Shown in pieces: positions 1 through 64,000 of a DNA stretch of 64,000 nt. The notes under the pieces were generated by a model that was given only the letters and a program-made list of their open reading frames with translations, did not search any database and was not told the DNA's origin. The DNA is from Tubiluchus corallicola (Eukaryota > Animalia > Priapulida): assembly GCA_030141605.1 (NCBI GenBank), contig JAQGDQ010000043.1, positions 310,001 through 374,000 of the forward strand. Reading direction: 5' to 3'. Every line of letters begins with the position of its first letter. Position 1 is the stretch's first letter. The translations under genes and the position numbers were made by a program.

Positions 1-1249
1 CAAAACAGTTGTGAACAAACAAGATATTTTCCAGAACACAGGCCATTAGTGAATTCTTGGTTCCATAAGAGGAACCTTCTGGCCTCTTTCTGGCCTTTCT
101 TTTCTTTTCTAACGCTTCTTTCCTCGCCATCACCTCCCCTTCTTTTCCTTCGTTTGCCTGTCCTCGTCCTTTCGTTTTTGTTTCGCTTCGCTTCGCTCCC
201 TTCCCGCCTCCTCCCTTTCGTTCTCTTTCTTTCTCTTCCTACCTTGCTTTGTCTTGCTTTGCCGTATTTTTTGCTGCATGACTTTTCAGGTCCGCGTATC
301 TTTTACATTAATTACAAAAATTCAACACGTTGTTTTTTTTCAGGTACTTTGGAACAGCGTGGATTTTCCGAATGGATTAAGAAATCACAGCCGGCAAAAA
401 CAGATAGCGTTGTGAAAAGTAATTGCTATGATCTCCACCCTTGCATAATGAATTTTATACAACACAGAAAGCTGTTTAGATATATTCCCCTATGTCCAAA
501 CTTTTTATCTACATCTAAAGATGCAACTAGATAGCAGCGATCATGATTGTGTATTTTGTTATTTTTAGATAATTATTAGCTTTATATCTGATTCATTCCA
601 ATGTATAAAATTGCGTGAAGGACTATATATTTACAATTGACAGTTTATTTACAACAAAAGCGAGCTGCTTACTTGCAAATGGGCATTAGCGTTGTTCCCA
701 AATTCTAAGATAGCATGTTTATCACGAAGAAGTCATTAAGATTTTAAGTTAGTAGTATTGGGGTTACAAAGCGTGATAGTTCACTGGTTAGTATACATTA
801 CCTGAAAGCATCTAGAGCGAGAAATAAAGCTTTTGACGCATATAAATACACCCTGGAATGTTTACAAAGCTCACGCATAACTGAAGGTGCACTCTCTAGA
901 GTCTAGCCAATAGAACTTTTAGCAAATCATACTTATTCTATGATAATAACGCCTTACATAGTGTATCGAAGATGAGGCAAGAATCGGCAGAAGTGTCTTG
1001 TCCGGGACGTATAAAGAGCCTACCTCAATGATCGGACGCAGTTCGGCAGATGATTTCGTTTTCAGTTTGCAACAGATAGAGATACTTTGCTTAAAGCTTT
1101 TAAATTTGGAAATTTGAACGCAAGTATTACGTCCCCACCTAAAGAGAGATAGTGACATTATCGAAGACGAAAATGCGCAAAGGTATTTCACTAGAAGATT
1201 GTACACTAGATGTACAGCATTTACTGCTGTATCCTACCTTAACAACTTT

Positions 1250-1745
1250 TAACTTTGAATATGTTATCGTTAGAAGAAAAAATTCATTACGATATAAAAT
1301 GCGTTATAATATTATTCATCGCGAAAATGACTTAGAAATGAATTTTTTACTCATGCTCCTGGATTTTTTAGGGAGCTTTAAGACAAAGTTTAAAAAAATC
1401 GATCTGTATCGTCAGTTTATTAACATTCGTTTGCCATTAAAGTCAAATACTATAATTCACTCCATGAGCAGGTAAAAGGAGTCTGAACTGATAAATGCCG
1501 CCCCCAGTAAACTATTCAGGCAACGATTAATAAACATTGACTTTTCAACTCATTTTTATTTTTGCACACGCATGTAGGTAATAATTTTACTCTCCGTCTC
1601 CTCGTAGCCATGTTAACTTGTCTCGTTTGTTATTGTGCATCCTCTATTGCTTTATGCAGTTATTTTATGTATATATGCTTAAATACAGACCTTGGGTAAA
1701 AAGGTAATTTATAGATACTTTAATAAACAAATAAATAAATCGATA
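1250..1745 (+). mobile_element. Probable 3' remnant of a CR1/L2-group LINE
   Basis: Decayed peptide RRKNSLRYK...LGSFKTKFKK resembles the LINE ORF2 C-terminal S.RY...FK..LK pattern; followed by a UTR-like stretch and a (TAAA)n-like tail at ~1721-1745. Boundaries approximate. Confidence 0.35.
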
Positions 1746-2292
1746 AATAAGTGAAACCGCTTAGTAGCCAGCTGCCATCCATTTGCTAATCAGGACTGGC
1801 ATTACCTCATTTTGTAGCCGAGCACGCACATTGATAGGAATCAGGCAGTGGTAATTCTAAGAATAAGTATTTAAGCATACATAGTGCAATTATTTTTCTG
1901 TACACGATGAAGCACCTCGAAACTAAATTCTCAACGCTTTGTTGATTTAAGGCATAAATAGTTATGTATAAACACGTTTTTTGTTATTGTAGTATTTCAC
2001 ATAAATTGTTATCTCCCAGACGCTTGTTACAATAAGAAACAGCTTACAACATTCTTAAAGAACAGCTAACACAAGGAAGTTTACTTATATCATCCATTAT
2101 TGTTGTGTCTGGCAAATACAAACAACTAGACGTTTTTTTCAATTTACCGTATAGAAAACTTGGAAAATTACTGCTTTTAGCGTGCACATTTATTAAGACT
2201 TTGCATGGAGTATTCTAATAATTTGATATCATATTTATGTATGTAGGCTTGCAATGGAAGACGTGGATACAATGAAATATTCTTAGATACAT

Positions 2293-2701
<409 letters not shown>

Positions 2702-3003
2702 CGAACTATATAAAAAGCACTGAAGGAGGCATAAATGACCCAGTTTTGGCGCGCGTCCACAGCACGTAATTATTCAGTTTGAAGTGTACAAATTACGTAA
2801 CTGGAATAATTTTGTTTATTTTAAACTGGTTCATTTAATTATTAATGCAAACAAAAGATGTCGCCACGCCACTTGCGACTGGTTTTGCTATATTATTATC
2901 TTCAGTTTCCTACTTTTGTGAGTACAAGAAAAATCCAAGACTGTTGTGCACAGATTTTATCGTCTTGGCGGTTTCTCAGTCTCTCAGGTTAGTGTTTTTA
3001 CGT

Positions 3004-3005
3004 AT

Positions 3006-3042
<37 letters not shown>
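3004..3042. repeat. (TA)n microsatellite
   Basis: Directly visible. Confidence 0.95.
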
Positions 3043-3050
<8 letters not shown>

Positions 3051-4243
3051 TTTATAAAATAATACAAAGACAACAACATATAATTACAATTATATTTATA
3101 TCAATTTTATTTATTATTTATTAATTAAATTTTATATTATATATATGAGTGATATATTTACGTATTGCATAACAATTTTTACGCATATATAATATGTCTT
3201 TGTATTATTTTATAAATTGTGTTTTAGTAATTCATTACAGTACGTTCAGTGATCACTTATAACTAGTTTCATTTTCAGTTGTCCTTTTGTTGGTTTGAAA
3301 AAAATACTTTCTTTTTCAGAAAGATAATTGGCCTATGACACAACTGTTATGCAGGCCATTATCTGAAAGCCTAAACTGCGCAATACTTGTAGCAAATAGC
3401 TCAGTAATGATTGTTACACTAAGTTAAAATTAAGTTAATTAAAACTAAAATCATACAACATAAGTCATGGTACCACTTGTCACGAAATTTGAGATGTGTT
3501 TAGGATTTTGTAGAACTTGTTCTATCATTTTCATTTTTATTAATTTGCTAAACAAAGCAATGGACAAAGAATTTTTTACTTATTGTTCAATAATATTTCG
3601 TGCTTTAGTTTAACGTAGTTTTATTGCAAAAAAGAAGGGATTACAGTACGGCTAGAACAAGACAGTTTTACACATTTGCTGCAAAACGACAAAGAAAAGA
3701 GCAGACAATAATTACGAACAGTAGAAGCATTACAGTATAATTACTACCAGTACAGATGCATACATAGTGTTGAAAATAACAATAATATTACTATGAAAAC
3801 AATGTAAACAAGTATAATGGTTAGAAGCGTTTAGCAAAAAATATAAATTTCTTACGATTCCGTGTTTTTTTGGAATTATTTAACTGAATAAGAAACTAGG
3901 CAAAGACAAGCAAAATGGTGTCTATTTATCGAGCTTTAGTTGGTGCATTTTACCAAGCAACTATGAAAATTGACGACAACCAATATACATTCACTGTAGA
4001 CGTCATACAAATGAGAATATGAGTTTTTAAGTCAGAATGACGTCATTATTTAGCCCGAATTTCTCTCAAAACAAAATCTGGTGTTTCGTTATTGAATTTC
4101 TGTCTTTATCTGTGAGATATTTTCTTCACCGTCCAGATTTTTCATTTAGTGGCTCCTTTGTCTGCCTGGTTGTTAGAGACTGTATTTATCTTTTTATTTA
4201 ATTAAAATAGCTAAAGTGTGACTGAAATATGGAAATGCTAACA

Positions 4244-5244
4244 TTATTTCAGGGAAGGTTTAGAATTTTGCTGCCTGACCACAAAAATTGGCCGGGAAAG
4301 GCCACTACTGTCGTCTGGAGAAAAATAGTTTGCTTGGCATAGCAACTTCCTAACTCAATGACGAAATTCCTTCATAAGCAGAAAATATACAATTGGATCC
4401 AGAAAATAGTTTAATGTTAAACCCAGTGCTTTTATCATAAAAAATGGATTTTTGTCTTGCGGTTTTGTAAAACTGATTGTCCAGGTGAAGCATCGTTGGT
4501 GCATAAGTGTGATTGATGAACCGATGATTACCGCTGACATTCTAGCTGCCTTCACTTGCATTAGCAAACCGATTCTAGAATTTTTTGACAGTCGCATGAT
4601 ATTTCTTGCTGCTTTTATATGTGATTATGGTGTAAGCATTTACGATGAAAACCAGTTCTGTGTGAAATAATGTAATGCATAGAATACAGCACACCAGGAA
4701 TGAACCACAAGTTGAAATTCCCAGCAACAACGTTTTTGATGTATGTAGCTACCTTGAAAGCGAAAAGTCCAGCCAAGAACAATGAATATATTCTAGAAGT
4801 TATGATAAAGACCCCATATACTTGCGAGTTTATTTGCAACTTGTGGTATCAGACAGGACTGTTATTGCAATATAGCGATCGATAACAACAGCAGTGAAGA
4901 AAATCACATGCAGAATGATTAACATTCCAATTAGAAATAGATGTAGACAGCACCACTCTGTTGAAGGCTTTGGTTTCATTGTTAGCGTAAATGCCATTAC
5001 CAATATGAACTAAAAATACCATTACAGCAAATCTGTTGCTGCCAAGTTTGCCAGTAACTTGCAATGGAAATGTCTGTAGACGTCTGTACTTGTAAATGGC
5101 AATAATAACCATTGCATTTAGAAAAACTATAACTGTTCCTATCTGTGCATTTATAACCGACGTGGCAATATCACGCAGACTGATTATTGTTTTACTAAAT
5201 ACATACGAATCATCGATGCTTGAGATCACGGACTGATTAAGCAT
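4244..5244 (-). pseudogene. Intronless class A (rhodopsin-like) GPCR, frameshifted with in-frame stops
   Basis: Motifs appear in the right order on the - strand across several frames: NQS sequon at the N-terminus; TM1-ICL1 IGTVIVFLNAMVIIAIYKYRRLQT; TM2 ANLAATDLL (~5027-5053, shifted frame); TM3 AVVIDRYIAI (DRY at 4872-4880); SPV*YHKL (probable CGA>TGA in P.RY); TM6 AARMSAVIIGSSI; TM7/helix 8 LNYFLDPIVYFLLMKEFR, then *VRKLLC with the tail ending at TAA 4244-4246. Confidence 0.85.
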
Positions 5245-6552
5245 TCTGATTGCGATGTTGATCAGTTTTCTGTTAATCAGGCTTCAAAATTTCTGTACGT
5301 CACCAAACTTCGAAATTGACATTTACAGATAGCAAAGAAAAAACCGAAATTTCGTGAGACGACACAAGTTAATGAGAACATTGCGGCTTTTGGTAAAGCA
5401 GTTTGCAATCAACATATTCGCGATCTTATTATTTAATTATTATGTGTGATCCTACTTTTTAACAAGAATCGCTATACGTATTTGTACTAATAAGATGAAG
5501 CCTGTAGATGTACTTATTACTGCTTGAGGGAAGCCAGTCTTTGTGTAAGCAATCTTTTTTTGTTGGATAGAAACACTTGAACTTTACTACACACATGTTT
5601 TCTTTTACACTGCGTTGTGTTGAGTAGGTTATTGTTTTTGCTACTACCACTAAAATTAGAATAAATACAGTTGAAGCAAAAATTAGTTACCCAAGTATGG
5701 AGTATAGAGTGAATTTGAGAAAAAAAATCACAAGACCAGTGGGAAAATAATTTCATTTCAAACAGTAAAAATTATAAGGCAAAGTTCACACACACATATA
5801 TATAATTGCAATACTAATTAAATTCGAAAGAGGTTGAGCAGGCAAAATAAAAAAGTAACAGTTAATAAGCGTTTATGTAAGTGACCTGACGAAAAACAAA
5901 GTTGCCATTGTCAACAGTGACAATTTGTACTTCATTTTTTTAATCTCTTCTAATAGGTGAACACATCTGAACACGTTTTTTCTATGTTTCTCGAGATACA
6001 AGTTTTTGGTAATTTTCTTTTTCGCTAGACAAGCTAAATCTTGCAATTGGTATTAAATGCTATACAATTTAATGTTTAGCAAACAAAAAACTTAAAAGTT
6101 TAGTCGTTCATTAAATTTAAGTTTATTATTTTTAGTCCACATTTTCATTTTTAATTGGGAAATTTTTACAGATCTATGGGTTTTGTCAACGTTAAACATG
6201 CTCTGGAAATACGTTTTCGGTATCTTGTGATGTTCCCGTTTCACATTGGTACCAATATACGATTATTTATTTGTAGAACAAAAGCATTAATACTACTTGG
6301 ATGAAGTAGTAATAATATTTTTTACTATATTTTTAATATTCTCAATGTTTGGAAACTCACGCCCATAAACTAATGACACTTAAGGTCCTTTTCGTCGACA
6401 TAGTGTAAAGGAACTTGTTAATGTAACATCGTGAAATGTAAAGCGTGTGATATACTTTGGGAAAAACTAAATAGTGAATTTGCATTGATTTCAGATCAGG
6501 TTCTAGCAGAGAAGGGTTTATTCAGCAGCTCGAGACATATATCGTGAAAGAA

Positions 6553-6594
6553 ATGAAAACTACCGTGTTCTATGTTCTCTTTGCTGTTCTTATG
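6553..6594 (+). CDS. Exon 1 (signal peptide MKTTVFYVLFAVLM) of a secreted Asp-rich protein
   Basis: ATG at 6553, 14 codons (basic residue then hydrophobic core), consensus donor ATG|gtaagt at 6595 (phase 0). A ttgatttcag acceptor ending at 6494 suggests a 5' UTR exon further upstream. Confidence 0.8.
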
Positions 6595-6739
6595 GTAAGT
6601 CAGGTTCAGGCGATCGCATTTTATTTCCATTAAACAGAATTGCTGAAATTATGACGAACAAAAATTCTGTCAGTATTAGCTTCTTTTCTACCACTCATAT
6701 AATTAGAGCGATGGTGCAATGTTGTAACTAGATACGCTA

Positions 6740-6900
6740 CAATATTGTGCCCTGTATATTTTGCACGATTACTGAAGCACCATTACTTTTGCTTCGCAAA
6801 TTTTTGCGAAGCAAACAGCTGTACACCATTTTACGAGATTTTCAAAAACTGTAGTCCGCAAAAGTTTTTGCCAAAAGGCAGGAATTTACCAGCTAACTAC
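6740..6900. mobile_element. Possible MITE / non-autonomous DNA transposon remnant in the intron
   Basis: Contains the perfect palindrome tttgcttcgcaaa-tt-tttgcgaagcaaa (6788-6815) and related cgcaaaa/ttttacg motifs, a pattern typical of short invertebrate MITEs. No clean TIR or TSD identified. Confidence 0.3.
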
Positions 6901-7199
6901 TCAAACTATTTCATATTACATGCTTGGGATCAAATTGGCAACATTAATTACTTATAGTTTTCCTCATTTACTGTTTTATTTCTTCAAAGGGCGCTTAGTA
7001 CTAAGTCGCCTTTGAAGAAATAACATAATTTCGAAAATGTAGGGACACTGCCCCGAGAATACGCAATTTTCTTTATCCACTGTTGTATAACCGTACCTTT
7101 TATTTGAGTTTCAATTCTTGAAACTTGAATTAGTGTTACGATATAGTGTACATTGATTATATAGTGCTATGATGAGATCTTAAGCTTGCTATGCTATGT

Positions 7200-7285
7200 T
7201 GAACCGATAATTCAATTCAAACGGTAGAGCGTGCGAGCTAGAAATCACCGTCCCGGGTTCATATCCTGACTAAGTACAATTTTTT
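7200..7285 (+). mobile_element. Degenerate tRNA-derived sequence (SINE head or tRNA pseudogene)
   Basis: A-box-like ...aaacggtagagcg... and B-box-like ggttcatatcc at tRNA-like spacing, followed by a T-run; acceptor stem not intact. Confidence 0.4.
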
Positions 7286-8012
7286 AGCGCTTTCTTTTTC
7301 AGTTAATCAGCAGTTAGGCTATAACTGTTGTAAGCGTGCTGTCTTTCTAAGTGTTTATTTAACAGTTTAGGCTCAGCAGCAGTTACCGAATTTACTGAAT
7401 GTAAGGTCAAACTACTAAGCTGACTAACAAGTTGGCAATACCCCTTAAAAGGAAAAAGACAAAAACGCCCTAATTTCATATGTCTTTAATCGCTGAGCTC
7501 AGCTGGTAGTAATTTTTCTCGGATTATCGGGGGGGGGGGGCGGTGGGTGAAGGCTAGCGGTGAAAATAAAATTTTTTATTGCGATCTGATTTGAAAATAT
7601 GGGTACCGCTGTACCAGGTTCTACCGGTTTTGCTGGAGGTAAACTAGTTGACACATATTCACGCATTTTATCAGGAGTAGTATTAATAATTTGTTCCTCC
7701 TAGATTGCGTTATAGCGTTTTAATAGAACAATTAGCAGATGTAATGAGGGCCACTATTAATATTCACCGTTGAAGATACTAGTCCTATCCCAGTAATTGC
7801 CAAAAATGAAGTCTGGTGAGAGTTTTCATTTTTGTGTCAAATCAAAGTGGGCCTGAGTAAACGGACGAAACGAAAATTAATAGCAAATTTGTGTTAGATT
7901 TTAATTCTAATGTTTTTTAATTGAAAAAAAACAGAAAAGCTTCGTCTTATTTGATATCTAATAACTGGTAATTTTAAAGTGAATCAATTTGCACGAATGT
8001 TCACCGTTACAG

Positions 8013-8801
8013 GTAACCAATTCAGATGGACGTTCAACAGTCTCAGTCAGTCATCCAAACCACATATTCATCAGTAATTCAGCCAAAAATATTCCACGTA
8101 AGCACGTAAGGAACTACAGACATAGTAAACCACTTAGTGAGCACGTTGTTTATGATCCCGGATACGAATACATCAAAGTTAATGTCGACAATATCTACAA
8201 TAGAGGTAACCATTATGAATATGACGGTTTTGCTGATAATGATGGTGACAGTGATGACTACAGTGACGACATCCAAGCTGATAGTTATTATGATAAAGTT
8301 GTGGGTAGAAGTGACTTCGTCAGTGAAGCCCAAGCTGACTTGCTAGTCACAGACCACAGCATGGTTGATGAATACGGAAATAACATGAATTATGATGAAA
8401 ATGATAAACATTTGGATCATGATGATGATGATGACGATGGCAATGATCACCAAGTCTATTATGACGATGTAGAAAGTCATGGTATTGATGATGATGATGG
8501 TGATGATGATGACGACGACGACGACGATGATGTTGATGATGGTAACAACGATGATGAAGATGATAAGCATTGTGACTATGGTAACGATTATAACGATGAT
8601 AATCAATGTGAGATTGATCAAAATAATGAAGATACCAGATTGACTGAAGAAGACACAGAAGATATTCTCGACCGAACGACGAAGAAGACACAGAACGAAC
8701 AAGTCGATCACCAAAGAACAATTAAGTATAAGATCAAGGAGTTTTATAACAAATTAAAAGACAGTCCCAGGCGTTTAGAAAGAATAGAAAACTCTAAATG
8801 A
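8013..8801 (+). CDS. Exon 2 of the secreted Asp-rich acidic protein (~276 aa spliced)
   Basis: Acceptor ttacag| at 8012 is in frame with ORF 7989-8801, giving MKTTVFYVLFAVLM-VTNSDG/RSTV... (plausible cleavage after S-D-G). D-rich core uses mixed GAT/GAC codons interspersed with Y/N/H/G. AATAAA at 9232. Confidence 0.82.
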   Translation, partial: VTNSDGRSTVSVSHPNHIFISNSAKNIPRKHVRNYRHSKPLSEHVVYDPGYEYIKVNVDNIYNRGNHYEYDGFADNDGDSDDYSDDIQADSYYDKVVGRSDFVSEAQADLLVTDHSMVDEYGNNMNYDENDKHLDHDDDDDDGNDHQVYYDDVESHGIDDDDGDDDDDDDDDDVDDGNNDDEDDKHCDYGNDYNDDNQCEIDQNNEDTRLTEEDTEDILDRTTKKTQNEQVDHQRTIKYKIKEFYNKLKDSPRRLERIENSK

Positions 8802-10839
8802 AAATGTGTGCTGCTGAATCCTCAAGCTGTGGAATTTTCCAAAACGGATTTTACAAAATTTTCCATCAATGACAAATTTATTCAATAGATCATCAGAAGA
8901 ATGCTGACTGGCAGAAAATAGTTGTTTTAATTTTCAGTTCTGTGAAATTAAAAAGTGTGTTACGCTACCAAAAGCGGGTTCAATACCTTAGTTATACGAC
9001 AAAAGTGTATACAGTTAATAAGGGTATTAAGCCTATATTAACGCAAGTCGTCAAGTCTTGCGCCATCGTTCAAGGCCGAAATTATAATGTTACGTCAAAC
9101 AAAAGTGAGTGCTAAAATAAGAAGTCTGATTGCAGAAAAAGTAAAAAAATATTGAAGCCTTTTAATTGTTTGATAGCAATTTGTTTAAACTGAAAAATGT
9201 AAATAATATATTTCTGAGGAACTTTAGTGTCAATAAAGCAACAAAAACAACGGCTATTGTTGATGGCAACATGGTATTTCTTTACTGCTTCGCTTCATTG
9301 CAGACCTGCATCATCATTGGAGCACTTTCACAAGCCAGCTAAATACGTTAAATTATCCATATTTGGCAAATAAATGTAACTACGTCAAACTGGAATTTAT
9401 TGCCGACCGGCTTCGAACAAAACTGTTCATTATCAAGGCAACTAAAACAAAGATATTTACCAGAATTTATAAACAACATCGAAATACAATTCAGTAGTTT
9501 GATAGCCAAAAGATATATGATATAACGTTATACAGATAATTTAACAATTTACCTTACACACTACATTATCTTGATTGGGAACAATGTAACACTCCACAAA
9601 CAAACAAACAAACCAATACGTTAGTAGTAACAGAAATGTCAATATTAGGGAACTGCCATTTTGTTACTGCATTCCACAAACCATGGTGCACTGTTGGTGT
9701 TGTACTTATTTTATATGCGTACGTATTTTATTTTGTTGTATGTATTTTTTATTTTAGTGATTAAGAAATGACATTAACTTTGATCTTTCCCCATATTCTC
9801 CCCTTCGCTGTATTAAATCTTTACAAAACTTCTACCTTACAGCATAAGAAAGAGTCATCTTAGAATTTTGTACCATTTACATGCTGTCTTGTCGCATACA
9901 CAGCTTGCGTTTGCAGTAACGCTGTATAAAACTTGTAATGTATTGTAAAAATGACCAGAACTTTTCGTAGCGCAATCTTTAAAGGACAAGAAAAGGGGTA
10001 CCTGAAGTAGGTTTCAGAAAAATCGCCTTAGAAATTATATTACTTTACAGCAATTTTTGCATATATCCTACTCTATAAGGATTTTTTGTTTGTTTTCATT
10101 TTAAATTCACGCAATAGTACTTCCAATAGCGCCATTGCACGACGTCACCTAAGCAAACGTAAATCAGGGGAAGAAAAGGCAATGTTAAATTGTGTCCCAA
10201 AAAATTTTCCATGCAAATCTATATTACTTAGTATTTCGCTTACCTATTGGAATGACTTATGTAACTGGAAATGATAATTTAAAATGTTCGTGCCAATTGG
10301 TAAAATGTCGCTGGCTCACCCTTCAGGGTGCTCCGCTGACTAACCAAAAACGCATTTTAATCTTATTGACAAAAGCAGTAATTTAAAATTTTAATTTGTT
10401 AGTAACATGTGTGTGCTACGTATACTCTGATTCTTTTTTTCAAACTTCACGCAGTGTGATCTGAACTTGTATCAAAAAAGCTAGTATTAAAATGGCTGCG
10501 CCTAACTGTCATCGCGGGAGTTTAAATTTACATGTTTTATACAGCGTTATTGCTGACGCAAGCCCTGCATGCAAAAAGACAGTATGTAAGTGGTATAAAA
10601 TTTCAAGACGAATTTTTTAAGCTTTGTGTAAGCGGAACGTTTTCTTGTGCTTTAAGTAAAATATAAATTACTTTGTAAGTCAATAAGATCAATGTATTTT
10701 TAGTGAATGAGTGGTGTACACAGGGAAAGCCTACTAAGCATAATGCTAAGTGATATAACCTACGTGGAAAGTTTTTGTGATATGTTTCAAATTACCCTTC
10801 AAAATATGTATCAAAAACTTATTAAATACAAAAATATGT

Positions 10840-11545
10840 ATTTTTATTCAACTCATACCATAATTTAAAGCGTTATAGACATAATTCCATTTGTGGTTAC
10901 ATACAGATGTGGGCTGGGAGACCCATACGTGGCAAAAACGCCGCAAAACGTACGGGCCACCTAGACCATTAAGCATACAAAAATGTACATGCAGTCTGAT
11001 CGATGATGACAAGTATAGTGATAAACAATAAGTGATGATCAGTGAACAATTTATCATACAGGATATTAACTATTAATATATTATATTATAGGATTTTACC
11101 GATGATTGAAGTATAAATACACACAAGCAGATATGAAATAGTCATAATTATAGCAACTAGTTAACGACGATTATAATAAACTGTACATACGTAATAATAT
11201 ATCAAGTATACAAATATAAGAATATGTATTATTTACAATGCATGGTGAAGAATTTATAACAATGAGTATTAACTTTATCAGTTACATAACTCGGAAGATT
11301 ATTAATTAAGAAGAAGAAATAAGAAGAAATGATATACGCAAAAGTACGGTTTGAAAATATTAAATGTAAGTTAGGTGGACATATAGGTAAAATTGTTAAT
11401 CAGTTCTCGCAATGTGGGTAAAGACATGAAATAAGCAGATAATAAATGATTAGAACATTTAAAATAAAATTTAAGTTTTGAGACAGCAAGTAAATGTTCA
11501 ACCTTCAACACTTTAAATTGATGGAAAAGAGGTTCAGTATCCAGA
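10840..11545 (-). mobile_element. 5'-truncated CR1/L2-group LINE 3' fragment
   Basis: DTEPLFHQFKVLKVEHL...KLKFYFKCSNHLLSAYF matches the (H)TEPLF..L..LK...LKF.YK..N..LP.YF segment of LINE ORF2 C-termini; downstream UTR-like sequence. Boundaries approximate. Confidence 0.6.
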
Positions 11546-12714
11546 TCCATCGGCACAAATTGAAGCTCCTTGAAACTCTCAACATGCTAACGAAAAGTAA
11601 ATTATTATTTGTGTTTTTCTAACTAGGTGGCAGCACTTAGAGACGTGTCAATTTATTAAGAACGAAAAGTTCATTTGACTTTATAATTGAGAGTGGCGGA
11701 CAATGATATGAAATTGTAAATTATCTTTATTAAAAAAATTCAATTTTTCTTATTTCTTTTCTTTTTTTTCTTTACACGCTTGAAGTTGGAACTTGATAAT
11801 AAATTTAATAATAATAAATAAAGACATTAATGGTGAGTCTAACAAATTTAACCAATGATTCAATAAAGCACTATTGCTTTCAATTTAATATGATTTTCTG
11901 TGATTAAGCTTTTATTTTTTTCAAAACAGTCTGTAATAATTATAATATAGTTATGCAGCAACAAATCAAGAGAAAGAATTAATACATTTTAAAGGTTAAT
12001 CAAATGTTATATTGCTAGAGAAAATCGGTGAAAATGATCTTTGTACACAATAACAAATTCTGTATTTTTGTTTAGAAAACGTTCTATTATTATGCTCACG
12101 ATACACTCCTGACTTTATGACTGCTCTTCTTATTTCAGCTCATTTAGAGTCTGAAGGTGCGCCGCTACAAAGAGAGTATACATATATATATGTATACGGT
12201 GACATTCTCATACTTACTTTTGTTAGTATAACTTAACTCAGGTAAACTTCTCACAGTTCTATTAAGCGTCTCAGTGAGCCTTAAATTTAGGTAAATGTAT
12301 AAGTTATTTGGTAAATAGCACAACCTAACATAATGCTTATGAGGATTATTAAAATATGTTACTATACGTAGTCAGTAGAAACTATCTGTTGTTTAGCAAG
12401 CTTTGTAAGAAAGCCTAATTGTAAATCTTTGAAGGAAATTAATATTTTTTGAATCCAATAACTGGTTCAAATATTTACTGGTACATCGACCGAAATCTTG
12501 TCTGGACTTCCTTAAATAAGCAAAACGTTTGTAAACTTTTCAAAAATACCAAAAAATTTGTGCCAATTACTGTGAATGAAAGGATGTTTTGTTTTTTCAA
12601 TACTTTGTGAAAATTTTGCGAATCAAAAGAACCTGTTCAAAGTGTAATTGGTGTGTGCATACTTAGTTAGGGCCTTCAGTAATTACATAAACAAGTTTTA
12701 CTATCATTCCGTTT

Positions 12715-12835
12715 CTCAGTTCTTTAAAAAATATTTTAAAGTATTTGCTTTTTTGCAAGAATTTGGTAAACAGTTGCAAAGTTGTGGGCCCTTGTACAGC
12801 AAGCTTTCTTTTCCGAAAGCTACAGTTTCGAATGG
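12715..12835 (-). mobile_element. LINE ORF2 C-terminal fragment (CR1/L2 group)
   Basis: Minus strand reads TVAFGKESLLYKGPQLCNCLPNSCKKANTLKYFLKKLR, matching the T..(Y/F)G..S..Y.GP..WN.LP....FK..LK terminal motif. Confidence 0.55.
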
Positions 12836-12844
12836 TATTGGCCG

Positions 12845-12950
12845 AAGAAAGAGCGGTACCATTGTTAAGACCTTGGTATGACTCGGTCGGGAGTTAAACC
12901 CGCGATCTCCCGAGTGAGAAGCGATCTTCTACCAGTGAACTATACCGCCT
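12845..12950 (-). mobile_element. tRNA-derived SINE head plus central domain
   Basis: Minus strand: ggtatagttcactggtagaa (A box) ... gggtttaactccc (B box), then gagtcataccaaggtcttaacaatggtacc, resembling the taccaaagac...aaaatggtac central domain of widespread metazoan SINEs. Confidence 0.6.
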
Positions 12951-15122
12951 GATACACGAAACATCAGGTGGTGCACTTTAATGGTGACGCTTATGGTGTG
13001 TGAGCTTTAGATCATTAACATTAATTTCAATGTAGTTTTGAAGTTAGAAGTTAACATTGAGTTTTGAAATTCTTAATAAAAAGAACAGAATCAGTTTGAT
13101 AAATTTCACAGAATATCAATAACTTTGTATCATTTTAATTAAAAAAGCAATGTTTCCACTACTAATATGCAGTAAAATGTTGCTTTTCTTGATAAAGCAT
13201 CATAAAATTTGTTATATTGTAGGTAATTTATCAAAAACAGTTTTAATTAAAGAATATGACCTGTCTTACATATCAGTGAATGTTACAACTGTTTTGCATC
13301 ATTTGACAAAATAGAAATGTTTAGTTCGCGAAACTGGTATTGTAACTTTGTATAGTTTGGTATCAACTATAAACATGAAGATGCATAATTGTATTAAAAA
13401 AAGAAGTACATAAAACGAGCAGTACTAAAAACCGACTAGATCATTAACTACTTTATGGTGCCATCCACTTACTTGACCTAATCGTGAATTATTGTTGATT
13501 TTATAGTCTTTTGCAAAATAATGAAACGCTTCTGCTCTTACAATTTAATGAAACCTTTCTCTAGTATCATCCTGCTTGTTCTATTGTTCTTAATTTCAGT
13601 AATTTTATTTAGTAATACTCATGAACTAAAGATTTTTTTCTTATTTATTTCTCTTAATGTAGTACTTAATGCCAGACTTTATCTTTAAAGATGATCATTC
13701 TGGTATAAGATATTAGTTGTCTACGTAAAAAACTAAGATTGCCAATTACTTTGTGCAAATTCTTTGCCATGCTTCTTATAACAAGCTTCAAGGGATATGA
13801 TAAGTTTTATATTTTAAATAATTTCACAGCTCAATATTTTGTAATACATTCTTTGATAGTTTTTTATTCGTCTTGGTGGTCTAGGGACTGTGCCCTTGTT
13901 CTGCAACTTAGTTTCCCGTGTGTGATTGATCATAACAACTCATTTTGCAAGAAGAAAAGAGCTGCTATAGACACTCCTTCAATTAGCAAAAGCTTATCTG
14001 TGCAAATATTGATGGTTTACTGCGTTATGCGTTACTTAACAGCTTCCCTTTTTCCAGGAACTTTTCTATAGTTTATCTGTTAAAAATTTGTTTATTTGAT
14101 GGGATCGTTTTATAGGCAGTCTCTTAGGTTTGCGAGTTCGTAAATTGCGCTAACTGCTCGTAAATTTTCTCAAAAAATGCTGGAAATACGGAAAACGAAC
14201 GTTTAGAAAACAGAAGTGTAGGTCGGCGGTGCATACATGTATAAAGATTGGATTGTTTATCAAGGTTGCCTTGTTTATTAAGTTTAATATTTACACAGAT
14301 GTAGGCACGTTATTTATCTAACCGTCTTTATAAATATATCCTGAATACAGAAGGCTTCAAAGAACAGAAAAAAATTAGACGCTTTTCCTCCAAAAAATGA
14401 TGAAATTTAAATACTATACGCTAACCAAGCCATAACAAACAATGTACTGCAGTTCGAATCTGTCAACAGTAAATAGTAAACTTCAAAATTCCTTGAATGA
14501 TTTGTCTTAAAAAAATTCTTGATCAAAAGACTGCAAAGAGGCGAAATAAGCTGGCATGAAAAGCACTCCTGTTAACTTGCTTATTTCCCTATGCTGGCTT
14601 AATTGCGGGAATCTGTTATCAGTCTTAAGACGCAAACTGCGCACAGCAAGATTACGATGTTCCGGCTGAGAATGTGTGAATCTAACTACAATATTAATGT
14701 GGTACGTTTACTGAATTGTATATACGAATGAGTGTCTTTCTCTACTTCTCAGGCCACTTTGCCGTCGTCTGGGCTTGTTGAGTATTAAACGATTTTCCTT
14801 AGTTTCCCCCAAGAGTTCAAGAATTTATTTCCTCGCTGCATCATACAGTTACCTCACTACAAAACAGATACTAGTCCAGAAATAGAGTTTTTAGTCGGTT
14901 GGCATACGTGCACACAAAAATTTCGATGCAAACAGTTTGCGCTAAAACCACAGATTGACAGGCCGACCTGAGATTCTGTTTTCCTCTATCTCATTAGGGG
15001 TTTATTTTTTAAATCCGGATCCCCGAAAAAAACTGGGAAATAAAAAATACAGTGTAAAATTTTGATTTGCAGGCACAAAAATAAATGCGAAAGTGAAGGA
15101 AATTAATATGTACTAAATACAG

Positions 15123-15576
<454 letters not shown>

Positions 15577-18500
15577 GTGCGCTGTAGTCTAGTGGTAGAG
15601 TTCCTTATGTTGTATCTATGCATTTAATCTTGAAATATGAAAGAACTGCCCTGAGACTTGTCATCATTAACAGAGAAAAACGTAATGCCCTTTATGCTCT
15701 CAAGGATTATAATATTTATATAATACATATAATAAATATTATACAGTAAATAATAAATATTATAGTTTTTGAGACAATAAATGGCATGACGTTTCTCTCT
15801 ACATTTAATCTTTCTTTCATTAAATTCTTGCGGTGCTGATATAAGACTTGTACTTATTTGTTTGCCTGCAGCTGGTATGACCGGCTAATTACCATACTTG
15901 GTTTGAAAAAAATTACGGGAGATTAAGAAAAAAGACAAAGGTAAGTAAGCTTGGGACTTAAACTCTGGTACTTCAGCTTGCTGTTAGATATATTTAGTGC
16001 ATGTGATTAGGTTAGCAATCAACTTCAGGGCTGGTTAATCTAAGATTTTTCTTTTTTGATTTTATAATGATTAGGAAGACATTCGTAGCATTCACATTAT
16101 TTAGTCACATAAGCTTGACGCATAATTTCTAACTGAAATCATCTTGGTCTATTGGTGTATTTGTGTTTGAAAAAAGTTACTATTGAACTAATTCGGCAAA
16201 ATACAGACGGGCCTTTCCCATATACAGCCGGGACTGAACTTGGTTGGCTGGTTGGCTGTGTAGCAAGTCTTTTAATGCCGACATCCTGTCCATTTTTTGG
16301 CGATTAATTGGTGCAAAAGAATGAATTCCAATCGTAAAGGACCAAGTTTAAGATATGCTATTCCAAATTTTCAGAACGCCTTAAAGCTGAAGTCAAATTT
16401 TTGGTCTGTCTGAGTCTGGAGATCAGTGAAAATAATGAAGGATATCAATATCATGGTAGTGTCAAGGACCGATAATTGAATATTGCAAAAGATTTCTGTG
16501 GAATTAACCTTGGTATCATCATCTTGAAACACTGCTGTATCAATGGAGTTGCATATGCGCAGTGCGCCTCAAAAAGCGTGAATTCTGAGAAAAAACTGGC
16601 AGAATGATACTCTTTACATAAATAAACAAAAATTGAACTACTAAACCAACATTAACTTCAGATTGAAATATGCAAAGGGTAAATCCCAGACTAAAACCGT
16701 AAACGCCTCTTTTTAGGAAACTTTACTATGTCAGAGCGATTTCGTGTTTTTCTCTAGTTCTTGCGGCGTGTTAATGAACGACCTTGTGGAAGAAATGATG
16801 CGAACTGAAGCAGAAAAATAAACCAAATCACGACTGATTTTCTTGGAAGATTTTCAAGTTTCGTTAGGCTATGTGTTTTAGAACGAAACGGCTATAATTT
16901 GGAGGCGAATTCTTTGAGCTTTTCTTATCTAAAGTTTTCTAGGTGATTTTCTAGTTATTTTTATCGCTTTTGATAAAATTCTTTTGCTCGAAATGCTCAA
17001 AAATGATAGTGATCAGAATTTAAGGATATTTGTTTTGAAAAATGTGTAAAGCCTTTAAAAGACTAGGCTTAAGTCTAACGTCATTTCCTGTTAAACTCAT
17101 GTCTCTATTTTCAAAAACCACTATCAAACAACAACAGCAGCAAATCTACAGACTTACAGAAAAGTTGAAGGAAGACAGGATGATTTTTCACATACTACCC
17201 CATTTTCATGTCCGATAAAACGTATACATTTTAACACAATTAATACTGCAAAAGTATTTTTGATAATTAAATAATAGATTAAAAACTTAATTAACGGCGC
17301 GCTAGCCCTACTATTGATGACATCACAAATTAACATAATTTTTTACAGCAAAAATATTCCACGAGCGTGTTGCACGTGTTTGTGAAAGCGAAAATTGAAG
17401 TACAGTGCTACTGTAAGACATTCAGTGTGTTGTATTAAAACTAGGTAAGTTTTAAGAGAAAAATTTAAATTTCAAAATTACCGCTGTGCTCACGCATGAG
17501 CTGTCGAACGCATTAGTTCGTCACAAACTAACATATCTGAACTGAGAGGTGCAGCTCCTGTTTTTGCGCAATGCCGTTTCCGAAATGCAGGCGCTAGTGC
17601 CCAGCGAATGGCGAAATGGATGTAACAGCGAAGAACTAGTGGTGTTTGTGTGGTAATTCTTTCACGTAAGTCATTTTTGAAAAAAATAGTATGTTGCCTT
17701 TCAATATTTTAAAGCGTAGATTGTTTTGAACTACAATTTACGTTTGGGTCCGGTTTTGCTTTAATTTTCTTTCAAATGTTTCAGCAGTCATGTCAATCAA
17801 TCTTGTTTTCGTAAAAAGCTAGAAAACTCGCTTCGAAATAGCATGTCTTCTGCACTTTAACTGTTTGTAGACTTCTATACCACAAATTGCTCCCCTGTTA
17901 AACTGTACACATCTTCCTTCAAGAAAAACGTGAAGAAATAGACGTATATGTTCTTCTGTCACTACCATTTATTATGAAATTTTTCCTTTCTATAGAATTT
18001 ATAGCTGATTCTAGTAAATCTTATTCTGAGTTAAATTGAACTGAATAGTTTCACATTTCTACTGTGGGCTTTTGCCTTTTGTTTATATTTATTCATATAG
18101 AAAAAATAACAAGCTTACTGTAACACTTTAGCGGTGCAGATTAAAATTTAACTGCCCTTTAATATATGAACACGTACCTATTTTAGAATGGTCATGGTGA
18201 TTTATTTTTAAAATTTAAACGAGTTCTAAAACGATGGATAAAAGGCTAGTACTGAACAAACCACCAGTTTAGTAAAATGTTTTCTACATGTCATGAGTTA
18301 GCTTTATAATGTTTGTTTTTTTCGAGCTGTTAATATTTACTAAAGTTATATACGGAAGTTATTTACTATAGTTACTAAAGCGCATTAATACGTGACGCAG
18401 AGTTTTTCAAAAAAGTAGATGCGTTCCTAACTGATACAGTTCTCCATTTGCCTTTTTGTGAGATTCACAAAATTTGCCCTAACTACCAAATTGTACGACA

Positions 18501-21500
18501 TTGGATTGAGCAGTGAACTGGTAACAGTTGGGCTATATGGTCATTTGAGATTTGGAAGTCAAAGATCAGAGCTCATCTGTCATTTCGTGAAGGATAACAC
18601 ATCTCGAGCAGCTATTAAAGTTGCTGTTTATCAGAACTTGCTGTCAAACCGTACATTTGTCTTGTCTTCTGCTAGGATTTTGCTCTTGTACACTCTCTCT
18701 TCACTTTCAATTATTTTTTATCAAGAGTTATTGTTTTCAATGCTTTATTTAGGACGCTTTAAAAGTCAAAATTAATGGGTCCACCAAATCAATTTAATCA
18801 GTAATCAATAAGCAGTATATCGGCGAAGAGCATAGTACATACTATTTTTACACGGCCAAAAGTCTGAATGCAACAAACTGTCTGGTACGCACCGTCTTAG
18901 ACAGAATTTGCATGCACACACGAAACGGCTCTTTATGAAGGGAGCAGAGGAATGGGTAATCACACTGTTAATGTTACCAGATGACACGTGGAAAAACGGT
19001 TTCTTTCTACTGGTCTTATGTGGTTTCGCCTGACTGAAGTTGTTGCATCGTGCACGCACACAGGAGCAAGATGAGATGATGATCTGCGTATGTTTATACA
19101 GGGCGCCCTGTGTTTATAAATAGGTCGCATACTATGTAAAATCTGTCTGACAATTGTCGGAGACAGATCTTGCCTATTCTGAGGCGTCAATAAAAGCCGT
19201 TTTGGAAACTTTAATAAAAACGCGTGCATGTAAATTTGCCAAAGGAAGGTTTATCGAGCGCGCACGCAAGCATAAACTGTATCGTACAAGTTGTTTAGAC
19301 AGCTTTTGTATTTTGTACGCTTGGGTATAAAGTACAATAAAAGGAGATTTATGAAATAGTTAATAATAGACAAAACCTAGTACTACATCAAAATTTTTTA
19401 TGCAATGCCGAATGATTAACGGAAGTCTTATATCTAGATTCACTTGAATTCCATGCATGTTTTAGGCAGTTTCGTTTTAGCAGGACTGGAAGCACTCATG
19501 TGCTTGTGCCTGCATTGAGATACTGTTTACTGTCTTTTGTTGGTCGCTGAATGTAATTTTGAGGAGTGACGAAATTTTACCAGTCGGGATTCGAACTCTT
19601 GTCAAACGATCAGTCGATAGATATTGGAAAAAAATGCCCCGACCAAGGGGTGAATTATCTAGCCAAGTGAAATTCCTTCTGGATTTTGTAAGATTCCCTT
19701 CTACAAAAAAAGAAGTGCGTCGTATCGTTCTTTTTTGGGTTAGATTACTTTAAACCGGATATAGCGATGGCGTTGAACGACGGTCTGAATGAGAAAGTGA
19801 GAATTCGCGCTCGGTCTGCGTAATGGTCATAGTGGCTTCCTGCGAAATTTCAATAACCCACGATGAAAACTGTGATGTCTTTCAAACATCACCACCACCA
19901 CCGACAATAACAACAACAGCGTGACCAAAAGAACTAGTTCTGGATTTAAAAAAACAGTTTTTAGCCTGAATACACACAGAACCGTAGAATAGTGGCATCT
20001 GATTCTCATTCCTCGAGTGTGGTTTGTGGCTCGAAGCTGAAAACATTTGAAATTATAAAATATTTACATGAGTTTGCGGCAAATTTTATAATAGATATTA
20101 AAAATACACATAACCTAAAACATCCACGTGTAAAACGAGGCAATTCGCTTCTATCTCGATGCGACATTTTTCATGCATTTGCTTCTGGTTCCACTGGTTT
20201 TTGTCAATTTTTTGTGCTTTTCCCGCCTTCAAGTTGTTCAGAATGAACAGCTGCCTGACGAGATTCATTTCATGATGACAACTTTAGTGTGAACACACGC
20301 ACTTATGTCAGCATCCATCACTGCCAAATTAGCACCTATTCTGAGAAAACAAGATGGAATGCATGTTTATAGGCCCAATTGAGTTATGGAGTCAAGGTGA
20401 AAACATATCTATAGTTATAATTTATTGCTGTATCATAAAGAACATAGTAATTCGTTTTACAAAATACATTTACATTTTTAATGTTCATACCTACAATTTG
20501 CGAGACGTTTTGCAACATGTTAATATCTGCCTAAAGATGTATTTAAATAAAGTGAATAACTTGATCTATTATCTCAGCCTTTTCGTCTTAAAGCCACTAA
20601 ATTCTCGGCTCTCTGTCTAGAATCTTTAAGGTGACAAATTATCTTAGTAAAATAAGCAAGAGGTGAAGCCGCACTCACAAGCACAAACTGTTGAGCAAAC
20701 TGTGAAAACTGTGAATTTAGCGGTTTTAAAATAAAAATATTGTTACGAAGGCAGATTTTGACCAACCCCCTAATGTTAGTAATGGGTATGGTTGAGAGGC
20801 CCAGTAATGCAAATGTCCTGTATAAAACAGAATGCCTGCCGTAATTTGCCGATTCCAACCTGGCCTTTCTGTCTGTAAAGGTGCATGCTGTAGGTTTGCT
20901 AATTTTTATACAAAAGTCTGTTCACATGTCATGGTTGTGCATTAAAGTTCATTTTACATTCGTATTCTTTTTTACTTTTCTCGTCTACTGTAGTACTTCA
21001 TAACTTGTATGCCGCTCTATACATCCTGAGACGGATCCGCGCGGGAATATTATAAAAGTATATCAAGTTATTCAATTTATTTATTTCCTTACCTGGCTAC
21101 TATTTATCTAAATTTTCAAACATACATTAAATGTATATATTAAATATTATATATTAAAACATATATTAAATGAAATTTATTCAGAACAAATTTATTCCCG
21201 CCACGCGACTGACCCGAGGAAACTATTCTAGCAAATCGACAGAACCAAAACAACAGCTACTGCAAAGAAAATCAAATAAGTCTGTCTATCCTACGAAGGA
21301 TGGTTGTTACGTAAAAGTGCCAACAATATTTAATTCTGGTTAAGCCAATGTAGTAAGGTGAAACAGTGTTGTTTCGGCGTTAAAAAGAGGAAGGAAAATT
21401 AGAGAAATTTAAGAGGTCCCCATGTTAATTACACAAATATGAAAGGGCAGGTAGCATATGCTCCGTCAGAACCTATGGCCAAAGAATTGCATCACTAAGC

Positions 21501-22930
21501 TGCGTGGCTTCCTTTTCTTGGCGTGATGCCAATTTAGGAATGCGTCTGCAGCTGTAACACCCTCACTTTTACGCTTTTCAACCGCCGGCCGTATACAAAG
21601 TAAAACTTTCCCGTTTTCCCCAGCCGGGATTCCAATATAGAGCTTGGAAAAACATACCGACCCGTCCGTCAACAGTCGACCTCCTAACACAGCGCCTACT
21701 GCAGCAAAACTAGAACACGACGGTATCTTGAAGAGAAATTGGCTGACGTGATAAACAGCTTGTTAGCAAATCAAAGTTAAATTGTTATTAGATGAGAATT
21801 ACGTGAGGAGTATCAGCTAGGCAGCAAGGAATCTTGCGAAAATCTCCCATCAGACCGACGTCATCTAGCAACCGTTTTAAACACTGACTCGTTTCAAAGA
21901 CAAAAAACTCTGGCGTGGCGTAATTGAACTATCAGCGCATTTGTAGGCGGTCTGAGCCGCGCGAGCTGGAAGATGAGCTCTAGATTCAAGCAGAACAAGA
22001 GTGAGCCGGCAATTAAGACTATCACAACGGGATGGTAATTAGGATTTAGTTTGTGAGCACTGAAAATTTGCTTGGGAAGAAACGACCACAAAGAAAAAAA
22101 GAAAGATCCACAAAGGAAAGGCTTGTAGAAACTTTCAGGTACTTATATCAGTTTACATTATATTTTTATGAAGAGTTGTCTTTTAAATAGGTCTGTTTGT
22201 TAAGCTGATAAGCTATAACGAAAAGAAAACGGACTCACCCCAGATTCAGCTTTGGTACAAAAAAAATCGACTGTCGGTATTAAATCCACGCTCATTTCTG
22301 CAACAACATGCGCATTGAAGTAAGGCTAAATTCAGTTGGCCGTGTTGAATCCGTGAAAATTTACATTTAATTTGTTTCCCTTTGATTGCTACCGGAAATG
22401 GCTACCGTTTAAATGACCCAAATCACAAAGCACAGAGTCTCTGAAAGATTCTTGCCGCCATCATCCAGCATATGCTAACCACCATTTTCTACATTTACTT
22501 TATTTTAATTTAATTTAATATAACAAATTTTTTGTTTAATATTTTTTTGGAGTCTGAGGGCACGTGAAATCTAACGTTAAATTATGTTCACACTTGTGCT
22601 TTGCGGGTGAGGCTGGCGTCTCTTTGCTAATATTCTGACACTTGCTAAAGAATTTGCAATAGCAATAAAAGTTTAAAAACACTTAGCTATCAGCAAAGTA
22701 AACTATCACTTAAGCATTCAGCATTTTGGGGCTGAAAATGTGGCAGTTGGTAAAGAATGCGGGCAGAATGTGCCGTGCAGTGTACCACCTGAAAGCTTTT
22801 GACGGAACGATATGAACTCAGCGAGTTTTCTCATCATCAGAGGTTATTTGAAAGTTACAGGTTGTAAACCAAAAACCGCAAGTCAATGGATGGCACTTCT
22901 AGGCAATATTTGCAGTTTTTCATTGACTGG

Positions 22931-22960
22931 GTGTGTGTGTGTGTGTGTGGGGGGGGGGGG
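22931..22960. repeat. (GT)n followed by a G homopolymer
   Basis: Directly visible. Confidence 0.9.
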
Positions 22961-24962
22961 TTGTGTCACCCGCCCACGGTAAAACTTACTCCATGGTTGT
23001 TCATTTTGATGTTTAACAATTCTCGTTGAACACATGCCGACCGAGTCTAAAGGCTCTCGTACTTTTTATTAGCAGCGTGAGTAATCTCCACGCCACCTAG
23101 AGTCCTACCTGTGTTCAACAAATTTATGATGCTGAATATTCTTGTCTGTAATAGTTTTCATTCTATAGGTTGTCAATACCTGAACGTTTAGTTGCTTTAT
23201 AAGCTTTAAGAACACCGCCTACGCCTGGTAGCACTAAAATCTTAATCCTTGATATTTTCAAACATTTCCTAAACAGAATCCGGATTCTAATATAGCAGTT
23301 GCTTTTGGGATGGTTAATAACGGAAGCTGGGATTAAACACAAAACGTTAGATTAGCGCGAGTGTAAAAACCATCTAGTAGAGCACATGTAACTCTTATGA
23401 AGTGGGGATTTTAATTAAATGAGAAGCAGATGGAACTTTGGGATTAAAATTTCAGTATAAATCTCCTGGTTTACCTATCAGTGTGGTTTTCGTTGAATTT
23501 AGATTCAGAAATCTCTCGAATTCACGTGGATTTAGTTTTTCGCTCGTGCCTAAAAGCAAAGCATTTCAGTCGATTTAATATTAAACCAGCTGGATACAGG
23601 ATAGTGAAGAAAAGTGAATTAGAGAGAATAAATATGAAAAGAAAATTCTTCACTGCAACACAGGTATTTCGTGAATAATTGATTTGAAATCAACGAATAG
23701 AAGGACCATAGTTGATTCAGGGTCATGGAATACATATTTGTGGTGAAAGCTGCACATGTGCCACAGAATAGGTATTTTATTCATTTCGCTTCCATTTCAC
23801 ATCATTTTTGTAGTTGAAGATATGGAATAAATAATACAAACAATTCCACATACGACAATAATTCCACAAACAACATTAATCGATTTACTGAAAAACTATT
23901 ATCTACTTTATGCATTTTATTGGCTTCATAAGATCGGAAATTTGCCTCTCCCACTCCCAGTAAATGCGTGAAATAGCTCCATTTATATAGACCTTCATTA
24001 CTTGAGCAGGACATTTGTTTAGATTTATAATCAAGGACGAATTCCGAGTAGATTGTTCCAATCCAAACGTTGATCAACCCCAGTCATTCACTCAAGCGCT
24101 GCATTCGTCCTTCATTCGGTAGACATTGCCTCGCCTAAAGATTGTAACAAGTATGGATCCACCCCAACATTTCAGTCTCTTCAGCCCCGCAGCTGAGCGA
24201 CTACAGGCCGCTGCACTGCAAACGCTCGAGGAATTTTCTGGGACGATTACTATTAATTATCTTGAATATTATTGTAAATGGATTCGTCTGGCTCTTCAGT
24301 GAAGAGCAGTGTAAAAATCTGTGCAATGTTTATGCTTTATAACATCTAACGTGTCATTTTATATTGGATGTCTAAATTCTGTCTACGTGACTAAATCTCA
24401 TACCTTAATTTATAGCCTTACAATATAGAATGCGGAAAAGAATTATGGTGCAAAAGAATCATACCATAAATTACATTTAAACGTAAAGTTTTGTAGACCT
24501 GCCCTTTAATTACTGCCTATAATTGTATAAAACATCTGGATGTATGATATATTAAGCTACTAAATTTTAAAAGCTTTTAATGGTTTAACAACGCAGTGAC
24601 TACGCCGTACGATCGCAAATGATGACCAGAACGACAAAAATGGTAACAACAACTATATAACAACAACAGTATCAGCAGCAGTACCATCAGCATCGACAAA
24701 AACCACTACATGTAATTTAGCAACATCAGTTGCAACTATTGTAACAGTAAGAACAACATTGTTACAATAACAGCAGTGGAATAGATTAAGAATGAACAAA
24801 AAGAACAATAAGAAAATTAAAACAGTAAGAAACTCAGTTAGCTGAGATGACCGGAGTCGGGCTTCTTTTTTTATCCAGTCCGAATTTCCGTTCTTCTAAT
24901 GTTTTCTATGCTCTTCATCCACCAGTAAGTCAGAATCCAGTTTTATACAACATGACCTACTT

Positions 24963-25030
24963 ACACACGCATGCACACGCACACGCACATGCACACACGC
25001 ACACACACCCACACACGCACGCACACGCAC
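24963..25030. repeat. (CA)n/(CACACG)n microsatellite
   Basis: Directly visible. Confidence 0.9.
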
Positions 25031-28000
25031 AAACATATAATTTATTTCGTACAGAGGTAGTATATTTCATACAAAGACAATGCAATAAAAAGACACTCTG
25101 ATTCAATAGAGTTAGCAGAGAAACACGAAGAGGTGCAATAAATTAGATACATAACAACGGATGAAACTAGATACAAGTGTGAAAAGTATGTAGACAAAAA
25201 CAGTTAAAATTAGCATCCGATAATAGAGAAATCGTAATGCAAGACATTTGCGCACTTGCAATCCGAATAAAATTCAAAAAAAGTTATGTTACAGCTACAT
25301 GTGACAATAAATTATTATTTGACTAATGCTGCCAGGACTGAAACATATATTGCATCTCACAGCTATACCTCGCCCTCCATAATAATGATTTTATTATCTA
25401 CCATTCATGGTGCTTGGGAGTACAAACGTAACATAACTAATGTTTTATGACCTGGAACTTGTTTGCTTCTCAGCCTTCTAGTGGGTGTGACTAATGGGAA
25501 GCTCTTACACCCCCACTAATAGGTATGTACATGTTAGAAGCCATTGAAAACCCTGTGATAAGTAATTCTTTGTAAGTTTTTTATCCTTTTTGTCAAAAGG
25601 AAAAACATTCAGAAAGTTTCCTACTCCAAAATCCAAGTTAAGTGGTTTGCTAACTGCTTTGCATTATTACAAACGCCACATTAGTCATGTGAGCATATCT
25701 GTGAATGGTGGCAGGTCCAATGTAAGTACGAAATTACTGAAGAGGCGTTGTCACTGTTTGAAGGCAAGTGTAAAATGCTTAAGCAGTAAAGCTATTAAAC
25801 TGAAATTTTGGAAGTGAAGTAGGTTAGTTGCAGTCCCTGCTGGAATTTTTTTTCTAAAAACACAAAGGTTTTTAAATACGCTTTTGTTTATCCGTTTAAT
25901 AAACCGATCTTTACACATTACTGCGCACTATTAACTGCTTAGGGAAGACAAGTTTCAAGTTTATATTGTTACATTGAAGAATCTACATATTAGTGAGTAC
26001 CTACTGCGTGCGTGTTTTCTTAACCAAATAGCCGATTGCTTAGTGTTGATGGTGATAAGTAATGGTGAGCCTGATCAGTGCATGTATGGGAGCTTGTTTC
26101 TTCTGCTATAGTACCCGTAATCTTTTTGAGGGTGCGCATACATTCAATCGTGGCTCAGACACTTATGCTTGAACAATGCTCCCTTTAGAAGATTGTTTTA
26201 GAGGTAGATTCCGATCCCTCCACAACCATTACATTGAGTAGGTTGTTCATTCGAAGCTAGAATCCAACTGTTTAAAAACACATGGATTTCTTATAAGCGT
26301 GAGATCAACGTTTTGCTGCATTCTCTGTAATTATTTAAAAAAAACAAATTTCTGTAACGCGAACTTATAACGTGCTTATTCGTTGAAGAAAAAGCATTTA
26401 AAAAGCCCAGAAATTCATTGTGTGGAATATTCAGTGGAACAAACCGTTGTAGTTTCATTCAATTCATTTAAGGGTGGTACGCTTCTTTCGCGGAGCGTAA
26501 GTGCTACACGTGTTCAGACAGCATTACATTTGAATACAAAGCAATTTGCATGTGGCAAACAAATTGAAACTACAGAGCAGTTGTTTGCAGTGTTTTCCTC
26601 CATGCAATCGATTTAATATAATTTGCTTATAAAACCTTCAATAACAAAGGTGTTGCTATTAAACAGACGTTTAACAATGTACATCTATCGTCATCCATAT
26701 ATTTTGTGCTCCTTCTTTTATACGATACGATCTTTGCCGCTGTATAATACAGCATCCGGTTTAAGAAAAAACTATTTATTAGCCCTAAATGAAGCCCTAA
26801 ACAACAGCACACTGACGCAGGGAGAGTATTGGTGGAGTTTGTTGTTGTTTAGAAGTACGAGTTCCACTGCGAGAATGCATCTTACTGTCAACAAGGTTTA
26901 ATAAGGGCTACCAACCGTTTCTTGGCTTCATTCCGGAGAAGCGGTGAACTACAGCGTAAATTGTTTTAGTAGGCCAGTTTAAGAAGGATGGTTTCATGTT
27001 GTGCAATTCAATTAGAAAATTGTTCTGCAAGTTTGAGCAAGACAGTATGTTTTTTACAAAAGTGAATTGGAATATTACTCTATGCAGCGCACAAAGTGAA
27101 TTGTGTAAGTTTATTACCGACTTTACATAAAATTGAGCCTTGATGCGAAGTATGCCACCGTAGTTTTCAAATGTATACTTGTATAAGATAGTTCACAATT
27201 GCGTAATATGGTCGAATGCGAACTCGGCACATTTCAACATTCGTCTCAAGTCAGTAACCGTTGTCATTGTCGTTTTGTTATTGTATACATTTTTGCCTTG
27301 GAAAACAGTAGTCTACCAAACTATTCAGTTTTGTGTTATTCCAGAATATTAGAGTAAAGTGATAGTCAAATTTCTCATTGTGTGCCTGGATGACTTTGTC
27401 GGTTACTTCTTCTGGCTGGTGTTACCTGAGGGCACTACATTAAATAAAGGTTGTAAATATAGTTTGAGGACCTCATTTTGATGTACATGACCTTTTGGGC
27501 GATTCTAATTGAAAATGTTAATGGTACACGTAGTCTAGTACACGTTTGTGCACTACTAAAAAACTTTTTGTTATAAACAATTACAAGCGTTTATTTTCAA
27601 TGCAAGTAGAAAGTAAAAACCAGTTTTACTTTCACGATGCGGATGTGTAGAGAACACATGTTCAGGATAGACACCTAGATGTAGATACGGATATATCCGT
27701 AGATACATAAAATCTGTAGATGTGGATACGTGTATAGATGTGAAATTTCACATTGACAGTAACCATGACTAAAAGTCCGATATTTTGTCTAATATCCTAT
27801 GACCACTTCATGCAGTATTGGTACAACGACTCTTTGTGTTTATTTAGGGTGTGCTAGTCTTAGCAATTACATCCGTAGGTTTATACAGAACAGAGCAGGT
27901 CTAGCAGATCATCTGGCTTCGGTTCAAGATGAGGAACACGTTTTACTATAATAGTTTATTTCACATTCGTGGCGATTTCTTCATCCTCTTGTAAACACCG

Positions 28001-28944
28001 ATTGCAGATTATTTATAGTGACCCTTAATGAATGAATAATGTAAGACAGCTGATATGTGGGAATTCCAATAAGGAACTGTAGCTGCTTCCTCATAAAGAA
28101 GAATAGCTGCTGTTAAATAATTTAAATAATTTTTGAAGACAAAATTCTTTGCAAGGAGTTAAGCATGTGCCTTCTTTGAACGTTAGAGGGATTCATTATT
28201 AATATTGAGGTAGTTCTGAAGATCACAGAAGTTTACTGCTTTATTCTTATACTGCTTCAAAAGTTTAGTTGGTCATTGCTTTAAAGTCGCAACACTTCAT
28301 TACTCCATGCATTACTGTTACAAATTTGTAAAGCATTATTTCGTTTTGTTCACAGTTTTCTGGATTTAATTGCTATATTGCGATATTTTTGCTATATTTA
28401 ATTGCTAAGATTGTTATGGTTTATCGTTCCAGCGGTGAGTCCCTTTGTGGTTCAGATTTTCATTGTGTGATTGCACAAATTTGTAGAATTTTGTTAATTA
28501 TCAATTACTAGGTTTCATTATTTCAAATTTCTATAGGTTCAAGGTTTTGTTATACACTATTTCATTGTTTCAGACATTTATGGTTCTGCAATTCATGATG
28601 TTGTTGTAAACAATTTCATTGCTTCACGCTTTTTCCTGAACGTCCGTCAGATTTTTTCCAACTGAGAATATTCGATCGAATTGAAATTTAGTAGCTAGGT
28701 TCAAAATAAAAAATTGTGGCATAGCATTCGTTAGTTAGTTAATTAGAGCTGTTTTTATGACATTAACCCGATATGTATTCTTGCAAACTTTTATGCTCAT
28801 TTCTCTTTTTCTTTTTCTTTTTTATATAGTTTTAGATTTATGGGTCTTTGCTACTGGGCTTTTTCATTGTTTCAAATTCATGTGGTTCTGTACTTCATCG
28901 TTCCATACTTCATATGCCATGGCAGAATCGTAATGTTTTTCATC

Positions 28945-29140
28945 CATTTATTTATTTATTTATTAATATTTATTATTCTTATTTATTCTCCGCAACAACA
29001 TAACACGTAAGGCTTGCAAGCCAGGGTCACCAAACTCACAGGGTTGCTAGCCCTGTGCGGGGACGAACAACAGTACGGTGGCTACTGATCATTGGTCAAG
29101 GGGGAAGGGCAATGGGCGTATGCCACTTTTTCCTTTAGGT
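28945..29140 (-). mobile_element. Probable retroposon 3' end (stem-loop plus (TAAA)n tail)
   Basis: (TTTA)n at ~28946-28963 lies near the hairpin cacaggg-ttgctag-ccctgtg (29037-29057), the layout of CR1/L2-type 3' ends read on the - strand. Confidence 0.4.
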
Positions 29141-29239
29141 CGCATCTCTTGCTAGGCCTTTTGGTTTCTTGCAATTTTTTTTCGCACTTATTTGGGTACT
29201 GTAGGGTAGATGTGCACCTGCAGTTTTAAAAATTTCTGA

Positions 29240-29850
29240 TAAGCTTTAATTGCCCGAGGGAGAGGCCGAAATGCAAAATTTGGGGACCTCCAATTTGGTG
29301 ACCTTTTACATGCTGAGGACTAGGGACACAAAACTCACAGGGTATACTCTCTGGGCAAAGTTATTTACGTATACATGTGCCCCGAGTTACCGGGTTAAAG
29401 GTCACGGAGCGGGTGGGTCTTCATTTATTTTTCTGTAGGATCCATCTGCTTCTATAGTTTTTGAGCTAGCGCCACAACGTTTGGTATATTGGTAGGTGGT
29501 GTCGCACCCTTGCACATCACAAAATATGGAACATGCGCGTAGAGGAAAATTTTCCGCTAGGGGGCAAAAACTGAAAAGTGGGGGTAGGGAACAGAAGTGC
29601 ACTCAGTGTTGAGCAATGGTACCTTGTTGCATGTCAAATGAAAGGTCTCGGTGAGGCGGATGGAATGACATGGGTTACAATGAGAATAGTTAACCCGCAA
29701 CCCTGCTAGGGAAAAATAGGGGTCGAGGAAACAAATGTCTTCCAGTCTCGACCGAAAGTAGCTTGTAGTGTATCGAATGAAAGGTCTCAATGAGACAAAT
29801 TGAATGGTATAAGTTGCACCTAGATTGGTTGATCTCTGACCCCAGTAACT
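29240..29850. mobile_element. Probable non-autonomous interspersed repeat
   Basis: GC content jumps above the flanks; internal near-repeat aatgaaaggtctc..tgag.c..at.gaatg at ~29637 and ~29776; no coding signal. Class not assignable. Confidence 0.35.
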
Positions 29851-31564
29851 AAACTAAACTAAACAACATGACCGTCACAACTAATGTCTAATCAGCAGAT
29901 AAACTGATTGCTCTTTTTCATAAACACAAATTTGTAGAGCAGCAGCTATTTTAACACGAAATTAACACTTCAAGTAGCCAAAAATGACTTTTCAATTCAA
30001 ACAGAATGTAGAGACGAAGTTTCAAAGCACTACAAAACACAGAAACGTAAATATAATAAAGAAACTAAGCCAATTAGCCTTGCTTTACAATAAATGAGCA
30101 ACAAAAATAGTAAGTCTCTTTTGCCTTTAAACATGCGAACATCAAGCCTGCGATCTATTTTTCTATATTAATTGATCATGTGCTCGTCTGCAAGATTTAT
30201 TAAGGTTTTGTATTTTTCCGTTTGTCAGGAAATGCAACCAATTTGACTGTTCCATTCATAGACGACCCTCATGAATGCCCGAGTCAGATAAGTCCCAGTG
30301 GTATCTTTTAACCTTGATTATAACCAGAAAAATAGCGTAAAATTAGCTAATATTACATTGATATATAATATAAGTTTTGACCACATTTGAATTAATTTTG
30401 ACTATGAAGATCTCATTGAGGTTTATAAAAACTGGCCAGAAAAGAAAACATTTTGTTTTGTCTTTATTTAAAGTTAATCAAATAGTTGTTTTTTTCTAAC
30501 TTGCAAATCCATTGAACTAAACTAAACTGCGAATTTTCTTGATTGCAAAATGGTTTAACCAGCACCTCATAGACGTAAGTGTTGTGCATTTCTTCCTATA
30601 AACGAAACTAGGCTATATATTTCCACTAATTCACTCGCAATTTCAATTTACAATAATAAAATCTAGAACAAGGTCTATATTTCTCCCGCTAACTAATGAA
30701 AAGTTGAGCATTTTTCATAACAGTGTTAGACGGAGCTGTAGCTAAATGTCGCGAACGTACTTGCTGCAGGGGTGTGTGAAATAACTTGCACGCTGATTGG
30801 GCAGTCAACGAAAATGATTGACATTATGTTAGGCGTCAATTGTTTAACCGGCATTTCTTTAATGTACAAAGTAGTAACACAAGACATTAGAAAGCAAATT
30901 AGGGAGCTCTTAACAAGTTACTGTGCTATTGCTGTTGGGATGTTTAGTTCTCATGCAATATACTGTGGAGAACTGGTTTAAGATATGAGGTTACCCGATG
31001 GACTGTTTTCTCTCTTGTTTGCTCGACAGATGTATCTGTGTTAGCAGCACCGTTTCAGAAGCTTTCATACTTAAACACGATGTTGCTCGAAACACCACTA
31101 CAAACCTCCGCCATCACCATAACAGCAACAGTTCATGTTAATTCTACTTAAAATCATTAATCAATAAAGATTTATCAATAAAAATAATTTCTCTAGTTTC
31201 GAGATTCAAAGATTTAGTTTTACTTCACTACTTTTAACTGCATGACCCCGCCCACCACTTATTGGCGCCACCAGCTGTCAGCCTAAAAACTACTTTTTTA
31301 GGCAACAGATTCTCTTTGCAACGTGTGGCCGACGTCTGACTAGTTCTTTATATACTCCTCCCGAGTTGGTTTAAGAATATTTAACGTATAAAAAATGATA
31401 ACTTAAGAAAGCTTCAGGCAGTAAACATTCATGTATCAATGAGTGCTGACAGATGGCTCACAGCAGATGATACGCGCAATTTTGCGTCAGCTTTTTAAGT
31501 GAGCCTTTACCGATGGTTCTTGGAATTCCAGTATTAAGCTTTTGGCATATTTGTGATGAAAAAA

Positions 31565-31795
31565 TGAGATAGAGCGTGGGGCAGGGAGAGAGACTGACAG
31601 TGGGACAGAAGAGGGAAAAGTGAATGCATGAGAAAGAGAGAGACAGAGAGAGAGAGAGAGAGAACGAGAAAGAAAGAGGGGGAGACTGAGTGGCAAGAAG
31701 TAAAGAAAAAAAGAGGGAAAGAAAAAAAGAAACACAGAAAGAGAGAGAGAAAACAGAAATGCAGAAGAGAGAGAAAAACTAGAGCAAAGAGGAAC
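31565..31795. repeat. (GA)n / purine-rich low-complexity tract
   Basis: Directly visible; generates three spurious ORFs. Confidence 0.9.
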
Positions 31796-32640
31796 AGAGT
31801 CTTGCCCACTCTAAGAATACAGGATACCAGCCTGATTTCCACTGGTGTTAATCGGCTGAATAGTAATGCACTTGGGCGTGCCTCAAGATCTGCCTTGTTT
31901 GTTATGTTACAACCCTGCGGCAGACTTGAATACACCATAGACTTAGGTCTGGTCTGGTTCAAATAAGTATCACATGTCAAAATAAAGTTTAAAATCGAAT
32001 TTAAAAGCACTAGAAGCTTGTAAAAAAGAGACATGATGCCAAAGCAAGTTTGCTGGGTTGTGTCAAACTCAAAAACTGAGTTTTTCGGATGAAATCCTTC
32101 TAAACTTTTTTTGTAAAAAAAATCGCGAGGTAACAGCACTAATGCATTTAAGTAAGACGCGTTTATCATTGAACTCGAACATTTTCTTATCATGTCATTA
32201 TACAACACAGTTGTTGTGATAGTGACAAAGTTGATGATGGCAAGGACGATGTCGAGGATGACGACACAGCACTGATAATAGTGCTGCTGATGTAACGTCA
32301 GCGATCTTTTTGCTGTTGTTACTGTCTGAGATGATAGCGATGATGAAGACGATAGTGATCCAAAATCAGTGATTCAAAGCAGTGCAGTAGATATGCATTA
32401 TTATGCTGTCCTGCCTTTACGATTTTTAAAGTGCAAACCAACACTGGAACAACATTATTGCATTTCAATATACACTTAGAAACACTGAAATTACCACATA
32501 ATAGACGCGCATAAAATACCTTACTTAAAAATGGAAAAGAAATTCAGATTTAATGCCAAGCGATCCTCGGTGCTGACATATCTGAAAAAAATGACGTAAA
32601 CTGGTGGACAGTATGAAAACTCGCATAACAAAGTTTCTGC

Positions 32641-32795
32641 AGTTCACTCAAGTTCACTGTTCTAGCTTACTAAATCTTTATGCTTAACTGTGTATATCTA
32701 AAAATTACTCATCTAGCCAGTTCACTCAGAAACTCCGCTGTTCCAGCTTACTAAACCTTCATGTTCAACTGTGTTTATCTAAAAATTAATCGTCA
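32641..32795. repeat. Diverged two-copy tandem repeat, ~78-80-bp unit
   Basis: agttcactca...gttc.agcttactaaa.ctt.atg...aactgtgt.tatctaaaaatta starts at 32641 and again at 32719. Confidence 0.85.
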
Positions 32796-33596
32796 CCACC
32801 TTCAAACATCTTCAAACACCATTTTGCAAGCAGCTATTAGTGCTTACACAGCTGTGACCATAAGATTGTGCCTCAAAGTGAGTAAGTACGACTACATAAT
32901 ATAATTACAGATCAGCATAAAATTTTGCGAGACTGTAAGCGTACAGAAGGTGCCGGGCAGTTCAACTAGTTTATAGAGTTCACTTTTAACTTTTTAAAAT
33001 AATTATTCTGTTACTTCGTTCGCGTTAGCTAGCCGAGCTGAAGATTCCTATATTATTGCCAGTAATTAGTTTTCGTTACATAGTGCGCATTGGGGTCACC
33101 ATAAAGTAAAAAATAGTATTAGTAATCTCTCGTTTAACTTTTTGGATTGTATCGTTGATAATAGTGACTGTAGGTACAAAAGAAGTTCGACCAGGCACCT
33201 TTATATAAGTGTTTATGTTTACGTTTCGCTCAAGCACCCTTATGTCACTCATACCAAGATAGGTGTTTATATTGTAGGTTAACCGGGTGCCGCCATTTTC
33301 GTTCAAAATAACGAAGTGATCGCGACTTTAAATTGATTTTATAAATTACGCAAGGATTTGTCAAATTTTGTTGCTGTAACTTTCAAACACTTTTCTCAAA
33401 TAAGTTCAACTTTCCGAGTAAATTGACTTTTGCTTTAAACTGGCACGAAGCACTACTTACCAGTCACACACACAAAAGTTGCAGCTCACAGCTTTGTGAA
33501 AGATTAACATTCAAGTGGTCAAGAAATAAGATCAAGCGATAAGAAAAACTAAAAAATTGTTGTTTTTTAGGAGAGCGACATTTTGATGAAAGGCAA

Positions 33597-36500
33597 ATGG
33601 AGAAAGCAGTCGTGATAATTACTCTGGTATACTGGATCCAATCAGAAACTTTGGGTCAACAACTGTTTGGACTTCCATTCGAAGATAATTACGACTATGA
33701 CAGTGACTACAAAGGTTCAATTGGAGAAACAGATGGACCGTCACTGCTAGACGGGTCGTCACCATGTTCTTGCATAAGCGTTATACAAAATCAGACGGAG
33801 CAGATAGAAGAGATGCTAAAGTCACTCTTTGTAGATATTACAACAAAAATTGACGCACTGCAGGAGTCAATCAGCGATAATAAATTAGACACACAAGCGC
33901 AAATAGACAACGTAAAAATGGCTTTAGGCACTGTAAGTGACAGCATTTCCGAAGATGTGAAAGCTTTGGACGATAAGCTAGTTCAGTCTAGTGACAGCAC
34001 TACCTCACAGTTAGAAAATGTTTCAAACTCACTTAATGACAAAGTAGCAGACTTACACAAAACTGTTTCAGAAACACAGCAAAATGCTATGACTCAAATA
34101 GATGATGTCAAAAGTAGCTTAGATACAGTGAAAGTGTTGCAAGGTGAACTTCATGAGAATCAGCGAAATGCATTGCGGCAGTTGGATGACACAAAAAATG
34201 TTGTGGAATCCTTGAAGAATTCTCAGGAGCAATTGGTAGATAATCAACAAAATACCTTATCCAAAGTTGGAGAAGCTAAAGATGTAATAGACTTTGTAAA
34301 GACATCTCAAGATATACTCAATGAAAACCATCAGACTGTTTTAGATCACTTAGAAAAATCTGACAGTACCATAAGTTCAATGGCAGAATCACAAAACGAA
34401 CTAGCTGAAAATCAAAAACATGTTTTTGATCAATTAGAAACAGCTAAGACTGCTTTGGGATCAGTTAAGAGTCTTCAAGAGAGGTCAACATTAATGCAGC
34501 AGAGCATGCTGACAAAAAGTGATGAAGCAAAGGATATTTTAGATGAACTGAAGCTTGGTCAGACTGAACTTAGTGAAAATCAGCATAGTGCATTAAAGCA
34601 GGTTAACGAATCAAAGAAATTTCAGGACAAGATATATGGCCAGCAGGAGAAGTTACAGGAAGAACTGGAAACTGTAATAGGACAAAATAAGGAAGTAAAG
34701 AATACGTTGGACTCTATAAAACCTTCGCAAGATTCATTAGCAAAAACTCAGCAGCAACTTTTATCAGAACTTGGCGAAACAAGCAAAGCTCTGGACACTG
34801 CACAACTGACCATTAACATTATTAGTGATAAGCAAGACAATGTAGTAGCAAAACTTGGTGATGCAAATGATGCCTTGGAGTCCATCAAAACATCTCAGGA
34901 AGACCTTGCAGTCCACCAAGAATCTGCTTTAACAGAACTTATAAATACAAAAGAAACATTAGATTCCTTAAAAAATGCACAAACAGAACTAGCACGGAAT
35001 CAAGTAACTATTTTAGGCGAGCTGGGACACTCTAAAGCATCACTTGAATCTGTCGGCAGTTCTCAGAAGAAGCTTACAGAAACACAACAGATTGTTTTAA
35101 TGAGAGTTGGAGACGCAAAAGATATTTTGGATGACTTGACACTCAGTCAAACTGGGCTCAGCGAGAATCAGCAAAACACACTAAATCAAGTAACTGAATC
35201 AGTCGGCTTGCTAAACAAGATAGATGGCGGCCAGAATAAATTATTAGAAAACCAAGAAACTGTAATGGGCCAGACCAAGAAATCAAACGTTTTACTGGCT
35301 TCAATGAAACTTTTACAAGAAACATTAGCAGAAACTCAACAAGAGACTTTAGTGCAAACTAATGAAGCAAATAATGCTTTAGATGCCGTAAAACTTTCCA
35401 TTGACGATGTAAAACAGAAACAAGATAACGCAATAGCAGAACTTGAAGATGTAGAATCTGCCTTAAACTTAGTCAAGTCAGTTCAAGAACAGTTTACTAA
35501 ACATCAAAAATATGCTTTAACGCAACTAGGAAATACACAAACTGAAATGATGCAAAATCAAAAAGCTACTTTTAATCAATTAGAGGAGGCTAAGGCAGTA
35601 TTTAATTCTGTTGTAGATGGTTATGAAAAGTCTAACGAAATGCAGCAGGAAGTGATGATGAAAGTTGAAAATACAACAGGTATCTTGACTGAACTGGGAA
35701 CAAATCAGCAGAATACGTTAAAGCAGGCCGTGGAGTCAAAAGAGCTTTTGAATAATATTAAAGGTCAGCAGGACAAGTTGCTAGACAATCAGCAAATAGT
35801 TTTACAAGACACTGAAAATTCAAAGGAAATGCTGGATTCGCTAAAAATTTCACAAGACTTGTTGGGTGAAACACAAAAGGAAACATTAAAAAATATTGGC
35901 AAATCTAAAGAAACATTAGATATGTTAACAGTGAAAACTGGCCTAATAGATCAACAGCAAGATAATATAGTAGCAAAACTGGATAGCACCAATCATACAT
36001 TACAGCTGATTGAAGACATTATAAAACAGAATCACGAAATAGCTCAATCTGGAGTAAAAAATATAAAAGACGATGTGGCATCAGTTAAATCTGCACAAGA
36101 GGCACTGAACAACGAATATCGTGACGCCCAATTGGCACTAAAGGAAATTATACGATCAGCCCAGGAAAATGCAGTATCTCAAATTCAAGATAGCAAAAAG
36201 ATATTGAGGGAAGTTGTTGGTCTCCAAAATGAGAACAGCAATACACTGAGTTTACTTGCAGAAAACGTAACTGCTGCTGAAAAAGATATTATTAGCAATC
36301 AACGAAAATCATTGATGGAGATGCAAGAAATGTATGAACACATAGGCAGTGTGTTGGACTTAACAAGAGTTGTTGGAAGTGACGTTGAAAATGTTGGAGT
36401 TACCTTGGAGAGGACAGCATCGAAGTTAGCTAATACACTAAGTGAAATATCTGATACGATGAATTTTTCTGTTTTACTGCTCCAGGACGACATGCTAGGT

Positions 36501-39500
36501 AATCATCGATTTCATGTTGAGCAGTTGCATTCTGTTAAATTGTCACTCAATGGAATATTAGAGGCTAGTGATGAAGTTAACGAGACATTAATAACCTTTA
36601 GAGATGATGTAATGCAAACAATAGCAAAATATCTATTGTTGTTAGGCGAGTTAACTGAGACATCCCATATTCTTAATGACAATGTAAAGCAACACGAGTT
36701 ACATGCTGTTAAGCGGCATGAAAAGATGATTGATGCTGTACAAGTATCAAAACGCGACGTTGCTAAAGAAATAGAAACAATTGGCACTGAAATTAACGGC
36801 AACATTGTGCCAATTAGGCGTAACATGCAACAAGTGTCAAAGTTAGTTAATGACAAAATCACAGATTTGGTTGATAGTATTGATGATAAACATGAGGTTC
36901 ACATAAATGGAATTAGTACTGTAACAGATATGCTTAGGTCAGTTGCTCTGTTAAATGACCAGACCACTGTGGACACCAAAGAAATTATCAGCCAAAATGA
37001 ACGCGTTGGCTTGATGTTTAACCAGACTTTACAAGATTTACAAAATGATATGCTTACTACACATGAGAAGAATGGCTTGTTGTTAAAAGATTTGAAGTTG
37101 CTGTGGGCTGAGTTTAAAGATTCGTCTTATGATCACAATCTCAACATCACAGCACTAACAAAAGATTTGATTGGTGAGCAGCTACAAACTAAGTTCCACA
37201 TTTCAAGAGTAAGCGAGATGTTAAATGCAACGTTTGCCACACTAGATGACATGCTCACATGCAAGCCATGCGAGGTACTAAACAACTTGATAGAGACTGA
37301 TCAATACACTGCAAATCATATTAGTCAGCTCACTACTATTCTGAATATAACATCAGAGTCGGCAGAAGGTAATTACCAAGCACTAAAGCGGGTACTGGAC
37401 ACAGTAGGTGGTGACGTTAGCATCATCAAAGAAACTAGTGAGGAGTTACAAGAAAACATCAAAGGTGTTTCAAATAAAGTCATTTCTACAGACAAGAAAT
37501 TATTGGGCCGATTAGATAGTATCAAGAATACCATGAATGAAAGTGTTATTCTGCAACAGAAAATTTATTCAGATAATGACGATAATAACATTCGACTTAT
37601 GAATTTAGGTATGCAACTAGATAATATTGAAAAACTTGCAAGCACAAGCAGCAGTACACTAAACGGGATGGAGGAAATTATTAAAAATGCAAGTGCAGAC
37701 ACACAGCAAAGTAACAAGGCTTTGAAACAAGTTTTAAACAACAATATAGATGTCGTTCAACAACAGATCTCAGAAAATCACAATGGAACATTGTCTTCAA
37801 TTGACAGCATCAGTAAGAATCTGCAAGAAAACAAAAAGGATGCTAATGCCAAGTTCAATGAAGTAAAAAGTTTCATAAATACAGCTTTGGCTTCAATTGA
37901 AAAATATTTGGATGATGAGCTAAGACACAACAGCAAAAACTTGTCATTACAAATGGAGACTATAAATGTTGCTTTGAATGACATAAAAAATGACAAGCAA
38001 TTGTTTTATGAAGACTTCAATAGTGACATGTATTCATTAAACACGACTGCCTTGGGATTGGATTTTAAAGCTGACCTCATTACAGAAGTGTTGCTTGGTG
38101 TTCAAAAGCAAATAGAGTCTATTGAATCACTGTCAAATGCAGTAAATGTTGCTCTTCCCGAAACAAACACTAAACTGGATAACGTTTTAGTAGATATACA
38201 GAAAAGCTCTGATACTTTAGATATGGTACTGCCTGTTTTGTCTGCTGATATATTTACCGTTTCAAAAGCTGTTCAACAGTCAGAGTTAAAACTTGATGAT
38301 ATTGTTGGGAAAGCAGCTGGTGTGAATCTAAGATTAGATGCATTAGTGAACCCAATTCTTGCAACAACAGCAGCAGTAAATGAGCTCAGTAATATTCCAG
38401 AAGTGCTAGTTAATACTTCTGAAACATTTAGCAAAAACATGAAAAATTTAGGAGTGAATATTGTCAAAATTGATGACAAATTGACTGCTCTTAGTGAACC
38501 TATACAGGAAACTGTTGCAATGGTTAGTACCATTAATGATGGTACAAACGAAATTTTGAGCAATACAGACAAGAAAAGTACAAGATCAATGGTAAAATTG
38601 GAGCTGTCAGCCATTTTAGATCTAATGGCAAATAGCTCTAGTGTACTCGGAGAACAAATTGAAGATATCATAGACAACGTGACGAAACATGCAGTAGACA
38701 TGAGTATGGAGCTAAAAACACACGTTTCAGACAAAAATAATGAAATGTTGTATAAACTCGACAATGTAGACGCAAGTCTCGTTTCAATGCTTGATGATGT
38801 TAATGTGCTAGCTAATGTTACAGCTGACAATCTTCCTGAAATAGTGAACACAGTAAGCACTATAAATTTAGAAATGGAGCCTATAATGGATGCTGTAAGA
38901 CTTATTCTTACTAAATCAGATGGTTATATCGATGCAGTGGAAAACATGACAAATGAGTTGGTGAATTCGCTAGAAAAGCAAATGCAGAAAAGTGATGAAG
39001 TTTTATACAAGAGAATTTCAGATACCATAACGAACGAAATTGGAGACCTTGGTACTGATGTCGAAACACAAGCTGCAGCTTTCTTAGAAAACATTGAAAT
39101 ATCAAAAGACCAAATGACGATTCTCCAAAATAATCTTGATTATATGCATAGAAATGTTACTCTAACAGACGAAAATGTTAGAGAAACATTGAAAAATGTG
39201 GAATCAACTATTGTAGCAACATATGAAAATTTCAACTTGTCTTTGGAATCTGCCACAGGCGATATAAAAACAAACTTGGATGACATCGATTCAATGATGA
39301 AACTATTATTGAATAATGCCACGAGCAGGGAATACGTTGTGGAGCCGATATTCAAACTGATAGAAAAGATGGGTACCACAATTTCAACAAAATATGCAAT
39401 ATTGCAAGACATGTTGCAAAACATTTCTGCAAGTAATTTTGACAACGAACATAAAGATTATCTTGAAAATTTCGCAAATGATTTTTCAGCGAATTTAGTT

Positions 39501-42500
39501 GGTCTTGAAGAAAAGCTGAGCAATGGTGTGCAAAGCGAAATAAGCCTGCTGTTCAAAAACATTTCTTCCACCGATAATGAAATGCTTCAGAAAATGGATA
39601 ACTTTGCAGCAGCTATTGATGACATTCATGAAAGCGTTATTATTTTATCTAACATTACTGGGGGAACAATACAGAAGGAAATAGCGGCAGAATTGGATTC
39701 TCTGCAGTACAACCTGTCATCCATAATCGATAATTCTGAACACATCGTAGAAGTGATGCATAATAAAACAGCAACTATGAAATTTCTGTTAGATGAAACA
39801 ATCGCTCAGCATCATGCTTTACTACCTGATGCTATTGCTGATTCTACCGCAAAAATAGTTGGCAATGTTTTTGAGATCCAACTTCATAGTTTTTCATCAG
39901 ATGTTTCTGCTTCTATTAATGACACCACTAAAACAATAGGAGATACTTTCCTGGAAAAGTTCAACGAGCAATACAAAAATCTTACACAATCAGACCAACA
40001 TTTTGAACAGCAACTTAATGAAGTCAAATCTCTAGTAGAGTTGGTAAGTGACGACTTAAATAGACTATCGAATGCAACATCAGAAAGTGTCCACCGTAAC
40101 ATCTATGATGTCAGAAAAGATATAGGAACAAAAGTTGATGGCCTTCAAGAAAATATGACTATAATGTTAGCAAACTCAGAAATCATACCGACTGTTTATT
40201 CTCTTGTGCAGCAACATGATAGCCGAACCGAGTCTGCAACTTCAAAATTGAAGCATGATATCATGGCGGATCATCAAATGCTTAGTGATACGTTAATAAA
40301 CTCAACAGCTATGCAGATCGACGAAGCTTTAGCAAAACTTTTAGCTACATTTGGCAGTTGCTGTGAACATGTTGAAGAAAAGTTGGTAAATCTGCATGGA
40401 AACTGGACGTCAGGTGAAGAAAGAACCCACGTTAGATTGGAAAACATTAGCTTGATACTTGCTGATGTAAATGACAATGTATATTCTTTGCCAAACGTTT
40501 TAGAAGTTTCTTTGCAGAACAAGCTAGACAGTATCGAGCAAGTTATTGTAAGCGGCAACAATAACATAAATTTACTTGCGAATGTTACTGCAACCTCAAT
40601 AAAAGAAAGTGTGGAAGATATTAAGCTGAGAAGCGATAACAACAATGACATTATAAGTCATCTGTATAACTCCACTTCAAGGAATTTGCAAAAGCAAATG
40701 GAGATAATTGCCGAGATACTTGGCGAAGGTGTTGACGATGTAAATTTGTCACTGAATATCACAGGAGAAAATCTAAAAAACGCAATTACGACTAGCCTTG
40801 AAAAGCTTAAGAAATCATCTAACGATTCATTTGATGAAAAGCTGGATGCTGCAAAATCAGACATCGAACAGATTCGCGATGCAATAGACGCAATAGCAAA
40901 TATTTCTGCTGTTACATTACAGGAACACGAAAGTCGTGAGAGCCAATCAGCAGACATCATTAGACATAATATGACCAAAATCATCAACTTTGCTGAAGAA
41001 TTAATAGAAGTCATTACGAATAAATCACACATTCTACAGCATGCAATACGTGACACTGGAAAAAAGTTAAGTGAAGAACATGACATCACTCGCAATTTGC
41101 TGTTAACAAGCACTGCTGAACTGCATAGTGCAATATCAGAAGGAGATAATAATTTGCAAGACACAGCAAAGAAAAGTGCTATGAGTATCCAGAACACAAT
41201 AAATGCAACAAAAGAAGACCTGTTTGTATTAATCTCTAATAATGATGCCAAGACGCAAAAAGAGTCACTAAGGTTTATTGAAATGAAGTTAGACGACCTT
41301 CATGATGCACACGAATTAAAAATAGAATTTCTGCTGGAAAATATCACTGCCCACTCAGACAACGAGGATGAATTGTTAAGAAAAAAATTTAAGGATGATT
41401 TTGTAACTGTTATTGAGAATATAACCCTTTTTGAAGATGTCACAAGTGACAAGATGAGCAGAATGGAAAATGCATTAAATGAAATCCTGCAAAAGATTTT
41501 TACACTGACCAATAACTCAAGGAGTTCAGAAACAGTTAATGCGGTTTTGGAAGATCGTATACAAACACAGATCGAAAATTTGGAAAACAATATTTCAAAC
41601 TACATTGCCCTTAGTGTTGGTGAAATTCAAGAGAAATCCATCGACTTATATGCTAAAGTAAAACAGGATATGTCCCACAACCAGAACAACATTCAAACCG
41701 CATTAGAAAACTTTACCTTTACTGATAATCAACTCAATGAATTCTATAACATCATTGAAAACAAGCTAAAAGATCTTTTGCAGTCATTCATGCATGACAG
41801 TTTAAATATAACAGGTCTGGAAATAGTGGAAAGAATTTCCGAATCTGACAGCTATATACAAAATCATGTCACTGCTGAGTCTAAAAAACTTCTACAGCAG
41901 CTTGTGAATTTAACTGGTGATATACTAGATAAACTAACTGCGGCAGAAAACCATGCAACCGATCAGATGGCAAATGTGGCGGATGCTATAAAAACAACTA
42001 AAACAGAAATTATAAGAGAATTAAAAAATAAAGTAGAGGAATTGCTTACCGACATTGAGAAAGACATAGATGATGGATTGCTAGGGTTACTTAATGTTAC
42101 AGGAAGCTTGATGTTTCAATCAAGTGACGAAAATCGAAATGCACAGGTGCAGAATGACACTGTCATTTTACTTTTAAACAAGAAACTTGACAACTTGAAT
42201 AAACTTTCCAAAGAAATTAACATGAAAATCGATAACCTACGAAATGTTACAGAAACGAGAGAAATGGAAACCCATATGGCTTTTCTTTCTCTTGAGAACT
42301 GCACCAGTGACGCCTCTAACACTTTGTCTTTCGTGAAAGCATCTGGAGAACTTAAAGAAGAAATAGGAAGCAACTTAACAAATTTACTTTTAACAATGCA
42401 TAGCTATTATAGCGACTTGGTACTATTTCTGAATGAAAAGTTTTCTAGCATAGAAAGTACAACAAAGACTATAGCAGATTCTAAAATTTTACCCAAGATT

Positions 42501-44859
42501 CAAAGTGTTCACAGTCAACTAAGAGAATACACAGGTGGTTTCATAAATCATGCAGCGATTCAAAAAACTGCCTTAGATGAATTGCTGATTGATTTAACAA
42601 ATATTGATGGAAGTATTAGCAATCTCTCTTTGATAATTCATCAGAATTTCCAAAAAATGCCGGAATATCATGAATTGTTAAGTGCACAAACTAAAGCTCT
42701 CAAAACAGTCTTTATTGGTACAACAGATGATCAAACAGAGACAATCACATCTCATTTAGTGAACACAATTGGCACGAAGCTTGGTCAATTGCAAGTAGAA
42801 ATAAACTTAACGACAACAGATATGGTACAGTCTTTAGACGACGCCTTGGCATTATCGACTGCTGCGATACGTGATGAAGTAAAGTCTGGAACTGCTGTCA
42901 TAGACAGTTGTTGCCAAAGTACAAAACACTCGATGTTGTCATTATCTGAACAAGTTGCTCACTTGACTAAAGCAAAAGCTGCCGAAAATTATACAATTTG
43001 CCAGCAATTTGATAACACTGTTTTAGACGAAATGCTGAAAAATACTAGCCTTATGTTACGAGAGAAGTCCAATTCCGAAGTAAATAATTTAATGCAGATG
43101 CTCTCACAAATGCAATCAGAACTTGATAGAAATTTGAAGCAATTACTGGAAAAAGAAAACCTTTTAGCAACTAGTGCAGACGTAGAATTGCTCAGCCATT
43201 CAATGATAAGCAATTATGTCGAATTTAAAGATGATATTAACAAGATTAGCAGTATGATCAACGAAAAAGCAGCTAATGACATAACAGTGGGCAGCCACAT
43301 CTACAATATTACAACAGTAACTGATAAACTGGAAGACACTAGCAGAAGTGTAAAATCATCATTAGAGCACATGACTGCAACTGTAAATAACAACAATGAT
43401 ATTATTGTTAACATGCATGAGACTCTGAAACATTTACAGTCAAGAGAGGGTAAGACAAAGGAAGGCATTGTCGCCTCGTCATTGAATGCTATTAAGGATG
43501 AACTTACTGAATTGAAAAACAAACACCCGATTCCACAGAAAATATTGACAACCTCTGACTGCAGCACAAACATGACTGCACTGGAAGCGGTTCTTGCTAA
43601 TCAGTTGGCTGAGAAACTACAACAGAGAACTGATGAGCAGTCAACTGAAGAATGTGTTGGAATGGTGCCCTATGTGAAAGAAGCTATTGGACTAATGAAA
43701 GATGATCACAAAAAAGTCCAGAAAAAACAGAAGGAGTTGGCGGATCAACTAAGCTTCAACAGCAGGCAGCTTCTAAGTCTTAAAGAAGAGACAATGGCAA
43801 TTCTTGATGAAATGGCTGACCAGGTAAATATGAACATGACTGATATTCAAATGGATGTGAACGATGTTAACAAAACTGTGAATGCCCTGAAAGATAACTT
43901 CTCAGTACATTCTATCGACCACGAAAGTATGTCTACTGAAGGAGATAAAAAATTGTCAACTGATCTAGAGCAGATGAAGAATCAACTTTCATCAGTGAAA
44001 CAAGTACAAAATAAACACCATAACGAATATGTGAATTTGCGTAATATTATGATGAAGGTAAGATCCAATTTTCAAGCACACGTCAAAAAAGCTGGCAATA
44101 TACCCGAAGAACTTGCTACATTTAAAAAGAAAATGCACACGTTTGAGGAAACAAAGACACATATAGACAGTGAAATGGAAAAAATTCAGCTCGATGCTAC
44201 GTATAATAGAAATGGCATCAACGAACAAAAAAGCATATTGGGGCGTTTAGACAACGAGATTAGTAATGTTGTGGAAAATGCAGAAAAAGTTAGCAGTAAA
44301 ATGAATGTACTGGAAAAAGAAATAAGCAACATTAATACAGATGTGAAAAATCTTGAAATATCGCAGTCAACACAAAATGATGACTTAGAATTACTGAAAA
44401 ATTCGGGAGAACAGCAAGAAAAAGTTTTGCGTAGCTTGCATAATGCCACTACTGTAAATGCAGAAATGATTCTTGGGTTAATTAAAACTGTCAAAGGAAA
44501 AGCGAGAAGTGAAAAGAAGCCTGACTCTCTCACTGATGATCTTAAAATGATCAACGAAAACATGAAGAAGCGTTACTCCCGTATGGATATCAGATTAAAG
44601 AACATCACAAAATCTCTGTCCAAGGAAGACAAACGAAATCGCATGGGATTTGTAAAGTTGAAGAAGAAGTTCAACAAGTACAGTAAGACTAATCAAAAAC
44701 AGTTCAATACTATCCAGAAGCGCCTCAGCAACCTGGAGTTAGTACCAAAGACAAACAACTTAAATAAGGTGCTCACCAAGCACGATCAAGATATAAAGGA
44801 GATCAAAAGCAACATGAGGCAGATTAACAGGACATTTACAACTTACATAACTAAGCGAG
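33597..44859 (+). CDS. Giant coding exon of a secreted coiled-coil/C1q-domain protein (multimerin/EMILIN-like architecture, ~3890 aa spliced)
   Basis: 11.3-kb uninterrupted ORF; acceptor tgttttttag| at 33570; signal peptide MEKAVVIITLVYWIQSETLG/QQ; heptad-like L/I/V pattern with very few Pro throughout; donor CGAG|gtacgt at 44860 (phase 1), just before the ORF stop. Confidence 0.93.
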
Positions 44860-44989
44860 GTACGTAATTCTAACTTTATGATTATTGTTACTAAGGTGCA
44901 AAGTTCAAATACATCGTTTTTTGCCATTTCGGTGCCAGACGAGATGTTTGGCATTCAAAACAAGGATTTTTTGTGTGTAACCAGGCGAG

Positions 44990-45190
44990 ATGACTTGCCA
45001 AGAATAATCTAAATTGCCTTGACGAATCCCTTTAACAGGCTGAACTAATGGGGTTGTGTAAGCTCCAGGACGAATTAAGGTTGCCACATTTCCATTCATA
45101 ACACAGTTGTAGGCTACTCGTGTAGGTTATAACTATCATGGCTATAGTAAACAGAGCTGGAAATGCCTTCACCAAGTATGACCCATCACA
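44990..45190 (-). mobile_element. Possible ancient LINE reverse-transcriptase fragment in the intron
   Basis: Minus strand has YLVKAFPAL (cf. DL.KAFD) and, ~48 codons on in another frame, PVKGIRQG (cf. GVRQG), at RT-like spacing. Very decayed. Confidence 0.3.
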
Positions 45191-45548
45191 CACTTGACCG
45201 ACGGATACCCACACAATCCGACATCCAATAACCCATCAGTGATAAAATGACCCACGTCTTAAAATAATGAACTTCAAATGTTTTTTTAGAAATTAATTAA
45301 TTTAATTTTTGCCTGGGTCTGGTTTCAGTCCAACCTTAATGTGACTTACCGAAAAACTTTGGCCAAGTGACCCTATGACCCTAGGGCCCATTTGAAGCTT
45401 AGCAGTAAATTGCTCAGTTTGTTGCAAAAGATAATTGTATCCATTTGAAAACATAAACTGTGCTTCTCGTAGAAATGTTTTGGTCTTACTGAGCTGTAAA
45501 ATTTGAACAGTTGACAATTTTTATGTTTTGATTTTTGTTGTTTTTTAG

Positions 45549-45958
45549 ATTTCTCGCCAATTCATTTCTCTGCTCGAGTTGGACATGACCAAGTAGTTGC
45601 CATGAGTGGTACAGTGACTTTTGACATTGTTTTAGACAATGTAGGCAACGGATTCAACGTGAAAAATGGACGTTTCGTAGCACCTGTGGACGGAATTTAC
45701 AGTTTTGACGTCACGGTTGTTTCAGATTATTATGAACGTGTCTTCGCTGTTCTTGTAGTGGGCAAGGAGGAAAAGATGTACTTGAATGCTGGTGGACATA
45801 ACGTCCGTGCATCTGGCAGCAATGCTGTCATTGTGACAATGCGCGCTGGTGAAGAGGCATTTGTTAGAATAAAACGGACGCCTTTCCCCAAAAGAAAATC
45901 CAGATATATTCCCAAACTTTTTACGACTTTTACTGGATTTTTGTTGGGAAGAAGCTGA
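45549..45958 (+). CDS. Terminal exon: globular C1q (gC1q) domain of the giant protein
   Basis: Long polypyrimidine tract + ag| at 45548; the phase-1 join gives KR-D-FSPIHFSARV..., in frame with ORF 45602-45958. C1q signature: FSA...VTFD.V..NVGNGFN..NGRFVAPVDGIYSF...SGSNAVIVTMRAGEEAFV...FTTFTGFLL. AATAAA at ~46368. Confidence 0.93.
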
Positions 45959-48114
45959 AAAATGCCTGTTAAAATGCGTTAATACAAAAGTCTTCTGCGC
46001 TTCAATCAGGAACGACCGCCTGCCACTGAGAAAAAAACGCGGTAAAATGCGTGCTCTATGTAGACCTTTGCGCACGCAGCAAAAATGCACTTCCCAAAAT
46101 TCCAAACAAAAGTTAAGAAAGAATTACCACCATGAGACCATAGAACTCAACGGCTGGGAAGTTTGACCAGTGAAAGTTCAATTTTTGTTGAAGAATACTG
46201 TATATTATTATTGTTATTATTGTAAATAATTAAAATGGTAATTCAGAAATTAGTATTTTAAGAATGAGTGTTTATGTGAAACCACAAATTGTTGATAGAA
46301 TGTGAATGATGACTTGAGCAGGACTTTATAGAGTTATTATTATGGGCCAGTTTTGTGAAAAAATGTGAATAAACGATATTTTAATACCACATGCGATATT
46401 GAGTTATCAGCCTTATCTCTTGAGTAATGCAAACTATACAATAAGCTGGTAGTTTAGCCTTTATTTTTTCAATGGGTTCGAATTTGATGTTTCAGTAAGA
46501 GGCCCGTTGATCCTGCAACAAATTATAAAAGTGCGTACGAGCAAAAGAGAAATTTGATCGCAGCAAGAAATACAATATGGATATAGTAATTGTTTATTAG
46601 CAAGGAATTGAAAGTTGAAAAATGCAAATGCTTCAGTGATTCGTTCTGTGGTTTATATATGTGTAAGAAAATTAATGGAACATATGATCTAACCGTGGAC
46701 AAATTAAGAGATCGTACAGAGATTTATTACGGACCGTCCAGTTACTCCAGTGATCAATGATGGTTGCATGAATCATCATACTACAATCGTACATACGTCA
46801 GACCTCAATACTCCACATGTGATGGTTACGAATCAGATGTGTCTACACAGTATGATCAGTACAATTATAAATTTTACTAGTATTTCGCAAACTATTCATA
46901 AGTTAGCATAATTTTTGTTTTTAAATACCTCTTAATAATTCACTATGATGAGTGGATATATAATGTAAATAACATTATTTTTAACTGTTTTCGTTTTCAG
47001 TTGTTATGCGACGAATTAACAGTTCTCTTAGTATTTGTCACTGGAATATAAATGGCCTGTTTATTAAAATTAACAATGACAGGCTCAGTAAATTTTATTT
47101 TCCAGATTTCACTAGCGATTTGACAAAACATAATATTATATGTTTGTCTGAAACTCATTGCAATAAAATGACTTTATTCATCTAAATAATTACTATACTT
47201 TTCAAAACAAAAGGCCTAAATATAGTAAAAAAAATTGGTGGTTTAGCAGTATTAATTAGGAAAGAAATTAGATCAGGTATAAAATTTGAGCCTACTATTT
47301 CAACTGAATATTAGTGGTTTTAACTATGCAAACAAAATTTTAAAACTAGTGAAGATATTTATATATGTCAGGTGTACGTACCACCAGGAATGTCGTCGTA
47401 TTCTCTTCGTACTATGATTGATTTTTACTCGTTACTAGAAAAAGAAATCGTAGGATATTCGAAGCTTGGTAAAAATTTTCTCTCGAATCGGATCACAAAA
47501 AGATTACATAGTAGACGATAGTTCTAAATATATACCGTTACCTAAGTCCTACAGATGCGACAGTAATTTAGGGCCACGTAATAACTATGATAAACACACA
47601 ATCTGCGGATACGGAAAAAAGCAGATAAATTTGTGCGTATTAGCAGGACTGCGAATATTAAATGGCCGCACAGTCGGCGATCTTTCCGGAAATTTTACTT
47701 GCTTCAAATATCAAGGTAAAAGTGTGGTAAATTACATGATATTTGATGACAAAACGATAGATCTTATTGATTATATGTATGTTAACAACTTCACTACATT
47801 TTCAGACCACTGTAAATTCTCAGCGTTGCTTAATGTATGTAAACCCGTTGCTAACTTTTTATGATTTTAAACGTAGTCTCGTATGTGAACATGCTGTTAT
47901 TTATAAAATGTTGCCATCTTTTAGCCAGGCCTTAGCAAATGCTCTAGCTGCACATTCTAATCTTAAACAACATCTTATTAAATGCGGACCTAATGAAGTC
48001 GAAAATAACTTTTTATGACTATATATATAACTAAAATGATATTTTCCGTAGTGTAGCTAAGAACACATTACCACCGAAACGAGCTTTTCACAATATAACA
48101 GCAAAACATAAATC

Positions 48115-48394
48115 ATGGTATGACAAAGAATGCCAAACTAGTTACAGAACTCTCTCTCAACTGGCTAGAGCTCTTTCAAATGATCCAAAAAATTACGCTA
48201 TTCACTCTACGTCTCATAAACTAAGAAAAACGCATAAAAAGCGTTTGAAGAAAAATGGTATGACAAAGAATGCCAAACTAGTTACAGAACTCTCTCTCAA
48301 CTGGCTAGAGCTCTTTCAAATGATCCAAAAAATTACGCTATTCACTCTACGTCTCATAAACTAAGAAAAACGCATAAAAAGCGTTTGAAGAAAA
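48115..48394. repeat. Exact 140-bp tandem duplication inside the LINE
   Basis: 48115-48254 and 48255-48394 read identically (atggtatgacaaagaatgcc...gcgtttgaagaaaa). Confidence 0.95.
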
Positions 48395-50419
48395 GCAACC
48401 TAGAAATAAACTTTTATCTATTCTGGAAAACACTAGTCACGACGACCCAAAAATGTCATGGGAGACTTTAGAAAACATTGACGGAACTCCAGGCAATTCA
48501 AATTCTATTACCAATGTGACAAAATTTCATAAATATTTCAAGGAGCTGATGACTAAAAATGAAAAGTATCAATTATTTCAAAACACTTCGCATGTTAGAA
48601 ATATTGAAAATTATGTAAAAGAGATTAATCCAGCATCCTTTACTAAATTAGACTATCGTATTTCCGAAAATGAAGTCCAAGAAGCAATAATTTCTTTAAA
48701 AATTAATAAGGCGCCAGGCAAAGATGGAATAATAAACGAAATGATCAAAAGTGAAATTACAGTATTAACACTAACACCAACATTATATTTTAATTCAGTT
48801 TATTCACTCGGAAAATTTCCAAAAGCCTAGGCTAATTGTCTAATCACACCTATATTAAAGAAAGGAGACCCAACAGATCCCTCAAACCATAGAGGTATCT
48901 CTATTAGTAGTAATCTCGGTAAAGTATTTTGTACATAAAAGACTGGAAAATGACCTAATCGAACGTAACATAATTAAGAAAGAACAAATTGTGTTTAGGA
49001 AAAGAACAAATTATATACTTACCTTGAAAACTGTAGTTGATAAATATATTAATCAAGCACGACGAAAATACATATATGCATGCTTCATTGACCTTAAAAA
49101 ATCTTTGATACTATTTACAGACCTTTTTCATTTTACAAATTACTAAAATATGACTTTGGCACTAAATTTTACAACATAATAAAAAGCATGTACGCTTCCA
49201 TAGATGCGCAACTTAAAATCTCAAATAATAATTTATCTGATTCTTTTCCAGTAAATGTCGGCGTTAAACAGGGATACGTATTAAGTCCAATTTTATTTAA
49301 TTTGTTTATAAATGACATCACAACAATTTCTAATGATAAATGCGACCCGCCCATATTAAACAAAAACTACTTGCAATTACTAATGTACATTGTGGTCTTA
49401 TCTACTTCTCAGAAAGGTTTGCAGAATAGTTTTTAAGAATAACTTAAAACAACACTGTGATGACTGTCTGCTAAATATTAACCTAGAAAAAACAAAAGTA
49501 ATTATTTTCAACAAAGGCGGTCACAGAATATCCAAGCAAAGCTTTACTATAGGCCAGGAAAGTTTTGAAATTGTTCAAAATTATACTTATTTGGGGACAA
49601 ACTTTAATGCAAGCGGGTTATTTATCAAGACGAATTATGCAACAAAGCAAGAAAAGCTTTTTTCAAATTCAAGCAAAAATTCTGGGAGGATAAAGTAAGC
49701 TATAAAATATTAACGCACTTATTTGATAGTTTAATAAAACCAATCGCATTTTATGGTTCAGAATGTTGGTCCCCTTTCTCGTTTAATGGTAGGAAAATAT
49801 CAAAAAAATAATGAAATTACAGTTGAAAATATATACGATGATTTACCCATGCAATTACTTAACGTAAAGTTATGTAAGTTCGCTCTTGGCGTTAATAAAT
49901 TTTCCGTTAAGCATGCAGTCAGGGGAGAGCTGGGTCGTTTCCCTCAATACGTAGACGTTATAATTAGGAAAATAAAATACTGGCTTAAAATACTGAACGC
50001 TCCACAAAATACATTGATATACCAAACCTACGAAGAAAATAAAATTCTTCTTAACCAAAATACGGGATGTAGGTTACAATTTGTAAGAAACATTTTACGT
50101 CATTTGGGCTTTTCTCATATTTGGGAACAGCAGGGGTCGATCAAACCAAATCTTTTCTACATGCTTTAAAGGAGAAACTACAAACAAATTATTAAATTTA
50201 CTGGAAGGCATGTGTTACAAAAGAAACCGGCAAAACAGCGAAACTAATAAACTACGAAACTATACAAAATTTAAGCAAGAATTTGAAGCCGAAAAGTATC
50301 TTCTTTTTATACATAATCATGTACTAAGATCGAACTTTACTAAACTGTGTAGCAGTTCTCACAACTTGTATATAGAAAACGGCCGACATTGCATACCCAA
50401 AATACCTGTTAACAATCGA

Positions 50420-50491
<72 letters not shown>

Positions 50492-50492
50492 C

Positions 50493-50570
<78 letters not shown>

Positions 50571-50591
50571 CATCATCATCATCATCATTAT
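50420..50591. repeat. (ATT)n/(ATC)n microsatellite
   Basis: Directly visible. Confidence 0.98.
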
Positions 50592-50720
50592 TGTGTTGAC
50601 GATTATACCCCATGTGCGAGGTTTTGTTTGTGTAGTTTTTTCTTCATTGTAATGTAATGTTTTGTAATTGTAATCGTAATTGTAATTGTATGGCTTGTAA
50701 ATCGTCAATAAAAAATATAT

Positions 50721-52150
50721 ATTTTAAAGACAATTATTGATAAATACCTCTCTGCAAACAATAAGTTACGTGCTTGCTTTGTTGATTTTAAGAAAGTGCT
50801 TGATTCGGTGGATAGGACTTATTTGTTGTATAAACTTATTTACCTTGGCTTGAAAGGTAGAACATTGCGAATAATTGCCCGAATACACAAATGTACAGTT
50901 AATTGTGTAAAAACGGATACGGGTTTCTCCGAGAGTTTTCTAGTAAACCAAGTAGTTTTGCAAGGGTGTACATTTTCACCAATTTTATTTTGTCTGTACT
51001 TGAGCGATCTAGAAGAGCATTAAAATATAAACGATGCAGATTGAGTTACTCTAGTTTATACAGTTACTTGCTTGCTTATGTTTGCATACGATTTAGTGTT
51101 ATTAAGTCTATCTAAGGAAGGTTTACAAACACAATTGAATCTTTTAAATACGTACTGTAAAAAATGGAGATTAACTGTTAATGCTAGCAAAACTAAGATT
51201 TCAATTTTTGAGAAATGAAACACTGTAACATAGAAAATATGCCTTTTTGTTGCGATAATAATTGGTTAGAACATTGTTCAGAATATAAATGTTTGGGTGT
51301 TTATTTTTACCAAAACTGGATATTTTAACCACTTATTACAACAGGGAAACAAAGCTAAATTTTGTTTGTATAGTAAAGCGGAAACTTTTGGTTTCTTTGA
51401 TGTAAATCTGGCCATCTCTCTGTTTAATATTTATTTTAATATTTGGAATATAGTTGCGAGGTTTGGGGTACACGGCATTTTGAAAATTTGGAAAGAACGT
51501 GTTTAAGTTATTATGAAGTAATTTTGGGCGTTAAAATGCAAACACCAACACCTGCTGTATTGGGGAATTAGGCGTGTATCTAGTCAGTTTGGAAATTCAA
51601 ATGCTGGTGGTATTGGCTGAGGCTAGTCTCACTACCTGAAAGTAACCTGTGCAAAGAGCCATTTGATGTACAAAAAATTGAATTTGACATGATATGTTTA
51701 ACTCAGAAGTATTTTACATCAAATTAATAGGGTTTTTTTGTTGAAATATAACATAACACCGCTTTATTTTAATACTGTATATCTTTCAGAAATGAGACTG
51801 CAAGTAAATTATGTTTTATCATGGAGAGAGTCTTTAAACTCTATGAGCAAATTATCTTTTTATAGATTATTTAAAAAGAATTTTGAAGTGGAAATTTATT
51901 TAGAAAATGTTAAGAATATTAAAGACAGTAAGGCTTTGACAAAATTTAGAACTAGGGCTCATCGTTTGGAGGTTGAAACTGGTAGATACGTAAGGCCACC
52001 TGTTCCACGTGAAATTCGAGTTTGTAGTGTCTGCAATGTTGTTGAAGATGAATGCCACTTTTTTTACTATACTGCTCAATACATAACGTTGCACGTAACT
52101 TTATGTTGAACACCGTTTCTCAGGATGTTCCTACTTTTAATGTTTTACCT
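50721..52150 (+). mobile_element. Second, 5'-truncated degenerate RTE-X-like LINE
   Basis: ILKTIIDKYL...RACFVDFKKVLDSVDR, VLQGCTFSPILFCLYLSDL, LLMFAYDLVLLS (FADD equivalent), KLSFYRLFK..FEVEIYL, LTKFRTRAHRLEVETGRY.RP.VPRE.RVCSVCNVVEDECHFF (C-terminal Cys motif); A-run at ~52137-52147. Confidence 0.9.
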
Positions 52151-52399
52151 AAAAATGAAAAAAAAAACCCAAACTGTGATGATTCGATCCATTACGAAGC
52201 CTTTGCATATTACGATCCATTATGAAGCATTGCAGTTTTTACCATCATAGCACCTGTTCCTTAAACACAACTAGCATGAGGTACTCAGGACAAGCTTACT
52301 AGCGAATTATTTCTACAAATCTGTCTGTCTCTGTAAAGGTTTTCATCATACTGACATTGACCACTTGGTATCTGAAACGTGAAGGAACAAACCGACTAG

Positions 52400-52520
52400 G
52401 GAGCGACCAATCAGGCCCCTGACGTCGGGGACCCGGCATCGTTGTAATATTAATCTACTTGCATAATTAAATTAATAATTTCATGTATGTGGCGCCATCT
52501 GCGGCATAAATATAAACTAG
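52400..52520 (+). promoter_or_regulatory. Possible promoter-like motif cluster
   Basis: CCAATCA (~52407), CRE-like TGACGTC (~52420), GGCGCCATCT (52491) and ATAAATATAAA (~52507) within 120 bp, upstream of the cadherin. Motif match only. Confidence 0.2.
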
Positions 52521-53569
52521 ATACTCCAAGCCAGGCGCTGCAAACAGTCAAATTCTTTACAATAGGCTATTGAGTAGTATTAACTTCTGTTGAAAAGTTC
52601 CTGCCACTACTTGCAGTATGTAAACATTCGGTTATTTAAATTTTGTAAGCTGTTATATTTAGCTAGTTCAGTATACCATTTTCCACCATCATTTGCAACT
52701 GCAGTTGCAGTTAGCTACACCATTCTAGTAGCTGACCCAACACTATACTTGAAATAATTACAAAAATTAAGCTCGATGTAACTTCACAAGAAAGTTTTGC
52801 TAGACAAGCTCGACCTCGCATTTTCTAAAAATTCATCTCGTAGACAAGAGAGTCCATTTATTTTAGCACGCTAGTAGCATAAAATTGCTTTTTGTTACAA
52901 CTATAAGAAATACATACATTCCAGTCATTGGATTTTTTGTTCAAAAGTAGGAATTACACTCACAAAAACGAATTTACACAGTAGCACACAAACAGAACGT
53001 AATCTAACAAGCACTATATAAAACAGAAAGGGTATATTAGTCTGAAGAACTGGTGCAGTATGGATTAAAAAGTACAGAATTAAAACCAAACTTCATGATT
53101 AAATAATCCAATATTATAAAAAAAGTTGCATATTGTCTCAAATTGTTGAAATACCATTACAGTAAAATCATGTTTAAAAACATTTACCGGACAGAAAAAG
53201 TTGGATCTGCCCACGCAGGTTCGTTTTTGAATTTAAAAAATACTAATAAAATATGACACGATAGCTAATTTGTCTTTAAACTTCATGTGGCTCAGGTGTG
53301 ATGCTAAAACTTTGTCGAAACGTTTCATCCTCTTTTGATTGGTTTTCGAAATGAACCAGCGACTCCCAATCTCGATTTCAAAATATTGCACTTATGTCTT
53401 TGTATTTACCTGTCTTCACCACCTTAAGCTAGGTGTACAACTGAAAGAATCCAATTCTTGCAGACGAGCTGGACTTTGTTCAGGTATGATACGTTCATCC
53501 AATGAATCATACGTCCAGGGACGTGATTCTGCTCATCTCCCTATGCCAGGACTCCCTATTCGCTGCAAT

Positions 53570-54010
53570 GCCCTCTAGGGATCTGTGCTGAAGTGTTTAA
53601 ATCTTTCTGTACAAAATCTAAATATGCTAACATTTTTCCTTCTGCAGGTTTTTTGCTGGTTCTATGGCTTGTTGAAGATCTTCACTAGATTATCATCAGG
53701 TAGTCTAAGTATATACCAAATTCATCTTAAACAGCGTCTTTTTACTTTACTTGTCCAAGGTTCTTCTTTTATTTTTTTCATATTGATCTTTATTTCAGAT
53801 TTTCTATGGTCATCTGAAACCGAAAATGTTTCTGTAATTTCGCCTTTGAAACGCATCGATTTCAGCTTTATGATTTGTTTTTAATGTGCAGAGCTCAGAG
53901 TTGTACTAAGCCCGAGAATATTCTAATTTTTGTTTCCAAAGAAATGTTGCTATTCTCAAAAAACTTAATCGTTTTTAACAAAGGAATGATTGATTTTTAG
54001 CAACACTGAG
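53570..54010 (-). mobile_element. RTE-clade LINE C-terminal fragment
   Basis: Minus strand: KIDAFQRRN, R*P*KI*NKDQY (cf. RWP.KISN.DLY), PWTSKVKRRCLR*IWYILRLPDDN (cf. RRL.W.GH..RLP). Boundaries approximate. Confidence 0.65.
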
Positions 54011-55870
54011 CTACCATACCTTGCATGCGCTGTATTGCCTATTGTCTATTGTACTTTTGGCAGAGCTAGGTGGCGGGGAGAAAATGCCGCTCTGTCGGCT
54101 GCTTACAGATTAGTTGTTTAAAACATTATGGATTGAGTTTCAGCCTTTGTTAGGTGTTAGGCATGGTTGCTTTTTCGCATTTGGACAACAATTTTGTCAC
54201 CTCTGTACGATCTGCAGCTCAGTTCAATGTGAAATGAATGAAAGTTAAAGACATTAGAATGAAATCCTTATGCTGAGATTTGCAAAGCGTAAATATTTTT
54301 AATTTTAAAAGTTCCTATTTTATGTTCCTAAATTTAGAAAGGGAAAACATAATATTTGCGTGAAATTGAGTTACTGTACTAGTCCCTGCGCTAATTAAAA
54401 ATTCAGAATAAATTAAACTTGGAAGTAAACCAAATTTAAAATATAATCAGTTTTTAATATGAACGTTTGATTAACGAAAAAGAATCTATAACCAATATAA
54501 ATCTACACAGATTTATACACGTATACATAACGTATTTGATTATTTAACATCGGCTGATCACTAAACTTTGACAAAAGGATTATAAAATTGACAAGTTTTC
54601 AAGTTGTACGCGTAATTTCATTCTTTGTGTTAATAAGTTAGTATTAATTTCACTTTTTACTAATAGTGGGTGTTGGCCCATATAATTAAATTATGCCACT
54701 AGTTTTACATTATGCATTTGTTTGTTCTGATGATTTTTAATGCTGTTGTTGTCAGTTTGTATCCCTAAATCTTGTAGCAGAATATTTGAATATCAAATAA
54801 ATAAATGAAATATCGTGTCAAATAGTCAAATTAGCAAAATAAAAAGATAAATAAAGAAAGATAAAATTCGAGTAAGCTAACTTTCAAAATGTTAATTGAG
54901 TGAGTTAATTTGACTTAGCGATGTTACGCTTGATGAATTCAGAGCGTGGAGCCGCCCCAGAGCATCACAGTTTGGTTAAACAGGTCTTGCTTCTTTCCCT
55001 CAGACCCTCACAGCATAAGCGGTTAAGCGTGGACTGCATGAGAGGTGGACGAACTTGGAAACGTGTCTTTACACACAATGATAATGAGAGGGGTGAGTCA
55101 CTTTTGCTTTAGAGTTAGTGATCTTTTGACGAAAACTAGGCTTTTCTTTTTAAATTTTTTGATTAATATAGCTAACATTTACCTTAATTTTATTCGACTT
55201 ATATTTCAACATTTTTATAGATTGTTGAAAACAAAGTAAATACACAGAGACTACAAAGCATTGCTAGGTAGATGAAATGTAACAAATTTGTATTAAAGAG
55301 ACTATACAGTTTAAGATTTACACGGTGGTTGAAATGTGGGCTCAGGCCAAAAAGGTAAATTTGTAGAAGCCCGAGCAGAAAGGGAACATGGAAAGAAAAG
55401 GTGAAAGTAAAAACTAACAAAAAAAGGCCAGGGTTATGGTAACTAATGATAATGCAAATGACAAAGAACACTGAAATGATGAAGATGATGATAGGACTGA
55501 AGACTATATATATATACATACATTGTACATCCCGACATAAATAAAGATTATGTATGTGTGTATATGTCTTGGTACTTCAACTTACTTAAATTGCTTTATT
55601 ACTTCTTCTTGTACAACATGTGGATCATTATGAATAGCTATCGTCTACCATGCATAGCTATCGTAACTAAATTTTTCTGTTTCACACAGCTACTGTGTCA
55701 TTATTCCTGTTTTGTGATAATTTTTCACGTTCCTTTGGTGTAAGTTTGACCAATAAGTTGACGTTTAAGACTATGGCATTTTTTCCAGGGTTGTTAGCTG
55801 TGGTGTGTCTAATAACCTGTGCCATAATTTCAACTTCATTATTATAGTCTAAGACGGCTAAGATGGAATC

Positions 55871-55949
55871 ATGATAAACCTAATCAACCACTGCAGAATG
55901 AGTATGTCCTTTGTTTTCTATGGATTATTGATGTGTACCACATTGCGAG
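55871..55949 (+). CDS. Cad87A: Cadherin-87A-like gene, coding exon 1 (signal peptide)
   Basis: MINLINHCRMSMSFVFYGLLMCTTLRG; donor G|gtaagt at 55950 (phase 1) matches exon 2; upstream acceptor ttttccag at 55788. The start could be a later Met. Confidence 0.7.
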
Positions 55950-56305
55950 GTAAGTAAAGTCTAAATTTATTACCACTGTTATGTACTGTTCAATTTGTTA
56001 CTTTGCTGCAAAGCGTAGACATAGAATGTAAATAAATTTATTATTAATGATGTGGCTAGAATTATCAAAATTATGTAAGTGTGTATTGAATGAATGAATG
56101 AATCAAACATCTTGGCATGACTCCTTCATTTCACAAGTATTACAACTATTTCATTCTTTAAAAAAATTGGTATACAGACCACACTTGCAGGTGTATGTTT
56201 GTGAAACCTTGCCTAAATTACAAACAATAGCACTTATAGTAGCGTATTGAAAAGTTTAAATTTCTATTGCATTTATAGTGATCATACTTATTTTTTTTAA
56301 TTTAG

Positions 56306-56520
56306 GAACCTTTGCACAGTCCAATGAGCCCCCTCACTTTATTAATGATATGGACCAAGAAACAATAAGTGAAAACACACCGGTTGGTACAAAAGTCTAT
56401 ACCCTTGTTGGAGTTGATAGAGACAGAGATCCTGTTCGATATGGAGTAGAAGGAACTACAGCTTTTCGTGTTGATCGAGACAGTGGTGAAGTTTACTTAA
56501 ATGAACCCTTAGACAGAGAG
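56306..56520 (+). CDS. Cad87A: Cadherin-87A-like exon 2 (EC1)
   Basis: tttag|; NEPPHF..DM...ISENTPVGTKVYTLVGVDRD...SGEVYLNEPLDRE; |gtaaga. Confidence 0.92.
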
Positions 56521-57033
56521 GTAAGATCACTATTGTTTATTTAAAAAAATGCAAAAGGTATGCTATTGTCTACACTATATGTATAATAATAAAAGTACAA
56601 TGGAGGTATTGTCTTTTTTCCTAGTAAAGATGTTATCTTCATGTTATCTAGGCAAGATAAAGATGTTATCTAGGCAAGAAAGAGGTATAAACTAACAGTG
56701 ATCAGATGTAGACCGATGGATATAAAAATATGGCAGTGAAGTTCCTAAATTGTTATAATAGTAATGTAGTATCTACAGTTTGTGTACCATCAGTAAAGGA
56801 AAACCAAAATTTTGCTAACTATTTTAGTTTCATGGTGTTTTGTGTTTAAGTCAATTTTTTATTTACACATTTTTTAATTTTACCAATATATGTTCTTAAG
56901 AAATGCTTTGAAACACGAGATGTAAAAGATGTAGATGTTTTTTATTTTTTTGAGCTGTGTTACAAAATTGTAGCATAGTAACTTATGTTGAATTCCTTAA
57001 TTATAAAAAGCTAATTATAAACAACACGTTTAG

Positions 57034-57192
57034 GTGGATGACACGCTGACGTTTTACGTTACCATTGAAGATCAAGTAGGCAGTGGAAATCAGAATAACG
57101 TGGTGAGACATGAAGTCACTGTTATAATCGAGGATGCGAATGATAACCCTCCGGTATTCCACGACTTACCGTACACTGTCTCAATACCTGAG
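57034..57192 (+). CDS. Cad87A: Cadherin-87A-like exon 3
   Basis: VDDTLTFYVTIEDQ...IEDANDNPPVF..LPY...IPE (DxNDNxP linker); phase 0/0. Confidence 0.92.
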
Positions 57193-57601
57193 GTAAAATA
57201 CACAAATACACAAACTAAAGTTGCCTCCCATTACTGTTAACACATAATATATGGAACATGTCTTTATGATGGAATTAATTACACATGGTTTTATATGGTT
57301 GTGTTTTTCAGTTAAAGTCTTTTTACTGAGAACTTCCTGTCATCTATGTAAAAATATTTGTTTATTATGCATTAATGTTCTAATGTTACAATTGCACTGG
57401 ATTTATATGCATTTGTAAATGTATATGTTTGTATGTACACAACGTGCATAAACACACACATATTATATATATATATGTATAATTTGGTGTTCGTTAGGAA
57501 TAGTTCAGCATAATCAGTAGAATGTATTTAATGCTAGATATATTCTTCTTATTTCGATAGGCGCACTTTTTTTAATGTTGATATTTTTTAACTGGTTTCA
57601 G

Positions 57602-57700
57602 AGCTTTTCAGTGAACAATGTCGTGTTTTCTGATATCAGGGTCTCTGATGCAGATATTGGTGGAGCTATTCTTGATGTCACTTGCATGCCAACAGTGCAG
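57602..57700 (+). CDS. Cad87A: Cadherin-87A-like exon 4 (not in ORF track)
   Basis: tttcag|SFSVNNVVFSDIRVSDADIGGAILDVTCMPTVQ|gtaaaa; DxD motif; 99 nt, phase 0/0. Confidence 0.85.
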
Positions 57701-58779
57701 GTAAAATAAATATGTCTCTCACTGAAAGGCTTTCCTAAGCTCAATTTACAGCAGTTTATATTAAATCTGCTATGCTGTTTAGTAGCTAACTGAAGAGGAG
57801 GATGCTTGCTTTATTATAATTTTTGTTCGTGTCTTTCATATGTAAATGACTTATGCTTCTGTGAATAGCCTAAATGAATTCTGTGCTAGTAGATTTGAGT
57901 GAAAGCAGCTGACAGACCTAGCAAATATTACTACACAAAGTTAGAAATAGTTCTTTGTCATTTTGGCTAAGGGTAAAGAATATAGTATCGTGAGAGTGTG
58001 AAACAGTATGACGAAGTGATGTTTACACAGACATTTTTCACGTCCCAGAAAAAAATGACTATTTGTTATTTGCATGCGAGACATGATTTGAAGCAAAACC
58101 ATTAAACTTAGACAAATAACTAAATTTAGGTTACAGGTATAATTTTACTATTTACTGTAGTGAACAGAAAAATTAATACACTTGACTTCATTCTACCTTT
58201 GAACATGTGCAATGCACACAAAAGGGATAGAAAATTTATTTTTAGGTGAAGGAAGGAAAGTGAAGGAAAAGTGCCGCTCACTTCGTTTTGTTTTTAAAAA
58301 TTTGCAAAATTTATAAATCATTGTGTCATTTTTCACTTATTGTTTTTGGGTTTGCTTGTTGATTAGTTTTTTTAAACTTTTACAGAATCAGCACTTTGAC
58401 AATCTATCATGTGGCTTATTTTTATGTGTTCCAATGTTTAACACATTGTGGCTACTCAGAAAGTTGTGAACATCTGGCCGCAACTGGTATTTTATTTAAT
58501 AAGCAAATTTTTAAGAAAATTTGGGTTTTTGTGGTATTTTTGATTTTTTTCTTCAACCAGCGGTAGGCTGTAGCACCCATCTTAGTGGAATTAGCATAAT
58601 AATGTCATCAACATTTTGCCAGTTACAGTCCTTTTGTAACTAAAGATGGTGTGACTGCAAAAATATTCGTTTTGGGAAACCAATAATGCATTGATGGTGA
58701 TATTATGCTAGTTTTCTGTGGCAGTTTTCTTTTTCTTTAGCTTTTTTCATGTAATCACTTTAATTTTTGATTTTTGCAG

Positions 58780-58914
58780 TCCTCAGATGCATGCAACGTG
58801 TTTCGAGTTGAGGCAATAAGTCAAGATTCTGGTTCATGGAGTGGTGCACTTGTGCTGTCCTCCGGTGTTGACTACGAGAACACTGACGTATATCAACTGA
58901 TGCTTGTGGCTAAT
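58780..58914 (+). CDS. Cad87A: Cadherin-87A-like exon 5 (not in ORF track)
   Basis: tttgcag|SSDACNVFRVEAISQDSGSWSGALVLSSGVDYENTDVYQLMLVAN|gtaaga; DYE motif; 135 nt. Confidence 0.88.
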
Positions 58915-60027
58915 GTAAGACAAATTTACCTTATTCATTATACATAACGTAACAGGATTATTAAAAACTTCAGATGCTTGTTAAAATGGCGATTTCAAAT
59001 AGTTTATATGTCTTTCTTGTCTGTTTTAGAATAAATCGTTTTGGGATCTTATTTGAGTTGCAACGTGTAGAATATTATCATATGAACAATAGCAAGTAAT
59101 GAAAGTAATAAATGACCTTTAAATCACTGTGTTATTTAAATTAATGACAAATCACCCTGATTGGCTGCTTGCCTATTGTGGATGCTTGATAAAAACTGAA
59201 AATACGGCTGATTTTTGAAAATTAGAAAGAACTGTTATGTTTGTTTTGCAAAGAGATGATGCAAGAATCTTGCCTCGTTTCGGCCAGTAAAGTTAGGCTG
59301 AGGGCCAACGTAAAAGCACTCATTATGCTGATGTTGGCAGACTGCAAAGCAAAAACAGTGAGCTCTTCATGTGAAAATTTTATGTTTATAGATAAAAGTC
59401 TCTATGTTTTGCAAAATCTCACATTTGCAGTTGTACGTATCACAAAAGTAACATTTTTATCTTATGTGTGCTGATTATCATTCATTTTTGTGAAAATATT
59501 AAACACTGGTACATAGTAATTGATATCTGATAGCTTAATTTTGGAGTATTAGCTAAAACTATGAGTAGCTGTGGCGACCTGTAGTGTGTTTGTTAGAATA
59601 ATTGAGAGCTGAAGAAAGAATAGTTGTCAAACACTGATGTATATATAGACAAGCCTGTACTTGTTCAATGCCTCTTCTTACCAGACTATCCTTCATAACT
59701 AACTAAGTTTTGGTCCCTTCACAACTATCAACATGAGTAGTGAACAATGTCACTGAGTGCTGCATTTTGCACTGTGCTAAAGTGCACAAAAAGTATTGAT
59801 GTTCGGGCGATAGCTATAAATTGCAATAAGTTGATAATCAGAATATATGACACCAGATTCCAGTCCTTTCACAATGATCAGCATTCAGAAGTATGCTCTG
59901 CTATTGATTGCTATAGTCCAGGCTTACTGTGTGTTGCCATATCATTGTATAAAATAATATCGATGGTGGTGATGGTAGCTTGATTAAGTTTATTAATCAG
60001 GACACTATTTTACGCTTGTATTTGCAG

Positions 60028-60141
60028 GATGGTACACTAAAAAGTGAAACAGATGTGATAATAAGAATAGAAGATGTTCAAGACACACCCCCTGTGTTTA
60101 TATCCAGTTTAGCAGGACATGTTAATGAAGGTGTTGAATTG
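60028..60141 (+). CDS. Cad87A: Cadherin-87A-like exon 6
   Basis: tttgcag|DGTLKSETDVIIRIEDVQDTPPVF...VNEGVEL|gtaggt; 114 nt. Confidence 0.9.
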
Positions 60142-62010
60142 GTAGGTCTAATAGTCAGAAAGTTAGAAAAACAGGTCAAATCTTCAAATAAGCTATTAAT
60201 TCTAAAAGCATACAAAATAAAAGAGACCCAACTGTGGACATTTTTGAAAACTTGAAGGATTCAAATGATTTTTTTGACTTGTTTGATGATGTTGCTAAGG
60301 AGTGCACGTACCAGAGATGTCTTATTCATTCAGTTATAAATAAAGTTATTTATCCAAACCTATGAAACTAAATTCTGCTCATTATACGTACAGTTGACTT
60401 AGCAGCATAGTGTGTTAATGCTGTCTCGTCAGGTTTATTTGAAAATGTGTATTTACCATTCAAAACATCATGTTAGCACACAAACTGCCTGCTGCTTTCA
60501 ATGTTTGCATTAATTACTTTGCTACACTTAATTTAACGGCTGTTTATGTGCTGACATGTAACTCTTTACTTTTTTTAACTAAAGGGTTAGCATGTACGTA
60601 AAATCAGTAAAACTGAAACTTCTTCTTGATAGCGGGGCAGTTTAATAAATCCCAACTTTTCCTGTTTGATAATCACCAATCAAACAAAAGACAAAATAAC
60701 TTTCAACTTTCTATTAGCTGAGGTATTATTGCTTTTTGATGTTATGCCTGGCGTAATTATGATATTCGACTTTTTCCATCTGGCAAGTTCATTACAATAA
60801 ATGAAAATAATTTTATTTTATCATTCTATTTCCGTTTACATTAGTTATTTTTAACTGGCACAATTTGTAAAATTTTTTCATTCTTTCTACTGTATTATAT
60901 ACAGTACATTCATTACTGCAACATACGAAATAATGTAATTTTAATTTTCTTTTCTTCTGTTTCTTCAATTTCATTACATTCAATTTTATACTTAATTAGT
61001 ATATACTATATAAATATTGTTAATAATTGTAATTTTGTATAACACATCAAGCGTCAATGTTATAATTCATGCACCTTATTAGAGCAGAGTAGCTTCCTCG
61101 AGACTGCTTGCAGTCATGAAACTACCCTCACGCTTAACTCCTTCAGGACCACACCATTCAAGATAGGTCTTATAAGATGTGGACTTTTTTGTTACTGAAT
61201 GAGCACAGACATAACTAAATGCTTATAAATTAGGTAGCGTTGTATTCAGGAGGATCTCGGCTATTCAGTCACGGTATTTGTTTTAACATTTAATAGTGAT
61301 TTAATTGGATAAAATTAAGAAAAATATGCGTTTTCAGGCACTTCAACTTATCCTATTGAGTAGCTTTTCTGGTGTCCACTTGCGTGATCGAACACACTAA
61401 TTTATTGATCACCTGCTTGCTACAGCCCAAGCTGTGCAGTATTCTGCAGCTATTCCAGCAAAAACCAACCAATCAGTCAAGGACAAATTCAGGTCATTTC
61501 ATATTTTAGCAGGAATTTTTTCTTGAAAACAGCGTAGATTTGAAGCCAAGGTGTATCAGAGTCTTGTGTCTGGATAGTTGAAATTTTCTGCATTAGCCTA
61601 TTTCACACAAGCGATGCGCTATATTGTTACAGTGCAAACACTGCAGTTATTGATTGCTTTTTCTCAATTTTTTTTTGTCAAAAATCGATTAATTTGTCTA
61701 AAGTTAGCATATGCATTTCATATATAATTTTGCATGAAAATCCATGTGTGGGGAGTAGAAACCTACAAAAATGATCAAATATAACGTAATTGCTGCTTAG
61801 TGAGAGAAGTTTTTCATAAACCCGTGCAAAATGCAGCAAACACTTATAGTCCAGAAGGAGTTAAGCAACTATTATTGTCAGCATGTACATTTACTTTCTT
61901 GATTTGCATGTGTGAAATAAATTCTTCTTATATTTTATATCTTATATTAGCGTTCAGAGGTAACAATGATTATTTCCCATTTTCTATTTCTTTTGCTGCT
62001 TTATTTCAAG

Positions 62011-62199
62011 GGAACAGCTGTTATGAGAATTGAAGCCATTGATGGTGACCAGGGGGCACCACGTCCAATTGAGTATGAGCTTCTCGTGAACCCCAATGAT
62101 TACTTTACACTTGATGAGAAAGGAGTGCTCCGCACAGCTAAACCAATCAACCGGGAAGATATAAAGCAGATATCTGGAACACTGAAATTGACTGTGATG
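62011..62199 (+). CDS. Cad87A: Cadherin-87A-like exon 7
   Basis: ttcaag|GTAVMRIEAIDGDQGAPRPIEYEL...INRED...LTVM|gtatgc; 189 nt. Confidence 0.9.
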
Positions 62200-62649
62200 G
62201 TATGCTTATTATACTATTTAGCACAAATATAAGTAACGCGTAGCAAATACAACAAAACAAACAACAATGAGCAAAATGGTTGTACAACCTTGGAAAAACC
62301 TAGATTATTTTTAATTAATTTTCTAGTTGAAATAAATTAAATTTATTACTCTTAAATGTTGTATGATTGATATCTCTGATATTAACTAGCGTATCAAACA
62401 AATTGAAACAGTAAGGTCATGTAGCATTTCAAAAGTTATACACAGTTCTGGCTAAGTCTTTGATTTATTTATACTGCTCATATCAGTCATTTATGCAAAC
62501 TAAGTTTATATATCATATATGTGACCATACGAGGAACTGCTCTCACTAAATAATAAGTCCATCAATCAAAAAGCTTAGATCTGTATATATTTTGTTATAA
62601 TTATGTGTATGCTGTGTTTTCTTATGCATGCATTAATTATTTTTAATAG

Positions 62650-62847
62650 GCAAGAGAAGTCATAGATGTCACAACTGTTGATTCGTCAGAAATGAGTAAG
62701 GCAACAGATATCATGATATCTGTTATGGATGTCAATGATGTTCCACCACACTTTAATCATGACAAGTTTTATGTCACTATAATGGAAAATATCGGTGACC
62801 GTACTCCTCTGCCAGATCTAGATATGTACGTGGTTGACAGAGACAGT
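62650..62847 (+). CDS. Cad87A: Cadherin-87A-like exon 8
   Basis: aatag|AREVID...VMDVNDVPPHF...IMENIG..TPLPDLDMYVVDRDS|gtaagt; 198 nt. Confidence 0.9.
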
Positions 62848-62909
62848 GTAAGTGTAGTGATAGTGAAATGTTTATCCTTAATAGTAGATCTTCTGTAGCT
62901 CATACTGTT

Positions 62910-63082
62910 TTTTCCCTCTCTCTCTATCTTATCCATTTTCTCCTCTTTTGTCTTTCCCTCTCTCTCTGTCTCTCTCTCTCTCTCTCTCTCGTCTCTCTCT
63001 GACTCTCTGTTTTCTCATCCCTCTCTTTCTCACGCCCTCTCTCCATCCCTCTGTCTTTTTCATCTCTCTCACATCTCTCCTC
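62910..63082. repeat. (CT)n-rich intronic tract
   Basis: Directly visible. Confidence 0.9.
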
Positions 63083-63145
63083 AGATGTTTTTCACTTTGC
63101 CACATATCAAAAATTTTGCTTTGTTTCATTTTTATGTATTTTCAG

Positions 63146-63304
63146 GGTATCAATTCTGTATTTGAAATATTTCTTGTGGGAGGAGACAACATTTTTAGTG
63201 TTATTCCACGCATAGCAACAGGTTCAGCTTCTGTTAGTATTCGTGTTGATAACTCTTCACGCCTAGATTATGAGCAGCTGGATAACAATGTGTTTACACT
63301 CCAG
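63146..63304 (+). CDS. Cad87A: Cadherin-87A-like exon 9 (gene continues beyond window)
   Basis: tttcag|GINSVFEIFL...FSVIPRIATGSASVSIRVDNSSRLDYE...FTLQ|gtataa. The LPDLDM.V.D.D.G.NS.F...ATGSASVSIRV segment is what I recognise as Cad87A-family; orthology not verified. Confidence 0.88.
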
Positions 63305-64000
63305 GTATAACTTGGTTTAATTCAGTAAATATGTCATAGTTCAGAATTTGTAAAAAGAAGTGTCTGGTTCAGTTTGTATTTAGTAGTTTCCTGTTACTGT
63401 TGTGTCAAATAAAATTACTGTTAACATTTGTACTTAATTATTTGCCTGGACTCAGTAACGAAGGCATTTGGCTTTTTTCATGGTAATAAAGAACTTTTTT
63501 ATGTGAACTGCAGTTGAAGATATGAGTGCTACCGATTAATTGGAAGGTGGACCGAATACAAACTTCTTTCCAGAATGAAAATTAATACTTAACATTCGGA
63601 GACAAATCTTATCTGATTGCAAGATTCAGACTGTAGAATAAATTGATGTTAAATATCAAGAACTTGAACTATCAACATTTTTAAAAAATGTCTTAAGACA
63701 TTCCTTTTTAAGTGTGGTTGTTTTAGCGGTTCTTATATACGCAGGGCTGGAAGTAGCTGCAGTGATTCTATGTATTGTAATTAAACAGTTATGTGTGATC
63801 ACTGCTGTACATTTCTAAACAGTTTTATGTCTTTTATTTTAAAAATGTGATAATACTTTTTAACCTACTAGAGTGACTTAAATGTATTATTAATAGCTAG
63901 TTATAAATGTATCAATTTATCTAAATATTTCAGTACAACTTTCAGTTTGTTTATTACTGAATATGCTAGGTTGTGGTATTTTGTTACCTGATTTTACACT

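What the first reader, a model, noticed from the sequence alone, without database searches (positions are those of the whole stretch)
33597..45958. A ~3890-aa secreted coiled-coil rod capped by a C1q head: a possible half-micron extracellular fibre protein
Seen: the 3756-aa ORF and the separate 118-aa C1q ORF are one gene. The phase-1 donor at 44860 and acceptor at 45548 join them in frame (11263 + 410 nt = 3890 aa + stop). Layout: signal peptide, short acidic head, PCxC, ~3700 aa of Pro-poor heptad-like sequence, basic neck, gC1q. No collagen Gly-X-Y, EMI, EGF or transmembrane segment is visible. Known: gC1q domains trimerise and nucleate the stalk N-terminal to them; the familiar coiled-coil + C1q proteins (multimerins, EMILINs) are about 1000-1200 aa, and most invertebrate C1q-domain proteins are a few hundred aa. 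Inference: a homotrimeric rod about three times longer, up to ~0.55 micron if continuous at ~0.15 nm/residue. It could be a structural fibre, tether or adhesive/mucus/capsule component, or a long-reach lectin stalk. An ORF-only annotation would miss the C1q link.
Basis: partly seen in the sequence, partly recalled or inferred. Interest (0 to 1): 0.88.

Follow-up and report, generated by a model that had tools for sequence, protein, structure and literature searches.

The report
Giant secreted C1q-capped glycoprotein rod
An invertebrate gene, probably of a mollusc or relative, encodes a 3,890-residue protein with an export signal, about 3,700 residues of predicted helix and a C1q head, which likely assembles into a sugar-coated three-stranded rod up to half a micron long and would be about nine times longer than any characterised invertebrate C1q protein in the review I read.

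Summary
The gene is real. A 3,754-codon exon joins a C1q exon across a 689-nt GT-AG intron to give 3,890 aa. The Pfam C1q match starts upstream of the small ORF's ATG, and one contig of a ~92%-identical relative or paralogue is spliced at exactly this junction. The stalk shows helical amphipathic periodicity in 25 of 26 windows but strict heptads in only 10: an unbroken 500-residue heptad block of 28/196-residue repeats, a heptad neck, and an irregular middle. New features: 59 evenly spaced N-glycosylation sequons in the middle, paired-cysteine motifs, and an acidic rod (-240) with a basic neck and head (+29). The C1q head belongs with lophotrochozoan signal-CxC-coiled-coil-C1q proteins, whose stalks reached at most 300 aa among 71 single-domain hits. 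It is not an EMILIN or multimerin (no EMI domain). Best reading: a hugely elongated 'type II' C1q protein acting as a disulfide-knotted, glycan-coated extracellular strut. Trimer state, continuity of the middle, a full-length transcript, tissue and function are untested. No homologue of the rod was found, but my searches could not see diverged ones.

The parts
33548..33570 (+). Possible splice acceptor 26 nt upstream of the ATG; suggests an unlocated upstream exon, probably 5' UTR
   Evidence: T-rich tract plus TAG ending at 33570, 11 of 20 pyrimidines, only fourth best in 33000-33600; in-frame stop 19 codons before the ATG. Not tested with RNA.
33597..44859 (+). Coding exon 1, 11,263 nt, ending in phase 1
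   Evidence: Two stretches inside it (39660-39813, 43627-43788) are held by X2 contigs with frame-preserving indels.
33597..33656 (+). Predicted signal peptide, aa 1-20
   Evidence: Most hydrophobic 11-residue window of the protein (aa 4-14, mean 2.62; next best 1.92), Lys at position 3, small residues at -3 and -1. Judged by eye; no SignalP available.
33765..33773 (+). CxC motif (C57, C59) at the start of the rod; candidate interchain disulfide ring
   Evidence: CxC directly before a heptad stretch in short relatives P0013, P0022, P0029, P0080, P0139. Best PDB hit of aa 51-130 is the matrilin-1 coiled coil 1aq5, E 0.5, not significant.
34053..35996 (+). Strict heptad block, aa 153-800, built of 28-residue repeats with a 196-residue super-repeat; Gln at many core a positions
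   Evidence: No register jump in aa 151-650, z 13.6 against shuffles; Gln at 32 a positions. aa 293-460 and 489-656 are 44% identical. AlphaFold2 gives one helix of 194 residues for aa 293-488, pLDDT 93.8.
36897..43946 (+). Middle stalk, aa 1101-3450: amphipathic helix of period mostly 3.56-3.70 with 59 evenly spaced N-x-S/T sequons
   Evidence: 59 sequons against 36 +/- 5 in shuffles (0 of 5000 reach 59); spacing CV 0.59 against 0.94 (5 of 5000 as low). Period.
37260..37271 (+). CxxC motif (C1222, C1225) with a proline
   Evidence: Sequence; disulfide role inferred
40359..40364 (+). CC pair (C2255, C2256)
   Evidence: Sequence; disulfide role inferred
42909..42914 (+). CC pair (C3105, C3106)
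   Evidence: Sequence; disulfide role inferred
43884..44858 (+). C-terminal heptad neck, aa 3430-3754; basic from about aa 3620
   Evidence: Period 3.51-3.52; 4 register jumps against 8.9 in shuffles, z 10.7; net charge +22 in aa 3621-3755
44860..45548 (+). Phase-1 GT-AG intron, 689 nt
   Evidence: Skipped exactly by X2 contig; stops in all three frames
45549..45958 (+). Coding exon 2: whole gC1q domain and stop codon
   Evidence: Pfam PF00386 E 3.8e-17; cerebellin-1, caprin-2, C1QL and EMILIN-1 heads in the PDB; ESM Atlas best cluster C1q, commonest phylum Mollusca, score 0.96
46229..46373 (+). First candidate polyadenylation signals (ATTAAA 46229, AATAAA 46368)
   Evidence: Motif scan only

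Best explanation
The gene splices one 11.3-kb exon to a C1q exon to encode a 3,890-residue protein that is likely secreted and likely assembles, from its C1q heads, into a three-chain helical rod predicted to be locked by disulfides and coated with N-glycans, most likely serving as a long strut or cross-linker in an extracellular matrix or secretion. Shown: gene structure, the splice in a close relative or paralogue, C1q domain, helical periodicity along the stalk, the strict heptad ends, sequon excess and spacing, charge asymmetry. Inferred steps: (1) the signal peptide (aa 1-20) takes the chain into the ER, where sequons about every 31-40 residues are glycosylated; (2) three gC1q domains trimerise and set the register, and the heptad neck zips the coil from C to N, as proposed for EMILIN1; (3) the middle continues as a loosely supercoiled coil with frequent stutters and skips, giving a semi-flexible rather than rigid rod, at most about 550 nm long; (4) CxC at the N-terminal end and CxxC/CC pairs along the way form interchain knots or link trimers into multimers; (5) glycans about every 4.5-6 nm and a net charge of -240 per chain keep rods hydrated and apart, while the basic neck and head (+29) bind acidic partners such as glycans, cell or mineral surfaces, or other rods. 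A trimer would be about 1.3 MDa before glycans.
For: Splice and coding constraint: junction contig; of 31 classified differences to X2, 19 are synonymous, 12 are not and none makes a stop; 5 of 5 in the C1q exon are synonymous. Helix: 25 of 26 non-overlapping 140-residue windows beat shuffles at period 3.45-3.70; all 9 segments beat shuffles in an ad hoc heptad model, z 3.0-13.6, against z 7.3-8.9 for the stalks of three short relatives; proline-free runs of 696 and 667 residues; one 194-residue helix at pLDDT 93.8. Secretion: sequon excess, 0 of 5000 shuffles. Class: short relatives share CxC-coil-C1q, the 'sC1q-like type II' layout (PMC6835236, passages). gC1q nucleation and disulfide-linked multimers in EMILINs (PMC3342094, section 16). 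Cysteines at a coil end linking matrilin chains (PMC2427018, passage). Beta-branched residues at both a and d in the middle fit a trimer by recalled GCN4 rules.
Against: In aa 1100-3450 the heptad model needs 71 register jumps, no fewer than shuffles, and a period near 3.6 fits any amphipathic helix. The single-sequence model of aa 2330-2655 is helical with breaks and unreliable (pLDDT 45.9). Splice support is one contig of one run, 18 of 226 letters different, so it is not the window's own allele. In-frame donor-like sites inside exon 1 (e.g. 37369, 43927, 43450, 42535) score as well as or better than the real donor and could give shorter isoforms. The sequon motif was the most regular of 42 motifs tested, but the second (D-x-[LI], CV 0.61) was close. 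There is no myosin-like 28-residue charge wave, so no sign of staggered filament packing. Characterised invertebrate C1q proteins are mostly recognition lectins rather than fibres (PMC10672478, passages). No data on tissue.
Confidence: 0.55

Rival explanations
1. Same trimeric rod, but a soluble long-reach recognition protein: the C1q heads bind microbial or particle glycans, and disulfide-linked rods agglutinate or net targets in haemolymph or mucus.
For: Type II C1q proteins of bivalves are described as opsonin-like pattern-recognition proteins (PMC6835236, passages). The head is basic (net +6; pI about 9.8). The N-terminal CxC could bundle several trimers into a bouquet.
Against: Those proteins are 128-454 aa (PMC10672478) and sit in tandem clusters, whereas no second C1q or rod copy lies in this 64-kb window. 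The head looks conserved (5 of 5 differences synonymous; few sites). A 0.5-micron stalk is costly for recognition alone (inference).
Confidence: 0.2
2. Only the two ends are coiled coils; the 2,300-residue middle folds back into helical hairpins or bundles, or wraps lipid, making a much shorter particle such as a storage, carrier or egg-fluid glycoprotein.
For: Middle period 3.56-3.70 with autocorrelation at 11, 18, 22 and 29 residues; register jumps as frequent as in shuffles; broken helices in the low-confidence model; weak Atlas look-alikes include an apolipoprotein-type cluster, score 0.77, which the tool calls a lead only.
Against: Proline is 0.8% and glycine 3.2%, with a 667-residue proline-free run inside the middle, unlike hairpin repeats. 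The hydrophobic phase mostly carries on across sequons. Both flanks are parallel-type heptad blocks. No Pfam bundle or apolipoprotein family reaches its cut-off.
Confidence: 0.15
3. The working product is shorter than 3,890 aa, because internal in-frame donors splice to the C1q exon or the precursor is cut into several rods.
For: Phase-1 donor-like sites inside exon 1; 9 KR/RR dibasic sites; no contig spans the gene.
Against: The ORF is intact over 11.3 kb; X2 holds middle pieces with frame-preserving changes and only the 44859 junction was seen; no R-x-K/R-R furin site in exon 1.
Confidence: 0.1

Closest known systems
Secreted C1q-like type II proteins of molluscs and other lophotrochozoans (signal peptide + coiled coil + C1q; PMC6835236), e.g. 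hits KAG5712157.1 (Batillaria, 244 aa), XP_046361322.2 (Haliotis, 241 aa), KAK3603118.1 (Potamilus, 407 aa)
   Same: Domain order; CxC before the coil in several of them; related C1q head (about 30-39% identity); no collagen; a two-exon layout is also reported for a group of oyster type II genes.
   Different: Stalk about 3,700 aa against at most 300 aa (median extension 67, many fragments) in 71 single-domain hits; 70 sequons against 1-3 in three short stalks; 28/196-residue repeats; internal cysteine pairs; its head forms a separate clade with only two unnamed fragments, P0001 and P0002 (SH-aLRT 100).
Vertebrate EMILIN/multimerin family (PMC3342094)
   Same: Secreted glycoprotein with a long coiled-coil-prone middle in one large exon and a C-terminal gC1q; homotrimers and disulfide-linked multimers. 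Best functional analogue.
   Different: No EMI domain; central region about five times the ~700 aa stated; no collagen, proline-rich or EGF insert; the review found no invertebrate matches; C1q head is nearer cerebellin-1 (E 5.6e-11) than EMILIN-1 (E 1.9e-4). Probably convergent.
Matrilin-1 trimerisation coil (PDB 1aq5)
   Same: Paired cysteines at the N-terminal end of a coiled coil that link chains covalently; top PDB hit for aa 51-130.
   Different: E 0.5, not significant; the matrilin coil is about 40 residues, C-terminal, and follows vWA domains.
Stalks of trimeric autotransporter adhesins and alpha/beta coiled coils (PMC4786415)
   Same: Very long trimeric stalks with polar core layers and register insertions, ending in a binding head.
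   Different: Bacterial; Asn at d rather than Gln at a; no association of register breaks with the N-x-T motifs here. Analogy only.

Membership tests
C1q-domain-containing (C1qDC) proteins | C-terminal gC1q domain | tested here: met
   PF00386 63.1 bits, cut-off 23.7, model 2-127 of 127; junction seen spliced
sC1q-like type II | N-terminal signal peptide | tested here: inconclusive
   Hydropathy and cleavage pattern fit; no SignalP or Phobius available; an upstream exon is unlocated
sC1q-like type II | Coiled-coil region before the C1q domain | tested here: met
   Strict heptads directly before the head (aa 3430-3754) and at aa 151-650, by my own periodicity tests and AlphaFold2, not by COILS; the middle is less clear
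sC1q-like type II | No collagen tail; single C1q domain | tested here: met
   No (G-x-x)4 run; one C1q match in the window
sC1q-like type II | Oligomerises (trimer) through head and coil | not tested
EMILIN/multimerin | N-terminal EMI domain, about 80 aa with 6-7 cysteines and WRCCPG(Y/F)xGxxC | tested here: not met
   Only C57 and C59 in the first 1,200 residues; no EMI hit in Pfam; definition from PMC3342094
EMILIN/multimerin | Long central coiled-coil-prone region plus C-terminal gC1q | tested here: met
   about five times longer
EMILIN/multimerin | Disulfide-linked multimers of homotrimers in the matrix | not testable with these tools
   Needs non-reducing gels and localisation
C1q-like type I (collagen tail) | Gly-X-Y triple-helix tail | tested here: not met
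   No run of four or more triplets; Gly 3.2%, Pro 0.8%
Myosin/paramyosin-type filament rods | 28-residue alternating charge zones for staggered packing (recalled) | tested here: not met
   Charge power at period 28 is 0.0-2.0 against shuffle thresholds of 7-10 in all six regions
Alpha/beta coiled coils (beta-layers) | 2- or 6-residue insertions with [aliphatic]-A-T-K-[polar]-[DE]-type motifs | tested here: inconclusive
   One near-match at about aa 2535; register jumps are not enriched at sequons (15 of 71; 16 +/- 3 expected); motif from PMC4786415

The most novel reading that the evidence does not exclude
A lineage-specific, half-micron, three-stranded glycoprotein fibre: a small CxC-coil-C1q lectin was stretched more than tenfold inside one exon by 28- and 196-residue duplications into a continuous rod with a glycan brush every ~5 nm and disulfide knots, which polymerises or cross-links through its basic head and acidic shaft into a structural gel or thread that is neither collagen nor silk.
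Probability: 0.3. Interest if true: 0.8.

Novelty: new variant of a known kind. Interest (0 to 1): 0.52.

Why it matters
If the rod is continuous it would be far longer than the C1q-capped coils in the papers I read (EMILIN/multimerin about 700 aa; characterised invertebrate C1q proteins 128-454 aa in total). That makes it a natural test of whether one C-terminal trimer can register 3,700 residues of coil, and a candidate building block of an invertebrate matrix or secretion. It also shows a route from a recognition lectin to an EMILIN-like matrix protein without shared ancestry of the stalk. ORF-only annotation splits it into an anonymous coiled coil and a truncated C1q, so others like it may be hidden. 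Its function is not known, and the domain order itself is an established class, which limits the score.

Tried and rejected
No whole genome is held for this window, so paralogues and the upstream exon could not be sought beyond it. Word-based protein searches found nothing: C1q query against proteins of 238-2000 aa, rod aa 50-900 against 2064-6570 aa, rod aa 3050-3754 against 30-2063 aa. These miss diverged rods, and none could find a protein over 2000 aa by its C1q head; the HMMER search covered all lengths but listed only 150 of 1183 hits. Exact look-up of both ORFs and two neighbours: 0 of 4 in the collection. The metagenome scan gave 2 loci (33% and 44% identity); L001 holds short coil + C1q genes, and neither has a long ORF. 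Rod against the 152 fetched proteins by BLASTP: no hit at E 0.01. ESM Atlas for aa 1841-3000: best score 0.85, low recognition, lead only. Foldseek of the single helix: no match. Profile of the repeats against the PDB: nothing below E 0.5. Rfam: 0 matches. The run search listed no holder on record as RNA; X2 came in by species label. X2 gave no cover of 33597-39659 or of most of the rod at 80% likeness; this is not evidence either way. Rejected: beta-layers at the sequons (the hydrophobic phase is locked upstream of sequons, resultant 0.34, but phase breaks across them are 22% against 17-20% elsewhere); outward placement of sequon Asn as special evidence (54 of 59 non-core, but other Asn 143 of 158); myosin-like packing despite the 28/196 repeat; transmembrane anchor. 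An alignment of overlapping repeat windows (A2) collapsed on identical sequence and was dropped. Ten paper searches were run; six of them sought long invertebrate C1q proteins and none listed a title or abstract describing one. The library lacks most subscription journals. Earlier scan notes held nothing on this gene.


Full report
Gene structure. The window holds a 3756-codon ORF at 33597-44867 and a 118-codon ORF at 45602-45958 on the + strand. Cutting at GAG|GTACGT (44859|44860) and TTTTTTAG|AT (45548|45549) gives 11263 + 410 nt, 3890 aa and a stop. The Pfam C1q model matches exon 2 over positions 2-127 (63.1 bits, cut-off 23.7) and starts 12 residues upstream of the small ORF's Met, so that ORF alone is truncated. 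The acceptor has the best pyrimidine tract in the interval, and the intron is closed in all frames.

Direct support for the splice. The run search listed two runs, neither on record as RNA. X1 matches unique parts of the window almost exactly, and one contig runs from 44512 to 44898, into the intron. X2 (RNA by the tool's guess) has a 226-nt contig that skips exactly 689 nt, GT..AG, with 114 and 112 nt on the sides, and two more pieces inside the rod. X2 differs at 18 of 226 letters there, so it is a close relative or paralogue, and it is one contig of one study. Of the 48 differing letters in these coding pieces the table listed 31; 19 are synonymous, 12 are not, none makes a stop, and 5 of 5 in the C1q exon are synonymous. 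The indels keep the frame (a 3-nt deletion and a -1/+1 pair). No contig links the 5' half to the head, and several in-frame donor-like sites inside exon 1 score as well as the real one, so shorter isoforms are not excluded.

Anatomy of the protein. Residues 4-14 are the only strongly hydrophobic stretch and read as a signal peptide; no 19-residue window reaches transmembrane values. An acidic head of about 35 residues ends in P-C-S-C. The mature chain is 433 kDa, pI 4.85, with net charge -240 over aa 21-3600 and +29 over aa 3601-3890. Hydrophobic periodicity of 3.45-3.70 beats shuffles in 25 of 26 non-overlapping windows; 10 of them have period 3.53 or less. An ad hoc heptad model of my own finds no register jump in aa 151-650 (z 13.6) and 4 in aa 3431-3754 (z 10.7), but 71 in aa 1100-3450, as many as in shuffles, although every segment scores above shuffles. 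The N-terminal block is made of 28-residue units with Gln at two successive core positions (14 and 15 of 17 units) and a 196-residue super-repeat, 44% identical. AlphaFold2 with a four-row repeat alignment gives one 194-residue helix at pLDDT 93.8. A middle piece folded alone is helical with breaks at pLDDT 45.9, which is not interpretable. There is no 28-residue charge wave.

Exon 1 has 70 N-x-S/T sequons. In aa 1101-3450 there are 59 against 36 +/- 5 in shuffles (0 of 5000), while aa 21-1100 has 8 against 12 +/- 3. Their spacing is even: CV 0.59 against 0.94 (5 of 5000), with a mean gap of 40, and 31 in aa 1850-2930. This was the most regular of 42 comparable motifs, though not by much. It points to passage through the secretory pathway and a glycan coat along the shaft. 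The 12 cysteines, all in exon 1, include CxC (57/59), CxxC (1222/1225), CC (2255/2256) and CC (3105/3106). I tested whether the sequons mark beta-layer joints as described in PMC4786415 (passages read) and found no association with register jumps.

Relatives. HMMER over 1.84 billion representatives gave 1183 hits for the head and listed 150. Two unnamed Logan fragments, P0001 and P0002 (56% and 53% identical; 133 and 165 aa), group with the window at SH-aLRT 100 in a quick tree of 71 rows (the window plus 70 single-domain hits; multi-C1q proteins and short domains left out; the careful search did not finish). Their stalks are unknown. Named neighbours among the 20 proteins looked up are from gastropods, bivalves, a chiton, a cephalopod and Lingula, and the Atlas's best cluster is mostly molluscan. 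The organism is therefore probably a lophotrochozoan, most likely a mollusc; I could not establish this. Among 71 single-C1q hits the longest N-terminal extension is 300 aa. Five of them carry CxC directly before a heptad stretch, the same plan as here in miniature. No homologue of the rod was found, within the limits given under Tried and rejected.

Comparison with the literature. PMC6835236 (passages) defines secreted type II C1q-like proteins as signal peptide, coiled coil and C1q, the commonest class in oysters; this protein meets the sequence criteria. PMC10672478 (passages) gives 128-454 aa for characterised invertebrate C1q proteins and says the role of their coiled coils is untested. 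PMC3342094 (passages and section 16) defines EMILINs and multimerins by an EMI domain, a coil-prone region of about 700 aa and gC1q, and describes likely C-to-N nucleation by gC1q and disulfide-linked multimers. The EMI domain is absent here, so the protein may work like them but is not one. PMC2427018 (passage) supports covalent linking by cysteines at a coil end; the matrilin coil was the top but non-significant PDB hit for the CxC region. PMC8881648, PMC8878817 and PMC4944945 (passages) added nothing on long forms. No supplements were read. The trimer preference of beta-branched cores and the myosin charge repeat are recalled, not from calls.

Mechanism and verdict. The likeliest reading is a secreted homotrimer nucleated by the head, zipped through the neck, semi-flexible in the middle, knotted by disulfides and coated with glycans, at most about 550 nm long (3,695 residues at 0.148 nm), and used as a strut or cross-linker outside the cell. 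I put the architecture (secreted, trimeric, mostly extended) at about 0.75 and the structural role at about 0.55 overall. A long-reach lectin, a folded-back middle and shorter mature forms are the rivals. The finding is a real, unusually large variant of a known class, with no description found in the searches named, and with its function open.

Noticed in passing
window 33337-35337: X1 contig depth is 25-41 over the 5' end of the gene (one contig at 34230-34993 has depth 50 and no differences) against 0.6-17 over the rest of the ORF. It could reflect extra copies of the repeat block or of the gene's 5' part, but the tool warns that this depth is not a copy number.
   Followed up: no
window 56260-63310 (+): Exons of a cadherin gene with a signal-peptide-like start; two pieces pass the Pfam cadherin cut-off.
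   Followed up: partly
window 47454-52109 (+): Frameshifted LINE-type retrotransposon remains with RVT_1 matches at 49098-49433 and 50712-51020; an exact 140-bp tandem duplication at 48115-48394.
   Followed up: partly
window 7983-8801 (+): 272-codon open frame, very rich in Asp, with a TGA-triplet repeat at 8486-8564; no Pfam family. Possibly an exon of an acidic low-complexity protein.
   Followed up: partly
window 4355-5283 (-): Two hydrophobic open frames; one ends in a motif recalling helix 7 of rhodopsin-type receptors (recalled resemblance). No Pfam support.
   Followed up: partly
window 29000-31000 and 33315-33349: High-copy interspersed repeats upstream of the gene (X1 depth up to about 1200; also hit by X2 at 81-90%).
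   Followed up: no
window 33586-33615 (+): A short out-of-frame upstream ATG 11 nt before the start codon opens a 9-codon frame overlapping the signal-peptide codons.
   Followed up: no
L001 1539-2331 and 3334-6641: A metagenome contig with what look like two tandem, intron-containing short signal + coil + C1q genes, the ordinary-sized version of this layout.
   Followed up: partly
proteins P0093, P0012, P0071, P0146: Other large C1q proteins among the hits (1264-2552 aa) reach their size by repeating the C1q domain 3-9 times rather than by one long stalk.
   Followed up: partly
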